From: Candidatus Sulfotelmatobacter sp.
Lineage (GTDB): Bacteria > Acidobacteriota > Terriglobia > Terriglobales > Acidobacteriaceae
NCBI GenBank assembly: GCA_035266345.1
Contig: DATFNP010000042.1
Location: 9,660-73,659 of the forward strand
DNA length: 64,000 nucleotides
Reading direction: 5' to 3'
Shown: positions 1 through 64,000 of the stretch, one piece after another
Layout: each line of letters begins with the position of its first letter
Numbering within the stretch: position 1 is the first letter of the stretch
Notes under the pieces: generated by a model
Databases searched by the model: none
What the model saw: only the letters and a program-made list of their open reading frames with translations
Told to the model about the DNA's origin: nothing
Translations under genes and position numbers: made by a program

Positions 1-10
1 AGACACCGCG

Positions 11-187
11 TCAGCTTGGTTGCACGTACACGGGTTCTCGCTTGCAGATTTTTTCCAGGGTATGCTGATTGATTCCGCGACGCATGAATTCTCGTTTGGG
101 AACCTTCGCGATCCGCGCCAGTTGTTCGTCATCTGCAACAGCATTCCCTCTTCGTCTGTACTGGATGGGCGAATGCAAGGCGAACAT
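11..187 (-). CDS. Possible small (58 aa) DNA-binding-like protein
   Basis: ATG at 187 and TGA at 11-13. Translation: MFALHSPIQYRRRGNAVADDEQLARIAKVPKREFMRRGINQHTLEKICKREPVYVQPS. It is below the ORF-track cutoff and no family was recognised. Confidence 0.25.
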   Translation of the reverse strand: MFALHSPIQYRRRGNAVADDEQLARIAKVPKREFMRRGINQHTLEKICKREPVYVQPS

Positions 188-912
188 GATAGGATTACTG
201 TGCTGTGGACGAGGGCTGCAAGCGCGTGCTGTTGATTGCGGCGAGCATCCTAGCCGCTCGCAAACTGGCGCAGTTACAACGGAGGGACGCGCGTCCCGGC
301 GACGCTTGATAACACGATGGCCGCTACAATAACTGGTGTGAGACCTCTGGAGGGGAAGAAGCCCGTAGTCGTCTCCGCAACTGTGACCGTCCCGGCGACC
401 TCCCCGCTTTGGGGCTTATCAATTGCAACCACTGTGACGCCGCCGGGCACTCCGAACTCGACGACAGCGTCCTCGCCTACTCAACGTGCCGTCGCAAGAA
501 CAACGCCAAGTCCGGTGATTCGATACGCAGCGGCAGTGCTGACGGGGCAAGACGACGTGCTTGCGTCCATAGCCCCTTGTTTTGACAGCGACAGCGCGAG
601 AATCAAGAAACAAAGGCTCAAGAAAAAAAGAAGACAGTTGGGTTTTGGAGTCATTGGAATTCGCACTCTGCACGACGGGAAATGAAGTTCTCGCCGTAGC
701 TGACGACATGGTCTCTCGCATTAACCAAATCCTAGCCCTCTACTGCAACTTCACTCGATACTTTCGGTTGATTGCATTAGCTGGATTAACGCGAAGGGCG
801 AAGCACTACGCACTGTTCGGGGTTCCCTCCCACGAACACATTACCCGCCTCAACCCTAACAGGTCAGGCAAAAGCGGCTCCAAGAGATAAACCGAGGCCA
901 GGTTCCCCAATA

Positions 913-1395
913 TCAACTCGCCGACCTGAATCCGGCTAAGGCCCAGAACACTGAGCGCATCAATGCAAACACAAGCACGACGGGTAGAACCGCAAACGCT
1001 GCATACCCTCTAATTTCGTCATCATGCCAACGTTCCCACCGTGAGGGTAGGGCGAACCGGTGTCCATGTGGAACCTCGTATTCATCTCCACCACAATCTC
1101 CTCCAGCTAAAACCCACGGCTCCTTATCCGATACTCGGCTGCCTGTCTTGTCGTAGCAGTCCACTTTCTGACCCCGTGTGTCTATCGTAAAACCGGAGGA
1201 AAGGTGTACTACCGGCCGCCTGTTGTCAAAATCGGGAGCCACACCTAGGTCATGTGCTGGCGCTTTAGGCCACGAACTGGCGTCCATAGTGGCGAGCGCG
1301 ATTACGAAGACCACCCAGCATATCGCCGTGACAACGTACAACCGTGTTATCCCGCGTCTCCACTGAATGCTCTTCATCGTCTCCGGGGCTGTCAT
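913..1395 (-). CDS. Hypothetical membrane protein (two hydrophobic segments)
   Basis: 160-aa ORF. Its start overlaps the stop of the upstream ORF (ATGA at 1392-1395), which suggests translational coupling. TM-like segments: LYVVTAICWVVFVIALA and AFAVLPVVLVFAL. Confidence 0.55.
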   Translation of the reverse strand: MTAPETMKSIQWRRGITRLYVVTAICWVVFVIALATMDASSWPKAPAHDLGVAPDFDNRRPVVHLSSGFTIDTRGQKVDCYDKTGSRVSDKEPWVLAGGDCGGDEYEVPHGHRFALPSRWERWHDDEIRGYAAFAVLPVVLVFALMRSVFWALAGFRSAS

Positions 1396-1877
1396 TTCCG
1401 GGAGCCTATATCTCTTTTCTCATCGGCAGGCATTCCGACAGTGGAAGAGGGTTTCTTCGGCGGCTGCTCTTGCAAAGGTGTCCCGTCGGCCCATTGCAAT
1501 CTAAGTGCGTAGTGTTTGGGTCGTTTCTTCGGAGCAGGTTCAATTCGCGTTCTGAAGACCTCATCGGCTTTCGCTTTGCGGAATTCCTGCATTCCGTTGT
1601 ACTGCGGGTGCAAGATGACAATTGCACGCGCATAATACGGTTCCAGTTTGTCATTCAGCTTGTAGGTGTCCGATGGACCCTTTTCGATGTCCAGTTTCCA
1701 ACGTGCGTATTCCCACAAGGAGCCGCAAGAATAGGCAGTAAATCCGCGCCTGATGCGTGCCTCAATTCCCTCAACCAGGAAGTCCAGCACCTCAGGGTGA
1801 TTGCGGTGAAACTGATGAAACTCTCGCAGTTCCTGGCAGTCCTTAGAATGCGCTACTAGTTCCTCAATCGTGTGCAT
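1392..1877 (-). CDS. Hypothetical protein (possible cargo of the left element)
   Basis: 161-aa ORF, same orientation as and downstream of the left cas1, coupled to 913-1395. No recognisable family. Confidence 0.55.
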   Translation of the reverse strand: MHTIEELVAHSKDCQELREFHQFHRNHPEVLDFLVEGIEARIRRGFTAYSCGSLWEYARWKLDIEKGPSDTYKLNDKLEPYYARAIVILHPQYNGMQEFRKAKADEVFRTRIEPAPKKRPKHYALRLQWADGTPLQEQPPKKPSSTVGMPADEKRDIGSRK

Positions 1878-2104
1878 AATTCACGGCCCGCAGTTTTAAC
1901 AATAGTCATCACAATCACCCACCGCCAGTCACCACGGTAACCTAAGCAAACCGCGGTCTAACTGCGCTCTGTTCGTTGGTTTAAGAACCGTGCCGTTCCG
2001 CGCCGTTCGCACTGCTTCACATCGAAAACACGGTAAAGCGTGCCATCTGCTGCCGTCTAAGTTGTTGTAACTACGTTTTCACGCGGATTCAAGGTCCCTG
2101 GCAC

Positions 2105-3670
2105 CTATGAGCCGAGCGTCCTTTCGATGTATCTTTCTGGACTTGGTGAAACATCTACCAGTTTCGCCAGCGTCTGCCAGTGCCTCGGATGCGGGCGATA
2201 TCCCTCGCGGATGCGGCCACCGTACCAGCGAGACACTGAGATTTGTCGAGCGATAGCACGTGCTGAGGTCGAGGCGAGGAGTGGTTGAATCTTTTCCGAA
2301 AAGAATTTCTCTGTCAGCCACGCTGGCTGGTCGGACGACTTCCATGAGTGTTGCGCTAAAGCGTTCTTACGTTGAGTGATCGCACGCTTCAACTGGGCTT
2401 CAGGACCATTCGCCGTTTGGCGACCAATCCGCGCGGCATCGAGCATGTTCTTGGTGGCATCCCCAAGGGAGCAGCTGACACAGGTGGTACTGCGGTCTTG
2501 AATAGTTTTCCCGCAGCCGGGACAAATATTTTCCCGCCGGGGTGCCTTAATCGCGGATGGTAGTGGCGGTGCACCCTTTGCTTCTCGCTTGAAACGCTGC
2601 GTTAGCCGCGTAGGCGGCGCAGACTCACGAGCGAGCCTGGCTGAACTCGACCAGAGCGCACGAGCAATCCACTCCGCGAATGGCGCGACCGCACGAGCCC
2701 ACATCGGAGCTGTCTGCGAAAGTTGACAAGCGAAGGATGCGGTCAGCCGAGTGTTCCCATTTCCTAGCTCAAGAAACCATTCTCGCTTAAGCGGTTCGCG
2801 TGTGATCCAATCAAGCAAGTAAGCGTCCACGCGTGCGCGACTTGGCTCCATCAGGTCGCACGCCAAACTGTCGCGCGCAGTTGTGTCCACATGCAGAACA
2901 CCCAAGCCTGGGTCTAGTCCCAGACAAGCCGCTGCAAGACGAGCTTCGGATTCCAGCAGGCAATACAGAAAGTTAAGAATTGCGTTTGCGGGATTTGCGG
3001 CAAGCCGGGGTGATCCCGTCAGCGGAGAGACCCGCGCTCCGAAGCTCTGCCAATGAGCGGGAATTCGTCCAACCTCATTCTTCGGGAAGTTGACAGGTAG
3101 TGTGCTCCACGCCGACCAATAGGATCGGGCGGCTTGTGACTCGATCAACCGGATAGTCGTGATGCTCTCGGCGGCTGGCAATTCCGCCATGAATTGAGCA
3201 ATCTTGTCAGCGGCAGAGGTGTCCAAGAGTTTGTAACGCGCAACCTGTGCCTGCCCTGCGAGCTTCTGGCTGATTAGTTCTCGCGCGATTCGCAGCGCGG
3301 CGCCGGATGAAAGCGCAAGGGCTTGGGCTCGCCGGAGTTTGGCATCCGAAGGGCGGACCGGCCCGGTGACGGCGAGCACCTTACCATCACGTTCAAGCAT
3401 CGCAAAACTTGCATCCTGATCGGCGAGCCAGCGCAGCGCGGCCAGTGATATGAACCCGTCTGAGCCAATGCAGACCAAACGCCTCAGCCCGTGTCCGACG
3501 CGGGCGAGCCTGATCTTGCGGCGCTCCGGCCCGATGCCATCTTCGATTTCCAAGTGGCCGGACTGCATCCGCACCTTGATTCCGAAACCAGTGAGCGTGA
3601 GAACGCCACTTCTGCCAATGAGGGATTTACGGGATACGTTGTGTTGCGGTAGGGTGCCTGAAGCTGCCAT
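2105..3670 (-). CDS. cas1: Cas1-family integrase (casposase-like) with C-terminal Zn-ribbon and HTH extension
   Basis: 521 aa. Cas1 signatures: IESQAARSYW (catalytic E), NPANAILNFLY, GLDPGLGVLHVD (H), SLACDLMEPSRARVD (D/E). C-terminus carries CPGC..CVSC and an HTH-like ARQISVSRWYGGRIREG. Confidence 0.9.
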   Translation of the reverse strand: MAASGTLPQHNVSRKSLIGRSGVLTLTGFGIKVRMQSGHLEIEDGIGPERRKIRLARVGHGLRRLVCIGSDGFISLAALRWLADQDASFAMLERDGKVLAVTGPVRPSDAKLRRAQALALSSGAALRIARELISQKLAGQAQVARYKLLDTSAADKIAQFMAELPAAESITTIRLIESQAARSYWSAWSTLPVNFPKNEVGRIPAHWQSFGARVSPLTGSPRLAANPANAILNFLYCLLESEARLAAACLGLDPGLGVLHVDTTARDSLACDLMEPSRARVDAYLLDWITREPLKREWFLELGNGNTRLTASFACQLSQTAPMWARAVAPFAEWIARALWSSSARLARESAPPTRLTQRFKREAKGAPPLPSAIKAPRRENICPGCGKTIQDRSTTCVSCSLGDATKNMLDAARIGRQTANGPEAQLKRAITQRKNALAQHSWKSSDQPAWLTEKFFSEKIQPLLASTSARAIARQISVSRWYGGRIREGYRPHPRHWQTLAKLVDVSPSPERYIERTLGS

Positions 3671-3747
3671 TGGAGCTCATACCTCCGTGGTAGTTAGGGT
3701 CTGTCGGCTGCTTCGAACAGTCCGGCAGGCCCGCTTCCTTCAATGAA

Positions 3748-4542
3748 CTAATTTGGATTCCGCAATTTGTACCTTCGTCTGGTCCGTTGACGTGTGGGCG
3801 TAGCCCTGCGCGACTGCACGAACACCTCTTCGGGTCTAAGAGATCCGACCAGATTGATGGCTGTACGTGCTTTAACCCCGAAGAGCGCGCCCGCGAGGGC
3901 CCGAGACAGAAACCAGAATTGCTTGTACCGAGTCGAGGGGCGTGCTGACACATCGCAGCGCGGGAAACGGGGATCACGCAACGCATCCACATATTGCTCC
4001 GCGAACTCAGACAAATAACCGGGCAGCGTACTGCCTGGAAGCATGGGCCAAGCCGGAAACTGCTCAACATCTTGGAAACCCCCAGGCTCAATCTCGACTG
4101 TTCGACTCATGAAGGCTTCTTTACAAATATCGCGCACTCGCTCGGGAGTCGTTTTGGGGTCTAGCAAAGAGTTGATTACCTCCGGCTCACCGGGGAACCT
4201 CAGTTCCTCCCTAGCTTCTTCTGCTATACAACGTCGTAACCAATCTCGCGTGACCGGAATCTCGGCATCTTCTATTTCTCGGAGCCTGGTTTCCCTCTGA
4301 GCCTGCGCCAACACACCAGCGCGAATCTCATTCCCAATGATCTCCTCGCGGTGCTGTCTCGTTTCTTCCTTTAGTTGAGCATCCGTTTTCCGGTCCAACT
4401 CTGCTTCTAACTGCTTCTGCTTTAGCCTATTGATCCGCCATCGGGGCATTCCCTCGGCAATCCTCCGAAAGTCCCAATAGAACTGATGGGCGAACGTGTA
4501 GAGCGTTTCTGAGTCTACTTTTGTTGGTCTTCCAGCTCCCAT
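3748..4542 (-). CDS. Conserved element protein of unknown function (264 aa), paralogue of 10391-11158
   Basis: Shared blocks with 10391-11158: N-terminal MGAGRPTKVD..FAHQFYWDFRRIAEG and C-terminal LRDPRFPRCDVSARPSTRYKQFWFLSRALAGALFGV..TAINLVGSLRPEE. It lies immediately upstream of cas1. Confidence 0.75.
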   Translation of the reverse strand: MGAGRPTKVDSETLYTFAHQFYWDFRRIAEGMPRWRINRLKQKQLEAELDRKTDAQLKEETRQHREEIIGNEIRAGVLAQAQRETRLREIEDAEIPVTRDWLRRCIAEEAREELRFPGEPEVINSLLDPKTTPERVRDICKEAFMSRTVEIEPGGFQDVEQFPAWPMLPGSTLPGYLSEFAEQYVDALRDPRFPRCDVSARPSTRYKQFWFLSRALAGALFGVKARTAINLVGSLRPEEVFVQSRRATPTRQRTRRRYKLRNPN

Positions 4543-4662
4543 AATTAAAGGGCAAAAGCTATTTTAGATTTCTTGAAGCTCTTAGGTTACATCCTCTATA
4601 ACTGCCTACAGTATGCACGTTGACTGCTTGTTACGCAAGGGGCAATAACAGGAGGCACCAGG
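4543..4662. promoter_or_regulatory. Divergent control region of the left module, with two AAGGG(G)CAA motifs
   Basis: AAAGGGCAAAA at 4547-4557 and CAAGGGGCAATAA at 4636-4648. The same motif pair is conserved in the right-copy intergenic region while the spacer is diverged. AGGAGG precedes the ATG at 4663. Confidence 0.45.
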
Positions 4663-4899
4663 ATGCACCGAGATGAAACCGTAGTAGCCGTTGGGATGTC
4701 CGAAGCGGCCCGGAGGTTGGGCCTGTCCACTCGCACCGTGGCCACGCTTGTCCTGCGGAACGAGCTTCCGAGCCGAAAGGTGGGCCGCCGGAGAATTATT
4801 CCGGTTATGGCATTGGAGGCCTTCGTTAGGAGTGATCACGGGTCTGGCTGCCTCGGGCCAGCTGCAGCTGCTGAAGGAGAAACTGGCAGAACGGCGTAA
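4663..4899 (+). CDS. Excisionase-family helix-turn-helix DNA-binding protein
   Basis: MSEAARRLGLSTRTVATLVLRNELPSRKVGRRRIIPVMALEAFV matches the Xis/MerR-type HTH pattern (..G.S..T...L...G.LP..K.GRR..I....L..F). Paralogue at 10047-10268. Confidence 0.85.
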   Translation: MHRDETVVAVGMSEAARRLGLSTRTVATLVLRNELPSRKVGRRRIIPVMALEAFVRSDHGSGCLGPAAAAEGETGRTA

Positions 4900-4904
4900 A
4901 AACC

Positions 4905-5459
4905 ATGCCGCACAAACGAAAGCGGCAGGCGGAAACCTCGTCCAGGGGCAGCCGCTCAGCCGCTAAGAACAAAAAACGCTTCAACATTAGTGTCTCGCGT
5001 CACGATGCATCGCGCAAGCGCATTACTGCGTTTGAACTCGTGAGACTTCGACGCCAGGGTCTTGCCTGGAGGGATATTGAAAAACAGTCGGGCATCACTC
5101 GCCGAACAGCAAAGCTTCTTCTCCCACGTGCTTTTTTCCATGACGAGCGTGGCCAGCTTCAGGTGCGTGGGTATGACCGGTATACCCGCACACTGAAAAT
5201 CCCCACGGCTAAGCCAGGGGAATTTAGGTGGCTGCGCGCTCGCGGGAGCCGCCAAGCAAGCCTTGTGGGTGCGTGGAACAACGCAGTCAAGGCCGCGGGG
5301 CGGGGCGATTTCTCACTTATAGATGCCTTTCCGCGCAATATCTTCATAGACGGAGTGCGTCTCGCAACCTCCCATTACGAGGTTTCACGTATCGCTGCGG
5401 CTGCTGCGGAGAGCGATCAGCCGTTCGAGGATCTGTACGCCCTGGCAGGTGCGGTGTAA
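4905..5459 (+). CDS. Conserved element protein of unknown function (184 aa, basic N-terminus, internal HTH-like segment)
   Basis: Same position as 9405-10031 in the other copy, with weak similarity by eye. Basic N-terminus: MPHKRKRQ. HTH-like segment: LAWRDIEKQSGITRRTAKLLL. Confidence 0.65.
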   Translation: MPHKRKRQAETSSRGSRSAAKNKKRFNISVSRHDASRKRITAFELVRLRRQGLAWRDIEKQSGITRRTAKLLLPRAFFHDERGQLQVRGYDRYTRTLKIPTAKPGEFRWLRARGSRQASLVGAWNNAVKAAGRGDFSLIDAFPRNIFIDGVRLATSHYEVSRIAAAAAESDQPFEDLYALAGAV

Positions 5460-5461
5460 CT

Positions 5462-5737
5462 GTGCGCAAACGATGCACACTTTGCGACAGGCCAGCCACA
5501 GAATGGCATCACGTCGGCGGCCGAAATCACTGCAGTTGGTTTCGTGTTCCGCTGTGCACTCTCCATCATCAGCTGGTAACCAGAGCCTATTACAATGCCG
5601 ACCCTGACATGATGAAACCGGCGTCGAACCTTGAGCAGCGGATCAAACGCGCTCGTGAAGGATGCCATGTCTTTTTGTGGTTACTGGATCACCCGGAGGT
5701 AATTGATCCGGAGAAGATTTTGGGAGGTAACGTATGA
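5462..5737 (+). CDS. Small HNH-like zinc-finger protein
   Basis: GTG start in frame. CTLCDRPATEWHHVGGRNHCSWFRVPLCTLHH fits CxxC..HH..G.N..LC..H. Its stop overlaps the polB-fragment start (ATGA at 5734-5737). Paralogue at 9115-9408. Confidence 0.7.
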   Translation: MRKRCTLCDRPATEWHHVGGRNHCSWFRVPLCTLHHQLVTRAYYNADPDMMKPASNLEQRIKRAREGCHVFLWLLDHPEVIDPEKILGGNV

Positions 5738-6477
5738 TTCCTGATCGCTTGCCAATCTTTCTTCGGGCGCACACGGTCAAAGTGCAGAGGCAGCCCAAAG
5801 CTCCATCGAAGAAAGATAGCGCGATGCCTCCACGCTGGCCAGAGCGCGCCCTGCTGTTCGACACTGAGACCCGCACTTCCATTGATCAGACGTTGATGTT
5901 CGGAGTCTACCGTATCTGCAATCTGATCGACGGACAGTACCGTTGCAGCGAAGAGGGTCTCGTCTATGATGAACGACTTTCCAAACAGGAACTCAACACC
6001 ATAGGGACTTTCGTGGCAAACAGTTTTCCCGACATCGAGCTGCCTTGCTTCCCGCCCAAGATACGGTTGCGAGTACATCGCTCGTTCCCCGAATTCATGG
6101 AACACGTGTTCTTTCCCGCGCTGCGTAAGGGATGGCTGATCGTGGGCTTCAACTTGCCATTCGATCTAAGCCGTCTCAGCCTCGATTGGCGGACGCACAA
6201 TGGGGGATTCGCCCTCATTTTTTCAAAGACGTGGTGGAGAAAAACTCAATGTTGGGTTGCGAATCCCTATCGGCCGCCGATCATCCTCGAAGCGAAAGAC
6301 GCGCGGACAGTATTCATGTCTCGTGGCTCAACGAAACGTCCGGCGGAATGGCCGAACGAAGCCAGACTCCTCGACATCGGAACATTGTTATTTTCGCTGT
6401 TCGATCAACATTGCAGTCTGCGCGATTGGTGGTGCCGGATATATTCCTCGATCATGTGCCCGTACGTGAGAGGGTGA
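5734..6477 (+). pseudogene. Family B DNA polymerase, N-terminal (exonuclease domain) fragment
   Basis: Aligns with aa ~40-290 of the 901-aa PolB (LLFDTETRTSIDQTLMFGVYR; VGFNLPFDLSRLSLDW; LLDIGTLLFSLFDQHCSLRD). Homology ends at ~6425-6430. The remainder is antisense to the other polB. Confidence 0.8.
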
Positions 6478-9110
6478 AAACCAGGATCGTCCATCCGGTA
6501 ACGTCGATATCGGCCGCGCCGATCCCGATTGTGAATATCGACACCTTCGAGACTGCGCCACTCGTCTTGCTTGCTCGAAAATGGCACAATCACCATGGGT
6601 TTGTGATCGGGTTTGTTATCAAAATCGAAATCGAATGAGTACGCCTCGGAAGTCATCACCATGAACATGAAATTGTGGGGACGTGCACCCTCCCACATCT
6701 CCAGCATCTTGAACACGTTCCAAGTCGATACGGAGAAGCGCATCATCTCCGGAAGTGAAGCCCAATCCGGTCGTGTGCGTTCTAATCCCAGAAATTCGCG
6801 CACGATGTAATCCCACATCTCGTAAACCCACAGTGGCGCGTCTTTTCTCCAATTTCCCGGGTTGTCTTTTGGGGGATAGAGAAAGCCGATTCCGTGCGCT
6901 TTGGGATTGACGATTTTTGTATCTGTTAATTTCCCGCGTCTGTTCAATACCTTTTCAAGTAGCGCGTATCTTTTGGCTGCTATGCCCACACCCCACAACT
7001 GCCGACGCACCTTTTTCTTCGCGTTGCAGTTGCATCCGCGCACCTCACAAACTCCGGCTTCATCATGCTCGGTTTTGAGTTCATGCGAACATTTGCACAC
7101 GTAATTGTCATCTGTGAGATTCAGTAGGTCCTGCACTACGTCCGGGTCGTACGGATTGAGCGCCTGGAACTTGGCAGTAATTCGGTCAACGTCATCCCAG
7201 GTCAAAATACGTTTACCCTGCGCGCCGGGGGTACGCAGCGTGCCGCCATTCTTCGATGCCACAATCGCCAAACTGTCGGTGTCGCAGTATAGATATGTTC
7301 CTCCGGCTCGCGTCACTTCGACCTCTAGCATCGCGAGCAAAAGCCTTCCGGCGGACGTGATGAGAGTTGCCAGGTAGGGCGCGAGCCACTTTCCCCGTTT
7401 TTCGATTACGCAGGAAGAATCAGGGAAACACTCATCACCGGAGAACACCATCACGCGCCTGGGTTGCTTGAAATGCTCTGGAATCAACTCCACAAAGAAC
7501 CCGTAGATCGAATTGGCCAGGATCTTCAACCAGTAGTAGAGATCGGCATCATCCTTGTTGCGTTTGCGTTCCTCGATAATCTTTGTGAAGAGGTCAACCG
7601 AATCATCATTAGGATCAATCAGGACTTTGCCGCGTAGTCTTACGGCTCTCATCCCCGGCTGCTTTCCGGAGGGCACAATGCGGAATGCCTGTTGAATCTT
7701 GGGAATCTTGCCGGGTTGCTGAACCACTGCGGCCACGAGGTCGGGGCCAGCCATGTAGACGGGTTCGGGATGAGCTGGGTTCGGATGCAAGTAGTTGTTG
7801 CCGATGTTATGGGTCACACCATCGTAGACAGTCCGGATGGGCAGGATGTCCCCATCAGGCAATACGCGGGCCACAAAGTTGAGATTGCGCCATGTGTCAC
7901 GCCGGAAGCATCTTTCCATAGTGATAGTCGCAACGAGGCGCTTTACGTTTTCCGTATCATCGACAAAGTCCAAACGCTCAGCCGTCAAGAATTTAAACAG
8001 CCCAAGGTTTGCACAACAGGATGGATACTCGGAGGTGTAATCAACAGGGGCCACGGGCACAACTTCGTGGCGGATTCGGCATTCGGAGCGACCGCCGTAG
8101 TAGCTCTGCATCCAACACCCAAGCTTTTCGTTGGGCACCTTGAACTTGACCTCAGGTCGTTCGATCCCCATTGCCTTCAGGTACGCTTTGGCAATACTCG
8201 CAGGTGAATAGGCATTCCAAGGCTTCAAATCTAGATCGGCATGCCTGTCAAATTCCTGCTTACAGGCGTTCAGCAATGCAATCGTGCAGCGGACATCCTG
8301 ACGGCAGTGTTCAATTTCCTCAGGTGTGACTCCGCCACTCGGATCATGATCATCTTTCTGGGGTAGGTTCTGCCCTTTGAAAGGACCGCCTTTGTTGTCA
8401 CAGGCAGTCCTAAGCGAGTGCGACTTGTTGTAAAGCACCCAGAGCAAGGTCCGAAGGTCGAGAAAGTGGATGTTTCTACCTGCGTCCTTCCACTCGTGTT
8501 GATTCTTCTTCCAAGGTCGCCACAGCTTGATTATCTGTTTCTTGCTGTCTATTGGTGTGATCAGGATGCGGGGATAATTGCAATTTTCGGGGCCGTCGGC
8601 ATATTGCATCAGCACGAGCGACCATTCGCCCTTATTCCCGTCCGTCCAGTCCAGGGTGATCCGCGTGAGATCGTAGCCGAGATTAAAGCCGACCACCATG
8701 GAACCGTCTCGCTTCAGCGCGGGCCAGAGTACCTTCTCCATGAACTGGGTGCGCGAGTAAAGCGGGAAGCGGGGAGGAAATGACGGTACATCGGAGACCG
8801 CCGTCTCCGTGTAAGTTTTGAGAACTTTGAGATCTTTCACGGGCAGGTCGTCAGCATGGAAAATCCCCTCTTCGATGACCTCATATTTCTGTCCGACTAG
8901 CTTGCTGCAGCGCCGCCATACGCCAAAGGTGAGTGACTGATCTACTGTGACCCGGCTTTCGGTATCGAACGCGAGGATGTCCGGCCACTTGGGTTCGCCC
9001 AGGGCATTGTTCTCCCCTTCGGTATTGGCGGTCTTTTTCTTCTTTTTCTTTCTCTCTATCGGTACGGCAAGAGCGCGCAAAAAGAGATCGTGAGTCTCAA
9101 TCATTTCCAA
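6405..9110 (-). CDS. polB: Family B DNA polymerase (3'-5' exonuclease plus polymerase domains)
   Basis: 901 aa. Motifs: Exo I AFDTES; Exo II VGFNLGYDLTRI; motif A VDYTSEYPS; motif B KILANSIYGFF; motif C YCDTDSLAIV; KxY IAAKRYALL. Confidence 0.92.
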   Translation of the reverse strand: MEMIETHDLFLRALAVPIERKKKKKKTANTEGENNALGEPKWPDILAFDTESRVTVDQSLTFGVWRRCSKLVGQKYEVIEEGIFHADDLPVKDLKVLKTYTETAVSDVPSFPPRFPLYSRTQFMEKVLWPALKRDGSMVVGFNLGYDLTRITLDWTDGNKGEWSLVLMQYADGPENCNYPRILITPIDSKKQIIKLWRPWKKNQHEWKDAGRNIHFLDLRTLLWVLYNKSHSLRTACDNKGGPFKGQNLPQKDDHDPSGGVTPEEIEHCRQDVRCTIALLNACKQEFDRHADLDLKPWNAYSPASIAKAYLKAMGIERPEVKFKVPNEKLGCWMQSYYGGRSECRIRHEVVPVAPVDYTSEYPSCCANLGLFKFLTAERLDFVDDTENVKRLVATITMERCFRRDTWRNLNFVARVLPDGDILPIRTVYDGVTHNIGNNYLHPNPAHPEPVYMAGPDLVAAVVQQPGKIPKIQQAFRIVPSGKQPGMRAVRLRGKVLIDPNDDSVDLFTKIIEERKRNKDDADLYYWLKILANSIYGFFVELIPEHFKQPRRVMVFSGDECFPDSSCVIEKRGKWLAPYLATLITSAGRLLLAMLEVEVTRAGGTYLYCDTDSLAIVASKNGGTLRTPGAQGKRILTWDDVDRITAKFQALNPYDPDVVQDLLNLTDDNYVCKCSHELKTEHDEAGVCEVRGCNCNAKKKVRRQLWGVGIAAKRYALLEKVLNRRGKLTDTKIVNPKAHGIGFLYPPKDNPGNWRKDAPLWVYEMWDYIVREFLGLERTRPDWASLPEMMRFSVSTWNVFKMLEMWEGARPHNFMFMVMTSEAYSFDFDFDNKPDHKPMVIVPFSSKQDEWRSLEGVDIHNRDRRGRYRRYRMDDPGFHPLTYGHMIEEYIRHHQSRRLQC

Positions 9111-9114
9111 TCCC

Positions 9115-9408
9115 TCATTTCGAGTTGCCCTCTAGTGCTTTTTCTTTCTCGATGTCTGAAGCAATTTCCTTTTCGAGCATGTCAAGCAGCATCCACATGA
9201 ACAGAACCGTCATCTTCAGGGCACGGATGAGCCTGTGAAAGCGATTCGGAGTGGAGCGTAGATCAATTCCGGCAGCCCGCTGTCTCGCATGGAAAATTAC
9301 TTGACACCTGGCGCAGAGCGACATGGTGAACCATGCAATGAAATTCTGCCCCCCGACGTGATGCTGCGTCACATCACAGGTGCTACCGCAGAGATTGCAC
9401 CGTCTCAT
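9115..9408 (-). CDS. Small HNH-like zinc-finger protein
   Basis: CNLCGSTCDVTQHHVGGQNFIAWFTMSLCARCQVIFH fits CxxC..HH..G.N..LCxxC..H. Its start overlaps the stop of 9405-10031. Confidence 0.8.
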   Translation of the reverse strand: MRRCNLCGSTCDVTQHHVGGQNFIAWFTMSLCARCQVIFHARQRAAGIDLRSTPNRFHRLIRALKMTVLFMWMLLDMLEKEIASDIEKEKALEGNSK

Positions 9409-10031
9409 GCGGCACCCCCGAAGTACGGGATGACCTGTTCACTACCGAAATGTTCGGGGAGATTGTCTTGCTCGCCCAACCTCCGAAGGGTTTTCGGGTC
9501 GGTCAGAAGCTCGTACCCTTGGACCGTTACGCCTCGCCATTTATCAAGCGCAGTAAGATCGCCTCTTTGAAAACGGAAGACATCGTTGCGGAAACGTGCA
9601 ATCTCGTTCCTGGCCTTTGAGCCTTCGATTTTGATTATGATTGGACCACTCGGGCCGGGAACTTCCATCCGGCGGACATAACGATCAGCGATGGCGCGGA
9701 TTCTGCCGTTCCTGTCCTTTTTGAATGCCTTGGGTATGTATTTCCAAAAGTCGCGGGTCGTGACGCCTCGGCCCTCTGCAGCTTGCGAAGCCGTGAGCTT
9801 GTGGTCGCGCAACATATCCGCATGCGCCGCCAGTGCATCCCCACGTTTCCTTAGCTCCGCCGGAGAGAGTAACCATGGGCGAGGCGCGCGATAGTGCTTA
9901 GAAACTGCGGCCGTGGCACGAGCAATTTCACCCGCGCGCGCAGATCGCGCTAAACTTGAGTTGATTGGTTTAGTTTTTCTGGCCCCCGGTAGCCTGGCGC
10001 GGCGAGCCTGGGACCTTCTTTTTGACGGCAT
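9405..10031 (-). CDS. Conserved element protein of unknown function (208 aa, basic N-terminus)
   Basis: Positional counterpart of 4905-5459, translationally coupled to the HNH-like gene. N-terminus: MPSKRRSQARRAR. Confidence 0.7.
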   Translation of the reverse strand: MPSKRRSQARRARLPGARKTKPINSSLARSARAGEIARATAAVSKHYRAPRPWLLSPAELRKRGDALAAHADMLRDHKLTASQAAEGRGVTTRDFWKYIPKAFKKDRNGRIRAIADRYVRRMEVPGPSGPIIIKIEGSKARNEIARFRNDVFRFQRGDLTALDKWRGVTVQGYELLTDPKTLRRLGEQDNLPEHFGSEQVIPYFGGAA

Positions 10032-10046
10032 TGGCTCACCCCGCGC

Positions 10047-10268
10047 TCATGCTGTTTCCCTCAAAGCTGCTGCTCTAGTGCGACCAGGCCCATGGTTGGC
10101 TTGTACGAAAGCCTCCAAAGCCACAACGGGGATAATCCGTCGGCGACCTACCTTGCGGCTTGGTAGCTCCCGCCGCAGAACAAGAGTCGCTACTGTTCGA
10201 GCGGACAGCCCCAACCGCCGGGCTGCCTCAACCATCCCCACCGCAAGCACAGTTTCATCTCGGTGCAT
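10047..10268 (-). CDS. Excisionase-family helix-turn-helix DNA-binding protein
   Basis: MHRDETVLAVGMVEAARRLGLSARTVATLVLRRELPSRKVGRRRIIPVVALEAFV is nearly identical to the 4663-4899 product. Confidence 0.85.
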   Translation of the reverse strand: MHRDETVLAVGMVEAARRLGLSARTVATLVLRRELPSRKVGRRRIIPVVALEAFVQANHGPGRTRAAALRETA

Positions 10269-10390
10269 CTTCGAGCCTCCTATTTATTGCCCTTGCAGTG
10301 GCTAACCAGCAAGGCGCATAATATAGTTGTGTTGTACGGGATGATGACAATCACGGTCAATGATAGAGAAGCAGTTTTTGCCCTTTAATT
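10269..10390. promoter_or_regulatory. Divergent control region of the right module, with two TTGCCCTT motifs
   Basis: TTATTGCCCTTG at 10284-10295 and TTTTGCCCTTT at 10376-10386, the reverse complement of the motifs in 4543-4662. Confidence 0.45.
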
Positions 10391-11158
10391 ATGGGAGCCG
10401 GTAGACCACAAAAAGCCGACCCTGGATCGGTCTACGCGTTCGCGCACCAGTTTTATTGGGATTTCCGGAGGATCGCCGAGGGGAATCTTCGGTGGACACT
10501 GGACAGGGTAAAGCTTCGACAGTCGACCATCGAGCTTGAGAACTTGAACATCCCCGCAGAGGCAGCCAAGAAAGCTGAGGAAGAAATTCAAGCTGGTCTC
10601 TTAGAAGCATCCAAAAAGCAGGAACGGTGCCGGGAGCTGGAGGATCAACTCTCCTCAACACGGCCACTGTGGTCCCGTATCGTAAGAGAGGATGCTATGA
10701 AGGAAGTCAGGATACCGGGTGAACCCGGAGTCCTTAAGGAATTGCTGGACCCGGCAACGACTCCGGAGCGGATACGAGAGGTCTGCAGAGAAGCAGTCAT
10801 GACTAGGAAGGTTGAAGTTGAACCCGGCGTGCAGAAGGAAATAGAAGTAGAGGCCTGGCCCATTCCTCCAGGCAGTCCATTTCCCACATATTTGTCTCAG
10901 TACGCAGAACAGTACGTTGCTGCCTTGCACGACCCGCGTTTCCCTCGCTGTAATGTTTCAATCCGCCCGTCGACCCGACTGAAGCAATTCTGGTTTCTAT
11001 CTCGCGCCCTCGCGGGTGCGCTTTTCGGGGTTACCACACGCACAGCCATCAATCTGGTCGGCTCCCTCCGACCCGAAGAGATTTTCGAAGAATCTCGGGA
11101 TGCAAAACCGGCACGCAAACGGGTGAGGCGAAAATACAAATCGCGGCCCGCAAGCTAA
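10391..11158 (+). CDS. Conserved element protein of unknown function (255 aa), paralogue of 3748-4542
   Basis: MGAGRPQKADPGSVYAFAHQFYWDFRRIAEG ... LHDPRFPRCNVSIRPSTRLKQFWFLSRALAGALFGVTTRTAINLVGSLRPEE. Confidence 0.8.
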   Translation: MGAGRPQKADPGSVYAFAHQFYWDFRRIAEGNLRWTLDRVKLRQSTIELENLNIPAEAAKKAEEEIQAGLLEASKKQERCRELEDQLSSTRPLWSRIVREDAMKEVRIPGEPGVLKELLDPATTPERIREVCREAVMTRKVEVEPGVQKEIEVEAWPIPPGSPFPTYLSQYAEQYVAALHDPRFPRCNVSIRPSTRLKQFWFLSRALAGALFGVTTRTAINLVGSLRPEEIFEESRDAKPARKRVRRKYKSRPAS

Positions 11159-11236
11159 GCTTCTTGAAGTAAAACGGGCCTGCCGACTGTTAGTAGCAGC
11201 CGACAAGCCCTGACCACCACAGGAGGCATTACTCCA

Positions 11237-12763
11237 ATGGCAGCTTCGCCCACGCTACCGCACTCGCACGCCCTCCGCAAATCTGGCGTCCTGGTCTTGA
11301 ATGGCTATGGCATCCGCGTCCAGGTGAACGCCGGTCATTTGCTCTTGCATGATGGGATAGCCGACGACCGCTGCACCATCCGCCTGCCCCGTGTAAACCA
11401 TGGTCTGAAAAGGTTGGTGCTGATCGGGAGCGACGGTTTCATTACGCTAGAAGCCCTGCGCTGGCTGGCTGATCAGGACGCGAGTTTCGTGATGCTTGAC
11501 CGCAGAGGCAAGGTGCTTGCCGTTACTGGTCCTGTTTCTCCATCGGATGCCAAGCTCCGCCGAGCACAGGCGCTCGCAATCGGCAACGGGACGGCGCTCA
11601 AGATTTCCAAGGAACTCATCTCCCAAAAGCTCGCCGGGCAGGAGCTACTCGTGCGGGATATGCTGCATGATTCCGCGGCAGCAGACGCAATTGCTCGATT
11701 CAAGGATGAACTACAAAGCGCGGAAGGTATAGAAGTCGTGCGGCTGATCGAAGCGCAGGCTGCGCGCTGCTATTGGCAATCGTGGGCTAACATACCGATT
11801 CACTGGCCGCGCAAGGACGAGCGCCGTGTGCCGGAACATTGGAAGCGATTTGGTTCCCGCATCTCACCCTTGACCCACAGTCCACGCCTTGCGGCCAACC
11901 CGCCGAATGCCTTGAGCAACCTGATCTATTCGATCCTGGAGGCGGAATCGAGACTAGCTGCATCGGCGATGGGCCTTGATCCCGGCATCGGCTTGCTCCA
12001 CGTGGACACCCCCAACAGGGATTCTCTCGCCTGTGACATCATGGAGCCGATACGCGCGAAGTGTGATGCCTTTGTTCTTGATTGGCTTCAGCGAGAGCCG
12101 CTCCGCCGCTCCGACTTTTGGGAGGACCGTAATGGGAACTGCCGCATTGCGTCACCGTTGGCCATCAAGCTCTGCGAGACTTCGGACACGTGGCGCAAAC
12201 TAGTAGCTCCGGTAGCAGAATATGTCGCGCAAGAGATTTGGTCCTCCGCGTCCAAACCAAGTTCCGTATCCAAGATTGCTCGACAATTGATCGCAACTCG
12301 CCTTACGCAGCGCTACAAACGCGAAGCAAAAGGTGGCGACCTACCAAAAGTTGGCCAGCCTAAACCCGAACATGTTTGCAGCGATTGCGGAGTCAAGATT
12401 CCAGTCGATGGGCAGCGCTGCTGGAAATGCTCAAAGCGGGTTACGGGTGTCAACTTCAAAGCCGGGCGTAAGTGCGCACAGCAACCGGAGCACCTAGCAA
12501 AGCGGGCAGCCACCATGCGGCGGCACAAGCAGGCCATTCGAAATTGGAAACCCTCAGACCTCCCGGCGTGGCTCACCCGCGATGTCTACCTAAAGCGGAT
12601 TCAGCCCGCGCTTGCCAGCGTCGCGAAGGCGCAAATCGGCGCCCTGCTGGGCGTAAGCGAGCCGTACTCATCGGACATTCAGGCGGGCAGGCGTATTCCG
12701 CATCCGAGGCACTGGCAGGCGCTGGCCCAACTGGTCGGTCTTCCGCCTGGCGGTGCTCATTGA
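11237..12763 (+). CDS. cas1: Cas1-family integrase (casposase-like) with C-terminal Zn-ribbon and HTH extension
   Basis: 508 aa. Signatures: IEAQAARCYW, NPPNALSNLIY, GLDPGIGLLHVD, SLACDIMEPIRAKCD. C-terminus carries CSDC..CWKC and the HTH-like IGALLGVSEPYSSDIQAG. Roughly two-thirds identical by eye to 2105-3670. Confidence 0.92.
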   Translation: MAASPTLPHSHALRKSGVLVLNGYGIRVQVNAGHLLLHDGIADDRCTIRLPRVNHGLKRLVLIGSDGFITLEALRWLADQDASFVMLDRRGKVLAVTGPVSPSDAKLRRAQALAIGNGTALKISKELISQKLAGQELLVRDMLHDSAAADAIARFKDELQSAEGIEVVRLIEAQAARCYWQSWANIPIHWPRKDERRVPEHWKRFGSRISPLTHSPRLAANPPNALSNLIYSILEAESRLAASAMGLDPGIGLLHVDTPNRDSLACDIMEPIRAKCDAFVLDWLQREPLRRSDFWEDRNGNCRIASPLAIKLCETSDTWRKLVAPVAEYVAQEIWSSASKPSSVSKIARQLIATRLTQRYKREAKGGDLPKVGQPKPEHVCSDCGVKIPVDGQRCWKCSKRVTGVNFKAGRKCAQQPEHLAKRAATMRRHKQAIRNWKPSDLPAWLTRDVYLKRIQPALASVAKAQIGALLGVSEPYSSDIQAGRRIPHPRHWQALAQLVGLPPGGAH

Positions 12764-12770
12764 CCCCATG

Positions 12771-12792
12771 ATGAGTGTAAACGGGATTTTGC
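12771..12792 (+). repeat. 22-bp direct repeat, copy A (ATGAGTGTAAACGGGATTTTGC)
   Basis: Matches 13487-13508 at 20 of 22 positions. Begins 8 nt after the right cas1 stop codon. Confidence 0.85.
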
Positions 12793-12815
12793 AACATTTG
12801 AGCAAGGCCACTGAC

Positions 12816-13385
12816 TTACGGTGAACGAGGAAGGCCCCTTCCCACTTCAATAATCATGTAGGGTCCTGTTGGAAATTCGCGTCCATCCGCCTCGATCACA
12901 AACCTCACCATCTCGCCTTTTAGCTTACCGCGAGCCGCCGTGGCTTCGGACCCTATCGAGAGAGTCTGACCGGGCCAAAGTCGCTTGTCCACCAGTTTGG
13001 ATTGTGCGATCCCTAGAGGGTATGGGCGACAATAGGTTCCCGCCGTATCAAAGAGCGTTTTCCAACTGTGCGTTCCCGTGTCCAACTGCTCAAGTCTATA
13101 CGGGACGCTCACTCCATGAGCGCCTGCGTCCGAAACAAATTCACATCTCTCGATTGTCGCTGGGAAGAGCCCGAAGTTTGTAAGGTGCGCATCAATGAGT
13201 TGCGTGATGCCCGGTATTCCAGTGTCGCCGTCGGAGACGGTCACATCAGCGTGCAGTCCAAGCGAGACGAAGTGGCCATATTGCGAGTGATGGTGAATTT
13301 GCAGGGCTCCGAGCGCAAGTACGAGAAACGAAAACACGGCAACCAAAGTCAAGGTCACGGGCCGCATTCTAAGAGCACGTTGCAT
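12816..13385 (-). CDS. Hypothetical secreted or membrane-anchored protein (189 aa)
   Basis: N-terminal hydrophobic signal-like segment VTLTLVAVFSFLVLALGAL. Lies entirely between the two 22-bp direct repeats. Confidence 0.55.
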   Translation of the reverse strand: MQRALRMRPVTLTLVAVFSFLVLALGALQIHHHSQYGHFVSLGLHADVTVSDGDTGIPGITQLIDAHLTNFGLFPATIERCEFVSDAGAHGVSVPYRLEQLDTGTHSWKTLFDTAGTYCRPYPLGIAQSKLVDKRLWPGQTLSIGSEATAARGKLKGEMVRFVIEADGREFPTGPYMIIEVGRGLPRSP

Positions 13386-13486
13386 AGCAGATCATGATAG
13401 ACCCGACTCGATGACCCAACCAACGCAGCAGCTTGTGTTTAGCAGGACAATTGACGAAATCAGGCGATTACACGTTTTGACGGTCA

Positions 13487-13508
13487 ATGAGTGATAACGG
13501 GATTTTGC
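13487..13508 (+). repeat. 22-bp direct repeat, copy B (ATGAGTGATAACGGGATTTTGC)
   Basis: Matches 12771-12792 at 20 of 22 positions. Confidence 0.85.
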
Positions 13509-13521
13509 GCCAACCCACGCC

Positions 13522-13944
13522 CTAATTTCCGTCAGGGCATTTGCAGGGAGTCGGAGGCGGTGGTGGCGGCGGTGGCGCTACTAGGAACGTATTCAACTGC
13601 GCAGTTGGAAGCTCGTAGAGGCCGCCGACCCTCAACCAGCAATACAACGCGAGCGCAGCCACCGGAATGCCGATCAGCAACGAGACTGCAAGTTTCCTCG
13701 AAGGTAGATGAAGCGGCTCGATTGCCTTCCGGGCTATGAAGAACCTTCCCATCGGCAGCGCCAATCCCACGACCATGATCAAAAACATCAGGATCGACCT
13801 GACCATCTGTGTGGTCATTCCCGATCCTGAAATCGCGTTGTAAAGAAACTCAGGGAACGTAAGCATGAGTTCCCCACGTGCCAGCGCTCCAACAAGGGGA
13901 CGGATGAAAACTGGAAACGCCCAGAACCACACGATGACAAACAT
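13522..13944 (-). CDS. Hypothetical integral membrane protein with poly-Pro C-terminus
   Basis: Several hydrophobic segments (MFVIVWFWAFPVFI, ILMFLIMVVGLAL, LLIGIPVAALALYCW). The tail has a PPPPPPPP run. The start was chosen at the internal Met because the upstream part of the ORF is a G-rich, Arg/Pro-rich stretch that is unlikely to be coding. Confidence 0.5.
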   Translation of the reverse strand: MFVIVWFWAFPVFIRPLVGALARGELMLTFPEFLYNAISGSGMTTQMVRSILMFLIMVVGLALPMGRFFIARKAIEPLHLPSRKLAVSLLIGIPVAALALYCWLRVGGLYELPTAQLNTFLVAPPPPPPPPTPCKCPDGN

Positions 13945-14257
13945 CACGAACCACGCAAGGAGAGAGCGCTTCGCATAGCCCGCGCTTCTCGCTCTACCAG
14001 CTAGCCCCGCGCCTCGCGCGGGCGGGCGGGCCCGGCGGGCTGGGTGTTCCAGCGGGCGGGTTCGGGGTTCCTGGGAGCGCGCGGGCGGGGGCGGCCAGGT
14101 CAAAATCGGGGGGTATGGCCGTCCATCCGGCGCTGTGGTATTACGGTGCCCCGAGTGACCCCGCTGGGTGGGGGGTGGAGCCGTTTTTCCCGTAGCCACA
14201 TCCTACCCGAACCAGTATTGACGCCATCCCCCTCAGCCCCTAACATTCCTCTAACGC

Positions 14258-16615
14258 ATGATTGGCGAAACCGTATCCCATTACCGCATTCTCGAGCAGC
14301 TGGGCGGCGGTGGAATGGGAGTCGTCTACAAGGCCGAGGACACCGAACTTGGCCGCTTCGTCGCCCTGAAATTCCTGCCCCACGACCTGGCCAAAGATCC
14401 TCAGGCGCTGGAGCGCTTCCGGCGCGAGGCGCGGGCCGCGTCTTCGCTGAACCATCCCAACATCTGCACCATCTACGAAATCGGCAAGAGCGGCGAGCGC
14501 ATGTTCATCGCCATGGAGTTCCTCGACGGTGCAACGCTCAAGCACCGCATCAACGCCCAACCGCTCGACAAGGAAGTGCTCCTGACGCTGGCGGTCGAGA
14601 TTGCCGACGCGCTCGATGCGGCGCACTCCAAAGGCATCATTCATCGCGACATCAAGCCCGCGAACATCTTCGTGACCGAGCGCGGTCACGCCAAAATTCT
14701 GGACTTCGGCCTCGCGAAGGTTGACGTCGGAAACTCCACTTCCACTTCGGGTAACACGCAAACCCTCGACCGCGCGCAGTTGACCAGTCCCGGCTCGACC
14801 CTGGGTACGGTCGCCTATATGTCTCCGGAACAGGCGCGCGCCAAGGAACTGGACGCCCGCAGCGATCTGTTCTCCTTCGGCGTGGCGCTCTACGAGATGG
14901 CGACCGGAATCCTGCCCTTTCGCGGAGAGAGTTCTGCTGTCATCTTCAAAGCGATTCTCGATGCCCAGCCCGCTCCGGCCCTGCGGCTGAACCCGGATTT
15001 GCCTCCGGAGTTGGACCGCATCATCAACAAGGCCCTCGAAAAAGACCGCGATCTGCGCTACCAGAACGCTGCTGACCTGCGCGCCGATTTATCGCGACTG
15101 AAGCGCGATTTGGACTCCGGACGGTCTTCTCCTGCGGAAGTCGTCGAAGCACCGGAAAAGATGTCATCCGCCAAAGTGCCCGCCGCTGGAGGTTCGCGCT
15201 GGCCTCTCTGGGCCGGCCTCGCCGCACTGCTGGTCGTGATTGCCGTCGGAGCTTCCTGGCTGCGGCCAAAGACCGGGGCCAACAACGTTTCTTCCATCGC
15301 GGTTCTGCCTTTCGTAAACGCCACCGCCGACCCGAACAATGAATACCTCAGCGACGGCTTGACGGAGAGCTTGATCAGTACCCTCTCCCAGCTTCCGGGC
15401 ATGAAGGTCATGGCGCGGAGCACGGTGTTCCGCTTCAAGAACAGCCAGGACGATCCGCAGAAGGTCGGGCAAACGCTGCAAGTTGCTGCCGTGCTGACCG
15501 GGCGCATCACGCAGCATGGGGACGAACTCGGCATTCACGCCGAACTCGTCAATTCCGCCGACGGCAGCGAGATTTGGGGCGCGCAGTACACGCGCAAGCA
15601 GGCGGACATCACGCAGGTGCAAAGCGACATCACGCGTGACGTGTCCAAAAGCCTGCACGTGCAACTGAGCGGCGAGGAGCAGCAGAAACTGGGCAAGGCC
15701 GGAACCAGCAACCCGGAAGCCTACCGCCTCTATCTGGAGGGCCGCCAGCAATGGGCCGGACGCACGCAGCAGGGCCTGAAGAAGAGCATCGAGTTGTTCC
15801 AACAGGCGATCGCCGCTGATCCTAACTACGCCCTCGCTTATGCCGGACTGGCCGATACCTATAACGTGGCCCCAAGCTATGACATCGGGATTGGCTCAAA
15901 GCAGGCGATTGCGCTTTCCGATGACGCCTCGCGCAAGGCCGTGCAACTGGACGGTTCTATTTCCGAAACGCACAATTCGCGTGCCGCCGCGTTGGCGTCT
16001 GATTGGCGCTGGAGTGAGGCCGAGACCGAATTCCGGCGCGCCATCGAGATCAATCCCAACAATGCCCATGCGCATTATTTCTATGCCTTCCTGGTGTTAG
16101 TGCCCGAAAACCGTGCGGACGAGGCTCTTGCAGAATTTCGCACGGCGCTTTCGCTGGATCCGCTCTCCCCAATCGTTAACACAAATTACGGCTGGACCCT
16201 GATGGTGGCGCATCGGTATGAAGAATCCTTAGCCCAATTCCAAAAAGTGATAAAGCAGGATCCGAACTTTGGGCCCGCGCATTTCAAATTTTCACACCTG
16301 TTGGCCACTATGGGTCGCTATGCAGAGGCGGTGGGCGAGATGCAGAAGTTGGAGGAGCTCCTCGGGCATGTGTCGGTGACTCCTGACGCCAACGGGTATT
16401 GCACGTTGAATCAGGCAATCACCGGAGCCGACAGAATGCCATCGTCAGCCCTGGCCTGCGCGACCACCAACCGCGAAGTTGCGCTCCGGGCGATGGAGTC
16501 CGGGTCTGAAAACGGAGATCTGGTCGGGGAGTTTATGCGTGGCCCGGAGTTTGACCCGTTGCGTTCCGATCCGCGCTATATCGAAACCATGCGGAAAATC
16601 GGGCTGAACCCATAG
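14258..16615 (+). CDS. Serine/threonine protein kinase with TM segment, periplasmic-like domain and C-terminal TPR repeats
   Basis: [38 protein letters not shown] kinase motifs. TPR-like repeats in the C-terminal third. Confidence 0.95.
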
Positions 16616-16619
16616 AAAG

Positions 16620-16982
16620 AATCGAGTTTCCTACCGCGCCGCCGCCACACTTTGTGAGACGAACCGCAACCCCGCCGCCAGGCAAAGCCCCAATCTCCGC
16701 GGTGTAACGGTAAAACAACTGCAGCCCTTCCAGGCATCCGGCGTCGAGTTGGTAGTAGATATTCTCGGTCAGATAACTGCGGACTTCCGTCTCGCTGAGC
16801 CCAGGCGCGGCGCCCATTCTTGGGCGATCTGATTTAGACTGGCCGACTCCAGTCCATGATCGCGCGATTCGCCAAAAAACGCCGCCAGATCGAGCGAAGG
16901 ATCCGCCTCGCCCAGGGCCTGCTCCCGCACCGCACAATCCCAACTTAATCGCTCGACATTTTCGCCGGGGTGGCCGGATTTC
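16620..16982 (-). pseudogene. Remnant of an MqnA-like (futalosine-pathway chorismate dehydratase family) gene: C-terminal part only, frameshifted
   Basis: One frame gives LDLAAFFGESRDHGLESASLNQIAQEWAPRLG. After a +1 shift, another gives LSETEVRSYLTENIYYQLDAGCLEGLQLFYRYTAEIGAL, which resembles an MqnA C-terminus from memory. No N-terminal two-thirds is present. Confidence 0.4.
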
Positions 16983-17051
16983 TCACCCCTCTATAGCTAT
17001 CCCAGTCAAACGGGCCTATCCTGGCCACAGCGCCGGCCAAGTTCGATTCGC

Positions 17052-17621
17052 CTAGGGAGCGCTATGCCCCTTGCATTGCATCACGCCCAGATAGGCGCTC
17101 CACGGGCCTACTGCGTCACGATACTGGTGAGCCATGACGCGGGCGAGTTGATGCAAATGATTGAGGTCGTGAACGGCCCAGGTTGCGAGAAGTTCCGACA
17201 GCGTCACCACTCCCAACGCTGGATGCCTTCCGCGCCGGGCCAGGTCCCCCGGCTTTAAATTCAGCGCCTCGAGCGCAACCAGATTTTCTTTTCGCAGGCG
17301 GGCGAACTCATCGAGGAGTTGCTCCAGCGACTTGCCTTGGCTCTCTCTGGACTGCGCAAAGCGGTCGAAGGGATCAAAGGGCTTCGCTTCGCCGTTCTCC
17401 AGAATGATCCGCAGGCGCGGCATCCAGTCGGTGCGCTCGCCGACGATCAGGTGGCCGACGATGTCGAACGCGCTCCATGTGTCTGCCCCCAGGCTGCCGC
17501 GTCCTTCGTTGCGGAGCACCCAGGTGTCGGGCAGGCCGCGCAGCAGCGCATTCAGGGTTGCAGGAGTGCGGGAGAGAACGGCGATGGCTTCGGACAGGTC
17601 GAATTCCGCCAAGCTTGGCAT
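17052..17621 (-). CDS. DinB-family (DinB_2-like) protein
   Basis: WSAFDIVGHLIVGERTDW and LATWAVHDLNHLHQ are His-containing helices typical of the DinB/YfiT fold. Confidence 0.8.
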   Translation of the reverse strand: MPSLAEFDLSEAIAVLSRTPATLNALLRGLPDTWVLRNEGRGSLGADTWSAFDIVGHLIVGERTDWMPRLRIILENGEAKPFDPFDRFAQSRESQGKSLEQLLDEFARLRKENLVALEALNLKPGDLARRGRHPALGVVTLSELLATWAVHDLNHLHQLARVMAHQYRDAVGPWSAYLGVMQCKGHSAP

Positions 17622-17693
17622 GCCTACGTAGATGCATGCCTGGCACTTTGGACTCAAGCGACGTGGAGGGATGACGACCTACGCTGAAAGAAC

Positions 17694-19931
17694 TTATTTC
17701 TTCTTGCCCAACTTGCGCGAAATTTCCGCGACGATCTGGGGCCGAAGGTCAGCCAGCACACTGTCCACGATGCTGGCTATCTCGGCCGGGTCGGACTCGG
17801 CTGAGTTGGAATCAGCTTCGACGGGAGCCGTCTCAGGGGCTTTTTCCGCGCCCGCGGCAACAGCCATGGCGGCCTCGTCCTTAGGGGTGTGCGGTTCTTC
17901 AGCTTCTGTCTTTGGCGGCTCCGGCGATGGCTTGGCCTTGGCATCTCCGGACTCGCGGATCTTGCGCCAACTCGCCCACGCGGCCGCTGTGGCCGCCGCT
18001 GTTTCCGATTCATTTTCCGCCGTATCTTTCTTGCCGCCAGCATCAGATTCAACGGGCACCGGGGCCTCGGCGATTTCTGAAACCTGGCTGGCGGAAATCG
18101 GCTGTGCCAGCATTTCATTCACGAAGTCTGGTGCGGGTATTTCGGGCTGCTGCGGAATCCCTTTGGTAGCTTCTTCTCCAGCAGCAGGGGCGGAAGGCGC
18201 GGCTTCTGCCTGCGGCTCTTCCTGAACGGGATCAGCAAAAACCGGTTCAGGCACTACCATCTCTTTGGCCACTTCTTCTTTGGCCACTTCCACCACCGGA
18301 GCAGCGGCTTCGTTGCCGGGCGTCTCTTCCGCCTTTGCCTCGCCGACCGGCGGCACCTCGTTCGATGTCACCTCGGACACGGCTTGAGCGACGGATTCGG
18401 TGGCCTCGGCGACAGCAGGTTCCGGCTCTGGGGCGAACGGCGGATGCACCGGGCTGACTGAGGCCGTCACGGTTTCAAATTGCTTGACCACAGCGCTGAA
18501 TGCTTCCGGCACAACGCTGGCCGCAGCACTCGCCGCAGCACTCATGGATTGCGCCACTTCTGGCAACGGAGTCACCGACTCAGGCGTCAGCGGTTCTGCC
18601 ACCGGCGTTTCGGGAGACGAGAAGGTTTCCACTACAGCAGGCTGATTCCCTGAGAAAGCCGCAACTGGCGCAGCCAGCGCTGCCTCCGCCACGGCAAGAG
18701 TCTTCTGCATCTCCTGTTCGAGGAAAATCCCAGTCTCCTCGGGGAGAAGCGCGACCGGCACAGCGATCCAGCGGGACCGAACTCCCGCGAATTCTCCAGC
18801 GGCGATTGCGGCCATGGTCACGGGCTCGTCCGCGGTGGCGTGGCCCCACGAACCATTGCCCGAAGCTGGTTCTTGTTCCCGCAAACCCGGTTCCCGCGAC
18901 ATGTAGGCAAGCTGTGCGTCAATCGGGGTCACCTCATCCGCGAGGCTCAGCTCAGTCAGACCCGCAGCTTTCGGCAGTTCCTCCGCGCGATCTTCTCCGC
19001 GAGCTTCCGCCGAAGCATCCGCCTCTTTCTTAGGCTCCTCAGCGATAGCCTCGAACGCGGGCGATGCCATGACTTCTGCGGGCAGCTGGGCGGCAGGCTG
19101 CGCTCCCACTTGCTCTTCGACCGTATATTCCCCATCGGTTTTCGGATCGATTTCCGCGGCTGTGGCCTGAGACGCAGGGCTTTCGATCATCGTTCCCTTG
19201 ATCTGGGCAGCCGCGGCCGCCAAGGCAGCGATCTCTTCCGGGGTAACATCCTTGGGCAAGCCCTGATGGGCCAGCGCTCCAAGATCAACGCGCGAGTTCT
19301 CCGGCTTGACTTCCTGGGACACAGGCGACGGCTTGGACTCCACCGTCGTACGCAGATCCTTATTCACCGGGTTGTAGATCGCAGGATCGTCAACATCGGT
19401 CTCCTGCGGGGTGGTTCCCTTCTTCTTCCCAGACGGAAAGGCAATGCGATTTTTCCAGCCTGAGTCCTCTTCCACGGCAACGGCAGGGTCGCGGCGGCCT
19501 TCCTCGACGGCCGCAATGGCACGGGCGAAACGGCCCGGCTTCGAGGCCTCGGCTCGGGGCACAATTTTGTCTTCCAGTTTGCTCAGGGCGCTCAACAGTT
19601 CACTGGCTTCAAAAGGCTTGACGATGTAGCCTTCGGCGCGCACGCGCTTGGCTTCTTCCGGCTTGAACGGTTCCAGCTTCCCCACCGTCAACAGAATTGG
19701 AATCCGCGCCGTCTCGCTGGCTTCCTTGAGGCGTTGGCACACCTCCAGCCCGCTATACCCGGGCATATACACGTCCAGGATAATGAGGTCGGGTTTCCCC
19801 TCGGCGATCTTCTTCAGTGCGGCAGAACCGTTGTTGACAGTGAGAACCTCGTAGCCAGCATCCGCGAGGATCTTCCGCCCCATGTTCTGGGCGGTCACGC
19901 TGTCGTCGGCGAGCAGTATCTTCCTGGCCAA
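17694..19931 (-). CDS. Response-regulator receiver domain protein with very long Ala/Pro/Glu-rich low-complexity tail
   Basis: KILLADDSVTAQNMGRKIL..DLIILDVYMPGYSGLEVC..PILLTVGK..GYIVKPF receiver motifs. Probable TTG start at 19931 (LARKILLADD) preceded by AGGAAA. The ORF track extends to 20030. Confidence 0.85.
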   Translation of the reverse strand: MARKILLADDSVTAQNMGRKILADAGYEVLTVNNGSAALKKIAEGKPDLIILDVYMPGYSGLEVCQRLKEASETARIPILLTVGKLEPFKPEEAKRVRAEGYIVKPFEASELLSALSKLEDKIVPRAEASKPGRFARAIAAVEEGRRDPAVAVEEDSGWKNRIAFPSGKKKGTTPQETDVDDPAIYNPVNKDLRTTVESKPSPVSQEVKPENSRVDLGALAHQGLPKDVTPEEIAALAAAAAQIKGTMIESPASQATAAEIDPKTDGEYTVEEQVGAQPAAQLPAEVMASPAFEAIAEEPKKEADASAEARGEDRAEELPKAAGLTELSLADEVTPIDAQLAYMSREPGLREQEPASGNGSWGHATADEPVTMAAIAAGEFAGVRSRWIAVPVALLPEETGIFLEQEMQKTLAVAEAALAAPVAAFSGNQPAVVETFSSPETPVAEPLTPESVTPLPEVAQSMSAAASAAASVVPEAFSAVVKQFETVTASVSPVHPPFAPEPEPAVAEATESVAQAVSEVTSNEVPPVGEAKAEETPGNEAAAPVVEVAKEEVAKEMVVPEPVFADPVQEEPQAEAAPSAPAAGEEATKGIPQQPEIPAPDFVNEMLAQPISASQVSEIAEAPVPVESDAGGKKDTAENESETAAATAAAWASWRKIRESGDAKAKPSPEPPKTEAEEPHTPKDEAAMAVAAGAEKAPETAPVEADSNSAESDPAEIASIVDSVLADLRPQIVAEISRKLGKKK

Positions 19932-20147
19932 AGGTTTCCTCTGATGCGGGGAGATATCGCGAAGGTAACCCGGCTCACAAGCTAAGTCAATGATGCAGAA
20001 GGGAAGTAACAGGTTACCAGCGGACAACAACTACCGGAAACGACCGAACCCGGGCCAGACTGGGACTGCCCCTGAAATGGTCTTGTTCAGACACACGAAA
20101 CCACCCGATGAGAGATGCGGATGCGGCGGTCCCGCAGTCGTACAGTG

Positions 20148-21608
20148 CTAGAAGGGAACGATCTTTTTCAGCCCCTTCTTCTTCTTTTTCTTGCTGCTGG
20201 AGAGCTCCTGGTCGCTGGCTGGAGCTGAATTGTCGGCGCTGGCCGTGGCCGACGACGACTGTCCCTGCTGGATCTCATTTACCTGCGGCGGAGGAGGAAG
20301 CGACTTATCGCCTCCTGAATCCACCGGTTTCAGTTCATTGGGATCGGCCGGGGAGTTGGGCTTCAATTCGTTGGGATCGGCCGCTGCGGGCGGGGCAGCA
20401 CCCGGTGCGGCCGGCCGCCCGAACGGCGATGCACTGGGTGCGGCCGCCGAACCAGGAGTTGGTTCATTTTCCGCCGGCTGATCGGGCTTCAGGATTACCA
20501 CCGATGCCAAACCCTTGTTGCTCGGCTCCAGGGCCGCGATCGTTTCTCTCCTCTGAACCTCGGTAGCGCTTACCGGCGTTGGATCCACCAGCGTCGGATC
20601 GCCCACCTTGGCCGCCTGGGAAACGTCCGGCCCCCTCTTCACGACCCCCATCAACTTCTGCATGGTTGTGGACTCGCGCCGGCTGGCGTCCTCGGCTTTG
20701 TTCTGCGCCACTGCTGCTTTGGTGGGCCGGGGAATTGGCTGGTTGAGAGCCGCCAGGCGCTTCCTGGCGTCATCGGCGCGATCCATGATGGGGTAACGCG
20801 TGAGAATCTTGTCGTATTGCTCCGCCGCGTGCTTGCTGAGATCATCGATATAGCGTGCTTTATCAGCCTCTCGCGCGCAACCTCGCGGCATGCCATGGGC
20901 ATCGCATGTCGGCAGATTGCGCAGGCGCGCAATCTGTCCTTCGTAGTTCTGCCCGAGCAGATACAAAGCCTCATCGGCGCGGCTGTATAGGGGATATTTT
21001 TCCACCAGCGACTGCAGGCGCGCGATCGAAGCAGGATAGGACTCCCGCAGGTAGTAGAAACGCCCGATTTCGAACTCGCGCTCGGCCAGCACCTCCTGCA
21101 CTTCCAGCAGGCGCTGCTTGGCCTCCGGCACCAGCTTGCTGTCGGGGAACTGCATGATCATTTTGCGGTATTCATCCTCGGCACGCTTGGCGTGGGTGTA
21201 GTCGCGGTCCGCTTTTTCCATCTGCTGGTAATGGATGTTGGCGATCTTCAATTGCGCTTCGGCTGCTTCCGGCATGTTGGGGAAAAATGTGATGAAGTCG
21301 TCGTACTCCTGCTCAGCCTGCGCCAGCGCCGCGGTTCCTCCCTCGGCGTACCACGAATCGCCGACTGCCAGTTTGGCGCGGGCGATGAACTCGGAATCGG
21401 GATAAGTGTTGATCAGCGTCTGCAGCTGCAGGCGGGCCACGTCGAAGCGGTTGTGGCGCATGGCGTCCATGGCCTTGTCGAACAGGACTTTGTCCGGCTG
21501 CTTCGAACCGACGTTGGCCAGGGGATTGACGGACTTCTTATTAGTGCAGGCGGCGGTGAAGATCAGCAAAACGCCCAGCACCGCAAGCCAGGGATTTCGA
21601 CGTGACAT
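20148..21608 (-). CDS. bamD: Outer membrane protein assembly factor BamD (TPR lipoprotein) with extended low-complexity C-terminus
   Basis: Lipobox LIFTAAC. BamD-like FDKAMDAMRHNRFDVARLQLQTLINTYPDSEF..AKLAVGDSWY..EREFEIGRFYY. The tail has DPNELKP repeats and a KKKKKK run. Confidence 0.85.
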   Translation of the reverse strand: MSRRNPWLAVLGVLLIFTAACTNKKSVNPLANVGSKQPDKVLFDKAMDAMRHNRFDVARLQLQTLINTYPDSEFIARAKLAVGDSWYAEGGTAALAQAEQEYDDFITFFPNMPEAAEAQLKIANIHYQQMEKADRDYTHAKRAEDEYRKMIMQFPDSKLVPEAKQRLLEVQEVLAEREFEIGRFYYLRESYPASIARLQSLVEKYPLYSRADEALYLLGQNYEGQIARLRNLPTCDAHGMPRGCAREADKARYIDDLSKHAAEQYDKILTRYPIMDRADDARKRLAALNQPIPRPTKAAVAQNKAEDASRRESTTMQKLMGVVKRGPDVSQAAKVGDPTLVDPTPVSATEVQRRETIAALEPSNKGLASVVILKPDQPAENEPTPGSAAAPSASPFGRPAAPGAAPPAAADPNELKPNSPADPNELKPVDSGGDKSLPPPPQVNEIQQGQSSSATASADNSAPASDQELSSSKKKKKKGLKKIVPF

Positions 21609-21649
21609 AAGACCTCTGGAAAATCTTGCGTGGGACCAGCCCACAAAAC

Positions 21650-22348
21650 CTAAACTCTCTGCAGCGCGGCCTCGGTCGCCGCCTTCAGCAGGGCTTCGGC
21701 ATTCTTCCTTGGATCACCATTGCCGAACACGGCGTTGCCCGCCACCAGAATTTCCGCTCCGGCGCGGACCACATCGGCCACGGTATCAAGCGCCACCCCG
21801 CCATCCACTTCGATGCGGTAGGTCAGCCGGCGTTGTCCACGAATCTCGGCTAAACCCCGCATTTTGTGCAAGGTGGACGGAATGAACTTCTGTGCTCCAA
21901 AGCCTGGATTCACCGACATCACCAGCTCATAATCCACAATGTCAAGCACTTCCGTGAGCGTCTCGACCGGCGTCGCCGGATTGATGACCACGCCGGCCAG
22001 GCAGTCGTGGCTTTTGATCAGATGCAGCGTGCGGTCCAGATGCCGGCAAGCCTCCTGGTGCACCGAGATCCAGTCGGCGCCCGCGTCGGCGAAGGCCTGG
22101 ATGAATTCATCCGGGTTCTCAATCATCAGATGGCAATCGAGCGGCAAATCGGTCACCTTGCGCAGTGACTTCACCACCGGCGGCCCGATCGTCAGGTTGG
22201 GCACGAAGTGACCGTCCATGATATCCACATGGACGAGACTGCCCCCGCCTTCGGCCGCGGCCTGCACTTGTTCGCCCAGCCGGGCAAAATCAGCCGAAAG
22301 AATTGACGGTGCCAGCTCGATCAACCTGGGGCCTCGGAACCTGATCAC
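21650..22348 (-). CDS. rpe: Ribulose-phosphate 3-epimerase
   Basis: APSILSADFARLGE, HVDIMDGHFVPN, DCHLMI, MSVNPGFGAQKF. Confidence 0.95.
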   Translation of the reverse strand: MIRFRGPRLIELAPSILSADFARLGEQVQAAAEGGGSLVHVDIMDGHFVPNLTIGPPVVKSLRKVTDLPLDCHLMIENPDEFIQAFADAGADWISVHQEACRHLDRTLHLIKSHDCLAGVVINPATPVETLTEVLDIVDYELVMSVNPGFGAQKFIPSTLHKMRGLAEIRGQRRLTYRIEVDGGVALDTVADVVRAGAEILVAGNAVFGNGDPRKNAEALLKAATEAALQRV

Positions 22349-22419
22349 TCAGAATCGGTGTTCTCGCAAGGAAGCTACTTGTGGAAATTCTAACACGGTG
22401 AGCAGTATCGAGTACCGAG

Positions 22420-23358
22420 TTGCGAGTACCGAGTGAAGTGCGACCGAGGGGCGCCGACCCAACGACCGGCGGGGGCGTCGTGTTACCCTCATCCGGCGTG
22501 GCATCGCTGACCCAACTCGCGCCCGCTGCGTACGCCGTTACCGCCGTATTTCTCTGGGGCGCGAGCGACTTCGCCGGGGGACTTGGCTCACGCCGGGCCA
22601 ATGCGTTCGTCCTGACCGCGTTCTCGCATATCTGCGCCTTCGCATTGATGTTCGCGGTGGCATTAGGACAGCACGGCGCATTTCCCTCGCGCACAAGCAT
22701 CCTGTGGGCATTGCTGGCGGGCGGGGTCGGGGGATTTTCGCTGGCCATTTTCTATCGTGCGCTGGCCTCAGGGCAGATGGGTCTCACGGCTCCGGTCGCG
22801 GCCCTGATGGGTGCGGCCATCCCGACGCTGGCCGACATCGCCATGGAAGGCGCCCCCAGCCGCTGGACGTTTGCCGGCTTCGCCCTCGCCATTTTCGCCA
22901 TCTGGCTGATCACGCGTCCGGAGCCTTCCGGTGACAACGATGCCTCCGGCCACCCGAAGGGGGTCGCCATGTCTGCCCTCGCCGGGATCGGATTCGCCGG
23001 TTTTTATCTCTGCATTCACCAGGCCAGCGGGTCGCCGGTCTGGATTGCCACCATTTCCCGAGTCGGATCGTTCAGCGCTACGGCCATCGCGGTCGCCTTA
23101 ACCCGCGCTCCGCTGGCGCTGGACCGGTCGGGCGCGGCGCTCGGCATGATGGCAGGTTTTCTCGACATTACGGCCAGTGCCCTGTTCATCTTTGCCAGCC
23201 AGCACGGGCGTCTCGACGAAGCGGTCGTAATCACTTCCCTCTATCCGGCCGTGACGGTGCTTCTGGCGCGCCTAGTGCTGAAAGAACACTTCAGCCGCTG
23301 GAAATTTGTGGGGCTGCTGGCGGCGCTGGCAGCGGTGCCGATGATCGCGGCAGGGTGA
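22420..23358 (+). CDS. EamA/DMT-family transporter
   Basis: About ten hydrophobic segments. FLWGASDFAGG is an EamA-like motif. The exact start is uncertain (the ORF-track start is TTG). Confidence 0.75.
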   Translation: MRVPSEVRPRGADPTTGGGVVLPSSGVASLTQLAPAAYAVTAVFLWGASDFAGGLGSRRANAFVLTAFSHICAFALMFAVALGQHGAFPSRTSILWALLAGGVGGFSLAIFYRALASGQMGLTAPVAALMGAAIPTLADIAMEGAPSRWTFAGFALAIFAIWLITRPEPSGDNDASGHPKGVAMSALAGIGFAGFYLCIHQASGSPVWIATISRVGSFSATAIAVALTRAPLALDRSGAALGMMAGFLDITASALFIFASQHGRLDEAVVITSLYPAVTVLLARLVLKEHFSRWKFVGLLAALAAVPMIAAG

Positions 23359-23405
23359 TTGCCATCATTCCATATTCCAGAATATAGAATGTTGAAGGAT
23401 AGCCG

Positions 23406-24236
23406 ATGGCGCTGCTTGAGATCCGCAACCTGACAAAGATTTTCCACCAGAGCGATTCGCCGTTTGGGGGAAAGTCTGCCGGCGGCCTGAAGTCTGGCGG
23501 CGGTTTGACCAGAGAAGTCCGCGCCGTGGATGACGTTTCGCTCGACATTCAGGCGGGCGAGACACTTGGACTGGTGGGGGAATCCGGCTCGGGCAAGAGC
23601 ACGCTGGGACGCCTCATTCTACGCCTGATCGAGCCCACTTCCGGCTCCATCTCCTTCCAGGGCCGCGACCTGCGCTCGGCCAGCGGTGCCGAGATGCGCC
23701 GCGTGCGCCGAGACCTGCAGATTATCTTTCAGGATCCGTTCGCCTCGCTCGATCCCCGCTTCCGCGTAGAAGACATCGTCGCCGAGCCGCTGATCATTCA
23801 TGGCGACTCGCAGGGAGACTCCAGGGAGGACATCGGCCGCCGCGTCGTCGAACTTCTGCGCGCCGTAGGCCTGGATGAATCTGCCCTGCGCCGCTACCCG
23901 CACGAGTTTTCTGGCGGACAGCGCCAGCGCGTCGGCATCGCCCGCGCCCTAGCGTTACGCCCGAAATTTATCGTTTGCGACGAACCGGTCTCCGCCCTGG
24001 ACGTAAGCGTGGGCGCGCAGATCGTCAACCTGCTGGCGCAATTGCAGCGCGACTTCGGACTGACGTATCTATTCATTTCGCACTCGATGCCGGTGGTGCG
24101 CTACCTTTCGACCAGGATTGCGGTGATGTATCGGGGCAAGATCGTCGAGGTCGGGGACACTGAACAGATCACGGGGCGTCCCGCGCACGCCTACACCCGC
24201 AGCCTGCTAGAAGCCACACCAGAATTGCTGGCGTAA
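23406..24236 (+). CDS. ABC transporter ATP-binding protein (oligopeptide/dipeptide OppF/DppF-like)
   Basis: Walker [10 protein letters not shown], signature FSGGQRQR, Walker [13 protein letters not shown]. Confidence 0.9.
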
Positions 24237-24351
24237 CGAACCGTGGCGACAGCCGTCCTTCGACTGCGCGCAAAGCTTGCCCTGAGCCTGCCGAAAGGGC
24301 TCTCGGCTGTCCGACGAGCGCAGCGGGAAAGCGCCGTGCCATACTCTCTGG

Positions 24352-25002
24352 ATGTCCCGCCCCGAACCCGGCTCCGCCCGCGATCTGGCTGAGCTGATCC
24401 TTGGCTACGGGCTGATCGTGTTTGTCATCTGGATGCCGGAGTTCCCGCAGCGCATCCTTTCTCCGCTGGCACTGCTGGCAACGCTTGCGGTAGTGCTGGC
24501 CCGCCGCCCCGGACTCGACGAACTCGGTCTCGGCCGGCGTGGGCTGGTGCCGTCATTGTGGATCCTTCCTGCGGTGGTTGTCTTCGCCATCGCAAGCCTG
24601 TTCGTCGCGAAGCAACTCGGCACATTGCATCCGTTGTATAAGGGCGACTTCGAGCACGTCGCAGGTTACACACTGTGGACGCTTTACCAGCAGTTTCTGC
24701 TGAACGACTACTTCATGCCGCGGCTCACGCGCATGATCGGGAAGAAAGCGATCACGACGGGCATAACCGCGCTGCTGTTCGCTGCGGCGCACCTGCCGAA
24801 TCTTCCGCTGGCGGCGGCGACGCTGGTATGGGGAGCCGTGTCGTGCATGCTGTTCCGGCGCTATCGCAATCTCTACGCGCTGGGCCTGGCCCAGGGACTG
24901 CTGGGACTCTGCTTCGCCGTTTGCATCCCGGATGCGCTGCATCATCACCTGCGGGTGGGGCTCGGGTATCTGCGCTACCGCGGAACACAGCCGACTCGTT
25001 GA
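24352..25002 (+). CDS. CPBP-family intramembrane metalloprotease (CAAX protease/Abi-like)
   Basis: Multi-TM protein. LLFAAAHLPN is a motif typical of the CPBP family. Confidence 0.75.
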   Translation: MSRPEPGSARDLAELILGYGLIVFVIWMPEFPQRILSPLALLATLAVVLARRPGLDELGLGRRGLVPSLWILPAVVVFAIASLFVAKQLGTLHPLYKGDFEHVAGYTLWTLYQQFLLNDYFMPRLTRMIGKKAITTGITALLFAAAHLPNLPLAAATLVWGAVSCMLFRRYRNLYALGLAQGLLGLCFAVCIPDALHHHLRVGLGYLRYRGTQPTR

Positions 25003-25164
25003 CCCGGCAGTTCAGCCTCCTATAAAAGAACCTTTGCGCGGTGGTAGCATCTCAATTGGAAGACATTCAGCAGCTTCTTCCGGAAATTCCGCCTGTCAGT
25101 TCACGCAGCCTGCAGCGAAATTAGCAGTACCGGTAAGCGTAGGACGACCGGGCAAGAGGAACAC

Positions 25165-26256
25165 ATGCGAATGATCAGCTCCCTCCGCAATTTGTTTTTC
25201 ACACTCGTTGTGCTGGCCATATCAACGTCGGCGTTATCGCAAATCAGAATTTCGGTCGCCTTCGGTCCGCCCGCGCTCCCCGTATACGAGCAGCCGATCT
25301 GCCCCGGCGACGGCTATCTCTGGACGCCCGGCTACTGGGCTTGGGACGGCGATGATTACTACTGGGTGCCGGGCACCTGGGTCCTGGCCCCGGAAGTCGG
25401 CTACCTCTGGACTCCACCGTGGTGGGGTTGGAGCGGCGGCGTGTTTCTTTTCCATGAAGGCTGGTGGGGGCCGCACATCGGCTTCTACGGTGGAATTAAT
25501 TATGGCTTCGGCTATTTCGGTTCCGGCTTCGCCGGCGGACGCTGGGACCACGATCACTTTTTCTACAACCGTTCGGTGACCAACATTAACGTCGTCAACA
25601 TTCATAACGTCTACAACGAAACCGTGATCAACAACAATGTCACGGTGAATCACATCAGCTACAATGGCGGCGCCGGTGGCATTGAAATGCGTCCCCGGCC
25701 GGAAGAGGAAATGGCGGAGCATGAGCGGCACGTAGGGCCGGTCTCCGCGCAGATGCAACACATGGAAGTTGCGCGTGGCAACCAGGAACTGCACGCTTCG
25801 GCCAATCACGGCCGGCCGCCCATCGCGGCGACTGCCCGGCCAGGAGAGTTCCGCGGCGGCTCGGTCATGCCTGCGCGCGAAGCTGGAGGTGTCTACAACC
25901 CTCCCAATCGCGGCGGCAATCCGTCGCGGGGCGGAAACGACTTCTCTCACGCCGTCCATCCCAAAGAACTTCCGGCATTTGAACGTCCCGCTGCGCCCAA
26001 TACCGGGGACCCCAACCGCGACCGGAAGTACAAGCAGCAGCAGGATAAGATGTTCGCCAAACAGGAACAGGAACGGCGGAACCTGCAGCAGAAGCAGGAG
26101 CAGGAACACCAAAGGATGGACCAGCAGAAGGCCAGCGAAGCCCAAAGGCAGCAGACCGAGCAGCGGCACCAGCAGCAGACTCAGCAATTACAGCAAAAGC
26201 ACGTGCAGCAGCAGCAGCAGATACAGGAAAAGCAGCAACCGTCCCGGCGGAAGTAG
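25165..26256 (+). CDS. YXWGXW repeat-containing secreted protein with Gln-rich C-terminal region
   Basis: Signal peptide. GYLWTPGYWAWDGDDYYWVPGTWV..GYLWTPPWWGW repeats. C-terminal QQ-rich low-complexity segment. Confidence 0.8.
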   Translation: MRMISSLRNLFFTLVVLAISTSALSQIRISVAFGPPALPVYEQPICPGDGYLWTPGYWAWDGDDYYWVPGTWVLAPEVGYLWTPPWWGWSGGVFLFHEGWWGPHIGFYGGINYGFGYFGSGFAGGRWDHDHFFYNRSVTNINVVNIHNVYNETVINNNVTVNHISYNGGAGGIEMRPRPEEEMAEHERHVGPVSAQMQHMEVARGNQELHASANHGRPPIAATARPGEFRGGSVMPAREAGGVYNPPNRGGNPSRGGNDFSHAVHPKELPAFERPAAPNTGDPNRDRKYKQQQDKMFAKQEQERRNLQQKQEQEHQRMDQQKASEAQRQQTEQRHQQQTQQLQQKHVQQQQQIQEKQQPSRRK

Positions 26257-26268
26257 CCATCGCGGGAC

Positions 26269-26346
26269 CAGTGGTCAGTGGCTAGTGATCAGTGATTCTC
26301 CAGGGAACTCGTACGCTGAACACTGGTCACTGCCCACTGACCACTG
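26269..26346. repeat. Imperfect hairpin built from heptamer-periodic CAGTGGT-type units
   Basis: Arms are CAGTGGTCAGTGGCTAGTGATCAGTG (26269-26294) and CACTGGTCACTGCCCACTGACCACTG (26321-26346): 26-nt arms with 3 mismatches. It lies between convergent genes. Confidence 0.75.
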
Positions 26347-27228
26347 CTAGAACCACCACGACCAGATCCAATCCACGCAGGTGTGCGTGATGGCTGAAGC
26401 CGGAACACGGCGCCCCTCGCGCCACGCCCGGCCGTAGAAGACTCCCGCGATCGTGGCCAGCAACACGTAGCGCCAGTTGAAGTGAGCGGAACGCTTGTTG
26501 AAGTGAGACAAGCCGAATAGGACGGACGCGATCACCAGCGCCGCCCGCCTCCCAACGCGCCGTTCCAGCAGGTTCTGCACCCAGGAGCGGAAGAAAAGCT
26601 CTTCCGGCACGGCGACGAAAAGAAAAATTGCGGTCCAGCGCAGGGCCGCGTCGCTCACCGACGGCAGGTTGGAATGGGGATGAATGAAGCCCAAGGCAAG
26701 CCCCAACAACAGCACCACCGGAGTGAAGAAGGCCAACTCGCGCAGGCCGGTCTTCCAATCGTTCCAGTGCGGGTGGAAGTCGAATCCGGTTCCATCGAGG
26801 CGGCGAATGGCCAGAAAACCGTACAAGCCCGCATCCACCAGCAGGAGTTTGCCCAGCGGTTCGAGCCCACGGGGCCAGGCGGAATCGAGCCGGCGCAAAT
26901 CCACAGCCAGGCCCAGCATGAGGAGAATCAGCGCATCGCGCCAGTTTCCGCGCTGCTCGGGATCGGCGGCTGCCGCTTGCTCCAGAAGCCAGGCCGCCCC
27001 AATCGGCAGCGCGGCATAGAGCGCGCACCAGTTCCACCGGAATGTCTGGTGTGCCGCCGCGACCACGACATACGGCAGAACTCCTAGCGATGGCAGTAGA
27101 AGAATTCGCACTGGCTCCCGCCAGCTTCGCACGGCCCTCGCGATGCGGTCAGGCGCGAAGCCGAACCCCGCCGCCACCGACAGTTCCGCCACCAGGACCG
27201 TAATCGCGGTTGAAGTCAGGCCTTGCAT
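26347..27228 (-). CDS. CPBP-family intramembrane metalloprotease
   Basis: VPEELFFRSW and LFGLSHFN motifs (EExxxR and H motifs of CAAX proteases). Multi-TM. Confidence 0.85.
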   Translation of the reverse strand: MQGLTSTAITVLVAELSVAAGFGFAPDRIARAVRSWREPVRILLLPSLGVLPYVVVAAAHQTFRWNWCALYAALPIGAAWLLEQAAAADPEQRGNWRDALILLMLGLAVDLRRLDSAWPRGLEPLGKLLLVDAGLYGFLAIRRLDGTGFDFHPHWNDWKTGLRELAFFTPVVLLLGLALGFIHPHSNLPSVSDAALRWTAIFLFVAVPEELFFRSWVQNLLERRVGRRAALVIASVLFGLSHFNKRSAHFNWRYVLLATIAGVFYGRAWREGRRVPASAITHTCVDWIWSWWF

Positions 27229-27307
27229 GCGAAGATCTTACCTGCCGGCGCTTGTTTTCGGCGTGGCAAGGCGACTAGAATTTCGTCGTTCGTCTCAGGA
27301 GGCATTG

Positions 27308-28069
27308 ATGGCCGCCGCTCCGGTCTTGCCCGCTTCTGCTGGTCCCACGCCCGAACCCGCGCCTCTCTCGGAAGGCGCGCGCATCGTCAACACTTTTATT
27401 GCGCCGTCGAAGACGTTCACCGACCTGCGCCGGAATGCCAACTGGTGGGGTCCCTGGATCCTGATCTCCATATTTTCGTTGGTGTTCGTCTATGCCATGA
27501 ACAGGCAGGTTGGTTTCGAGCAGATCAGCAAGAACCAGATCGCGCACTCCTCGCGCGCGGACCAATTCGACAAGCTCCCAGCCGATCAGCAAGCAAAGCA
27601 GTTGCAGCTTTCCAGCAAGATCATCGGCTTCTTCGCGTATGGCAGCCCGTTGATGATTCTTTTCTACTTCCTGATTGAGACCGTGGTCTTGTGGGCCACC
27701 CTCAAGGTTGGGGCTGGAGGGGAAACTTCGTTCAAGGCGGCATACGCCACCGTCATGTATGCCGGCCTCCCCGGTATTGTGGGCGCGATTCTGGGCATCG
27801 TGTCCTTGTTTGCAGGGGTCAACCCCGAAGGTTTTGATATCAACAACCCCGTGGGCACAAACCTCGCCTACTATCTCGATCCGGAGACCACGGGCAAGTT
27901 CGTACGGGGGATGGCGTCGTCGCTCGATTTGATCAGCATCTGGACGATTGTGCTTCTCGGCATCGGCTTTGCCTGCACCGGCAAAGTGAAGCGCTCCACT
28001 GCTATCACCATCGTCGCGGTCTGGTACCTGATATTCAAGCTAGCGACGTCGGCGCTCGGTGCGATGTAG
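27308..28069 (+). CDS. Yip1-family membrane protein
   Basis: N-terminal FIAPSKTFTDLRRNANWWGPW followed by five hydrophobic segments. Start taken at the internal ATG (MAAAPVLP). Confidence 0.65.
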   Translation: MAAAPVLPASAGPTPEPAPLSEGARIVNTFIAPSKTFTDLRRNANWWGPWILISIFSLVFVYAMNRQVGFEQISKNQIAHSSRADQFDKLPADQQAKQLQLSSKIIGFFAYGSPLMILFYFLIETVVLWATLKVGAGGETSFKAAYATVMYAGLPGIVGAILGIVSLFAGVNPEGFDINNPVGTNLAYYLDPETTGKFVRGMASSLDLISIWTIVLLGIGFACTGKVKRSTAITIVAVWYLIFKLATSALGAM

Positions 28070-28169
28070 CTCGGAGGTTTGCAATCAGGGAATTTCGCAC
28101 TGCTGGCCGTGACAGAAGTCACAGCCAGCGGCGCCACGACGGATAATGATTGGTTTGCAGGAGGTGTTT

Positions 28170-29477
28170 ATGCGAACGACCTTCTCCTGGGCCCTGCGAA
28201 TTCTAGTTGGTCTGAGCCTTATTCCTTTCCTTCTGACTTCCCGCTCGCTCTCCGCGCAGACTGCTACTCCTGGCCAGTGCGTGGAATGCCACAGCAAGGT
28301 CACTCCCAACATCGTTTCCGATTGGAAGCTGAGCAAGCACAGCCAGGCCGAGGTGACTTGCGTCTCCTGCCACGGGGACCAGCACACTTCCGCGAGCGAT
28401 GTGGCCAAGGTGAAGATTCCAACGCCGGAAACCTGCGCCCAGTGCCACGAGACCCAGGTCACGCAGTTCAAGAAGGGCAAGCACGCCATGGCCTGGGCAG
28501 CCATGAAGGCGATGCCGACCATCCACTGGCAGCCCATGGCCATGACCGGAGGTGAGAAGGGTTGCGGCGGCTGCCACAAGATTGGCGACAAAACTCTGAC
28601 CGAAGTCGTCGAGTTGCGGCAGAACGGCTCCGGCACCGAGTTTGGCGCGGCGCAATGCGACGCCTGCCACACCCGCCATACGTTCTCGGCTGAAGAGGCT
28701 CGCCAGCCCCAGGCTTGCGAAACCTGCCACATGGGCTTCGACCATCCCCAGTGGGAAATGTATTCCGCCTCGAAGCACGGGGTACGAAATGAACTGAAGC
28801 AGATGCACGTGCTTCCCGCCAGCGCTTCGGCTCCCACCTGCCAGACCTGCCACATGCAGGAGGGCAATCACGAAGTGCGCACGGCCTGGGGATTCCTCGC
28901 CGTTCGCCTTCCCCTGCCCGAAGACAAGCAGTGGGCCGCGGACCGGGCGACCATTCTCCAGGCGCTAGGTGTGCTCGATCCGCAAGGGCAGCCCACGGCG
29001 CTGGTCGCCACGGTGAAAGCCGCCGACCTGGCCCGCCTGACCCAGGAAGACTGGCAGCGCGAGCGCGACAAGATGATCAAGACCTGCAACCAGTGCCATT
29101 CGGTGAACTTCGCCAAGCAGCAACTGGCGCAGGGCGACGACATGATCAAGAATGCCGATCACCTGATGGCCGAAGCGATTCGCATTGTGGCCGGGCTCTA
29201 CAAAGACGGCATTGTGCCCCAGCCGGCGAACTACGCCTACCCGTTCCCCAACCTGCTGACGTTTCATGACGCGCCCACGGTGGTCGAGCAGAAACTGTTC
29301 GTCATGTATCTCGAACATCGCATGCGGACATTCCAGGGCACATTCCACGCCAGCCCGGATTACGCGCTCTGGTACGGCTGGAGCGAAATGCAGCGCGATC
29401 TGACGGAGATCAGGGAACTGGCCGCGCAGATGCGCCGGGAAAGGCAGGGAGCCACGCTGAAGCCGGCGGTGAAGTAG
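28170..29477 (+). CDS. Octaheme c-type cytochrome (hydroxylamine oxidoreductase-like multiheme family)
   Basis: Signal peptide plus eight CxxCH motifs (CVECH, CVSCH, CAQCH, CGGCH, CDACH, CETCH, CQTCH, CNQCH). AGGAGG lies 5 nt upstream of the ATG at 28170. Confidence 0.8.
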   Translation: MRTTFSWALRILVGLSLIPFLLTSRSLSAQTATPGQCVECHSKVTPNIVSDWKLSKHSQAEVTCVSCHGDQHTSASDVAKVKIPTPETCAQCHETQVTQFKKGKHAMAWAAMKAMPTIHWQPMAMTGGEKGCGGCHKIGDKTLTEVVELRQNGSGTEFGAAQCDACHTRHTFSAEEARQPQACETCHMGFDHPQWEMYSASKHGVRNELKQMHVLPASASAPTCQTCHMQEGNHEVRTAWGFLAVRLPLPEDKQWAADRATILQALGVLDPQGQPTALVATVKAADLARLTQEDWQRERDKMIKTCNQCHSVNFAKQQLAQGDDMIKNADHLMAEAIRIVAGLYKDGIVPQPANYAYPFPNLLTFHDAPTVVEQKLFVMYLEHRMRTFQGTFHASPDYALWYGWSEMQRDLTEIRELAAQMRRERQGATLKPAVK

Positions 29478-29485
29478 AGCGGCAG

Positions 29486-30319
29486 TCAGCCAGCCATAGA
29501 TTCGATCGCTTGCACCACGTCTGGCGGGAGCGTCAGATCGAGGCTGTCGAGATCCTGCTTCATGTGCGCAGCGCTGGATGCGCCGGTTAGCAGCAGCATC
29601 CCCAGTGCGCGGGCAAAGCTGAACACGACCTGCGCCGGCGTCGCGTCCAGTTGCGCCGCGAGAGCGATGAGCGGAGGATGTTGCAGCACCTCCGGATTCG
29701 CGGTCAGCAGTGAAAATCCCTGATAGGTGATCTTGCGCTCGCTGCATAACGATCGAATCTCGCGATCCCAGCCGAGGCGGGCGAAGCAGCGGTTCTGCAC
29801 GAAGGCAGGAAGTTCGTCATGAGCAGCCTCCATTTGTTCCAGGTGTTGCAGTGAGACGTTGCTGACGCCGAGCAGGCGCGTGCGTCCCCCATCGCGTTCC
29901 CTCCGCATCGCCTCCCAGACTTCGGCGTCGGAGTCAGTCCAGCCGTAGCCGGAAGAAGGCCCGTGCAGCACGTAACTATCTACGTGGTCGGTCCCCAGAT
30001 GTTCGAGCGAACTGGCCAGAGACTGGGCGACCTGCACGGCAAGACTGGCAAATGGATCGTAGGGAAGGCGGTGGTCCTGTCCCCGCTGGTAGGTGAATTT
30101 CGTTTGCAGAAAAAGATCACCCCGCGTTGCCACGCCCGCGCGATAGGCCGCGGACAGACCCTCGCCGACTCCGCTTTCGAGGTAGTGGCGGCGCTGGTTG
30201 GCCGTGTCAATGCCGCGAAACCCAGCGCGCAGAGCAAGTTCAACCAGGGCGGCCGTGCGATCTTCCTTCCAGGCAGTGCCGTAGAGAAAACTGGGGAGGG
30301 GTAAGGGCTCGGCAGGCAT
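29486..30319 (-). CDS. Aldo/keto reductase
   Basis: FLYGTAWKEDRTAALVELALRAGFRGIDTA and VDSYVLHGP resemble AKR motifs. Confidence 0.9.
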   Translation of the reverse strand: MPAEPLPLPSFLYGTAWKEDRTAALVELALRAGFRGIDTANQRRHYLESGVGEGLSAAYRAGVATRGDLFLQTKFTYQRGQDHRLPYDPFASLAVQVAQSLASSLEHLGTDHVDSYVLHGPSSGYGWTDSDAEVWEAMRRERDGGRTRLLGVSNVSLQHLEQMEAAHDELPAFVQNRCFARLGWDREIRSLCSERKITYQGFSLLTANPEVLQHPPLIALAAQLDATPAQVVFSFARALGMLLLTGASSAAHMKQDLDSLDLTLPPDVVQAIESMAG

Positions 30320-30346
30320 CTGTCATTGTGCCATGAGGATGGTTCC

Positions 30347-30412
30347 TAACCACAGAGGACACAGAGATTCACAGGGGCAATCTGGATGTCCCTGAATTCC
30401 TCTGCAGTTGAA
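30347..30412. repeat. CACAGAGG-type periodic repeat (imperfect hairpin)
   Basis: TAACCACAGAGGACACAGAGATTCACAGGGG ... TTCCTCTGCAGTTG. Same family as 48099-48167 and 48601-48630. Confidence 0.6.
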
Positions 30413-30509
30413 GTTCCCGCTGAGCGCTCCACTCGCGCTGCATGCGGGGGCTGAGTAGAATAGGGGCGGAAGCGTTCCTTCATATCACGGCACGACTGCG
30501 GGGAACATC

Positions 30510-31034
30510 ATGAAACATACAATCTGTCTTCTTCTGCTTATGGCGGCAACTGCAGTTCTTGCGCAGGACAAGAACCCGGTCACGACGGTGGCCCGAGAAA
30601 TGCTGCCGCGCCAGCAGAAAAACCTGGTGGCGGCGGTCGAGGAAATGCCCGCCGACAAGTTCGACTTTCATCCGACGGAAAAGCAGATGACTTTCGGCCA
30701 TCTGGTCCTGCACATCGCCGAATCGAACAACTATCTGTGCTCAAAGATCGCAGACTTGACCGAGGTGAAGGCTGCGGTGCAGCTGAAAGAGTCTGACGGC
30801 AAAGACAAGCTGGTGGCGGCGTTGAAAGCGAGCTTTGACTTCTGCTCGACCGCGCTCGCGAAAGTGGACGACTCAAAACTCGGCGATGAAGTCGAGTTGT
30901 TCGGCGGGCGCAAGGGAACGCGCGCCTTCGCCCTGATCGCCCTGACCAACGACTGGGCCGACCACTACAGCTCGGCGGCCATGTATCTTCGCCTCAACGG
31001 CCTGCTGCCACCGACGGCGCAGCCGAAAAAGTAG
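30510..31034 (+). CDS. DinB-family protein with signal peptide
   Basis: MPADKFDFHPTEKQMTFGHLVLHIAESN and TNDWADHYS are DinB-like His helices. Confidence 0.8.
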   Translation: MKHTICLLLLMAATAVLAQDKNPVTTVAREMLPRQQKNLVAAVEEMPADKFDFHPTEKQMTFGHLVLHIAESNNYLCSKIADLTEVKAAVQLKESDGKDKLVAALKASFDFCSTALAKVDDSKLGDEVELFGGRKGTRAFALIALTNDWADHYSSAAMYLRLNGLLPPTAQPKK

Positions 31035-31070
31035 CTTTCAGCCCTCGGCCACGAGCACCCAGCAGTTCGC

Positions 31071-34000
31071 CTAAAATTCATAGCGCAGCGCGAACTGCAT
31101 GACCCGCGGGTAGGTCAGAAGGCTCGAATAGGTGCCAAACTGAGTCGGGGCCTGCTCGATCGAGGTGACCGCCGATCCCACGCCCTGGGCGTTGAACCGG
31201 ACCAGATTCAGGACGTTGAAGACCTGCCAGGTGAACTGCACGCTCTGGGTTTCACGAAATCTCCAGCGCTTGCTCAGGCCCAAGTCGAGGCCTGCGTAGC
31301 CTTGTCCGCGGAGCACGTTGCGGGAAGCGCCGCTGCCCGGGAACGGAATCACGAACTCCGCCTGAGAGGCCGAGGGGTTCGAAAATATGGTGACTGAGCC
31401 ATTGGACTGGCGATAGACACCGGTGTGGGGCTTCGATCCGACCAGTTGCGCCAGGCCCGTGTACTGCCAGTCGGTGGGCCAGTTCTGGCCCACGTCCACG
31501 CTGAAGGGCAGGCCCGAGGTCCATCGCGCCACGCCTGTGAGTTGCCAGCCGCCGATCAGCGCCTCTGCGGCCGGGCCGGCGCTCGAGGCGAAACGCTTTC
31601 CTTTGCCGAAGGGCAGTTCAGCCAGCCAGTTGGCGTTAATCTGATGGGTCATGTCGAAATCCGACACCGCGTACTGGGAATCAGGCGAGAACGCATTCTC
31701 CAGCCGGCTGCCCACGAGACCGATGTTCTGGTAGCCGACCAGGGCGAAGCCGACACGCGCCGCGGTTGAAGTGTCGTCCAGCGACTTCGAGTAGGTGTAG
31801 TTCAGGTCGAACTGCAGTCCGTTGGAGAACTGTTTGCGCAGCGAGGCCTGCAGAGCGTTGTAGTTGGAATGGCCCACTGTGCTCCAGGCAAAGGCGGAGA
31901 TGGCCTGGTTGTTCAGGTATTTGCCTTGCCCCGTACCCTGAAAGTTCAAAGGTCCGTTGAAGAACAGCGGGTTGGTATAAGGAGTGTGAATGCCGTTGTC
32001 GCCGAGGTATCCGTAGAGATCAATATCGGCCAGGCCGACGATTTCGTTGCCGACGTAGGCACAGTTCGGGTTGTAGTAGACGTCGTAGACCCCCTGCATC
32101 AGGCCGGCGCTGCCAGGAGTGGGAACGTTGCCTCCCGAGCAATAGGTTGCGTAGCTGCTGGCGCCGTTCGTCAAGCCGGGCAGCACGTCGTGCCAGTAAG
32201 CGGCAGTCGGACCGATTGCGGCGTCAGTTACGGTGGCAAGAAATGCCTGATATGTGCTGGAGTTGGCAAACTGGCCCGGATTGGAGCGGGCGAGCTGAGA
32301 CAAGGCAGTAGCCGCCTTGTAGTAGTCAATCCCGGTCTTGGGATCCACGATATCGAGCGGCTGGTTGAGGTCGCGCTGCGTCAGCAGTTTCCCGCCAAAG
32401 CGGCCGATGTAAGAAATCTGCAGCGCGTAATGACCGGGCAGTTCGCGGGCAATGGAGAAATCAACGGCATAGGAACGCGGCGTCTTCAGCGTGTCATCTA
32501 CGGCCCATAGATTGGCTTCTGAATTGAACGGGATATCCTTCTGGCTGAACGAAGGGGCGGGCGTGAGAAATGGAGGCTGGCCCATTAGGTTCAGCTGCAA
32601 ATTTGGCGGAATGACGTTGAGGTTTGAAATCCGCGGCAGATCCCCGACATCGTCAACACCCACCTGACAGCAGGTGTTCTGCAGCGTGTAGCCGAAGCCA
32701 CCAGGAGAATACTGATCGAACGAATTCAGGAGTTGGAATCCGGGGCGGTCGTAGACCAGGCCAAAGCCGCCGCGGATGGAAGTCTTGTCGCTGTCGCCGA
32801 ACATCTTCCTTCCCAGGTCGGTCGTGGGGCGCGGCGAGAATGCGATGGAGATGCGGGGCGCAAAGTTGGTTTTCGACAGATGGTAGAACTCGGGACCGTG
32901 GTTGACCGGCCCGCCGGGAACGAAAGCGATCGAAGGCTCGGAGGTGTATCCCATGCCCTGCTTCATGTTGGCCACGTTAGTGTCGAACTGCTTGCCCAAA
33001 CTGAAGGACGACGCGGACTGCAGGCCGTTGGTTTCCCACGGCGGCGGAAACAGGGACCAACGCACACCATAGGTGACGGTGAGGTTCTGTTTCGCCCGCC
33101 AGGAATCCTGGGCATACATCTCATACCAGTTCAGAGCGTAGCGCCGGTCCACGGGGCTTCCCTGCCCTAGCAAGTTCCCCGATTTGTCAAAGTTGTACTG
33201 TCCGACAAAATCGGAAACAATACCCATCAAGCCAATGAGGGGCCGATCGTAGCCGGACTTGAACGAGAGATCAACTTCGGGAGCGGTCAGGCCACCGGGG
33301 AGTTTCAGATTGGTCGGGTCCATGGGGCTGGCACTGTCGGCGATGCCGGTCGGTGACATCCAACTCGAAGTGCCGAGCGTGAAATTGCTGGAATGCAGAT
33401 AACTGACGCGCGGATTGCGCGTCAGGCCGATGTTTCCGCCGAACTGGAACGAGTGCGTGCCCTTGGTCCAGGAGAAATCGTCTACGAAGTTGTTCACTGG
33501 AAGCTGCAGATTGTGGCTGAAGGCCAGGCCCTGGTCGAGACCGATGAAGGTATTCCACTGAGCATTCGTATCCCCCACCACGCCGAAACTCTGGCGGGTA
33601 AAACCCCAGCGAAGATTGTTCACCATGGACGAACTGAGCACGGCCGTGTAGCCAAGGACTAACCCCTTGCTGTGGTCGGCTATGGTCTGTTCGGGGACGG
33701 TTCCCGGCAGGAACGGTTCCTGGGGGTTGCTAAGGTTCTGCAGGGCTCCGCGCCAGAACAACGTGTGCTTGCCGGCAGCGTCCAGATGGAAGTCGAGCTT
33801 GGCAATGAAGACGTTGTTGTCCGCCTTGACCGGGGCGCGGAAACGGTAGCCGGAGTAGTTCAAACCATCGCCCACGGAAAAATCATTGGTGACCAGGTTG
33901 CTGAAGTTCTGGTTGAAATAATTCAGCATGACGCTGCTGGGACCGATGCCCAGTGGGTCCAGGGTTTGGAGATTGTTCGGGCCCTGGCCGGTGTAGGGGC

Positions 34001-35183
34001 TGATTCCCCAATAGCCGGAAGCAACGGGATACATGGCGCCGCTCATCCCCTGAACATTTCCGCCGGTGCAGGGCGCGGCGGTTGGCAATTGAATTGAGTT
34101 ACAGAGGTAGCGGATCACGCCATCGCGCATGGCCACCGTTGGGATGGAGCGGACGACGCTGTGCTCTTCCCGTTGCCGGGTGCCTTCGTAATTGAGAAAG
34201 AAGAACGAGCGGTCCTTCTTCATCGGGCCGCCCACGGAGGCGCCAAAGATGTTGCGGTTCAGCTTGAGGGGCTTGTTGGGCTGGCCGTCGAGCAGTTCCG
34301 CGGTCTTGACCAGATAGTCGTTGGCGCTGGTGAAGGTGTTGCGCAGGTATTCGTAGGCCGTGCCATGAAACTGGTTGGTTCCGCTCTTGGTGACGAGAGC
34401 GACCTGCGCTCCCGAACCCTGGCCTTGGTCGGCGCCATAGTTCGTGGTCGTGACGCGGAATTCCTGCACGGAGTCGAGCGTGACCGGCAAGACCGAGGTA
34501 AAGGCGTAGCCGTTGGCTTGGTCGTTGACGTCCACGCCGTCGAGGGTGATGTTGGACTGGTCGCTGCGGGCTCCGTTGACGGCGCCGTTGCGCGTGTCCT
34601 GATCCTTATCGAGGTCGGTGCGATTGCCGGTGTAGGCGACGCCGGCCTGCAGGCTGAGCAGGTCAGGGACGTTGCGCCCTTCGAGCGGAATCTGGCGTAC
34701 CTGGGTTTCGTCGAAGGAGTTGCCGATGGAAGCGTCCACCAGGTTGAGGGCGGGTTGCTCGGAGGTCACGTCCACCGTTTCAGTGGCGCCGCCAACCTTG
34801 AGTTGCGCGTTGATGGTGGCGGGCGTATTCACCAGAAGCTGTATGCCGGCGATCTGGTAGCGCTGGAAGCCGGTGGCGGTCGCCGTGAGCGTATAGGTGC
34901 CGGGAGGAACAAACAGGAATTGGTATTCTCCCTGGTCGCCGGTGGTGGCGGCTCTCTCCGTTTTTGACTCCGGGCTGGCCAGCACGACCCGAGCGCCCGC
35001 CACGGTGCTGCCGCTGGGGTCGGTGATGGTCCCGCGGAGGGAAGTGCTTGCCTGCCCCCAGGCCGCGTTGCTGAATAAAGCAATACCTGTCAGGAGAAGG
35101 GGCGCGAGGAGGATGCGCCGGAAGCGGGGGCGCGAAATTGAAACACCGCACCGGGTAGAGGACAGCGAGTGCCTTCCAACCAT
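31071..35183 (-). CDS. TonB-dependent receptor with N-terminal carboxypeptidase-regulatory-like domain
   Basis: 1370 aa. Signal peptide. GTITDPSGSTVAGARVVL..GEYQFLFVPPGTYTL (CarboxypepD_reg). Terminal aromatic residue (..ALRYEF) typical of OM beta-barrels. Confidence 0.9.
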   Translation of the reverse strand: MVGRHSLSSTRCGVSISRPRFRRILLAPLLLTGIALFSNAAWGQASTSLRGTITDPSGSTVAGARVVLASPESKTERAATTGDQGEYQFLFVPPGTYTLTATATGFQRYQIAGIQLLVNTPATINAQLKVGGATETVDVTSEQPALNLVDASIGNSFDETQVRQIPLEGRNVPDLLSLQAGVAYTGNRTDLDKDQDTRNGAVNGARSDQSNITLDGVDVNDQANGYAFTSVLPVTLDSVQEFRVTTTNYGADQGQGSGAQVALVTKSGTNQFHGTAYEYLRNTFTSANDYLVKTAELLDGQPNKPLKLNRNIFGASVGGPMKKDRSFFFLNYEGTRQREEHSVVRSIPTVAMRDGVIRYLCNSIQLPTAAPCTGGNVQGMSGAMYPVASGYWGISPYTGQGPNNLQTLDPLGIGPSSVMLNYFNQNFSNLVTNDFSVGDGLNYSGYRFRAPVKADNNVFIAKLDFHLDAAGKHTLFWRGALQNLSNPQEPFLPGTVPEQTIADHSKGLVLGYTAVLSSSMVNNLRWGFTRQSFGVVGDTNAQWNTFIGLDQGLAFSHNLQLPVNNFVDDFSWTKGTHSFQFGGNIGLTRNPRVSYLHSSNFTLGTSSWMSPTGIADSASPMDPTNLKLPGGLTAPEVDLSFKSGYDRPLIGLMGIVSDFVGQYNFDKSGNLLGQGSPVDRRYALNWYEMYAQDSWRAKQNLTVTYGVRWSLFPPPWETNGLQSASSFSLGKQFDTNVANMKQGMGYTSEPSIAFVPGGPVNHGPEFYHLSKTNFAPRISIAFSPRPTTDLGRKMFGDSDKTSIRGGFGLVYDRPGFQLLNSFDQYSPGGFGYTLQNTCCQVGVDDVGDLPRISNLNVIPPNLQLNLMGQPPFLTPAPSFSQKDIPFNSEANLWAVDDTLKTPRSYAVDFSIARELPGHYALQISYIGRFGGKLLTQRDLNQPLDIVDPKTGIDYYKAATALSQLARSNPGQFANSSTYQAFLATVTDAAIGPTAAYWHDVLPGLTNGASSYATYCSGGNVPTPGSAGLMQGVYDVYYNPNCAYVGNEIVGLADIDLYGYLGDNGIHTPYTNPLFFNGPLNFQGTGQGKYLNNQAISAFAWSTVGHSNYNALQASLRKQFSNGLQFDLNYTYSKSLDDTSTAARVGFALVGYQNIGLVGSRLENAFSPDSQYAVSDFDMTHQINANWLAELPFGKGKRFASSAGPAAEALIGGWQLTGVARWTSGLPFSVDVGQNWPTDWQYTGLAQLVGSKPHTGVYRQSNGSVTIFSNPSASQAEFVIPFPGSGASRNVLRGQGYAGLDLGLSKRWRFRETQSVQFTWQVFNVLNLVRFNAQGVGSAVTSIEQAPTQFGTYSSLLTYPRVMQFALRYEF

Positions 35184-35340
35184 GGCGTCACCTGTTCGTT
35201 TGTGATCTAAGAAGCCCGAGCAACATTACTAGAATTGCGGAAGGTTACGACCGGCAGAACAGGACTGTCAAGAGGGAAATTCTTATGGGCTGGATCACTC
35301 AGTGAGCATTGGCTGAGAGTTCATTGCCGGGAGTCGGCTG

Positions 35341-36369
35341 CTACTTGATCTGAACCAGTTCGGCCGCTGGGGCCGCTGCGGGAACCGCTGCAGCCGCATG
35401 CTGCGGGGCGCGCCAGGAATCGAAGATCGAAACCTGGTGTACGCACGACACAGTGCAGTGCGGCGCGCAGGATTTCTCGGTGCGGTATTCGCGGCGGAGG
35501 TCGTCGCGAGTGTAGGTGGCGAGGGGAACTCCGGGGTATCCGCGCTGCTGCGAGCAGTAGTGAACCAGCCCATCTTCGCAGATGTAGAGATAGCGCGCGC
35601 CGGCGCGGCAGCGCCAGTCATTGGGCAGGCCCTTGGCGATATTGTCCTGAAAAGCATTGACCCGGGTAAAGCTGCCTTTCTCGAGCGCCTGCATTTCATG
35701 GTAGATGCGGCGTTCTTCCTCGCCCAGCGGCTGCAACTGGCCGCTGCCGTCGTGGATGATGCCGATGGTCGAAGTGAAGCCGAGTTCAATCGCGCGCTTA
35801 CCGATCACAAGCGCATCCTGCGGATGTGTGATGCCGCCGCCGACTACGGAATTGATGTTCACGTGAAAATCGGCATGCTCGGCCAGCAATTGCAGTTTCT
35901 TGTCGAGGACCTTTAGGCTCTTCTTCGAAACTTCGTCGGGATTGACGTTGTCAATGGAGATCTGCAGCCACTCCAGCCCGGCGCGATTCAGGCGCTGGAT
36001 GCGCTCGGCGACCAGCAGGTAGCCGTTGGTGATCAGTCCGGCAATCATGCCGTTGGCACGGATGCGGCGGATGACGTCGTCGAGTTCGGGATGCATTAGC
36101 GGCTCGCCGCCGGAAATCGTGATGACTGCGGTGCCGAGCGCGCCCAGCTTGTCAATGCGCCGGTGCATTTCCTCGATCGGCACGGGCTTCGAGAAATCAT
36201 CGAACTCGTTGCAGTAGGTGCAGGCCAGGTTGCAGCGGCGCATGGGAATGATGTGCGCCAGCAGCGGATGGTCGGTCGAAGCAAACGCGCGGATGGCCAT
36301 GTCGGCCCCGCGCAGGTTGCGGTGCAGAGCTTTGGCGCGGCGGCGCAGGGTGGTCAGGACAGATGGCAT
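35341..36369 (-). CDS. Radical SAM domain protein
   Basis: CNLACTYCN CxxxCxxC cluster motif, followed by the [13 protein letters not shown] glycine-rich SAM motif. Confidence 0.85.
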
Positions 36370-36505
36370 TGGTTAGTGGCTAATTGACTATTACAGCACA
36401 AGGTATGACCAAGCGCACGCGCGGCCGCAGCGTTCGGGGAAATTCGCGAGCCGAACGGTGAAAGATTTCAGCGATCCGATATTGAAATCTCTGGGGCGGC
36501 AAAAC

Positions 36506-36925
36506 TCAGGATTCATCGTTTGGCCCGAGTTCGTGTCCTGCCTGCTGCAGAGTGCTGATTGCAGCTTTAGCATTCTCTTCCTGAATCAGCACGTAATCCG
36601 TGTCGTAGGTCGAGATGGCGAAGATGGGGACACCATTCGCCGAAAGTGGCTCGATGAACGAGAGCAGCACTCCGGTCTGCGAGAAGGGGAACGGGCCTTC
36701 GAGTTTCAGGCAGGTCCAGCGGTGCGGCGAATGTGCGTCGGCCGGAAGGTTATCGGCGGGGCAGACGATGGAAAGTTCGTCAGCGGTTCGGGTGATGGAG
36801 GTGAACTCGCCTTTCGTGGCCCACTCGGGGATAGGCAAGGCGGGGGCGAGGCGTACGATCGCGTAATAACCGGGAAGCCGGCGGAATTTGAGTTGTTGGC
36901 GAGCTTCTCGGTTTGCGGCAGTCAT
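36506..36925 (-). CDS. ACT-domain protein (CASTOR/ACT_7-like)
   Basis: YAIVRL...FTSITRTADELSIVC...WTCLKLEGPFPFSQTGVLLSFIEPLSANGVPIFAISTYDTDYVLI. Start taken at the internal Met (MTAANRE). Confidence 0.7.
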   Translation of the reverse strand: MTAANREARQQLKFRRLPGYYAIVRLAPALPIPEWATKGEFTSITRTADELSIVCPADNLPADAHSPHRWTCLKLEGPFPFSQTGVLLSFIEPLSANGVPIFAISTYDTDYVLIQEENAKAAISTLQQAGHELGPNDES

Positions 36926-37048
36926 AAGCTGGCGAACGCCAAACAGCAGGTTTCTCGAGTCGCCGTCGCATCCGCTCCGGCTCGCTCGAAATGACAAGCC
37001 TTTAGGGCAATTCGAACTCCTATCACCCAAGACCTACCGCCGCTTGGT

Positions 37049-37606
37049 TCAGCTCCTGATTGCAGCCGGTGGGGCCGCGTACGGGCTGGAGTCGCGGTAG
37101 CGTTTTTCAAATTCTTCCCGGGTGCAGATCGTTTTGATATCCGTAACGCGGTCAATGGCGAGGATGCCGTCGAGATGATCCATCTCGTGCTGCAGAAGTT
37201 CGGCTAAATTACGGTCGTCACCGGCTTCGAATTCGAGAGTCTCGCCGCGAAGATTCTGATAGCGGACGTTGATGTGGCGGTAGCGTTCCACTTGCATAAA
37301 AATCGAGAGAAAACTCAGACAGGCATCCCACACCACGACTTTTTCCGGGCTGTATTCAATGATTTCCGGGTTGACCAGCGGCCAGGGCTCGACCCCCGGG
37401 AGCTTGAGGAAGATGACGCGCTGCAGCACGCCGAGTTGAGGAGCCGCGAGGCCGCGTCCGTAGCCCGTGGTTGCCCGCCAGTGCGCCAGCGTGTCGGTCA
37501 TGTCCCGGACCAGGTCGTGGATTTCCGGAGCCGTGGGGTCCTTGACCAGCAAGGACTTTTTCCGCAGCAGCGGGTCGCCGAGTTGGAGGATGGGGCGGAT
37601 GGGCAC
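37049..37606 (-). CDS. def: Peptide deformylase
   Basis: GLAAPQLGV, ACLS (EGCLS position) and QHEMDHLDG motifs. Confidence 0.9.
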   Translation of the reverse strand: MPIRPILQLGDPLLRKKSLLVKDPTAPEIHDLVRDMTDTLAHWRATTGYGRGLAAPQLGVLQRVIFLKLPGVEPWPLVNPEIIEYSPEKVVVWDACLSFLSIFMQVERYRHINVRYQNLRGETLEFEAGDDRNLAELLQHEMDHLDGILAIDRVTDIKTICTREEFEKRYRDSSPYAAPPAAIRS

Positions 37607-37632
37607 GTCAGCTCTCAGTTATCAGTTCTTGC

Positions 37633-37806
37633 TCACGAACCTCGCTTATCCTCCGGCCACGTGAATTGAAGCACGATACAGATCACCAGGGCCAGCAGGA
37701 AATCCGCGAACCGAGGATGGGCCGGCCATATTTTCTGCGCAAAACCGAGCCACCACGCCAGCATGGCTGCGATCGTCGCCACGGCGGAAATCTTCAGGGT
37801 CTTCAT
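37633..37806 (-). CDS. Possible small membrane protein (57 aa)
   Basis: MKTLKISAVATIAAMLAWWLGFAQKIW..FLLALVICIVLQF has two hydrophobic segments. Below the ORF-track cutoff. No homology evidence. Confidence 0.3.
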   Translation of the reverse strand: MKTLKISAVATIAAMLAWWLGFAQKIWPAHPRFADFLLALVICIVLQFTWPEDKRGS

Positions 37807-37908
37807 GCCGGATAACAGCTGAGCCGCAGGGCGCCTGTGATTTTACAACATCCCGAGTAGCCGCATGCCGGGGGCGCTCCGACTGGACGGCGGTCTCTAC
37901 GTAAGCTG

Positions 37909-38922
37909 CTACCGCGCAGCAGCGGCGTCGAACAGGCTCAGGAATTCGACCTTCTTCTCTGCCGGAAGGAAAGACGCTTCGAAGGAATTGCGGGCGAGTT
38001 CACGCAGGTGCTCGTCGGTAAAGCCAAAGGTGTCCTGAGCCAACTGGTATTCGCGCGAGAGCGTGGTGCCGAACAGCGCCGGGTCGTCCGTGTTGAGCGT
38101 GATCATCACGCCCTGATCGAAATAGTTGTTCGTGGGATGATCGGTGACCGACTTGCACACTCCCGTGCGCAGGTTGCTGGTGATACACAGTTCAAGGGGA
38201 ATCTGCCGCTGGGCCAATTCTTCCATCAGGTCGGCGTCCTGCGCAGCGGTGAATCCATGGCCAATCCGCTCGGCGCGCAGATTAAGCGCTCCCCAGACGG
38301 ATTCGGGTGGCCCGGTTTCTCCGGCATGGGCAGTCAGGTGCAGGCCGTTGTCGGCGGCGTATTCGTAGACACCGCGGAAGAGTTCCGGTGGGGCCTTCTG
38401 TTCGTCGCCGCCAATGCCGATGCCGATGACGTTGCGGTCCTTGTAACGCACGGCCAGTTCGAAGACTTTTTGAGCTTCCTCAACGCCGAAGTGGCGGGTG
38501 GCGTCGAAAATCCAGAGCAGAGATACGCCGAAATCGCGCGCGCCGCGGGCACGGCCGCGCTCAAGCCCTTCGAAGATAGCGGCGAAATCATGCTTGCGGA
38601 TCAGGCAGACTCCGACCGCTACGTAAACCTCGGCGTGCAGCACGTTTTCTTCTTTCAGGCGCTGCATGAGACGGAAGGTCGCGAACTCATAGTCGTCCGG
38701 GCCGCGCAGGTGCGCACTCACTTCCTTGAACGCCATGAGGAAACTGGGGAAATCAGAGTAGCGGTAAAGAGCCTCAGTCTCGGCCAGGGAGGTGTGGTCA
38801 CCGTGGCGCTGGCGAAGTTCGAGGAGCGTCGCGGGCTCGACCGCGCCCTCCAAATGCAGGTGCAGTTCCGCCTTGGGGAGCTGACGGATGAATGCATTGG
38901 GCGGGCGGTCTGCGGCGGTCAT
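37909..38922 (-). CDS. add: Adenosine deaminase
   Basis: LPKAELHLHLEG, HAGE, SLNTDDP-like ITLNTDDP motifs. Start at the internal Met (MTAADRPP). The upstream part of the ORF overlaps the neighbouring gene. Confidence 0.9.
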   Translation of the reverse strand: MTAADRPPNAFIRQLPKAELHLHLEGAVEPATLLELRQRHGDHTSLAETEALYRYSDFPSFLMAFKEVSAHLRGPDDYEFATFRLMQRLKEENVLHAEVYVAVGVCLIRKHDFAAIFEGLERGRARGARDFGVSLLWIFDATRHFGVEEAQKVFELAVRYKDRNVIGIGIGGDEQKAPPELFRGVYEYAADNGLHLTAHAGETGPPESVWGALNLRAERIGHGFTAAQDADLMEELAQRQIPLELCITSNLRTGVCKSVTDHPTNNYFDQGVMITLNTDDPALFGTTLSREYQLAQDTFGFTDEHLRELARNSFEASFLPAEKKVEFLSLFDAAAAR

Positions 38923-38965
38923 GCATTTGATTGTAGATTCTTGCGGCGGGATTTGCGAGGCGACG

Positions 38966-40760
38966 TTACGGACTGGCTGGACTTTTTGATGCGTCGGGAA
39001 CCTTCGGCAAGTCATCACGAATTCCCAAGTCAACAATATCGCCCGCGTAGCTTGCGTCCGACGGAGGACGGTAACGGATGACCGTCCGCATGCCCTCCAA
39101 GTGATGGCAAAGGCTAAAGTGGTCCTCGCCATACCAGATCGTGTCGGAGAAACCGGCGACATACGCGCCCTTCCGGTGAAAAGTGAGCGACTGACCGTTG
39201 TGGTTAAGGACAAACGCCCACCCCTGATCGGCACAATTGACAGACTTCACCGTGCCCTCGACGGTTTGCGTGTCTTTCGGCACCATTTCCAGAATCGATT
39301 CTCCGGCGGGACGCTCCTCTGCCGGCACGCCATTCCAAAGCTCAACCGCCTCGTCGTGGTCCGGGCCAACCCAGCGGTCGGCAACGAACTTAGCGGCAAC
39401 GGCGGCATCAGCGCCCTTTCCCATGCGGCGCAGAATCTGGCCGGTCAAAAGGTGATACCCAGCGCGCGAAGGCTCCAGTTCTTCCGCTTTGCGGGCCGCC
39501 GTAAGGGCGGAAGAGAAGTCGTTCTCCCGCAACGCAAGCCGCGCCAGTTGAACGTATGCTGGTGCAAAATCGGGATTCAACTGCAACACCTTCCCCAGAG
39601 CGGCTCCGAATGCGTTCATGTCATCGACGTTACCTGAAGTCGCCAGTGGCGAAAGCATGGTCTTGTCGAACAGGGAGAGATAAAGAGTGCCGTCCAACGC
39701 ATAAGCCTGCGCAAATTCCTCTGCGGCTTCGGCGTCTTTTCCGTCCGCGAAATCGAGGAACCCCATATTCTCGTGGGCGAGACCAAGTTTGGGATCGCTC
39801 TTGAGCGCCTGCTCGACCAGAGAGCGCGCGACAGGAAAGTTGTGAATCCAAAGGTGGTAACCGCCAAGCTCGGCCTCCGTTTCTGCGACACTCATGGTCC
39901 GGGACACGAAAGCCTTCTCATCGATTTGCGGGTCGCTCTTCAGCACGGTTGTGGTGAATGTGGGCTGTAACATGTAGGAAGCCAATGCCTTGTCCAGTCT
40001 TCGAAAGTCGCCAAAGACCTGCTGAAACGCCTTCTTCTGCTCGATTCCCTTCCCAAGCAGGTCAAGGAACTGGTCGAGCTTCTTCCCTCCATCCATGCCC
40101 GGCCCGTAGATCAGGAGGTGGACCAAAGCCCACGACTCCGCGTAGAAAAACTCGCCGTTATAAGATGGAGAAAGATCGCTCATGGTAATCATCTTCTCGA
40201 TCGGATCTGGCGTTCTGCTACGCAGCTCCAAGAAACGCACAGTCGGGGCACCGAGGTAAATCTTGTGTCCCTCAAAACGGGTGTAGCCGTAAAACTCCGC
40301 CGTTCCCTCGTCTAACCACAGCAGGATCCAACGCAAGTTCAAGTGCTCAATGGTGTGCGCGTATTCGTGATACACGACTTCCTTAGCTCCGTTGCCCGCC
40401 GAAAGCATCGAGGCGGATAAGAGCGTGCTGTTTCTCCCAACCATGATGGAACTCGCCCGCCAGGTCGTTCCCCATTCTCTTCCAAACAAACGGCTCCAGT
40501 TTCTTGGCGGTTTCCTCATCGCGGGTGGCGAAGATCAGCAAGGGCGCGCCCGACTCCAAGCGGGCATCCCCAAAGCGATTAGAAAAAACGTAGCGCAGTT
40601 GCTCAAACTCGTAGAGAACCTTGCGCCCGTCGGCTGCGCTGCCGTTGGTGAGCACCCGGAAATGAGGACTGCGCAATTCCGTCCATGGTTTTTCGCCAGC
40701 GGAGGCCGAGGTTGTCCAAAGGGTCAGCAGAAGAATGACGATAGCGAGGCGGGGATTCAT
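38966..40760 (-). pseudogene. Secreted HExxH (peptidase MA-like) protein with C-terminal TPR repeats, interrupted by a frameshift near 40385-40410
   Basis: ORF 40383-40790 (signal peptide MNPRLAIVILLLTLWTTSASA) and ORF 38966-40519 (VVYHEYAHTIE, TPR-like C-terminus) overlap in different frames and read as one protein across ..IRLDAFG / GNGAKEVVYHEYAH. Confidence 0.65.
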
Positions 40761-40773
40761 CTCATTAGACCAT

Positions 40774-42342
40774 CTACACTCTCTTCGCAAACTCGCTGCG
40801 GTGGCGGCTATAGAAGAGGTAGATCAGCAGGCCGAGGCCGAGCCAGATCACGAAGCGCAGCCACGTAATCAGGGTAAGCCCGAACATGAGGCCGCCACAG
40901 AGCAGCACTGAAATCAGCGGGAACCAAGGCACAAACGGGACCCGGAATGCACGCTTGCGATCGGGCTGCCTGCGGCGGAGCAAGATCACTCCCAGCGAAA
41001 CGAGAACAAAGGCAAACAGCGTCCCGATGTTGGCGAGGTCGGCGGCATCTCCAATGTCCACGAGGCCGGCGGGAATTCCTACGGCGAAACAGGCGATCCA
41101 GGTGGACCAGTACGGCGTCTTGAATTTCGGGTGTACCGCGGAGAACAGCTTGGGCAACAAGCCGTCGCGGGACATGGCGTACCAAATGCGTGCCTGCCCG
41201 TACTGAAACACGAGCAACGAAGAGATCATGCCCGTCAGCGCTCCGATCACGATGACCGAGCGGAAGAACGGGTGCACGCCCAGATACTTCATCGCGTAGG
41301 CCACGGGCGCTTCCGCGGCTGCACCGGAGACGAAGGTCGTGTACTTCATCATGCCGAGCAGTACGACGGCAACGCCGACATAGAGCAGCGTGCAGACCAC
41401 CAGCGACATGATGATGCCGAAGGGTAAATCTTTTTGCGGATTGCGCGATTCCTCGGCCGCGGTGGAGACCGAATCGAATCCGATGTAGGTAAAGAAAACG
41501 ATGGCCCCTCCGGTGACGATCCCGGCAAAGCCAGAGGGAGCGAAGGGCACCCAGTTGGCGGGCTTCACCAGCATTCCACCGACGACCAGGAAGGTCAGGA
41601 TGGCGCCGATCTTGACCGTCACCATGATGTTATTGGTCTCCGCCGACTCCTTCACTCCGCGCACCAGCAGCAGCGTGAGAATGAAAACGATGAGGAAGCC
41701 GGGAAGATTGAAATAGGCGCCCGTCCATTGCCCGCCGGCCCAGACCGGACTGGCAAATTTTTCCGGCAAGTTGATGCCGAACACCGCCAGTTGCGCTTTT
41801 GTATAACCGGCAAAACCAACCGCGACCGCGACGTTCGAGACAACGTATTCGAGGATGAGGTCCCAGCCGATGATCCAGGCAAAAATTTCGCCGAGCGTAG
41901 CGTACGAGTATGTGTAGGCGCTGCCAGCGATGGGGATCATCGAGGCCAGTTCGGCGTAGCACAATCCGGCGAAACTGCAGGCGATCGCTACCAGGAAAAA
42001 CGAAATCGCAATGGATGGCCCGGCGGGCGGGCGTCCGTGCATGAGCGCTCCCGCAGTGCTGCCGGTGCGCAGGAAATTCACGATCACGTCGAGCGCCTGC
42101 GCATGCAGAAGGGATGGGACCGGGAAATTTTCGCCAGCGGCAGCGGTACCGGTAAGGATGAAGATTCCCGAGCCGATGATGGCGCCGATACCCAGCGCGG
42201 TCAGCGACCAGGGGCCCAGTGATTTGCTGAGCCGGTGTTCCGGGTGCTCGGAGTCGGAGATCAGCTTGTCAATGGACTTGCAGCAGAACAGCTGGTTGCC
42301 GGAAGTGCGGATAACGGCAGCGGGTTCCGTGGGTTGTGACAA
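40774..42342 (-). CDS. Amino acid permease (APC superfamily, cationic amino acid transporter-like)
   Basis: GIGAIIGSGIFILTG and 12-14 TM segments. Confidence 0.92.
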   Translation of the reverse strand: MSQPTEPAAVIRTSGNQLFCCKSIDKLISDSEHPEHRLSKSLGPWSLTALGIGAIIGSGIFILTGTAAAGENFPVPSLLHAQALDVIVNFLRTGSTAGALMHGRPPAGPSIAISFFLVAIACSFAGLCYAELASMIPIAGSAYTYSYATLGEIFAWIIGWDLILEYVVSNVAVAVGFAGYTKAQLAVFGINLPEKFASPVWAGGQWTGAYFNLPGFLIVFILTLLLVRGVKESAETNNIMVTVKIGAILTFLVVGGMLVKPANWVPFAPSGFAGIVTGGAIVFFTYIGFDSVSTAAEESRNPQKDLPFGIIMSLVVCTLLYVGVAVVLLGMMKYTTFVSGAAAEAPVAYAMKYLGVHPFFRSVIVIGALTGMISSLLVFQYGQARIWYAMSRDGLLPKLFSAVHPKFKTPYWSTWIACFAVGIPAGLVDIGDAADLANIGTLFAFVLVSLGVILLRRRQPDRKRAFRVPFVPWFPLISVLLCGGLMFGLTLITWLRFVIWLGLGLLIYLFYSRHRSEFAKRV

Positions 42343-42375
42343 ACGGTTGTGGTCTCCTGAACTCAGCTCTCACCT

Positions 42376-42534
42376 ATCAGCACTCAGCATTCAGCCAGTT
42401 ACCGTTCCTGCAGGTCCAAAGAAAAAGCTATCTTCTGGCCTTAACCCTGGCCATTAGCACTTAGCATTTAGCTCTTCTGCGTTCCAGTAATCTACCGGGA
42501 ACATATCGGGGCTGAATGCCAAGTGCTGAATGCC
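42376..42534. repeat. CAGCAYT-type heptamer-periodic repeats in inverted orientation
   Basis: ATCAGCACTCAGCATTCAGCC (42376-42396), ATTAGCACTTAGCATTTAGC (42453-42472) and the inverted GGCTGAATGCCAAGTGCTGAATGCC (42510-42534). Confidence 0.65.
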
Positions 42535-42538
42535 GCCG

Positions 42539-42700
42539 CTACCGTTTCGCCTGGCCGCGAGCCAGTTTCTTGACCTTGGGCTTTTTCGATCCGCGAGGAT
42601 AATCGCGGGGCTTAAGCGGCTTTTCCGCCTTGCGTTTCTTGCGCGAGGCGCGTTTGGCTTTCTTGCGTTCTTCCTTGGTTAACTTTGTTGTGTTTGCCAT
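42539..42700 (-). CDS. Possible small highly basic protein (53 aa)
   Basis: MANTTKLTKEERKKAKRASRKKRKAEKPLKPRDYPRGSKKPKVKKLARGQAKR. Below the ORF-track cutoff. It sits between two repeat hairpins. Confidence 0.4.
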   Translation of the reverse strand: MANTTKLTKEERKKAKRASRKKRKAEKPLKPRDYPRGSKKPKVKKLARGQAKR

Positions 42701-42710
42701 GAATCCTTTT

Positions 42711-42812
42711 GAATTGGGTAATTTGCTAATTGAGAAATTGAGTAATTTGAGAACCCGCCAGGCATCTCCCCGGAAAATTTCCTAATTACTCAATTCCCCA
42801 ATTAGTCAATCG
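42711..42812. repeat. AATTGAGT-type octamer-periodic repeats forming an imperfect hairpin
   Basis: GAATTGGGTAATTTGCTAATTGAGAAATTGAGTAATTTGAG (42711-42751) versus the inverted CCTAATTACTCAATTCCCCAATTAGTCAATCG (42781-42812). Confidence 0.65.
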
Positions 42813-42814
42813 CT

Positions 42815-45517
42815 TCAAGCTCTCTCCAGCTGGGCATACTTCTCCACCAGCTTCTTTAATCCGAAGCGAGGGAATTGTACCGTAATCTTGGCTTCTTCGC
42901 CTTCTCCTTCGCGCTGGTAGACCGTGCCTTCGCCATATTTGGGGTGGCGGACTTTCTGTCCGGGGCGGAAACCGCGCTTGCCGGTCGGTTCTTCGACCGG
43001 GGCTTTGGGGACGTTGAACTTCTTGCCGCGGCTGGCGAAGAACTCGGCGATGTTCTCGATGGAGTTGTAGGGACGGGCCGCGGGCGTGGGTTTTGGGCGG
43101 CTTGGCGTTGCGGGCGTTCCGTGACCATGCCATGTGGCGCTTTGGTCTTCGTCTTCGTAGGAGTAGTGGGTGCTCCCGGCGTCATCGTACGCCGCGGGGC
43201 TTCCCCCCGCCGGACGGGCAGGAGTGCCCGTCCCCACATGGGCTGTCCCCACACGAGAAGTGCTGCTACGCCGCGTTCCCAGTTCTTCGATCAGCGCTCC
43301 GGGGACCTCTTCCAGGAAGCGCGACGGAACGCTGGCTTCGGGCAGATCGGTGCCGTAGCGGCGCCGGTAGACCGCGCGGGTGAGGATTAACTGGTCCATG
43401 GCGCGCGTCATACCGACGTAGCAGAGGCGGCGCTCTTCTTCAATGTCTTCGGGGACGAGCATGGTGCGGGAGTGCGGGAACAGGCCCTCTTCGAGGCCGC
43501 TGAGAAAGACGAGGGGGAACTCCAGACCCTTGGCGGCGTGCAGGCTCATGAGCGTGATCTGGGCACGCTCGTCGTAATCGTCGGTGTCGGCGACGAGGGC
43601 AGCGTGGTCGAGGAACTGGTCGAGGGTTTCGGCGCGGTCGCGCGAGTCCATGGCGGCGTTGACCAGTTCGCGCAGGTTCTCGATGCGGGAGAAGGACTCG
43701 GGCGTGTCTTCGTCTTCGAGCAGCTTGATGTAGCCGGTGCGGTCAATGAGGAATTTGAGCAGGTCGGCGGTGCTCACCATAGGATTGGGAAAGGAGCCGG
43801 CGGAAGATGGTTGGTCCGCCACATTCGGTTCCTCTGGGACTTTTGCCTCAGTGGCGCCGAAGTCGAACGAGAAGTTGCCGAATTCGGTGGGATCAAAAGC
43901 CGTGCCGTCTTCGGGTTGTGAGTCGTGGCCGGATGCTTGGTCTCCGGCCTCCGCGACTGGCTCCGGTCTTTCCTCTCCTGATTCTGTAACTGCGCCAACA
44001 TTCGAGGGCGAGGGAGCCCGCGCCACACTTTGGTCCAGTTGCTCTTCGAAGGTTCCTGCCTGCATGGCTCTCGCGTCTTCGATCAACTGCTGAAAAGTCT
44101 TTAGCGACGCCAGCGCTCGCGGTGGTAAAAGCTGGCGGCGGATGGCTTCTCCGATTGCTCCCCACAAACTCAGGCCGGTTTCGAGCGCCAGGCGTTCCAG
44201 GGTGTCAATCGTGCCTTTGCCGATGCCGCGGGTTGGCGTGTTGATCACACGCAGCAGGGAAATCGAATCGTCCGGATTCAGAATGACTTTGAGATACGAG
44301 ATCATGTCCTTGATCTCAGCGCGCTCGTAGAAAGAGAATCCGCCGACCACGTGATACTTCAGGCCGTAGCGGCGCATGGCTTCTTCAAACAGACGCGACT
44401 GCGAATTGGTGCGGTAGAGCACCGCCGCCCGCGGGTTTTCGCCGCGCTCGACCGCCTCGCGAGCGTACCGCGCAATCCAGTCGGCGGCAAACAGAGCTTC
44501 GTTTTCTCCGTCGGGCGCTTCGTAGTAGCCGATCCTGGTGCCGCCCTGGCGTGAGGTCCACAGGTTCTTGCCTTTGCGGCGGATGTTGTTCGCGACCACA
44601 GCCGACGCGGCCTGCAGAATGTTTTGCGTCGAACGATAGTTCTGCTCAAGGCGGATGATTTTCGCTTCCGGGAAATCCTGCTCAAACTCAAGAATGTTGC
44701 GGATGTCGGCGCCGCGCCAGGAGTAAATGGACTGGTCTTCATCGCCGACGGCGCAAACATTGTGGCGCTCGCCGGCCAGCATGCGCATGAGTTCGTACTG
44801 CGGGCGGTTCGTGTCCTGGTATTCGTCAATGAGCAAATATTGGAAGCGGCGGTTGTAATACTCGCGCACCGGCGCGGCGGACTTCAGCAGGCGCACGGCT
44901 TCGAGCAGCAGGTCGTCGAAGTCGAGTGCGTTGGCCTTGCGCAACTCTTTGCGGTATTCCTCGTATAGGTGGGCGATTCTTTCTGTCTTGGGATCAGCCG
45001 ATTGCAGGTAAAGTTCCTGCGGATCGAGCATGTGATTTTTCGCCCATGAGATTCGCGAGAGCACGGTGCGCGGCGTGAGTTGCTTGTCGTCAAGGCCGAG
45101 CCGCTTCATCACCGACTTGACCACGGATTGCTGGTCGCTTTCGTCATAGATGACGAAGTTCTTCGTATGGCCGATGGGCGGCTGACCGGGCGTAGTGGAC
45201 GGAATTCGCAGGGCTTCAATATCGCGCCGCAGCACGCGCACGCAAAAAGAATGAAACGTCGAGATGACAGGCTTGGCGATGCACAGCCCGCCGACCAGCT
45301 TTTCCACCCGCTCACCCATCTCGGCGGCGGCTTTGTTCGTGAACGTCATCGCCAGAATGGATTCCGGCATCACGCCCTTGTGCTCGATCAGATAGGCGAT
45401 GCGGTAGGTGATGACCCGCGTCTTACCGCTGCCCGCTCCGGCAAGGATCAGCACCGGGCCTTCGGTGGTTTCGACGGCCTCGCGCTGCTGCGGGTTCAGT
45501 TGGTCGAGAAAAGACAA
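42815..45517 (-). CDS. pcrA: ATP-dependent DNA helicase, UvrD/PcrA family
   Basis: LNPQQREAV, AGAGSGKTRV (Walker A), LLIDEYQDTN, VGDEDQSIYSWRGA, C-terminal helicase motifs. Confidence 0.95.
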   Translation of the reverse strand: MSFLDQLNPQQREAVETTEGPVLILAGAGSGKTRVITYRIAYLIEHKGVMPESILAMTFTNKAAAEMGERVEKLVGGLCIAKPVISTFHSFCVRVLRRDIEALRIPSTTPGQPPIGHTKNFVIYDESDQQSVVKSVMKRLGLDDKQLTPRTVLSRISWAKNHMLDPQELYLQSADPKTERIAHLYEEYRKELRKANALDFDDLLLEAVRLLKSAAPVREYYNRRFQYLLIDEYQDTNRPQYELMRMLAGERHNVCAVGDEDQSIYSWRGADIRNILEFEQDFPEAKIIRLEQNYRSTQNILQAASAVVANNIRRKGKNLWTSRQGGTRIGYYEAPDGENEALFAADWIARYAREAVERGENPRAAVLYRTNSQSRLFEEAMRRYGLKYHVVGGFSFYERAEIKDMISYLKVILNPDDSISLLRVINTPTRGIGKGTIDTLERLALETGLSLWGAIGEAIRRQLLPPRALASLKTFQQLIEDARAMQAGTFEEQLDQSVARAPSPSNVGAVTESGEERPEPVAEAGDQASGHDSQPEDGTAFDPTEFGNFSFDFGATEAKVPEEPNVADQPSSAGSFPNPMVSTADLLKFLIDRTGYIKLLEDEDTPESFSRIENLRELVNAAMDSRDRAETLDQFLDHAALVADTDDYDERAQITLMSLHAAKGLEFPLVFLSGLEEGLFPHSRTMLVPEDIEEERRLCYVGMTRAMDQLILTRAVYRRRYGTDLPEASVPSRFLEEVPGALIEELGTRRSSTSRVGTAHVGTGTPARPAGGSPAAYDDAGSTHYSYEDEDQSATWHGHGTPATPSRPKPTPAARPYNSIENIAEFFASRGKKFNVPKAPVEEPTGKRGFRPGQKVRHPKYGEGTVYQREGEGEEAKITVQFPRFGLKKLVEKYAQLERA

Positions 45518-45657
45518 TGCGGAAGTGGCTCCAGAGCTGATGATTGGATTTTACAGTGGATGCGCGTCGTCCGGGAGAATGACGATCTCCCGATGCGCCA
45601 CTTTCAGCATCGAAAAAGCAAAATAGGTCATCCAGGGCGGGGCGTCGCTCACATGCT

Positions 45658-46152
45658 TCACGAAGACTCGGATGACCCGAGTGGTCTGTCCTTCTGGAAA
45701 CCATCCTTGAACGTCGTGCTAAATCGTTGCCGTTTGAAATCGTAGTCGTTTACAGACGTGTACGTTTTTCCGGAAATGTCTCGGTAACCACACCGGTCTG
45801 CTACTTTTCCCGTGGCGCTCTGCGCCGCGCCATCCGTAAGAGTTCTGTGCCCAAAAACCCCGATTAGCTCTTCGGAATCTTTATCCACCTCGATGCAGGT
45901 AATCTTACCGGTTTCGTTAACACCCGTGACGACCCACTCAATATCGAAAGCCGGCCCCTTACCAACATTCCTGAGGTGGGGAAATGCCTCGGCGCCGTTT
46001 CCGTTAACTGCAATTATGGCTGGTTTGAAAGTTGCCTCGGCAATTCGCTTCGTGTAGATGACATAAATAATTAGGGAGACCAGCCCGGCCATACCCACAG
46101 CTAGCTGAATCCAATCCGTGAGAGAGTTAGACAATGTCATGACACCTACCAT
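45658..46152 (-). CDS. Hypothetical protein with N-terminal TM anchor
   Basis: 164-aa ORF. IQLAVGMAGLVSLIIYVIY is a hydrophobic segment. No family recognised. Confidence 0.5.
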   Translation of the reverse strand: MVGVMTLSNSLTDWIQLAVGMAGLVSLIIYVIYTKRIAEATFKPAIIAVNGNGAEAFPHLRNVGKGPAFDIEWVVTGVNETGKITCIEVDKDSEELIGVFGHRTLTDGAAQSATGKVADRCGYRDISGKTYTSVNDYDFKRQRFSTTFKDGFQKDRPLGSSESS

Positions 46153-46320
46153 GCGCCGCAGTGGGGTGGAGTGGCAAGGGCTTAAGCAAAGCTATCGAGT
46201 GCTACCCAACAGCCGCTCGCCGAGCCCATCCGCTTCGCTTCCCGTTTTGGATTATCATAAGTTCGTTTGCGACCTGCGACTGTGATTTATTTCTCCTGAT
46301 CGCGGCTACACTCGTAGGCA

Positions 46321-46392
46321 GGGCCCGTGGTGTAACGGCAACACAGCACCCTGCGACGGTCGCAGATGCGGGTTCGAATCCCGCCGGGTCCA
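46321..46392 (+). tRNA. tRNA, probable Arg (anticodon GCG), with an irregular anticodon stem (1-nt bulge)
   Basis: Acceptor GGGCCCG/CGGGTCC. D arm GTGT-AACGGCA-ACAC. T arm GCGGG-TTCGAAT-CCCGC. Anticodon loop CTGCGAC with U33 and A37. Stem GCACC/GGT(C)GC needs a bulged C. Confidence 0.65.
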
Positions 46393-46547
46393 CGCTCCCA
46401 CTTTCGGGGCGCGGGTTCTGTGGGGAGCAAAGCAGGGATAGCTTCCCTACAAAAGTAACTTGACTGCAGATTTGGGTGACCTATACTAAGAGTGTCGCAG
46501 GGTGCTGTAGATGCCCAGATTTGATTGGCCCCGAGGAATCGGGGCCT

Positions 46548-46943
46548 TTACACTTTTGGACCCACTCTCGCCGCCTTGCACTCCTCACACGAGCAGACTT
46601 CCCGCAGGAACCGCCAGGAGTAGATCCCCAAATCGTGGTTGTCGTTCCAGGAGAACTTGATGGCGTACTTGCCGACGGCTTCGGCCGAAAGCGGCCTGGC
46701 CGCGGGCTTGAACATGGGGAGCACTCCGGGCGCGGGTTTGGGCGGTTCGCCGGCCCGCCGGCCGGCTTTGGCCCGCTCTTCTTCGCACATGGCGCAGGGA
46801 CACGCATCGCGCAGATAAACGAAGTCGTAGTGCGAAACGTGGCCGTCATTCCATTCGATGTCAACGCCCGTGCCGGTGGTGAGATTCACCTTGACGGACT
46901 TGGGATCGGTGGCTGCGGTGGGCGACTGGAGCGGGGACTGCAT
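46548..46943 (-). CDS. DUF971-family protein (gamma-butyrobetaine hydroxylase-like N-terminal domain)
   Basis: VDIEWNDGHVSHYDFVYLRDACPCAMC ... YAIKFSWNDNHDLGIYSWRFLR. Confidence 0.8.
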   Translation of the reverse strand: MQSPLQSPTAATDPKSVKVNLTTGTGVDIEWNDGHVSHYDFVYLRDACPCAMCEEERAKAGRRAGEPPKPAPGVLPMFKPAARPLSAEAVGKYAIKFSWNDNHDLGIYSWRFLREVCSCEECKAARVGPKV

Positions 46944-47032
46944 GATCTCAGTATCGCATAGGGACGAGGCCGCCCTTATGCGGTCGTGGTGTTCCTGGGG
47001 GTCCGATCCATGCGGGGACGGAATGCCGGCGG

Positions 47033-47173
47033 TTAGCGGCTTGTACTTGAAGACGTGCTAGACGAACTGCTGCGGCCTGTGATGACTCCTACCGCCAAGC
47101 CGCCGAGCACTCCGGCCAGGATGCCAATTACCGCCAGCATCGCCACATTATCCAAGATTGAGTTCTTGTTCAT
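47033..47173 (-). CDS. Possible small membrane protein (46 aa)
   Basis: MNKNSILDNVAMLAVIGILAGVLGGLAVGVITGRSSSSSTSSSTSR. Below the ORF-track cutoff. No homology evidence. Confidence 0.3.
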   Translation of the reverse strand: MNKNSILDNVAMLAVIGILAGVLGGLAVGVITGRSSSSSTSSSTSR

Positions 47174-47335
47174 CGTAGGTCTTGTCCTGAGATCTTGCAG
47201 ATTGCAGTGTAGATGCAGGCCACGCAGATCGGCAAACCCGCTACATTCAATCGAAGCACCGGGATTGGCGGAACGAATGCCTCTCCTGTAGAATAGTGGT
47301 TTGCGATAAAGCCTTCAAGAGGATCTGGAACAGTC

Positions 47336-47524
47336 ATGGCACAACAATGTGATATCTGCGGCAAGAAGCCGCAAGCGGGAAACCGCATCAGCCACGCCCA
47401 CAACGTGACCAAACGGCGCTGGAACATCAACCTGCGTCCGGTGCATGCCAGGGTCAAGGGACAGGGCAAGCGCATCCGCGTGTGCACGTCCTGCCTGCGC
47501 AGCGGCAAAGTCGTTAAAGCGTAA
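47336..47524 (+). CDS. rpmB: 50S ribosomal protein L28
   Basis: CDICGKKPQAGNRISHAHNVTKRRWNINL matches the L28 pattern. Confidence 0.95.
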   Translation: MAQQCDICGKKPQAGNRISHAHNVTKRRWNINLRPVHARVKGQGKRIRVCTSCLRSGKVVKA

Positions 47525-47596
47525 GCACTTAACAGCAAACGGCGAGTTTCACAGCGGCTCTCGCGGTCGCTGCTCTCCGTCTTTGTTTCCCTGCGG

Positions 47597-48076
47597 TTAT
47601 GGTTTGTCTTCCTGCACGGCGAGCAACTGCACGTCGAAGATCAGTGTGGCGTTAGGCGGGATGATCGTCTTGTAGCCGGCCTCGCCGTAGGCCAACTCTG
47701 GCGGGATGCGCAGCTGCCGCTTGCCGCCCACTTTCATGCCGGTCACGCCTTCGTCCCATCCTTTGATGACTTCGCCTTTGCCCAGCGTGAAATCGTAGGG
47801 CTGGTGCGCGTCCACGGAACTATCGAATTTCTTGCCCGTCGTGAACCAGCCGGTGTAGTGGACTTTGACGTGGTCGCCGTCTTTCGCAATCTCGCCGGTG
47901 CCGACCTTGATGTCCCAGTACTGCAGGCCGGAGTCGGTTTTCACTCCGTCGCCCGTGACTTTGGTCGGGGCGTTGGTGTTCAGAACAACCTGCACGCGTT
48001 TGTGCGCGGGCGTTTGCGCGTAGAGGATTGCGCATGTAAGAACCAGAACTGCAGCTACGGTCAGACTCTTTGTCAT
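47597..48076 (-). CDS. FKBP-type peptidyl-prolyl cis-trans isomerase (secreted)
   Basis: VHYTGWFTTGKKFDSS, FTLGKGEVIKGWDEG, IPPNATLIFDVQLL. Confidence 0.92.
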   Translation of the reverse strand: MTKSLTVAAVLVLTCAILYAQTPAHKRVQVVLNTNAPTKVTGDGVKTDSGLQYWDIKVGTGEIAKDGDHVKVHYTGWFTTGKKFDSSVDAHQPYDFTLGKGEVIKGWDEGVTGMKVGGKRQLRIPPELAYGEAGYKTIIPPNATLIFDVQLLAVQEDKP

Positions 48077-48098
48077 GTAGCTTCCCTGAACAAGTCTT

Positions 48099-48167
48099 AA
48101 CCACAGAGGGCACAGAGGAACACAGAGACTTCAGGTTCCTCTGTGCTTCCCTGTGTCCTCTGTGGTT
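48099..48167. repeat. CACAGAGG-type periodic repeat forming a ~30-nt-arm imperfect hairpin
   Basis: AACCACAGAGGGCACAGAGGAACACAGAG (48099-48127) versus the inverted GTTCCTCTGTGCTTCCCTGTGTCCTCTGTGGTT (48135-48167). Confidence 0.75.
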
Positions 48168-48178
48168 GAGGTTCTTGC

Positions 48179-48556
48179 TTACGCCAGCGCGATGACGTCA
48201 ATTTCCACGAGCACATCTTTCGGAAGGCGGGCTACTTCGACCGTGGAACGCGCCGGGGGCGTCGTGCTGAAGTACTTGCCATAGACTGCGTTCATGGCAG
48301 CGAAGTCGTTCATGTTCTTGAGAAATACGCTCGAACGTACGACTTTGCCCAGGCCGCTTCCGGCCGCTTCAAGAATCGCTGACAGATTGCGCAGAACGCG
48401 GTCGGTCTGCGCGGCCACGTCGCCCGCGATCACCTGTTGGGTTGCGGGATCGATTGCTATTTGTCCCGAAGTGAAAATGAATCCGTTGGCTTTGATAGCC
48501 TGCGAGTAGGGGCCGATAGCCTGGGGGGCGTCTTTGGTGGAGATGACTTCGCGCAT
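48179..48556 (-). CDS. ridA: RidA-family reactive intermediate deaminase
   Basis: [28 protein letters not shown]. Start at the internal Met (MREVIST). The upstream ORF extension runs through a repeat. Confidence 0.92.
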
Positions 48557-48664
48557 GAGAGCAGTGGTCAGTTGCCAGTGGTCAGTGGCCAGCAAAACAT
48601 AACCACAGAGGGCACAGAGTAACACAGAGGTACGACCAATTCACAGGCGCTCATTCGGATTTTA

Positions 48665-48801
48665 CTAGAGCGTGTTTCAAAAATGCCTTTCAGTTCGGAC
48701 AGCTCATCCCTCAGGGGCTAAAAGCCCGCACTTTTGTTGGCCCATGGCGGCACGGCTGAAGCCGTGCCCTACCCAAAACCTATTTTTGAAACACGCTCTA
48801 G
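48665..48801. repeat. MITE-like 137-bp element with perfect 20-bp terminal inverted repeats
   Basis: CTAGAGCGTGTTTCAAAAAT (48665-48684) is the exact reverse complement of 48782-48801. Internal hairpin GGCACGGC-TGAA-GCCGTGCC at 48749-48768. Confidence 0.55.
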
Positions 48802-48832
48802 CCACTGACCACTGATCACTGGCCACTGCTCT

Positions 48833-51052
48833 TCAGATTCTCTGCAGTCTCTGCACTTCGTGCACGCCGGGGATTTTTCGCAGGCCGGCGATGATCTGTT
48901 CCATGTGCTTCAGATCGGCGATGTCGAGCACTACTTCAACGCTGGCCTGGCTGTTGGAGGTGTGCGCGGTGATATTGCGGATATTGCTCTTGGCGTCGCC
49001 GATCACTCCCGTAATGCTCTTCAGCATGCCGAAGCGGTCGTCGCAGAAAACAGTCAGTTTTACTGGGTAGGCGGTCGGAGTGCTCTCGTCGCGGGCCCAC
49101 TCCACATCAATGCGGCGCTCGGGTTCATAGAGAAGATTGGTTACGTTGGGGCAGTTGACTGAGTGCACGGCCACACCCTTGCCCCGGGTGATGTAGCCGA
49201 CGACGCCTTCGCCGCGGATGGGATTGCAGCATCGCGCGCGGTAGACCAGCATGTCGTCCTGGCCCCGGACGGTGATGGCGTTGTGATCGCCGAACACCCG
49301 CCGCACCACGCTGGCGATGCCGCCGGGCTGCGAGGTCAGGCCCTCGGCCTCGATGTCGCCCGAGATCGAGGGCGTCGCTCCGGCGGGCAGCAAGCGGGCT
49401 AGCACCTGCCGCGCCGAATATTTTCCGTAGCCGATCCCGGACATGAGATCGTCGGCCCTGCCCAGGCCGTAACCGGAGGCCACCTTCTGCAGTTCTTCGT
49501 CTTTGATTTCTTTGAGCGCGATGCGGTATTTGCGCGCTTCTTTCTCGATCAGTTTGCGGCCGATTTCAATGGCGCGCTCGCGCTGGTGCACATTGAGCCA
49601 GTGCTTGATTTTGTTGCGCGAACGTGAAGACTTGACCACGCCGAGCCAGTCGCGGCTGGGCTTATGACCGGGCTGGGTGAGAATTTCGACAATATCCCCG
49701 GAATGCAGCTTATGGCGCAGCGGCACCATGCGTCCGTTGACCTTGGCGCCGACGCAGGTGTGGCCGACTTCGGTGTGAATGGTGTAGGCGAAGTCTATGG
49801 GCGTGGCCTCGCGCGGCAGCACGACGACTTTGCCTTTCGGCGTGAAGGTGTAAACCTCTTCGGGATAGAGATCCACCTTCAGAGTGGAGAGAAATTCGTT
49901 CGGATCGCTGACGTCACGCTGCCACTCGACCACCTGGCGCAACCAGGCCAGGCGCTGCTCGTCTTGGGCCGACACCGGGCCGTCTTTGTATTTCCAGTGG
50001 GCGGCGATGCCCTCTTCCGCCATTTTGTGCATGTCCTCGGTGCGGATCTGGATTTCAAAGGGCGTGCCATCGTCGGTGATCACCGAGGTGTGCAGCGACT
50101 GGTAGAAGTTGGGTCGCGGCATGGCGATGAAATCCTTGATGCGTCCCGGCACCGGCCGCCACAGGTTGTGGATGATGCCAAGAACCGCGTAGCAGTCCGG
50201 CAGCGAGCGCGTGATGACGCGCATGGCGCAAAGGTCGTAAACCTGATCCGCGGCGATGTGCTGGCGTTGCAGCTTTTTATGGATGCTGAAGAGGCGTTTA
50301 ATGCGGCTTTCGACGCGCGCCTGGATTCCAGCCTCCTTCAGCTTGTCCGTGATCGTCTGCTGCATTTTGGCGAGGAAGACCTCGCCCTGCTTGCGGCGGG
50401 CATTGACGGATTTTTCCACCTGCTCGTAGCCGAGGGGATCGAGGAAGCGGAAGCCCAGGTCTTCCAGTTCCCCGCGAATCTTGCCCATGCCGAGGCGGTG
50501 GGCGATGGGGGCGTAAATTTCCAGCGTTTCTTCGGCGATCTTGTGCTGGCGGTCGGGCGGCAGATGCTCCAGCGTGCGCATGTTGTGCAGGCGGTCGGCG
50601 AGTTTGATGAGGACCACGCGGATGTCGTCCACCATGGCCAGCATCATCTTGCGCAGGTTTTCGGCCTGCTGCTCTTCGCGGGTGGCAAAGTCTATCTTGC
50701 TGATCTTGGTGACGCCTTCGACGATGTGGGCGACCTGCTCGCCAAACTCCTTGCGGATGTCAACGATGGTGACCGAGGTGTCTTCGACGGAATCGTGCAG
50801 CAACCCGGCGGCAATGGCGACCGGGTCCATCTTCATTTCGGCCAGCACCAGCGCAACTTCCAGCGGGTGAACGAGATAGGGCTCGCCGGACGCCCGCGTC
50901 TGACCTTCGTGGTATTTCAGGGAAAAATCGTAGGCCTTCTTGACGATGGTCAGGTCGTCCTGGGGACGGTTCGCCTGCAACCGCTTCATCAGGTCGCGGA
51001 ACTTGGTCAGGGTGAGAGCGGTGGTAGCGATCTGTTGGCGCAAGCTCGCCAT
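48833..51052 (-). CDS. relA: Bifunctional (p)ppGpp synthetase/hydrolase RelA/SpoT family
   Basis: HD-domain HPLEVA..LHDSVED, synthetase RIKDFIAMPRPNFYQSLHT, TGS and ACT regions. Confidence 0.95.
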   Translation of the reverse strand: MASLRQQIATTALTLTKFRDLMKRLQANRPQDDLTIVKKAYDFSLKYHEGQTRASGEPYLVHPLEVALVLAEMKMDPVAIAAGLLHDSVEDTSVTIVDIRKEFGEQVAHIVEGVTKISKIDFATREEQQAENLRKMMLAMVDDIRVVLIKLADRLHNMRTLEHLPPDRQHKIAEETLEIYAPIAHRLGMGKIRGELEDLGFRFLDPLGYEQVEKSVNARRKQGEVFLAKMQQTITDKLKEAGIQARVESRIKRLFSIHKKLQRQHIAADQVYDLCAMRVITRSLPDCYAVLGIIHNLWRPVPGRIKDFIAMPRPNFYQSLHTSVITDDGTPFEIQIRTEDMHKMAEEGIAAHWKYKDGPVSAQDEQRLAWLRQVVEWQRDVSDPNEFLSTLKVDLYPEEVYTFTPKGKVVVLPREATPIDFAYTIHTEVGHTCVGAKVNGRMVPLRHKLHSGDIVEILTQPGHKPSRDWLGVVKSSRSRNKIKHWLNVHQRERAIEIGRKLIEKEARKYRIALKEIKDEELQKVASGYGLGRADDLMSGIGYGKYSARQVLARLLPAGATPSISGDIEAEGLTSQPGGIASVVRRVFGDHNAITVRGQDDMLVYRARCCNPIRGEGVVGYITRGKGVAVHSVNCPNVTNLLYEPERRIDVEWARDESTPTAYPVKLTVFCDDRFGMLKSITGVIGDAKSNIRNITAHTSNSQASVEVVLDIADLKHMEQIIAGLRKIPGVHEVQRLQRI

Positions 51053-51335
51053 GCAGGATTATAGCCCGCGAACAGCCCGGGAACGCGTGGGGAAACAAGC
51101 GTGGGCACGGGGCTCCTGCCTTGATTATAGCGTCGGACAGCACGACACAGGGAGCACTGCGCCCCGAAAAATAGGGACAGGCCGCTCTTGTGCGATGAGC
51201 AGGCCGGTGGACCCGCGCGGGAATAGTTGCCGGTTTCAAAAATTCCGCAACGAATTTTCAGGATGGGAAATTCGCTGCGGTTGCAGCCGTGAACAAAGTA
51301 TTCGCCTCCAGTTGCGATCTGGTAGAGTGAGCACG

Positions 51336-52256
51336 ATGACGGACCTTCGCATGGCGCGTGTGCTGGTCAGTGGGGTTTCCGGGCCGATCGGAGCGGCGCT
51401 GCTTCCCTCGCTAAAATCGAGTGGGGCGCTGGTTGCGCGACTGGTGCGGGCTGGTTCGACACTTGGGCCCGCCGGAGGCGACGAACGGATTCCGTGGGAT
51501 CCGGCGCAGCCAATCTCTCCCGACGCGGTTTCCGGGTTCGATGCCGTGATTCACCTCGCTGGGGAAAGCATCGTCGGGCGGTGGAGTCCGGCGAAGAAAA
51601 CGAAGATTCGCGACAGCCGGGTCGTGGGCACTCGCAACCTGGCGCACGCTTTGGCGCAGGCAAAAGATAAACCGCGGGTGTTCGTCTGCAGTTCGGCGAT
51701 CGGGTATTACGGCGACCGTGGCGACGAGGTTTTGCGCGAAGAAAGCGCAGCGGGTACAGGATTCCTTCCCGAAGTCTGCCGCGAGTGGGAGGCGGCGACG
51801 CGGCCGGCAGCCGATGCCGGCATCCGCACCGTGCAACTCCGCACCGGGGTTGTTCTCAGCCCCAAGGGCGGCGCGCTCGGAAAGATGCTCATGCCGTTCA
51901 AACTGGGGGTCGGCGGCAGGATCGGAAACGGGCGGCAGTGGATGAGCTGGATTGATGTGCAGGACATGGTGGGCGCGATTCATCACATCCTGAAAACCGA
52001 TCTGCTGCAAGGCCCCGTGAATATGGTCGCGCCCAAGCCTGTGACCAACTCCGATTTCACGAACACGCTGGCCGGCGTGCTCTCGCGTCCGGCCATCTTT
52101 CCCGTGCCCGCCTTCGCCGTGAAACTGGCTTTCGGCGAAATGGGAGAGACGGTATTGTTGGGCAGCCAGCGCGTCGAACCGGCACAATTGGTCGGTTCCG
52201 GTTACCCCTTCTGTTTCCGCGATTTGCGAGCCTCGCTCGATAACCTTCTGAAGTAA
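51336..52256 (+). CDS. TIGR01777/YfcH-type NAD-dependent epimerase family protein (DUF1731 C-terminus)
   Basis: VLVSGVSGPIGAAL Rossmann motif. RVVGTRNLA. C-terminal LGSQRVEPAQL..GYPFCF. Confidence 0.85.
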   Translation: MTDLRMARVLVSGVSGPIGAALLPSLKSSGALVARLVRAGSTLGPAGGDERIPWDPAQPISPDAVSGFDAVIHLAGESIVGRWSPAKKTKIRDSRVVGTRNLAHALAQAKDKPRVFVCSSAIGYYGDRGDEVLREESAAGTGFLPEVCREWEAATRPAADAGIRTVQLRTGVVLSPKGGALGKMLMPFKLGVGGRIGNGRQWMSWIDVQDMVGAIHHILKTDLLQGPVNMVAPKPVTNSDFTNTLAGVLSRPAIFPVPAFAVKLAFGEMGETVLLGSQRVEPAQLVGSGYPFCFRDLRASLDNLLK

Positions 52257-52361
52257 AGCGCCGAGGTACAGAGCAAGCGTTACAGAGCAATGTGACGGAG
52301 ATCACATACTTCCACCGCTAACTCTTGTCAACATGCATCGTCTACAGTTGTGGGACTGAGA

Positions 52362-52775
52362 ATGAGAAACAGACTCATCGCCGCCATTGTACTGGCCTCG
52401 CTGGCATGCGGGAACCTCCCGCTGGCCCTGGCGGTTTCCCATCGGTCTCCATCGCAGGAACTCGCTTCGCACTCTCATTCCCGCACGCAAGATCATTCCT
52501 GCTGTCCCAGAGTTCAGCCTCAGTTTGTGCCTTCAGGTTTTGCGAGAGTTATTCCCGGCATGCCATGCGGCGACGAGCATGCGTGCTGCACAAAGCAATT
52601 GCCCGGCAATACGCCCTCCCTGCCCGCATCCACTCGGATTCAACGGCCCGGCTCACAAGGTTTGACCGTGACCGCTCACGCCCAGGGTAGAAACAGCCTT
52701 GGGTCGATTTCGAGAACTGCGGGCGGCGATCCCATCCAATTTCACTCCGTGCGAAGTACGGTTCTCCGTATCTGA
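52362..52775 (+). CDS. Hypothetical secreted Cys/His-containing protein
   Basis: Signal peptide MRNRLIAAIVLASLACGNLPLALA. HSCCP and HACCT motifs. Lies upstream of the Cys-rich gene in the same orientation. Confidence 0.45.
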   Translation: MRNRLIAAIVLASLACGNLPLALAVSHRSPSQELASHSHSRTQDHSCCPRVQPQFVPSGFARVIPGMPCGDEHACCTKQLPGNTPSLPASTRIQRPGSQGLTVTAHAQGRNSLGSISRTAGGDPIQFHSVRSTVLRI

Positions 52776-52911
52776 GTTCTGCGCTCGCGCCCGAGGCGCA
52801 TTCCCTACCACAAAGCAGGCTGTTCTTGCTGGATTCGATGCCAGCCTGCTTTCGCGGCGTGCGCAAGCCCGCGAGATGAATTCAACCAAAAATTACGGAG
52901 ACTTGAAAATT

Positions 52912-53398
52912 ATGAAACACAAGATGATCGCCCTTATCCTGGCCCTGACCGTCATGTCCTGGGCCCAAACTACAACTCAAACCTCCCCAACCACGCCACA
53001 ACAGAGCACCACGCCTGCGGAAAAAGGTAAGTGTCCATGCTGTGACAAGATGTCCACAGCCGACGCCAAAGAAGGTCCTGCCTGCTGTGCGCATCACGCC
53101 GACAACGGCGCAGCCGGCAAGGAAGTAGCCTCATGCTGCACGGGTGAAGGTGCGAAGTCCTGCTGCGGCGGCAAAGACGCGAAATCCTGCATGCGGAACG
53201 GCAAGGACAAGGCCGCGTGCTGCTCGGATTGCAAGGATAAAACTGCAGCCGCCTGCTGCGCGGGCCTGCGGCAAAGAATGCGGCAAGAGTTGCTGCTCTT
53301 CGGCGAAAAACCACGAAAAGTCCGCGTCGAAATGCTGCGCTCACGAACTGCGAGCCGCCAACGAACTGCCCCATGGCTTCTCAGCATTCGGAAGGTAG
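52912..53398 (+). CDS. Secreted Cys-rich (CC-repeat) putative metal-binding protein. A continuous reading requires skipping 1 nt near 53261-53267.
   Basis: GGAG precedes the ATG at 52912. Signal peptide MKHKMIALILALTVMSWA. Cys motifs CPCC, ACC, SCC, SCCGG, ACCSDC, ACC in frame 0, then CGKECGKSCCSSAKNHEKSASKCC in frame +1, which ends at 53398 just before a strong terminator. Confidence 0.6.
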
Positions 53399-53413
53399 CA
53401 TGCGAAGTGCATA

Positions 53414-53441
53414 GGCCCCAGCTTTTGCTGGGGCCTTTTTT
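53414..53441 (+). terminator. Rho-independent terminator
   Basis: GGCCCCAGC-TTTT-GCTGGGGCC followed by TTTTTT. Confidence 0.8.
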
Positions 53442-53467
53442 CGATTCGGCGAATCACAGGAGTCCGA

Positions 53468-54067
53468 TTACTGGCTTAGCATCCCGTCCGGAGCACGCAC
53501 CGGCAGCGCGCAGACTGCTCCCTCGCTGAAATTTTCTCCCTCAATTCCGAAAGCATGATCGAACCGGGCGCGGTAATTTTCCCACGCGATCGCGGAGGTG
53601 AGTTCCACGAGTTCAGGCTCGGTGAATTGCTCGCGCAGGCGCGTGAACAACGCGTCCGGGATCTCCACCGGAGTCCGGGTCATGGCGTCGGCATACTCAA
53701 GGACCAGCCTATCCAGTTCGGAAAAGCTGAAATCGGAGCGGTAATGATTCAGATTGGCGATCTGCTCGGCCGAGATGCCGCTTGCCCTGCCCACGGCAGA
53801 GCCGATGTCAATTCAAAACGGGCACCCCACCAGGGTTGCAACGCGAAGCTGCGCCAACTCCTTCAGCTTGGAAGCGACCAGCTTGCTGCCCATCTGCGAT
53901 TGCTCCATCTGGCCATATCCCCACAAGACTCGGGGATGATGCGCGGTCACCTGGATGGGCATGATGACGTGGCCCAGCCGGCGCCGGGTCAAAGCGTAGA
54001 CCATCCCCACAAACAAGCGGCGGAGCAGACCACCCTGATTGCGGGGTGCGCCCGGGATGCGTGCCAT
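53468..54067 (-). CDS. Carboxymuconolactone decarboxylase/AhpD-family protein with in-frame TGA at the CxxC position (candidate selenoprotein, otherwise a nonsense pseudogene)
   Basis: ORFs 53813-54067 and 53468-53794 are in the same frame, separated by a single TGA (53813-53815). The joined sequence reads ..LRVATLVGCPF[TGA]IDIGSAVG.., matching the family pattern C-x-x-C-I-D-x-G-S. The total of 199 codons fits the family length. Confidence 0.7.
53784..53802 (-). promoter_or_regulatory. SECIS-like hairpin downstream of the in-frame UGA
   Basis: mRNA: UGA AUUGACAUCG GCUCUGCC-GUG-GGCAGGGC. An 8-bp stem (one G-U pair) starts 11 nt after the UGA, and the apical loop contains GU. Confidence 0.45.
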
Positions 54068-54092
54068 GGCGGACTCCTTATCAGAACTTGAT

Positions 54093-56327
54093 TCACTGCG
54101 GGTTGGGACGGTTCATTTCTTGCTGCAGTTTTTCGAGCAGCTGCGCCCGCTGCTCTGTGGTCAACTCCCGCTGCAGCTCTTCCAGGGCCAGGGCCACGAT
54201 GTGATAGTGGTGCGTACCTGCGAATCTGGGATCGGTGGTGATGTCGAGCCAGAGTTTGTGCATCAGTTCGACGTCCTGCGGGCGCATGCGCGGAGTGTGA
54301 GGTCCAAGGGCGTACTCGCGGGTGGTGCCGTCGGGGGCGCACACTTCCAGGACCAGGCGCGGACGGGGCTCCGGCAGGCGCTCCCACGCGTCGCCGGTCA
54401 GCTTGGCCTGCTCATCGGAGGTGAGCTTGTTGGAAAGCCCGCAGACCACGCGGCTGGAATCCAGGCGCTGCGCCGTGACCACAATAGCCTCGAATACATC
54501 CGTCGCGGGCACAACCAGCAACGAGATGGGCTTGCCTTCCTTCTCGGCCACGGCGACGGCGGCAGTGAAGAGTTCCTGTTCGTAATGGTCGAACACCTGG
54601 CTGGCATCCAGGACCGCACTGCCACTGAAACTATGTTCGCGATGGTACAGGCGGGCGCTCATGACCACAACGTCCTGCTTGCCCGTGTGGGTGTGGCCCA
54701 GCACATGCCGCAGGTAGTAAAGATTGCGGGGATCGCGCACCGCCACCAGGACGTTGCCGGGCCGCACTCCCATGGCGCCGCTGCCCAATTCCTGGTTGCT
54801 GTAAACTCTGAACTCGTCGAGCTGCTCGGGCTTGCCGTGACGCTCCCGGGTGACGTGGCGCTCGGAAAGCGTAAAGATCGTGAAGAACACACCGCTGAAA
54901 ATCAGCCCCGCGATAGTCGCTTCATACTTGGTAAACAGGTTGACCACCGCCGTGATCAGCAGCACCGCGGAGATGAGGACCAGTCCCACCGGGATCTCGG
55001 TCTTGCCGATGTGCAGGTTGCCCGGCACCTTCCACTCCCGGTTCCCCGGTTCGGTGAAACGCAGAACGAGCACCGCCAGCGATTTCATGGCGAAGCTCCA
55101 AATCACTCCGAAGGCGTAGAGCGCTGCCAGCACGTACACGTTGCCCAGGCTGAGGAAAATAGTCAGCAACTGCATGCAGACGATCAAGTTGATGATGCGG
55201 AAGCTGGTGCCGTAACGATGGTGCGGCTTCTGGAACCAACTGGTCAGCACACCGTCTTCGGCCACGCGATTCAAGACGCCATTCGCGCCCACGATGGATG
55301 TGTTCTGGGCGCCCGCCAGAATCAGCACCCCCACCAGCACCACGAACCCGTGAAACAGCAGTTTCAGGCTGGTCGGCCCCACCAGGTACATGGCAATGCC
55401 GCCGATGAGGTTGGCGAAGTAATCGGGGCGGACGTTGTCCGGAATGATCATCACCGCGAAGAACGAAACCAGCGAGGTGAACAGCAGGCTGTAAATGAAA
55501 ATCACCAGCCCGGTTTTCTCCAGGTTCTTCAACTTGGGATGTTCGATTTCGCGGTTGACCTGGGCCAGGGTCTCTTCGCCGCTCATGGCCAGCACGGAGT
55601 GCCCGAAACCGACGAACAAAATGATCCACGTGATGTGGCCGAACCAGGTTCCGTTGAGCCAGCCGAGCGACTCTTTATTGAGCGGAATTACGCCTGCATG
55701 CAGCGGGTTCGGGGGCAACTGAACCGGCGCCCGCAAAACCGTGATCGTGCACCAGATGATCAGAATCACCACCATTACGGTGGTGATCGCCATGATCTGT
55801 AACGCCTTCTGGCTGGATTCGTGGATGCCCTGCGTGTTCTTCCACCAGAAATAGATCACGATGATGACGGCCAGTCCCGCGGCGAAGTGGTCGTCAGAGA
55901 AATTCAGCGGGCGGTGGAGGACTACCCCAATGTCCTTGATGAACCCCGCCAGGTATTGTCCGGCGGAGACCGCGCTTATGGGACCCGTCAGAACGTAGTC
56001 GAAGAGCAGGGCGGAGACCGAGAACTTGGCCAGCGTTCCGCCCATGGCTTCTTTGACCACACGGTAAACGCCACCGCGGACGAACATGCTGCTGGACTCG
56101 ATGTAGAGCGCCCGCACGGCATAGCTGAACAGCATGACCGCGAGGATGAACCAGGGCGCGCTCTTCCCGATCACCTTCTCGGCATCGCCGCCGGCGTAGT
56201 AGGCCGAGGAAGCCAGGTCCGACAGAACGATGGCGGAAGCACGCCAAAACGAGATAAAGGTCAGCATCACCGTGGTGGCGACGAAGACCTTTACTGCCGG
56301 TTTTGTACTTCCAGGGAATGTAGCCAT
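54093..56327 (-). CDS. APC-superfamily permease fused to a C-terminal cytoplasmic universal-stress-protein-like domain
   Basis: 744 aa. About 12 TM segments in the N-terminal ~480 aa. C-terminal NVLVAVRDPRNLYYLRHVL ... SLLVVPATDVFEAIVVTAQRL is USP-like. Confidence 0.85.
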   Translation of the reverse strand: MATFPGSTKPAVKVFVATTVMLTFISFWRASAIVLSDLASSAYYAGGDAEKVIGKSAPWFILAVMLFSYAVRALYIESSSMFVRGGVYRVVKEAMGGTLAKFSVSALLFDYVLTGPISAVSAGQYLAGFIKDIGVVLHRPLNFSDDHFAAGLAVIIVIYFWWKNTQGIHESSQKALQIMAITTVMVVILIIWCTITVLRAPVQLPPNPLHAGVIPLNKESLGWLNGTWFGHITWIILFVGFGHSVLAMSGEETLAQVNREIEHPKLKNLEKTGLVIFIYSLLFTSLVSFFAVMIIPDNVRPDYFANLIGGIAMYLVGPTSLKLLFHGFVVLVGVLILAGAQNTSIVGANGVLNRVAEDGVLTSWFQKPHHRYGTSFRIINLIVCMQLLTIFLSLGNVYVLAALYAFGVIWSFAMKSLAVLVLRFTEPGNREWKVPGNLHIGKTEIPVGLVLISAVLLITAVVNLFTKYEATIAGLIFSGVFFTIFTLSERHVTRERHGKPEQLDEFRVYSNQELGSGAMGVRPGNVLVAVRDPRNLYYLRHVLGHTHTGKQDVVVMSARLYHREHSFSGSAVLDASQVFDHYEQELFTAAVAVAEKEGKPISLLVVPATDVFEAIVVTAQRLDSSRVVCGLSNKLTSDEQAKLTGDAWERLPEPRPRLVLEVCAPDGTTREYALGPHTPRMRPQDVELMHKLWLDITTDPRFAGTHHYHIVALALEELQRELTTEQRAQLLEKLQQEMNRPNPQ

Positions 56328-56421
56328 GCTTCCTATGAATGGCGGAAACCGCGATTAGGGCTAAACCTATTGAAGATAGCACAGGGAGCGGGGAGGAGAC
56401 CTCTCCCGATGCATGAAGATC

Positions 56422-57717
56422 TTAGGCGGAAGTTTTCGAGTGGCCAGATGTCTGGCCCTTCGGCGCAAGATAGGTGTGGGTGATGCGGTCGTGCCAGCAC
56501 AAGCCGTCTTCGTCCAGAAAGACCCAGAGATATCCCATCCCGAGGGAAGCCGCTGACAGATACGAAGCAAGCACGCGCCAGCGGCGCAAAGAGCGGCTGG
56601 GCCGGATGCCATCAAAACGGGCCAGTTCGAGGCCGGCGGCCCGGAGGCCCGGCGTGCTGGTCGCGTAGACGATGAGCAGGTACTGGTACGCCCCCCAGCA
56701 CAGGCAGGGGATTGCCGCGGCCAGGCCCAGAATCTGAATCAGTGGCGGACGAATCCCCGTGCCCTTCCAGAAAATGCCGCCGAACAAGCCTGCGGCCGCG
56801 GCGATAATCAACCCATCAGCTGCGCCAGCGAGCACACGCCGCGCCAGCGATGCACCTTGCAGAGGAAAGTCAATGCCGGGCCGCTTTTCAGCTTTCTGGC
56901 GCTCGGCCGCTTCGATCATGATCCCGCCCAGCGCTGGCGGCGGAGGTGCGGCCTCCGGGACTTCCAGGATTCGGGGACGATCCATAACCGGCTCCGCCAG
57001 TTGATCGTCTGGGGGCGGCGGGGGGCCCCAGGCCAACCGCGGAAATTCCAGAATCTTTGCCCCGGAACGTTCAACCGGGGTGGTCTCGGCCTGCGGTACA
57101 GTCGGCGAAGCTTCCGGCCTCGGCTGGGCATCGCTGCTTGCGGCGGCGGGCATCTCTCTCATCCCATCGAGCGCCAGCGCCTGGTCTGAGAGTGGCTCGA
57201 ATTTAGGGAAAGACGAAACCGTGGAGGACGCCGAACCTCCGGAAGATTCAACCGCGTCGAACTGCAGCAGTAGGGACGGGTATCGGGGCGGACGGATCTT
57301 GCGGCGGGCGCGGTAACGGCTGAGCCGCTCCGAGAGTTCATTGCGCCAGGCATAGGTATCCGGTTCGCTGGCAGAGCCCGGTGTGGGCGCCGCGGCGGGT
57401 GCCAATTCCTCCTGCGAAGCAGCGGCCGTCGCCAAAGTGGTGGTGGGCATACCCTCGACCGCTTCAATCGCTTCAGGATCAGGCTCGGGTTCAAGTTCTG
57501 CCAGGGCATCCAGGCTGGCCGTAAAGCGCTCTTCGCTCAGGTCGGGAGCCTCGGGATCAACCAACTCCGCCCCTGCCGTTACCTGCCGGTTCGAGAGAAA
57601 CGACGGCTCAGGCGCAGGGGCGTTCCCTGCGTCAGGCCTCCACCTCGGCGAAGGGGGAGGGGGCTCCGAATGGCAAAGGCAAACCTCACCGCACCGCGGA
57701 CAAATCATCACACCCAT
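56422..57717 (-). CDS. RDD-family membrane protein with N-terminal zinc-ribbon and Pro/Ala/Glu-rich linker
   Basis: MICPRCGEVCLC at the N-terminus. The C-terminal RDD-like region is RRVLAGAADGLII..YLWVFLDEDGLCWHDRITHTYL. Confidence 0.8.
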   Translation of the reverse strand: MGVMICPRCGEVCLCHSEPPPPSPRWRPDAGNAPAPEPSFLSNRQVTAGAELVDPEAPDLSEERFTASLDALAELEPEPDPEAIEAVEGMPTTTLATAAASQEELAPAAAPTPGSASEPDTYAWRNELSERLSRYRARRKIRPPRYPSLLLQFDAVESSGGSASSTVSSFPKFEPLSDQALALDGMREMPAAASSDAQPRPEASPTVPQAETTPVERSGAKILEFPRLAWGPPPPPDDQLAEPVMDRPRILEVPEAAPPPPALGGIMIEAAERQKAEKRPGIDFPLQGASLARRVLAGAADGLIIAAAAGLFGGIFWKGTGIRPPLIQILGLAAAIPCLCWGAYQYLLIVYATSTPGLRAAGLELARFDGIRPSRSLRRWRVLASYLSAASLGMGYLWVFLDEDGLCWHDRITHTYLAPKGQTSGHSKTSA

Positions 57718-57916
57718 TCTTGTGAAATCATGACAGTCACTACGCAACGGGCAACCGGAGGCGGCCCAACGGGAATCCTAGCCTGGTTCGCCACTTTGCC
57801 TTGCAGGCAGCGCCGTGCTAAGTTCACGATGCCGCGGCAGAAGCGCCGAAAGGGACAGGTTCGCTTTCCATGAGCGATCGTCTTCCGTTGATTTTCTTCC
57901 GATGGTCTTCTTTCCG

Positions 57917-60502
57917 ATGACCCTTCGCACTAGATTCCTTATCACGGCGCTCTTTCTTTGTCATCAGCTTCTCACTCCTGCGCTAGTAACCAGCCAGTTG
58001 CTTGCGGGAGTTTCCGCTCCATCTGGCCCACAGGGTCAGCAGAAAACGGTGGGCCCCCCGTCGAGTACGCCTTGTGCCAGTCAGGCGACCGCTCCGAACT
58101 CAGACGCGACCATCATCTGCGCCATCCAGCAGGAAAAGGACGGGGGCATCTACAAACTGCACGGAGAGGCGGAGATTCACTACCGCAGCTACGTCCTCCG
58201 TGCCGATGAAGCCACCTATGACTCGGACAGCGGCCTGGCCACTGCCTCCGGACATTTCACGCTCGACGGCGGCCCCAACGACGACCACATCAAAGCCAGC
58301 CACGGGACTTACAATCTGACCGCCGAGACCGGCCGCTTCTACGACGTAACCGGGACCACCGGCATTCGCTTTGAGGGCAACACGGGAGTGCTGACCTCAA
58401 CGGCCCCCTTTGCCTTCACTGGCAAGGTTGTCGAGAAAACTAGCCCCGACCACTACCTGGTTTACGACGGCACGATCACCACGTGCGAACTCCCCCATCC
58501 AAAGTGGCAGTTCCGGACTCATGAAGCAGTTGTGGATGTGGGCGGCAATGCCCAGATTTATCACAGCACGTTCTGGCTGCACGGTTTCCCGGTTTTCTAC
58601 TTTCCCTATGCCACTCATCCCGTGGAGCGGGAGGCCAGGCAGACGGGATTTCTGATCCCGACGGCTGGCCAGTCCTCGATCAAGGGCACCATCGTCGGCG
58701 ACGCCTTCTATTGGGCCATCAACCGCAGCATGGATGGAACTGTGGGCGCCGAATATTTTTCCAAGCGCGGTTGGTCGCAAAGAGGAGAGTTCCGGGCGCG
58801 CCCCACCGAAACGTCTTATGTTGACCTGAACTACTTCGGCGTCACCGATCGCGGCACCGTGATTAACGTTCCCTGCGTCGGCGCTCCCACCACTACCTGC
58901 CCGCAACTGCTGCGGGAAGGCGGCCAAGATGCACGGCTGGCCGCGGAAGGCAACTATCACGGCTTCCGGGCTGTCTCCAATATTGATTACCTGAGTTCCT
59001 TCCTGTTTCGGCTGGCCTTCAACGAGATTTTCACCCAGGCAGTGAACTCGGAGGTAAAGTCACAGGTATTCCTCGCGAAATCCTGGAACGGTTTCTACTT
59101 GAGCGGCATGGTCGAGCGCTACCAGAACTTCTTTCAAACCACCAACACCGATGGCACGCTCACCAATCCGCCGGTTTTCGACGCCATCAAGATTTTGCAC
59201 ACTCCCAGCTTCGACGCCTCTAGCGTGGAGCGGGCCGTGGGCCGGACGCCATTCTTCTGGTCATTTGACGCGTCGCTCGGCGGTCTGGGCCGCGGCGAAC
59301 CCGGTTTCCGCACCGGAAGTCTGGGGCGCTTTGAGGTCAACCCGGAAATTTCCCTCCCTTTGCAGTTTCATGGATGGTCCCTCCGTCCGGCTGTAGGTCT
59401 GCGGGAAACCTACTACACGCAACGCCTGGTGAACGGACTCGCGGTGGAGGACGGAACCAACCGCCAGGCCCTGGAAGCCTCGGTGGAACTGCGGCCTCCG
59501 GTACTGGAGAAAGTATTCGACAAGGAATTTCTGGGACGAAAATGGAAGCACGTGATCGAACCGCGCGCTGTTTATCGCCTGGTCACAGGCGTGAACGATT
59601 TCGCCCAGGTCCTCGAATTCGACGATCGCGATATTTTGAGCAACACGCACGAGATCGAGTACGGCTTTGTGACCCGTCTCTATGCGAAGCGCACGTCGGC
59701 GCAGACCCAGTCGTTACAAACTCAGGGGTGCGAGACCTCCATGACCGGCCTTGCAGTCGGCGCCGCGGCTCCGGAACAGATCGTGCCCTGGCGGCGCTCC
59801 ACCCTCTTGGAAAATCAGCCCTGCGTTCCAGGCCCCGAAGTGAAGGAAATCGCCACCTGGGAGCTGGCGCAAAAATATTTCCTCGATCCGACCTTCGGCG
59901 GAGCACTGGTTTCCGGCCAGCGCAACGTCTTTACCACCACGGAGGATCTGACCGGCATCGCTTTCCTCATCGAACCGCGGCATCTTTCGCCGGTCGTGTC
60001 CCGCCTGCGCGTCGCCACCAGCAGCCGCACCGATACCGAATGGGATCTCGATTACGACTTCCAGCTCAGCCGCATCAACTCCAGTACGCTGCTGGTCAAT
60101 TACAACCTAGGGCCATTTACCTTTGGCGGCGGAGACGCTTTTCTTCAGATTCCCCAAGCCCAGACGTCAGGCTCTGTGCCAAGCGAAGGCACCTGCAGCC
60201 CGGTTGCCACCACCACCCAGGTGACCTGTAAATTCCAGCAATTTCGCGTGGCGCTGGGATACGGCGGCTTGAACCGGCGTGGATTCAGCGTGGCCAGCAG
60301 CTTCGGCTTTGATGCCGAAGTCCGGCAATTGCAGTTCGCCACCGCACAGACCACCTACAACTGGGACTGCTGCGGCGTCACCCTCGAATACCGCCGCTAC
60401 GCCATCGCCAACGTGCGGAATGAGAATCTGTTCCGCTTTACCTTCACGCTGGCCAATATCGGTTCGTTCGGGAACCTGCGGCGGCAGGAGCGGCTGTACT
60501 AG
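57917..60502 (+). CDS. lptD: LPS-assembly protein LptD
   Basis: OstA-like N-terminal domain (IYKLHGEAEIHYRSYVLRADEATYDSDSG..GHFTLDGG) followed by a large beta-barrel. Start at the internal Met with a signal peptide (MTLRTRFLITALFL). Confidence 0.88.
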   Translation: MTLRTRFLITALFLCHQLLTPALVTSQLLAGVSAPSGPQGQQKTVGPPSSTPCASQATAPNSDATIICAIQQEKDGGIYKLHGEAEIHYRSYVLRADEATYDSDSGLATASGHFTLDGGPNDDHIKASHGTYNLTAETGRFYDVTGTTGIRFEGNTGVLTSTAPFAFTGKVVEKTSPDHYLVYDGTITTCELPHPKWQFRTHEAVVDVGGNAQIYHSTFWLHGFPVFYFPYATHPVEREARQTGFLIPTAGQSSIKGTIVGDAFYWAINRSMDGTVGAEYFSKRGWSQRGEFRARPTETSYVDLNYFGVTDRGTVINVPCVGAPTTTCPQLLREGGQDARLAAEGNYHGFRAVSNIDYLSSFLFRLAFNEIFTQAVNSEVKSQVFLAKSWNGFYLSGMVERYQNFFQTTNTDGTLTNPPVFDAIKILHTPSFDASSVERAVGRTPFFWSFDASLGGLGRGEPGFRTGSLGRFEVNPEISLPLQFHGWSLRPAVGLRETYYTQRLVNGLAVEDGTNRQALEASVELRPPVLEKVFDKEFLGRKWKHVIEPRAVYRLVTGVNDFAQVLEFDDRDILSNTHEIEYGFVTRLYAKRTSAQTQSLQTQGCETSMTGLAVGAAAPEQIVPWRRSTLLENQPCVPGPEVKEIATWELAQKYFLDPTFGGALVSGQRNVFTTTEDLTGIAFLIEPRHLSPVVSRLRVATSSRTDTEWDLDYDFQLSRINSSTLLVNYNLGPFTFGGGDAFLQIPQAQTSGSVPSEGTCSPVATTTQVTCKFQQFRVALGYGGLNRRGFSVASSFGFDAEVRQLQFATAQTTYNWDCCGVTLEYRRYAIANVRNENLFRFTFTLANIGSFGNLRRQERLY

Positions 60503-60525
60503 CCGCCCCTGTTACCATACTCGGA

Positions 60526-61371
60526 ATGCCTTTCCCCGAAGCCAATCTCAGCGCGAAAGAATCGCAACTACGGGTGGAACTGCGCCGGATGGGCCGCCTG
60601 CTCGTCGCCTACTCCGGCGGAGTGGACTCGGCCTATCTGGCCTGGACCGCTCACCGCGTGCTGGGCAACGATATGCTGGCGCTGATTGCCGACTCCCCCA
60701 GCCTGGCCCGCACCCATCTGGCCGATGCCATTGCCTTTGCCGGCGAACAGGGAATTCCGATCGAGGTCATCGCGACCTCCGAACTCGACCGTCCCGAGTA
60801 CGCCCGCAATGACAGCCAGCGCTGCTTTCACTGCAAAGACGAACTGTTCGCGGTGATGGAGCAAGTCCGCGCCGCGCGCGGGTTTGACGCGATTGCCTAT
60901 GGCGTGAATGTGGACGACCAGGGCGATTTCCGTCCCGGGCAGGAGGCGGCTCGGCAGCATCACGTCACCACCCCGCTGCTGACGGCAGTACTCACCAAGC
61001 GGGAGATTCGTGAACTGGCGCGCCAAGCCAGACTGCGCGTCTGGGACAAACCGGCGTCCGCCTGCCTTTCCTCCCGCATCGAGTATGGGCGCCCGGTGAC
61101 GCGCGAGGCGATCGAGGTCGTTGAACGTGGCGAGGACGCCCTGCGCGCCCTTGGTTTCCGCCAGTTCCGCGTCCGCCACCACGGGGAGATCGTGCGCATC
61201 GAGATTGCACCGGAGGAACTGTCGCGCGCCCTGAGCCCCGCCATGGCCGCGGAGTTTACTGCGATCTTCAAGGCGCTAGGTTTTCAGTTTGTCACGCTCG
61301 ATCTGGAGGGCTTCCGCTCCGGTTCCATGAACTCACTGCTGCCTGCCGAGCAACTCCGCCGTACTGGCTAG
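60526..61371 (+). CDS. larE: ATP-dependent sacrificial sulfur transferase LarE (PP-loop ATPase)
   Basis: LLVAYSGGVDSAYL PP-loop, CFHCKDELF, DKPASACLSSRIEYG, FRQFRVRHHGEIVRIE. Confidence 0.9.
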   Translation: MPFPEANLSAKESQLRVELRRMGRLLVAYSGGVDSAYLAWTAHRVLGNDMLALIADSPSLARTHLADAIAFAGEQGIPIEVIATSELDRPEYARNDSQRCFHCKDELFAVMEQVRAARGFDAIAYGVNVDDQGDFRPGQEAARQHHVTTPLLTAVLTKREIRELARQARLRVWDKPASACLSSRIEYGRPVTREAIEVVERGEDALRALGFRQFRVRHHGEIVRIEIAPEELSRALSPAMAAEFTAIFKALGFQFVTLDLEGFRSGSMNSLLPAEQLRRTG

Positions 61372-61443
61372 AGAGGCTTGTCCGCGCCTGCCGGTTCCGG
61401 CCCGGCCCGCATCCGCTGTGAGATAATCAGACGGTAATTCCTG

Positions 61444-62388
61444 ATGCTGAGGCGGTTCCTGGTGGCCACAATCCGACGTTCCCTGGTGATCCTGCTTGTG
61501 ATTTGCCTGGGCTGCAGCGCCCAGTCTGTGCCTCCCGACACAGCGCGAAAAATCGAGCACCAGGTGCGGTCGTTTTACAACGTCCCGCCAGAAGTAAGAG
61601 TTCTGATCGGAGCCATCTCTCCCAGCACCGACTGGCCCGGTTATGACTCGGTCGCCGTAACGATAGACAACGGTGACGGCAAAAAGGACTACGTATTCTT
61701 GCTCTCCCGGGACCGCAACACCATGCTGCGCGTAACGAAATTCGATCTGACCAAGGATCCTTTTGCCGATCTGATGAGCAAGATTGACGTCGCTGGCCGG
61801 CCTTCGCGCGGTGCCAAGTCCGCCAAGGTCGTGGTGGTCAATTTCGACGACTTTGAGTGTCCCTTTTGCTCCCGCATGCACCAGACGCTGTTTCCGGAAA
61901 TCATGAAGGAATATGGCGACCGAGTCACGTTCGTGTACAAAGACTACCCGCTCTACGAGATTCATCCCTGGGCGATCCATGCGGCCGTGGACGCAAACTG
62001 TCTGGCACAGCAGAATCCCGATGCCTACTGGGACTTCGCCGACTACATCCACGCCAACAAACAGGAAGTAGACAGCGAGAAGACGCCCGGAGCGCGCCTG
62101 GAAGCCATTGACAAAATGGCCATACTGCAAGGGCAGAAGCACAACCTTGAGGTGACGAAGCTGCAGGCGTGCGTAAAGGCGCAGAAGGAAGATGCGGTAC
62201 GAGCTTCGATGAAGGAAGCGGACGGTCTGGGCGTCAGCGCGACGCCGACCCTCTTCGTCAATGGCCAGAGGGTTGAGGGAGCGGTGCCGATCAGCCAGCT
62301 CCGCGCCACCCTGGACAGCGCGCTGAAAGACGCCGGCGTGCCGGTCCCCCAGCATTTGCCGTCGGCTCCCCCGACAGCATCTAAGTAA
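61444..62388 (+). CDS. DsbA-family thiol:disulfide oxidoreductase (thioredoxin fold, secreted)
   Basis: VVNFDDFECPFCSRMH CxxC motif. GVSATPTLFVNG. Confidence 0.85.
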   Translation: MLRRFLVATIRRSLVILLVICLGCSAQSVPPDTARKIEHQVRSFYNVPPEVRVLIGAISPSTDWPGYDSVAVTIDNGDGKKDYVFLLSRDRNTMLRVTKFDLTKDPFADLMSKIDVAGRPSRGAKSAKVVVVNFDDFECPFCSRMHQTLFPEIMKEYGDRVTFVYKDYPLYEIHPWAIHAAVDANCLAQQNPDAYWDFADYIHANKQEVDSEKTPGARLEAIDKMAILQGQKHNLEVTKLQACVKAQKEDAVRASMKEADGLGVSATPTLFVNGQRVEGAVPISQLRATLDSALKDAGVPVPQHLPSAPPTASK

Positions 62389-62459
62389 TCGGCCTTGGGA
62401 GACGCCCGCGGAGCCGCTCCAGGGCTGGACTTTTTTCGCGTTCGTATGCGCTGTTACAG

Positions 62460-63539
62460 ATGGGAGACATGCTCTTGAGAAAAAACTTGCTTGGTGGCCG
62501 GGTCGCGCCAGCGCTCTCTGCCACTCTTCTGCTGGCGGCTTTGTGTGCCTGCGGTTCGCAGCCGGGTGGCGATGTGATGGCCACCGTGGATGGCCGCAAA
62601 ATTTTCCGGTCCGACGTGGACAAGTACTACGACAACCAGGTCGCCTCGGCCCAGCAGTCGCCTACCGGCGAGCAGGCCACCGCGCTGCGCCTGAACATCC
62701 TCCACCAGATGATTGACGACGAAATCCTCATGCGCCGGGCCGAGAAACTCGGGCTGCTGGCTACCGACGAAGAAGTGGACCGCAAGTACAACGAAATCAA
62801 GTCCCCGTTCACGCAGGAGGAATTCGACAAGCGCCTGCAGGAGAAAAAGATTACGCTGGCCGACTTCAAACGCGATATCCGGCGCTCCATCACGGTGGAC
62901 AAGGTGATGAACAAGGAAGTGTCGTCCAAGATCAACGTGACCGATCAGGACATTACCGATTACTACAACGCGCACAAAGCGGAATTCAACCTGATCGAGC
63001 CGCAGTATCACCTCGCCCAGATCATGGTGACTCCTATGCCCAACCCTCAGGCCCATAACCAGAACGAAAAGGCGCAGAACGAGGCCGAAGCGCACAAGAA
63101 GATTCAGATGATCGCGAACCGCCTCGACAGCGGCGACGATTTCGCCACCCTGGCCATGAAGTACTCCGAAGACCCGGAAACCTCCGGCAACGGCGGCGAT
63201 CTTGGCACCGTACCCGAGTCTTCGCTCCGCAGCACCGACCCGTTTACCCGCGAGGCGGTCATGAAGCTGAAGCCCGGCCAGTACAGTGGAATCATCGGAG
63301 TGGTGAATCCCGCCACCAAGCAGGCCCTGGGATTCCGCATCGTCAAGCTGGTGTCAAAGGAACCGGCGGGACAGCGCGAGTTGTCCGATCCGCGAGTGCA
63401 GCAGGCCATTCGCTCGCAGCTTCACGACCGCCGCGAGCAGTTGCTGAAGGCCGCCTATTATGAGGTTTTGCGGGATACCGCAAAGGTCGAGAACTACTAC
63501 GCCAAGAAGGTTCTGGACAGCAACGGGCTGGAGAAATAG
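62460..63539 (+). CDS. SurA-like peptidyl-prolyl isomerase lipoprotein (SurA N-terminal domain plus parvulin domain)
   Basis: Lipobox LLAALCAC. The parvulin-like region is FATLAMKYSEDPETSGNGGDLG. Confidence 0.85.
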   Translation: MGDMLLRKNLLGGRVAPALSATLLLAALCACGSQPGGDVMATVDGRKIFRSDVDKYYDNQVASAQQSPTGEQATALRLNILHQMIDDEILMRRAEKLGLLATDEEVDRKYNEIKSPFTQEEFDKRLQEKKITLADFKRDIRRSITVDKVMNKEVSSKINVTDQDITDYYNAHKAEFNLIEPQYHLAQIMVTPMPNPQAHNQNEKAQNEAEAHKKIQMIANRLDSGDDFATLAMKYSEDPETSGNGGDLGTVPESSLRSTDPFTREAVMKLKPGQYSGIIGVVNPATKQALGFRIVKLVSKEPAGQRELSDPRVQQAIRSQLHDRREQLLKAAYYEVLRDTAKVENYYAKKVLDSNGLEK

Positions 63540-63552
63540 TTACTCGAAGTAA

Positions 63553-64000
63553 TTATTCGACAATCGCCAGTACGTCTCCGGCGTTCACGGCGGCTCCTTC
63601 GCGGACAAGAATCTTCTGGATGGTTCCTTTTTTCGGCGACTTGAGTTCATTCTGCATCTTCATCGCCTCAACTACGAGGATGCCGGCGCCAGCCTCGACC
63701 TCGGCTCCCTGATTCGCCAGCAATCGCACCACTTTGCCGGGCATGGGAGCGGTCAGTTTCCTGGGGCCGTGATCGTCCACCGCGCGGGCGCGCCCGCGCA
63801 GCGAACGCGGATCACGCACTTCCGCCGCAAAGCGGACGCTGCCAACCCAAAGGTGCATCTCGTTGGCCACGCGCTCACATTTCACCTCAAAAGCCTGGTT
63901 GCCGAGGCGCAGCGAGAGTACGTCCGGGCGCGCGAGGACGGCGTCCACTGCCACGTCGCGTCCATCAATCTGGCAGGCCCAGCGGCCGTCCACCCGCCTG
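63553..64000 (-). CDS. Biotin/lipoyl-attachment domain protein (biotin carboxyl carrier-like). The 5' end probably runs off the window.
   Basis: APMPGKVV..GAGILVVEAMKMQNEL..GDVLAIVE contains the EAMKM biotinylation motif. The frame is still open at 64000. Confidence 0.85.
   Translation of the reverse strand, partial: RRVDGRWACQIDGRDVAVDAVLARPDVLSLRLGNQAFEVKCERVANEMHLWVGSVRFAAEVRDPRSLRGRARAVDDHGPRKLTAPMPGKVVRLLANQGAEVEAGAGILVVEAMKMQNELKSPKKGTIQKILVREGAAVNAGDVLAIVE

What the first reader, a model, noticed from the sequence alone, without database searches (positions are those of the whole stretch)
12771..13508. 22-bp direct repeat (20/22) brackets a 0.7-kb one-gene segment immediately outside the right Cas1
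ATGAGTGTAAACGGGATTTTGC (12771-12792, starting 8 nt after the cas1 stop) recurs as ATGAGTGATAACGGGATTTTGC at 13487-13508. The only content between them is one minus-strand ORF (12816-13385, signal-peptide protein). A direct repeat of this length at an element edge is what target-site duplications or reiterated attachment sites look like. Tandem insertions share a repeat between neighbours, so the bracketed segment could be the decayed remnant of a further insertion. In that case one of the repeats marks the true right end of the island. A weakly similar core, CGTGAAAACG (reverse complement of 2074-2083), lies 23 nt beyond the left cas1 stop. I regard that match as too short to rely on.
Basis: seen in the sequence. 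Interest (0 to 1): 0.6.

Follow-up and report, generated by a model that had tools for sequence, protein, structure and literature searches.

The report
Shared end-repeats of stacked mobile units
The two 22-base repeats are real, but they are copies of the end-repeat of a widespread family of small gene-carrying mobile units that pile up next to Cas1 transposons (casposons) in soil Acidobacteria, not a footprint of host DNA duplicated by an insertion.

Summary
The repeat exists as described: 12771-12792 and 13487-13508, 20/22 identical, none expected by chance.

It is not private to this locus. It is the core of a ~35-nt arm (GGTCAATGAGTGTAAT-CGCGATTTTTCGCCAAyT, here "T arm").
- About 20 copies lie on 17 contigs of this genome.
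- The 16-nt core occurs in 49 of 201 genomes of the family (37 genera), against at most 1 hit per genome for a reversed-pattern control.

The 0.7-kb segment is an intact one-gene mobile unit. It consists of a T1 arm (12771-12805, contains DR1), ORF189 (12816-13385, minus strand) and an inverted T2 arm (13449-13481). ORF189 homologues at 80% and 74% identity sit in unrelated chromosomal contexts with the same two arms, and homology stops at the arm ends.

DR2 belongs to the next arm (13482-14), a solo copy. The closest relative (G015) keeps this arm beside the same host gene. Lower GC and homology to G015 both change at 13482/13483, so this point is the right edge of the inserted DNA.

T arms are tied to casposon ends. 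The last 10 nt at the cas1R end (…CTCATTGACC, ending 12765) match the T core. In three or four other casposons cas1 ends at or in a T arm. A complete casposon (G087) carries a T-like arm inside its 188-bp terminal inverted repeats.

Most likely reading: a tandem stack of casposon-family elements, with the cargo units moved in trans. That last step is inferred, not shown.

The parts
2105..3670 (-). cas1L, casposase of the left, inverted casposon (CasA)
   Evidence: Pfam Cas_Cas1 3.4e-41. 53% aa identity to cas1R and 63.5% to the cas1 on contig C107.
2045..2085 (-). Weak T2-like stretch just beyond the cas1L stop.
   Evidence: Local alignment to the G054-type T2 arm scores 21, p=0.0027 per 70-nt window. 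p=0.02 against a second T2 arm. No hit with the arm HMMs. Suggestive only.
6405..9110 (-). Family B DNA polymerase of the right casposon (CasB)
   Evidence: Pfam DNA_pol_B_2. Homologous PolB genes lie next to cas1 in C107, G051, G164, G237 and G087.
11237..12763 (+). cas1R, casposase of CasB, with C-terminal HTH
   Evidence: Pfam Cas_Cas1 1.3e-38 plus HTH_31.
12733..12765 (-). CasB terminal stretch with a T-like core. Its reverse complement reads GGTCAATGAGCACCGCCAGGCGG; the T2 arm reads GGTCAATGAGTGTAATCGCCTGG. It overlaps the cas1R stop codon.
   Evidence: Read. The 10-nt match CTCATTGACC lies 5 nt from DR1. This gives the same inverted-arm / short spacer / arm junction as at 13449-13514. 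The match was found by eye, not by an a priori test.
12771..12805 (+). T1 arm of the ORF189 unit (DR1 = 12771-12792)
   Evidence: T1 HMM hit at 12771-12803, E=1.7e-5 in a 110-nt target, 12.9 bits. Consensus alignment score 34.5. Homologous to the 3' arms of the ORF189 units in L117 and L118.
12816..13385 (-). ORF189, the cargo gene: 189-aa protein with a hydrophobic N-terminus, no Pfam family
   Evidence: 178 homologues, named Terriglobales / Ca. Solibacter where a name is given. Metatranscriptome contigs from peat metagenomes (one from the same sample as a DNA run that holds the stretch) cover 12698-13373 with 0-1 differences.
13449..13481 (-). T2 arm, the inverted partner that closes the ORF189 unit
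   Evidence: Consensus alignment score 38.0 to T2 and 34.5 to T1. Near-identical to the arm 5' of the ORF189 homologue in L117 (ATCGCCTGATTTCGTCAATTGTC).
13482..13514 (+). Solo T1 arm on the host side (DR2 = 13487-13508). Its left edge is the right boundary of the inserted DNA.
   Evidence: nhmmer 3.2e-9, score 49. The arm is present at the orthologous site in G015 directly after the rarA stop. Many community contigs diverge right after 13514 (loose ends).
13522..14199 (-). Host gene p225 (225 aa, no Pfam family), conserved next to the arm in G015

Best explanation
**What it is.** DR1 and DR2 are two copies of the terminal arm (T arm) of a family of small mobile units found in Terriglobales-type Acidobacteria. 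The arm is about 35 nt and may extend about 12 nt further out.

**Anatomy of a unit.** One unit is a T arm, one or a few cargo genes, and an inverted T arm. The two arms differ slightly: T1 reads ..TAATCGCGATTTTTCGCCAA and T2 reads ..TAATCGCCTGATTTCGTCAA.

**Layout in the window (+ strand).**
- CasA, an inverted casposon with a truncated polB.
- CasB, whose cas1-proximal end carries the T core and stops at 12765.
- A 5-nt spacer.
- The ORF189 unit, 12771-13481.
- A solo T1 arm, 13482-13514.
- The host gene p225.

The two 22-mers are therefore the same-side arms of two neighbouring members of a tandem stack. That is why they are direct repeats that bracket one gene.

**Shown here.**
- The arm family and its spread across genomes.
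- The inverted partner arm at 13449-13481.
- The arms travel with ORF189 into unrelated loci.
- Units are multi-copy within a genome.
- The island edge lies at 13482/13483.
- cas1 genes repeatedly abut T arms.

**Inferred.** The units are non-autonomous relatives of the casposons. The casposase (Cas1) would move them in trans by recognising T-type ends. New elements would insert preferentially beside an existing arm, which would build the stack.
For: **The arm is a dispersed family.**
- About 20 T1 copies with E<0.01 lie on 17 contigs of the genome.
- The 16-nt core is in 49 of 201 family genomes, up to 95 copies each. The reversed control gives at most 1 hit in any genome (4 hits in all).

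**The arms move with the gene.**
- ORF189 homologues at 80% and 74% identity lie in unrelated contexts (GGDEF|RecG and Usp|POR).
- They carry the same T2 arm 5' and inverted T1 arm 3'. DNA homology ends at the arm tips.

**Units are multi-copy.** A ~420-aa cargo gene occurs three times in G164, each time between T1 and an inverted T2. Homology runs through the arm and ends about 12 nt beyond the core.

**No transposase in the units.** None was seen among the roughly 17 units with an arm pair in the 14 G164 regions read, apart from one that reads like a nested IS1595-type transposase (N-terminus judged by eye, not scanned).

**Island edge.** The GC step is at about 13500. Homology to G015 starts at 13483, and G015 retains the arm.

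**Link to casposons.**
- The cas1 stop lies at or inside a T1 arm in the window, G000:C107 (degenerate copy), G054:C8 and G164:C49.
- The G164:C49 casposon has a T1 arm on its polB side. The G051 casposon has a weaker one (E=0.14) about 3 kb beyond its polB.
- The complete 8.7-kb casposon contig G087:C104 has 188-bp inverted ends that contain a T1-like arm.
- The T core and cas1 co-occur in the same genomes: odds ratio 7.5, p=5e-5.
- Solo TIRs and tandem casposons separated by a shared TSD are already known in Methanosarcina (PMC4779613).
Against: **Weak or missing casposon link.**
- Many arm-rich genomes have no cas1R-like gene at E<=1e-40: G091 (49 copies), G180, G225 and G173. Seven cas1-positive genomes lack the core.
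- The closest relatives of cas1R (71-77% identity) show no T arm after their stop codon.
- The intact casposon G164:C11 has no clear arm near cas1.

**No clean duplication signal.**
- No target-site duplication was detectable around units. The best 14-mers match no better than mismatched flank pairs.
- Spacers between abutting arms vary from 0 to 34 nt.

**Ambiguous or post hoc points.**
- In G087 the inverted identity runs to both contig ends. The true terminus is therefore not fixed, and the outer part could be neighbouring repeats.
- The arm after cas1 is in the 'neighbour' orientation, so it can equally be read as a landing site.
- The 10-nt core match inside cas1R is post hoc. Its stop-codon region is also inherited from cas1 relatives.
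Confidence: 0.6

Rival explanations
1. Recombination-site cassettes. The inverted arm pair (arm, short spacer, arm) would be the site of an unidentified site-specific recombinase, integron-like in logic. Crossover in the spacer would excise and insert one-gene cassettes. Casposons would merely land in or beside these sites.
For: - Same-orientation arrays with 0.8-1.4 kb spacing, e.g. G053:C1, G142:C5 and G173:C52.
- One small, often secreted protein gene per interval.
- Arm copy number is largely independent of cas1.
- In G054:C8 a cas1 remnant lies between an inverted T1 arm and a T2 arm, as if inserted in the spacer of one site.
- A second small element (~170 nt) also sits at a fixed spot in T2 arms, so the arms act as landing sites.
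- Acidobacteria are known to have taxon-specific chromosomal attC sites (PMC8352920).
This is a lead only.
Against: - No integron integrase scores over the cut-off in G000, G054, G164, G015 or G001.
- No recombinase is consistently beside the arrays inspected. One array is preceded by a resolvase gene about 100 nt upstream, and another has a phage-type integrase about 4 kb away.
- Gene orientation relative to the arms is not fixed.
- The conserved part is the inner core rather than outer R boxes, and GTTRRRY/RYYYAAC cores are absent (my reading).
- Spacer length varies from 0 to 34 nt, which is unusual for a crossover region.
Confidence: 0.25
2. The 22-mers would be a target-site duplication or reiterated attachment site created from host DNA when elements inserted.
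For: - Direct orientation, a position at the edge of the casposon, and DR2 at the island boundary.
- Casposons are known to make TSDs of 14-35 bp and to share them in tandem arrays (PMC4779613).
Against: - The sequence is a dispersed family member, present in genomes without casposons.
- It moves with ORF189 into other loci.
- The unit is closed by an inverted arm, not by the direct copy.
- No copy lies at the left end of the casposons or of the island.
- DR1 matches arms in other genomes about as well as it matches DR2: 19/22 against 20/22.
Confidence: 0.04
3. A host repeat with a cellular role. It could be REP/BIME-like (moved by a RAYT), a terminator, or an operator/promoter element. On this reading it merely happens to flank ORF189.
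For: - The location is intergenic, often just past gene 3' ends or between convergent genes.
- The T1 arm contains a small GC hairpin (GGCGA-N4-TCGCC) with apparently compensatory variants among copies (my reading).
- The rc of the arm tip reads TTGACC, which resembles a -35 box.
Against: - No Y1/RAYT transposase gene lies next to any arm in the 20 loci inspected. Y1 genes are equally present in genomes without arms.
- No Rfam family matches.
- No consistent -10 box or downstream gene is present.
- Arms come as inverted pairs that enclose cargo and move with it, which a regulatory motif would not do.
Confidence: 0.06

Closest known systems
Tandem casposons and solo TIRs of Methanosarcina (family 2 casposons; Krupovic et al. 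2016, PMC4779613)
   Same: Cas1/PolB elements stacked at one place. Neighbours are separated by a short shared sequence. Inactivated copies and solo terminal repeats are left behind, so repeats recur at the element edges.
   Different: In Methanosarcina the shared sequence is a 14-bp host target duplication at a tRNA-Leu or intergenic site. Here the recurring 22-mer is part of the elements' own terminal arm. No fixed-length duplication was found. The stack also includes a 0.7-kb unit with a cargo gene and neither cas1 nor polB. I found no description of cargo-carrying non-autonomous casposons in the papers searched.
Family 3 (bacterial) casposons, e.g. AceAut-C1, NitAL212-C1
   Same: A bacterial host, a solo Cas1 of about 500 aa with a C-terminal HTH, a protein-primed-type PolB, and intergenic insertion.
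   Different: This locus has two diverged casposons fused tail to tail (cas1L and cas1R are 53% identical), one with a truncated polB. The ends share a core with a dispersed arm family. Membership of family 3 by Cas1 phylogeny was not tested here.
MITEs and cargo-carrying non-autonomous transposons (e.g. Tn3-derived TIMEs; from my own knowledge)
   Same: Units bounded by ~35-47-nt terminal inverted repeats, with no transposase of their own. They are multi-copy within genomes and more numerous than any autonomous partner.
   Different: Most units carry intact, diverse protein genes (0.7-7 kb) instead of being non-coding. They stack end to end, and their candidate partner is a Cas1 integrase, not a DDE transposase.
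Integron gene cassettes, attC sites and CALINs
   Same: One-gene units separated by imperfect palindromic sites of about 70-110 nt, in arrays. The cargo is mostly small secreted or hypothetical proteins, and sites are homogeneous within a taxon.
   Different: No IntI and no GTTRRRY/RYYYAAC cores. The sequence is most conserved at the centre of the palindrome, not at its outer ends. Gene orientation is variable. The unit boundary falls between the two arms, not at the outer edge.

Membership tests
   There is no third copy at the left of the casposons or of the island. The direct pair brackets a unit that is itself closed by an inverted arm. G015 has the arm at the empty-like site, but about 20 other loci have it too.
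   It is a dispersed family present in 49 of 201 genomes, and it moves with ORF189 into unrelated loci.
Casposon (context elements CasA and CasB) | Solo Cas1 plus a family B polymerase in one element, with no CRISPR array. | tested here: met
   Pfam Cas_Cas1 twice and DNA_pol_B_2. Gene order is shared with C107, G051, G164, G237 and G087. No array-like direct-repeat family was found in the first 20 kb; tandem repeats were not scanned.
Casposon (context elements CasA and CasB) | Terminal inverted repeats and a TSD that delimit the element. | tested here: inconclusive
   BLAST of the ends found nothing significant for C107, G051 or G041. The window pair owes its inverted arms to the two diverged cas1 modules. 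G087:C104 shows 188-bp inverted ends. No TSD was seen.
Non-autonomous derivative of a casposon (mini-casposon) | Terminal repeats homologous to those of an autonomous casposon. | tested here: inconclusive
   For: G087:C104, the G164:C49 polB-side arm, a weak arm hit (E=0.14) beyond the G051 polB, and the CasB 10-nt core. Against: the closest cas1R relatives and G164:C11 lack arms.
Non-autonomous derivative of a casposon (mini-casposon) | No integrase or transposase of its own, and multi-copy or found in different loci. | tested here: met
   The ORF189 unit holds one gene with no Pfam family. The same unit lies in three contexts. The 420-aa cargo unit occurs three times in G164.
Non-autonomous derivative of a casposon (mini-casposon) | Target-site duplication of casposase length (about 14 bp). 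| tested here: inconclusive
   An ungapped 14-mer scan of 26 units matches no better than mismatched flank pairs. One unit (L127) shows 12/14 with a 2-nt gap (by eye).
Non-autonomous derivative of a casposon (mini-casposon) | Mobilisation by casposase. | not testable with these tools
   This needs biochemistry or genetics.
Integron cassette / attC | Integron integrase (IntI) in the genome or at the head of the array. | tested here: not met
   TIGR02249 gives no hit over the cut-off in 5 genomes, including the two arm-rich genomes G164 and G054.
Integron cassette / attC | R''/R' cores RYYYAAC...GTTRRRY at the outer ends, with a variable centre. | tested here: not met
   The outer boxes read ..GTAAC / GTTAY.. 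only in G054 and G164, and ..CCAAyT.. in this genome. The invariant part is the central TCAATGAGTGTAAT (read by eye).
Integron cassette / attC | Arrays of same-orientation sites with one promoterless ORF each, in fixed orientation. | tested here: inconclusive
   Arrays exist, but ORF orientation relative to the T1 and T2 arms differs between units.
REP / REPIN with RAYT | A Y1 (RAYT) transposase gene flanked by the repeats, with presence correlated to the repeats. | tested here: not met
   PF01797 genes occur in arm-rich and arm-free genomes alike. No arm lies within 1.5 kb of any of the 20 loci inspected.

The most novel reading that the evidence does not exclude
The T-arm units are gene-carrying mini-casposons. 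On this reading, a Cas1 integrase in soil Acidobacteria moves not only its own 7-15-kb transposon but also a large population of 0.7-7-kb single-cargo units that end in the same arms. It would stack them end to end beside existing arms. That would be a Cas1-driven gene-capture array, intermediate in logic between a casposon, an integron and a CRISPR array. The mirror-image double-cas1 element in this window would then come from two insertions in opposite orientation against the two arms of one palindromic junction.
Probability: 0.35. Interest if true: 0.75.

Novelty: new variant of a known kind. Interest (0 to 1): 0.55.

Why it matters
Casposons are the presumed ancestors of the CRISPR adaptation module. 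How a Cas1 integrase came to build ordered arrays of short inserts next to a fixed sequence is still open.

This locus gives a bacterial system in which the pieces lie side by side in many genomes:
- casposon ends;
- solo ends;
- small cargo units with the same ends.

That makes the question directly testable: does this casposase act in trans on T-ended DNA, and does it prefer to insert beside an existing arm?

For annotation, it also explains a common repeat in Terriglobales genomes that breaks assemblies and marks islands of accessory genes.

If the recombinase rival is right instead, the same data describe an integron-like cassette system without IntI, which would also be worth knowing.

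Tried and rejected
- **Chance.** Rejected.
- **Small ORF or leader peptide starting at the ATG of the repeat.** The ATG is not conserved among copies, and similarity ends after about 12 codons.
- **Known RNA family.** None matches.
- **Sigma-54 or sigma-70 promoter reading of the arm.** The spacings do not fit and no -10 box is conserved (by eye).
- **Empty site in relatives.**
  - G015 gives only the right junction, because rarA (next to the arm in G015) is on another contig (C45) in this MAG.
  - valS is missing from the G015 assembly.
  - Other congeners (G004, G001, G003, G008, G009) have different content between valS and the downstream genes, so the region is a variable hotspot.
- **Casposon TIRs by BLAST of the ends.** Nothing significant for C107, the window, G051 or G041.
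- **Arm HMMs on the cas1L flank.** No hit.
- **Integron integrase.** None found.
- **RAYT association.** None found.
- **14-bp TSD scan around 26 units.** No better than mismatched flank pairs.
- **Community reads and contigs.** No joint removes the 716-bp unit; only the reference arrangement and repeat-induced depth peaks at the arms appear.
- **Tn3-type (GGGG...) TIR resemblance and 5-bp or 3-bp TSDs.** Considered by eye and not supported.
- **One script** used too loose a pattern. It was redone on the curated copies.

Full report
**1.

With up to 3 mismatches they are the only matches in the window, and none occurs in 100 dinucleotide-preserving shuffles. The cas1 stop codon is at 12761-12763.

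Between the copies lies one credible gene, 12816-13385 on the minus strand. It encodes 189 aa with a hydrophobic N-terminus and no Pfam family. It has 178 homologues, all from soil or peat metagenomes; the few that carry a name are from Terriglobales or Ca. Solibacter.

**2. Context**

The window is contig C42:9660-73659 of a 78%-complete MAG. Public runs that hold the stretch are peat metagenomes.

The "island bounded by two Cas1" is two different casposons joined tail to tail:
- CasA consists of cas1L (2105-3670, minus), p264 and a PolB N-terminal fragment (5734-6477).
- CasB consists of PolB (6405-9110, minus), p97, p208, p255 and cas1R (11237-12763).
- The two Cas1 proteins are only 53% identical. 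cas1L is closer (63.5%) to a third casposon on contig C107.

Lower-GC DNA (0.49-0.58, against about 0.59-0.65 in the flanks) runs from about C42:5400 to window position about 13500. Its left end lies just upstream of valS and includes an McrBC pair.

**3. The repeat is one member of a large family**

A whole-genome search found near copies on other contigs. Extending them showed a sharply bounded ~35-nt motif, GGTCAATGAGTGnAATnGCGATTTTTCGCCAAyT (T1 arm). About 20 copies have E<0.01 and lie on 17 contigs, all intergenic.

A second arm type, T2 (..TAATCGCCTGrTTwCGwCAA..), shares the 14-nt core TCAATGAGTGTAAT.

The 16-nt core with at most 1 mismatch occurs in 49 of 201 genomes of the family, in 37 of 142 genera. 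Copy number reaches 95 per genome. The reversed control pattern hits at most once in any genome.

DR1 and DR2 are a little more alike than average family pairs: 20/22 against a mean of 16.1. But DR1 also matches arms from other genomes at 19/22.

**4. The 0.7-kb segment is a complete unit closed by an inverted arm**

Directly left of DR2 there is an inverted arm at 13449-13481, with alignment score 38 to T2. On the plus strand the segment therefore reads: T1 arm (12771-12805), ORF189, inverted T2 arm (13449-13481).

The decisive comparison uses ORF189 homologues at 80% (locus L117) and 74% (L118-L120) identity.
- They lie in unrelated neighbourhoods: GGDEF|RecG, and Usp|pyruvate-ferredoxin oxidoreductase.
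- They carry the same T2 arm 5' of the gene and the same inverted T1 arm 3' of it.
- The three-way DNA alignment is homologous from arm to arm and unrelated outside.

The arms therefore belong to the unit and move with it. They were not copied from the local host sequence.

In G164, which has 106 copies of the 14-nt core (at most 1 mismatch), arm pairs enclose 0.4-7 kb of varied cargo. None of the units inspected has a transposase of its own. A ~420-aa cargo gene is present in three units, whose homology runs through the arm and stops about 12 nt beyond the core.

**5. DR2 and the island edge**

DR2 is part of a solo T1 arm (13482-13514) that abuts the stop codon of host gene p225. The closest relative available, G015 (about 83% nt identity), has the same arm next to the p225 orthologue, preceded directly by the rarA stop codon. 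Homology to the window begins at 13483. The GC step lies at the same place.

- There is no further 22-mer, in either orientation, at the left cas1 or at the valS-side boundary.
- The CGTGAAAACG stretch beyond cas1L is only weakly T2-like (p about 0.003-0.02, no HMM hit).

A clean empty site could not be obtained. In this MAG rarA lies on another contig with different downstream DNA, and the valS-proximal region differs in every congener examined.

**6. Relation to casposons**

Evidence that ties T arms to casposon ends:
- cas1 ends at or inside a T1 arm in the window, in G000:C107 (degenerate copy), in G054:C8 and in G164:C49. The last two share a homologous junction although they come from different genera.
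- The last bases of CasB...GGCGGTGCTCATTGACC ending at 12765, contain the 10-nt arm tip. They are followed after 5 nt by DR1. This reproduces the inverted-arm / short spacer / arm junction seen at 13449-13514 and at many junctions elsewhere.
- The G164:C49 casposon begins with a T1 arm on its polB side. The G051 casposon has a weaker arm hit (E=0.14) about 3 kb beyond its polB.
- The 8.7-kb contig G087:C104 is a whole casposon. Its two ends are 188-bp inverted repeats, 96-100% identical, that include a T1-like arm.
- cas1 and the arm core co-occur across genomes: 13 of 20 against 36 of 181, p=5e-5.

Evidence against a simple equation of arms with casposon TIRs:
- Several arm-rich genomes have no cas1, and seven cas1-positive genomes have no arms.
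- The nearest cas1R relatives have no arm after their stop codon, and the intact G164:C11 casposon has none nearby.
- No fixed-length target duplication could be shown.
- Spacers between abutting arms range from 0 to 34 nt.

**7. Other readings tested**

- Integron-like cassettes. Arrays with 0.8-1.4 kb spacing and one small secreted-protein gene per interval do exist. However, no IntI is present, the cores are not attC-like, gene orientation is not fixed, and the unit boundary falls between the arms. A non-integron recombinase acting on the arm pair remains the main rival.
- REP/RAYT. No link was found.
- RNA family. None matches.
- Community DNA contigs show only the reference arrangement, with depth peaks at both arm regions as expected for a repeat.
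- Metatranscriptome contigs from peat metagenomes (one from the same sample as a DNA run that holds the stretch) cover ORF189 and run across DR1 into the cas1 3' end. ORF189 is therefore probably expressed.

**8. Verdict**

The repeat is real and meaningful, but it is neither a target-site duplication nor an att core. It is the conserved arm of a widespread family of inverted-repeat-bounded, cargo-carrying units. DR2 is the solo arm of the next position and marks the edge of the island.

I put about 0.85 on this structural reading. I put about 0.35-0.45 on the further step that the units are non-autonomous casposon relatives moved by casposase.

In the papers I could search I found tandem casposons and solo TIRs, but no cargo-carrying non-autonomous casposons and no acidobacterial casposon targets. 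Earlier notes of this scan describe similar things in other genomes. I used them as leads only.

Noticed in passing
window 2105-12765: The 'mirror-image' element is two diverged casposons joined tail to tail. The left one keeps only the first ~240 codons of its polB (5734-6477, 34% identical to the N-terminus of the full PolB). p169 is homologous to p97. cas1L and cas1R are 53% identical.
   Followed up: partly
G000:C42:5566-9484 (left of the window) and C42:5250-5560: An McrC/McrB (AAA_5) restriction gene pair lies in the same lower-GC island, directly upstream of valS. A good leftward promoter candidate for valS (TTGACC-N18-TAAGAT) sits at about C42:5370-5399, where the GC drop begins. Earlier notes of this scan report casposons landing at valS promoters.
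   Followed up: partly
G000:C107:67097-73559 and G000:C67:31590-34037: The genome holds a third casposon (PolB, a p208-like gene, and a cas1 whose stop lies in a degenerate T1 arm). A further PolB gene lies at a contig end.
   Followed up: partly
G000:C4:3880-4040; also the contig ends of C35, C55, C61, C64, C67, C85 and C112: A ~170-nt non-coding element with inverted ends GTGGCTGTTGAAAAAsTC...GGACTTTTTCAACAGCCAC is inserted at one fixed position inside T2 arms (after ..TAATGGCCT). It is multi-copy, comes in at least two variants, and ends many contigs. G087:C104 has it on both sides of its casposon.
   Followed up: partly
G001:C9:133000-145200 (L048): A congener carries a decayed casposon (PolB in pieces, cas1 with frameshifts) directly upstream of valS. 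It lies between valS and the genes that sit 18 kb further right in this window. The valS-proximal region is a recurrent landing zone.
   Followed up: partly
G087:C104 (L139), whole 8658-bp contig: A complete casposon contig whose two ends are 188-bp inverted repeats, 96-100% identical. From outside inward each end reads: part of the ~170-nt element, an inverted T2 arm, a 4-5-nt spacer, a T1-like arm, then 55 nt more.
   Followed up: partly
window 14258-14723: The first ~470 nt of the Ser/Thr kinase-TPR gene recur at 72-79% nt identity on at least six other contigs (C2, C36, C53, C61, C64 three times). This is a large kinase paralogue family. The C2 paralogue starts ~70 nt, and one C64 paralogue ~290 nt, from a T arm.
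   Followed up: no
G015:C76 (L018) 11434-11530 and many G000 contigs: A separate ~45-nt GC-rich dispersed repeat (CCCCACCCTCTCGCAAAGAGCGCGAGAAGGATGGGGCA-like) is present in dozens of copies in both genomes. It looks like a REP-type element unrelated to the T arms.
   Followed up: no
window 12698-13373: Peat metatranscriptome contigs match ORF189 and span DR1 into the 3' end of cas1R with 0-1 differences. Transcription therefore crosses the junction; its direction is unknown.
   Followed up: partly
G164:C10:296000-303000 (L121) 2819-3733: One T-bounded unit contains a 304-aa ORF whose N-terminus looks like an IS1595-family transposase (zinc ribbon), probably a nested IS. It was not scanned against Pfam.
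   Followed up: no

Follow-up and report, generated by a model that had tools for sequence, protein, structure and literature searches.

Does the TGA triplet that interrupts a conserved reading frame in this DNA end a gene, or does it encode selenocysteine (Sec)? Within the 64-kb stretch analysed here (the window), two open reading frames of the minus strand, 53813–54067 and 53468–53794, lie in one frame, and their sole interruption is a TGA at 53813–53815. A preliminary description made from the sequence had joined them into one protein of 199 codons and had proposed a selenoprotein of the AhpD/carboxymuconolactone decarboxylase (CMD) family; both the coordinates and the length of the joined protein were reproduced. 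We put at roughly 0.9 the probability that the region encodes, in a single intact gene, a selenocysteine-containing thiol/selenol oxidoreductase of the AhpD/CMD fold, and at the same level the probability that the in-frame TGA is a real selenocysteine codon with its insertion hairpin, on the comparative sequence evidence set out below. The coding sequence, its key codons and its immediate surroundings are as follows.

53468–54067, minus strand: complete coding sequence of the putative selenoprotein, 199 codons, ATG at 54067–54065 and TAA at 53470–53468
53822–53824, minus strand: codon TGC for Cys82, the first residue of the CxxU motif, placed by alignments
53813–53815, minus strand: UGA codon 85, read as selenocysteine and replacing the second Cys of CxxC, placed by conservation and alignment
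54074–54079, minus strand: Shine-Dalgarno-like AAGGAG, 6 nt 5' of the ATG and within the 25 nt that follow the permease stop codon, found by sequence inspection
54093–56327, minus strand: APC-family amino-acid permease of 744 aa with a C-terminal extension (PF13520, E 1.3e-53)
53413–53436, no strand assigned: G+C-rich 10-bp hairpin, 32 nt past the stop codon, with a T-run after it on the plus strand

In conceptual translation the joined product reads ...RVATLVGCPF[TGA]IDIGSAVGRASG..., so that the motif around the stop codon is GCPF-TGA-IDIGS, continuing as IDIGSAVGR, and translation past UGA-85 would add a further 114 codons. The AAGGAG element probably acts as the ribosome-binding site. On the same strand, 25 nt separate the stop codon of the permease gene from the ATG of the selenoprotein gene, and the two genes are probably co-transcribed. 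Of 78 loci from the GTDB, 66 have a permease match upstream, and the same gene order was also seen in further metagenome loci and in an independent assembly; a more divergent clade has no permease upstream. The hairpin at 53413–53436 looks, from its sequence, like the terminator of a convergent gene and may act in both directions. No second gene with an in-frame TGA and coding signal on both sides of it was found in the window, where the search returned antisense or out-of-frame artefacts only.

What kind of protein the joined frame encodes can be read from profile and structure comparisons, which agree with the assignment to the AhpD/CMD family proposed earlier. The window protein matches Pfam CMD (PF02627) with 30 bits against a gathering score of 23 (E 5.3e-7) and TIGR00778 (ahpD_dom) with 29.3 against a cutoff of 27.8. 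Its best NCBIfam match is NF053654 'GroundWater_YciW', a YciW-related (seleno)protein model (E 5.5e-35), in which residues 1–176 of the protein align with positions 1–172 of the 179-position profile. The equivalog cutoff of this model (310 bits) is not reached by the window protein (120.7), nor is that of the TIGR01926 peroxidase-related enzyme model (27.4 against 81.8). Several curated AhpD-type selenoprotein models exist, and none of the tested curated selenoprotein-related NCBIfam models reaches its cutoff for this protein.

The claim that the stop codon occupies a redox-active Cys position was borne out by alignment with both solved structures and Cys homologues. In PDB sequence alignments, GC-P-F-[TGA] falls on GC-A-F-C of Atu0492 (2gmy) and on GC-A-Y-C of PA0269 (2ijc), the TGA column being the second Cys of CxxC in both. 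Cys82 is invariant in three protein alignments of the family and is the presumed partner of Sec in a selenenylsulfide bond; both TGC and TGT are in use at its codon, and hence no constraint at the RNA level applies to this site. The histidine of the CxxCxxxH motif, present in 2gmy (CAFCVDMH) and 2ijc (CAYCVNMH), is Gly in the window protein (CPF[U]IDIG); no catalytic His stands four residues past the second Cys, and the Gly89 found there has a conservation of at least 90% across the family, members with Sec and members with Cys included. A third cysteine, Cys186 near the C-terminus, is invariant in the family alignments. An AlphaFold model was made of P0006, a Cys form 74% identical to the window protein; it is all-helical (pLDDT 92, pTM 0.88), with a helix that begins at residue 83 (Pro83), Cys82 just before it and residue 85 in its first turn. 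With this model as query, Foldseek returned Bmp8, a debrominase of the CMD fold, besides AhpD and "peroxidase-related" structures; TM reached 0.86, and the best PDB matches among the AhpD and peroxidase-related structures scored 0.75–0.86. The predicted fold is thus AhpD-like, with CxxU at a helix N-terminus.

If the TGA were a Sec codon, relatives should carry either TGA or a Cys codon in its place, and this comparison had been suggested at the outset. TGA occurs at the same codon in 80 of 80 orthologue loci from GTDB species representatives, whose proteins are 62–86% identical in amino acids to the window protein. Two MAGs among the sources are titled Candidatus Dormiibacterota and Candidatus Udaeobacter; all the others are Acidobacteriota (Ca. 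Sulfotelmatobacter, Ca. Acidoferrum, Terriglobia). Six further metagenome loci also keep TGA, which brings the related loci to 86 of 86. A pattern scan of metagenomes, which required T[G/C]N at the codon (allowing TGA, TGY and TCN) followed by the hairpin described below, matched at least 120 contigs with at least 118 distinct sequence contexts, and among the matches listed all 118 of 118 distinct contexts have TGA. Overall, TGA is found in 198 of 198 sampled sequences, the metagenome part of this count being taken among the matches listed. A sequencing error, another concern raised earlier, does not account for it: the identical gene with its TGA was assembled independently in three separate metagenomes from the same organism, one of these assemblies being the 147.6-kb JGI contig to which the window belongs, and TGA is also present in long-read MAGs.

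A search over 5.8 billion proteins gave close relatives of three kinds: full-length JGI proteins of 59–79% identity that read "CPFWIDIGS", many fragments of 109–117 residues that start right past the stop (e.g. "MDIGSAVGR..."), and full-length Cys forms, nearly all of at most 57% identity. Cys occupies the UGA-85 column in P0006, P0035 and P0039, and at this column it is at least 90% conserved among Cys-type homologues; distant homologues of about 55% identity, with a CEFC motif, have TGC at the codon. Two close forms have exchanged the residue, P0006 for Cys (TGT) and P0022 for Ser (TCA), and both retain the hairpin, in keeping with recent changes of one base in TGA.

By codon comparison, purifying selection acts strongly on the part past the TGA. 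Over 1232 pairs, median dN/dS is 0.07 downstream (codons 97–189) against 0.11 upstream (codons 2–84), and no extra stops or frameshifts occur in 78 distinct genes. In 29 of these 78 there is no ATG, GTG or TTG within 14 codons past the TGA, so independent initiation cannot explain the conservation.

Insertion of Sec at UGA in bacteria also calls for a structure in the mRNA, and a candidate lies directly downstream.

53784–53802, minus strand: SECIS-like hairpin, with 5' arm GCUCUGCC at 53802–53795, loop GUG at 53794–53792 and 3' arm GGCAGGGC at 53791–53784

The 8-bp stem, which includes one G-U pair, and its GU-containing loop are as first described; the spacer had been given as eleven nt, and in the window sequence it is 10 nt from UGA to the stem, and 18 nt from UGA to the loop. 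The 45 nt past UGA fold at -15.9 kcal/mol. Folding of the window sequence alone is unremarkable for its G+C-rich composition (z = -1.19; 17 of 200 shuffles fold as well), and since this single-sequence fold is not significant, the case for the hairpin rests on comparison with orthologues.

That comparison concerns codon choice above all. Across the 86 loci, the Ser codon of the hairpin is TCT in every one, where six synonymous codons are possible, and the Arg codon is AGA or AGG in 85 and never CGN. The Ala codon is GCC in 76, GCG in nine and GCT in one, and the Gly codon of the 3' arm is GGC in 74, the remaining 12 having AGC (Ser). All four GTN codons are in use for the Val of the loop (GTC, GTT or GTA in 40 of 86), and the flanking Ile and Asp codons vary freely. 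When the 62 conserved columns with four- or six-fold degenerate codons are ranked by synonymous entropy, hairpin codons take four of the five lowest places, and they are the most constrained synonymous sites in the gene.

Base pairing points the same way. In an alignment of 82 sequences, 91% of cells in the 8-bp helix are paired, against 35–45% when the partners are slid. In pair 24–40, base 3 of the Gly codon is matched with base 1 of the codon that follows Arg; 60 sequences have C-G here, eight U-A and three G-C, 11 break the pair, and a switch is seen in at least three separate clades. Five stem pairs are invariant or nearly so; because most stem pairs do not vary, they are uninformative on covariation, and the modest covariation suggested by the alignment comes from pair 24–40 alone. 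Conservation and covariation of the hairpin, which had been named as a check, thus gave strong constraint on synonymous sites and a single pair that covaries. In the Acidoferrum-like clade the top pair is open and the loop is GGUCA.

The earlier description had also held that the hairpin has the position and shape of a bacterial SECIS, and this stands. Published bSECIS criteria comprise a loop of 3–9 nt, a stem of 4–16 bp, a G in the first two loop positions, a spacing of 16–37 nt and an MFE of at most -7.5 kcal/mol (PMC13188914). All four published criteria are satisfied by 80 of the 82 distinct sequences, that of the window included, and the remaining two miss on MFE only. Rfam returned no SECIS or tRNA-Sec family, either over the whole window at gathering thresholds or over 53700–53900 at E up to 10. 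The distant Cys homologues L096–L098 have no equivalent hairpin, and use TCA or TCG for the Ser and CGG or CGC for the Arg.

Decoding of UGA as Sec depends on dedicated machinery, for which the window and the orthologue loci were searched. Neither selA, selB, selD nor tRNA-Sec was found within the 64-kb window (ARAGORN, Rfam, tblastn). For tblastn, approximate versions of E. coli SelA, SelB and SelD served as probes only; with them, selA and selD were found neither in the window nor in the orthologue loci, and ARAGORN detected no tRNA-Sec in the window or in the orthologue loci examined. The only sel genes in the orthologue loci examined are three selB genes, in L078, L079 and L081, which lie 0.2–2 kb upstream of the orthologue in three related genomes and match TIGR00475 with 337–376 bits against a cutoff of 242, the scores of ordinary selB equivalogs. 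This shows, at the level of gene content, Sec decoding within the clade and a selB physically linked to the gene in some lineages (L078, L079, L081). The selB copy of L078 looks truncated. A SelD-like match in the same locus (16233–17222) was rejected, as it is thiL. Taken with the conservation of the TGA, the purifying selection, the constraint on the hairpin and its bSECIS fit, the linked selB supports the reading of the gene as a candidate selenoprotein from which this analysis set out.

How do other explanations fare against this evidence? The first description had itself named a pseudogene created by a TGC- or TGT-to-TGA nonsense mutation. Such a mutation is a single-base change, and gene callers do give two fragments here, of 84 and 108–114 aa; yet at least 80 species, at 62–86% identity, have the TGA fixed, the downstream half shows a dN/dS of 0.07 with neither additional stops nor frameshifts, synonymous constraint acts on the hairpin codons, and the order of permease and selenoprotein gene is kept in 66 of 78 loci, all of which makes a pseudogene highly improbable. 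Two polypeptides of 84 and about 110 aa, translated separately and assembling into a CMD fold, would leave the downstream half functional, and possible starts do exist: a GTG lies six codons past the TGA in the window, and an ATG stands directly past it in seven of 86 loci, such starts being the ones that gene callers use. This arrangement nonetheless has to contend with the 29 of 78 orthologues that lack any possible start codon in 14 codons past the TGA, with a loop Val codon that is GTC, GTT or GTA in 40 of 86 loci, and with a break that, in the structural model, would cut the CxxC active site where a helix begins. Moreover, with its sequence fixed as a hairpin, that segment leaves no room for a conserved ribosome-binding site, and we give a split gene as slight a chance as a pseudogene. 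Slighter still is the chance that the TGA stems from an error of sequencing or assembly, or that TGA is a sense codon for Trp or Gly. The W at this position in JGI protein records of orthologues, which might suggest as much, is a code-4 translation of a real TGA on short contigs (the DNA of P0001 has TGA). The same TGA recurs in three independent assemblies and in long-read MAGs, TGA terminates many ordinary open reading frames of the window, that of the adjacent permease included, and homologues have Cys at the position, neither Trp nor Gly.

A different matter is whether UGA is recoded through the same hairpin with a residue other than Sec, either Cys carried by a tRNA(Cys) that mimics tRNA(Sec) together with a SelB-like factor, or Trp or Cys through near-cognate suppression. 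Systems of selC* tRNA(Cys) and SelB* insert Cys at UGA in some bacteria, and unusual allo-tRNAs occur in Acidobacteria (PMC5389517); sequence data cannot tell which amino acid is inserted, and selA, selD and tRNA-Sec were not found in the window or the loci examined. The phyla for which selC* is described are nevertheless Firmicutes, Thermodesulfobacteria, Nitrospirae and Proteobacteria, with none reported in Acidobacteria (PMC5389517), the selB genes next to the orthologues have the scores of ordinary selB equivalogs, and as a Sec motif CxxU is well established in AhpD-like proteins. A gene in need of Cys only could fix TGY, as P0006 did, yet all 198 sampled sequences keep TGA (for the metagenomes, among the matches listed). 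We therefore regard insertion of another residue as quite unlikely, and retain selenocysteine as the preferred reading.

In bacterial Sec insertion, SelB carrying Sec-tRNA(Sec) binds a hairpin past the UGA. By the same route, the hairpin of the present mRNA, with its 8-bp stem and G-U-N loop 10 nt past UGA-85, would be bound by SelB with Sec-tRNA(Sec); Sec would be inserted at UGA-85 instead of termination, and the ribosome would run on for 114 codons. The predicted product carries C82-P-F-U85 at the start of a helix. By analogy with AhpD, its selenolate might attack an oxidised substrate (a peroxide, a sulfenic acid or a disulfide), Cys82 would resolve the adduct into a selenenylsulfide, and a cellular reductant would recycle the latter. 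As the His of the AhpD motif is Gly here, AhpD-type chemistry stands as an analogy.

The His-less motif C-P-F-U-I-D-I-G, the invariant Cys186 and the apparent co-transcription with the permease in Sulfotelmatobacter-like genomes together raise the possibility of action on a transported compound. The clade might then be a functionally distinct, His-less selenoenzyme of the CMD fold rather than an AhpD-type peroxidase partner, acting on a compound brought in by the permease, an idea that we consider tentative and rather doubtful. Candidate substrates would be an amino acid containing sulfur or selenium, or else an organohalide, for which Bmp8, a debrominase of the CMD fold, offers a parallel. 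If true, this would make the protein a lineage-defining selenoprotein of peatland Acidobacteriota.

On the preferred reading of the TGA as a selenocysteine codon, the consequences are mainly for annotation. Public gene calls either break the gene into two pieces, one of 84 and one of about 110 residues, or render the TGA as Trp, and a conserved selenoprotein of abundant soil and peat bacteria would thus be mis-annotated in the gene calls seen. The genomic data suggest that Sulfotelmatobacter- and Acidoferrum-like Acidobacteriota use selenocysteine. The compact and very well conserved SECIS could seed a covariance model, and the family offers a clear example of the exchange of Sec, Cys and Ser at one site. 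Knowledge of selenoprotein families and of the decoding mechanism is not changed; the main value lies in the correction of annotation and in the record of selenium use in peatland Acidobacteriota.

How, finally, does the gene compare with known systems? Its hairpin resembles the fdhF-type SECIS of E. coli and the bSECISearch consensus in lying in the coding region directly past the UGA, with 17–18 nt between UGA and loop, a loop that starts G-U and a stem of 5–8 bp. Unlike the E. coli element, the hairpin of the window clade is very compact: most members have a 3-nt loop, there is neither a bulged U nor a conserved lower stem, and Rfam models do not detect it. We take the GGUCA loop of the Acidoferrum-like clade to recall the GGUC loop of fdhF.

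Among proteins, the solved Cys-type members of the CMD/AhpD fold are P. aeruginosa PA0269/AhpD (2ijc, 2o4d, 7xw1), A. tumefaciens Atu0492 (2gmy) and D. radiodurans AhpD (6k40). They share an all-helical fold with the P0006 model (TM 0.63–0.86), and their GC-x-x-C aligns residue for residue with the motif of the window protein. Sequence identity with these structures is 15–27%, and the window family differs in its extra invariant Cys186 and in reading C-P-F-U/C-I-D-I-G where PA0269 (2ijc, 7xw1) and Atu0492 (2gmy) read C-x-x-C-x-x-x-H. The NF053654 family, whose model name marks selenoprotein members, has the same architecture over nearly the full profile; with 120.7 bits, far under the cutoff of 310, the window protein falls in a sister clade and is not a member.

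AhpD-like proteins had been cited at the start as a known bacterial selenoprotein family, and the literature agrees: AhpD-like (COG2128/YciW) and CMD (PF02627) selenoproteins with CxxU were described from the Sargasso Sea in 2005 and also from the GOS, where they are among the most abundant selenoproteins (PMC1088965, PMC2398784, PMC9312934). Selenoproteins are known in Acidobacteria as well (PMC1794560), and TIGR01926 is the model listed for the AhpD-like selenoprotein in a 2026 review (PMC13188914). With these CxxU proteins the present gene shares the CMD/AhpD fold, Sec for the second Cys of CxxC, a small SECIS hairpin shortly past the UGA whose apical loop has a G, and widespread Cys homologues; known members are mostly marine, whereas the present clade comes from soil and peat Acidobacteriota. 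The gene is a further clade of the known CxxU AhpD/CMD selenoprotein kind, set apart by Gly in place of the AhpD His and by its linkage to a permease.

Immediately upstream of the TGA-containing orthologue of the selenoprotein gene, selB is found in three divergent Acidobacteriota MAGs, represented by the fetched loci L078, L079 and L081, and one of these carries a further redox-related ORF:

L081 1250-2200, TlpA/ResA-like thiol-disulfide oxidoreductase ORF, upstream of selB
L081 2260-4317, selB, TIGR00475 above cutoff
L079 5804-7867, selB, TIGR00475 above cutoff
L078 7936-9108, selB, TIGR00475 above cutoff

The L078 match spans only the first 344 of the 581 TIGR00475 model positions, so this selB may be truncated or frameshifted. 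The base 3' of the UGA (window 53812, minus strand) is invariably A, and 75 of the 78 distinct orthologues have TTT as the preceding codon (window 53816-53818, minus strand), for which TTC would be synonymous. This context could affect the efficiency of Sec insertion or of termination.

JGI/IMG records from short contigs (P0001-P0005, P0007, P0016 and others; also the locus L099 677-1270) were translated with genetic code 4 and so have Trp where Sec belongs, whereas on longer contigs the gene calls break the selenoprotein gene into one piece of 84 residues and another of about 110. Both types of call are a recurring annotation artefact of the selenoprotein family.

Other codons do occur at the Sec position. 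The nearest Cys form, P0006 (L090-L092; 74% identity), has TGT at this codon (L090 1886) and retains the full hairpin, including its TCT and AGA codons, which looks like the trace of a recent Sec-to-Cys conversion; its neighbourhood differs, with a short-chain dehydrogenase and a PALP enzyme. The orthologue P0022 (L093-L095; 59% identity), recorded on seven contigs, among them one from NCBI assembly GCA_041485165.1, carries TCA (Ser) instead of TGA (codon at L093 10253), and the hairpin (gggtctgccgtcggcagac) is still present in this Ser-form gene. Here, too, the neighbours are different (cytochrome, DinB and purine-catabolism genes), and the permease is not among them at L093-L095. The P0022 lineage may have lost Sec decoding and retained a single-Cys variant.

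Two further calls lie close to the selenoprotein gene in the window:

51382-51474, plus strand, 93-nt ARAGORN 'tRNA-Phe', anticodon AAA
52699-53529, plus strand, convergent ORF with a signal-peptide-like N-terminus and a Cys-rich part at about 52999-53255

Irregular allo-tRNAs are known from Acidobacteria (PMC5389517). The 'tRNA-Phe' is probably a false positive, since it has no Rfam support and coincides in part with the beginning of the epimerase/DUF1731 gene. The convergent ORF has no match in Pfam; it contains a very Cys-rich stretch (KGKCPCCDK...ACCAHH...SCCTGEGAKSCCGG...CCSDCKDK), and its product may bind metal. Of the fetched sequences, 43 contain relatives, L001-L004 among them; in these four the gene call at this position is 133 aa long. 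The end of the window ORF at 53529 is tentative, because the frame stays open beyond the terminator-like hairpin and into the 3' end of the selenoprotein gene.

At the other end of the window, a casposon-like element occupies 2105-12763 within a low-GC3 region:

2105-3670, minus strand, Cas1 homologue (PF01867, E 3e-41)
6405-9110, minus strand, 901-aa ORF between the two Cas1 units
11237-12763, plus strand, Cas1 homologue (PF01867, E 1e-38)

The two Cas1 homologues are mutually inverted and each is accompanied by a paralogous ORF of 255-264 aa, the units forming a diverged inverted duplication of ~2.6 kb (2145-4826 versus 10105-12747, 73-84% complementary). The 901-aa ORF has a borderline match to PF03175, the protein-primed family-B DNA polymerases (24.5 bits; cutoff 25.8). 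A pair of Cas1 genes in a single casposon-like element on an Acidobacteriota contig seems unusual.
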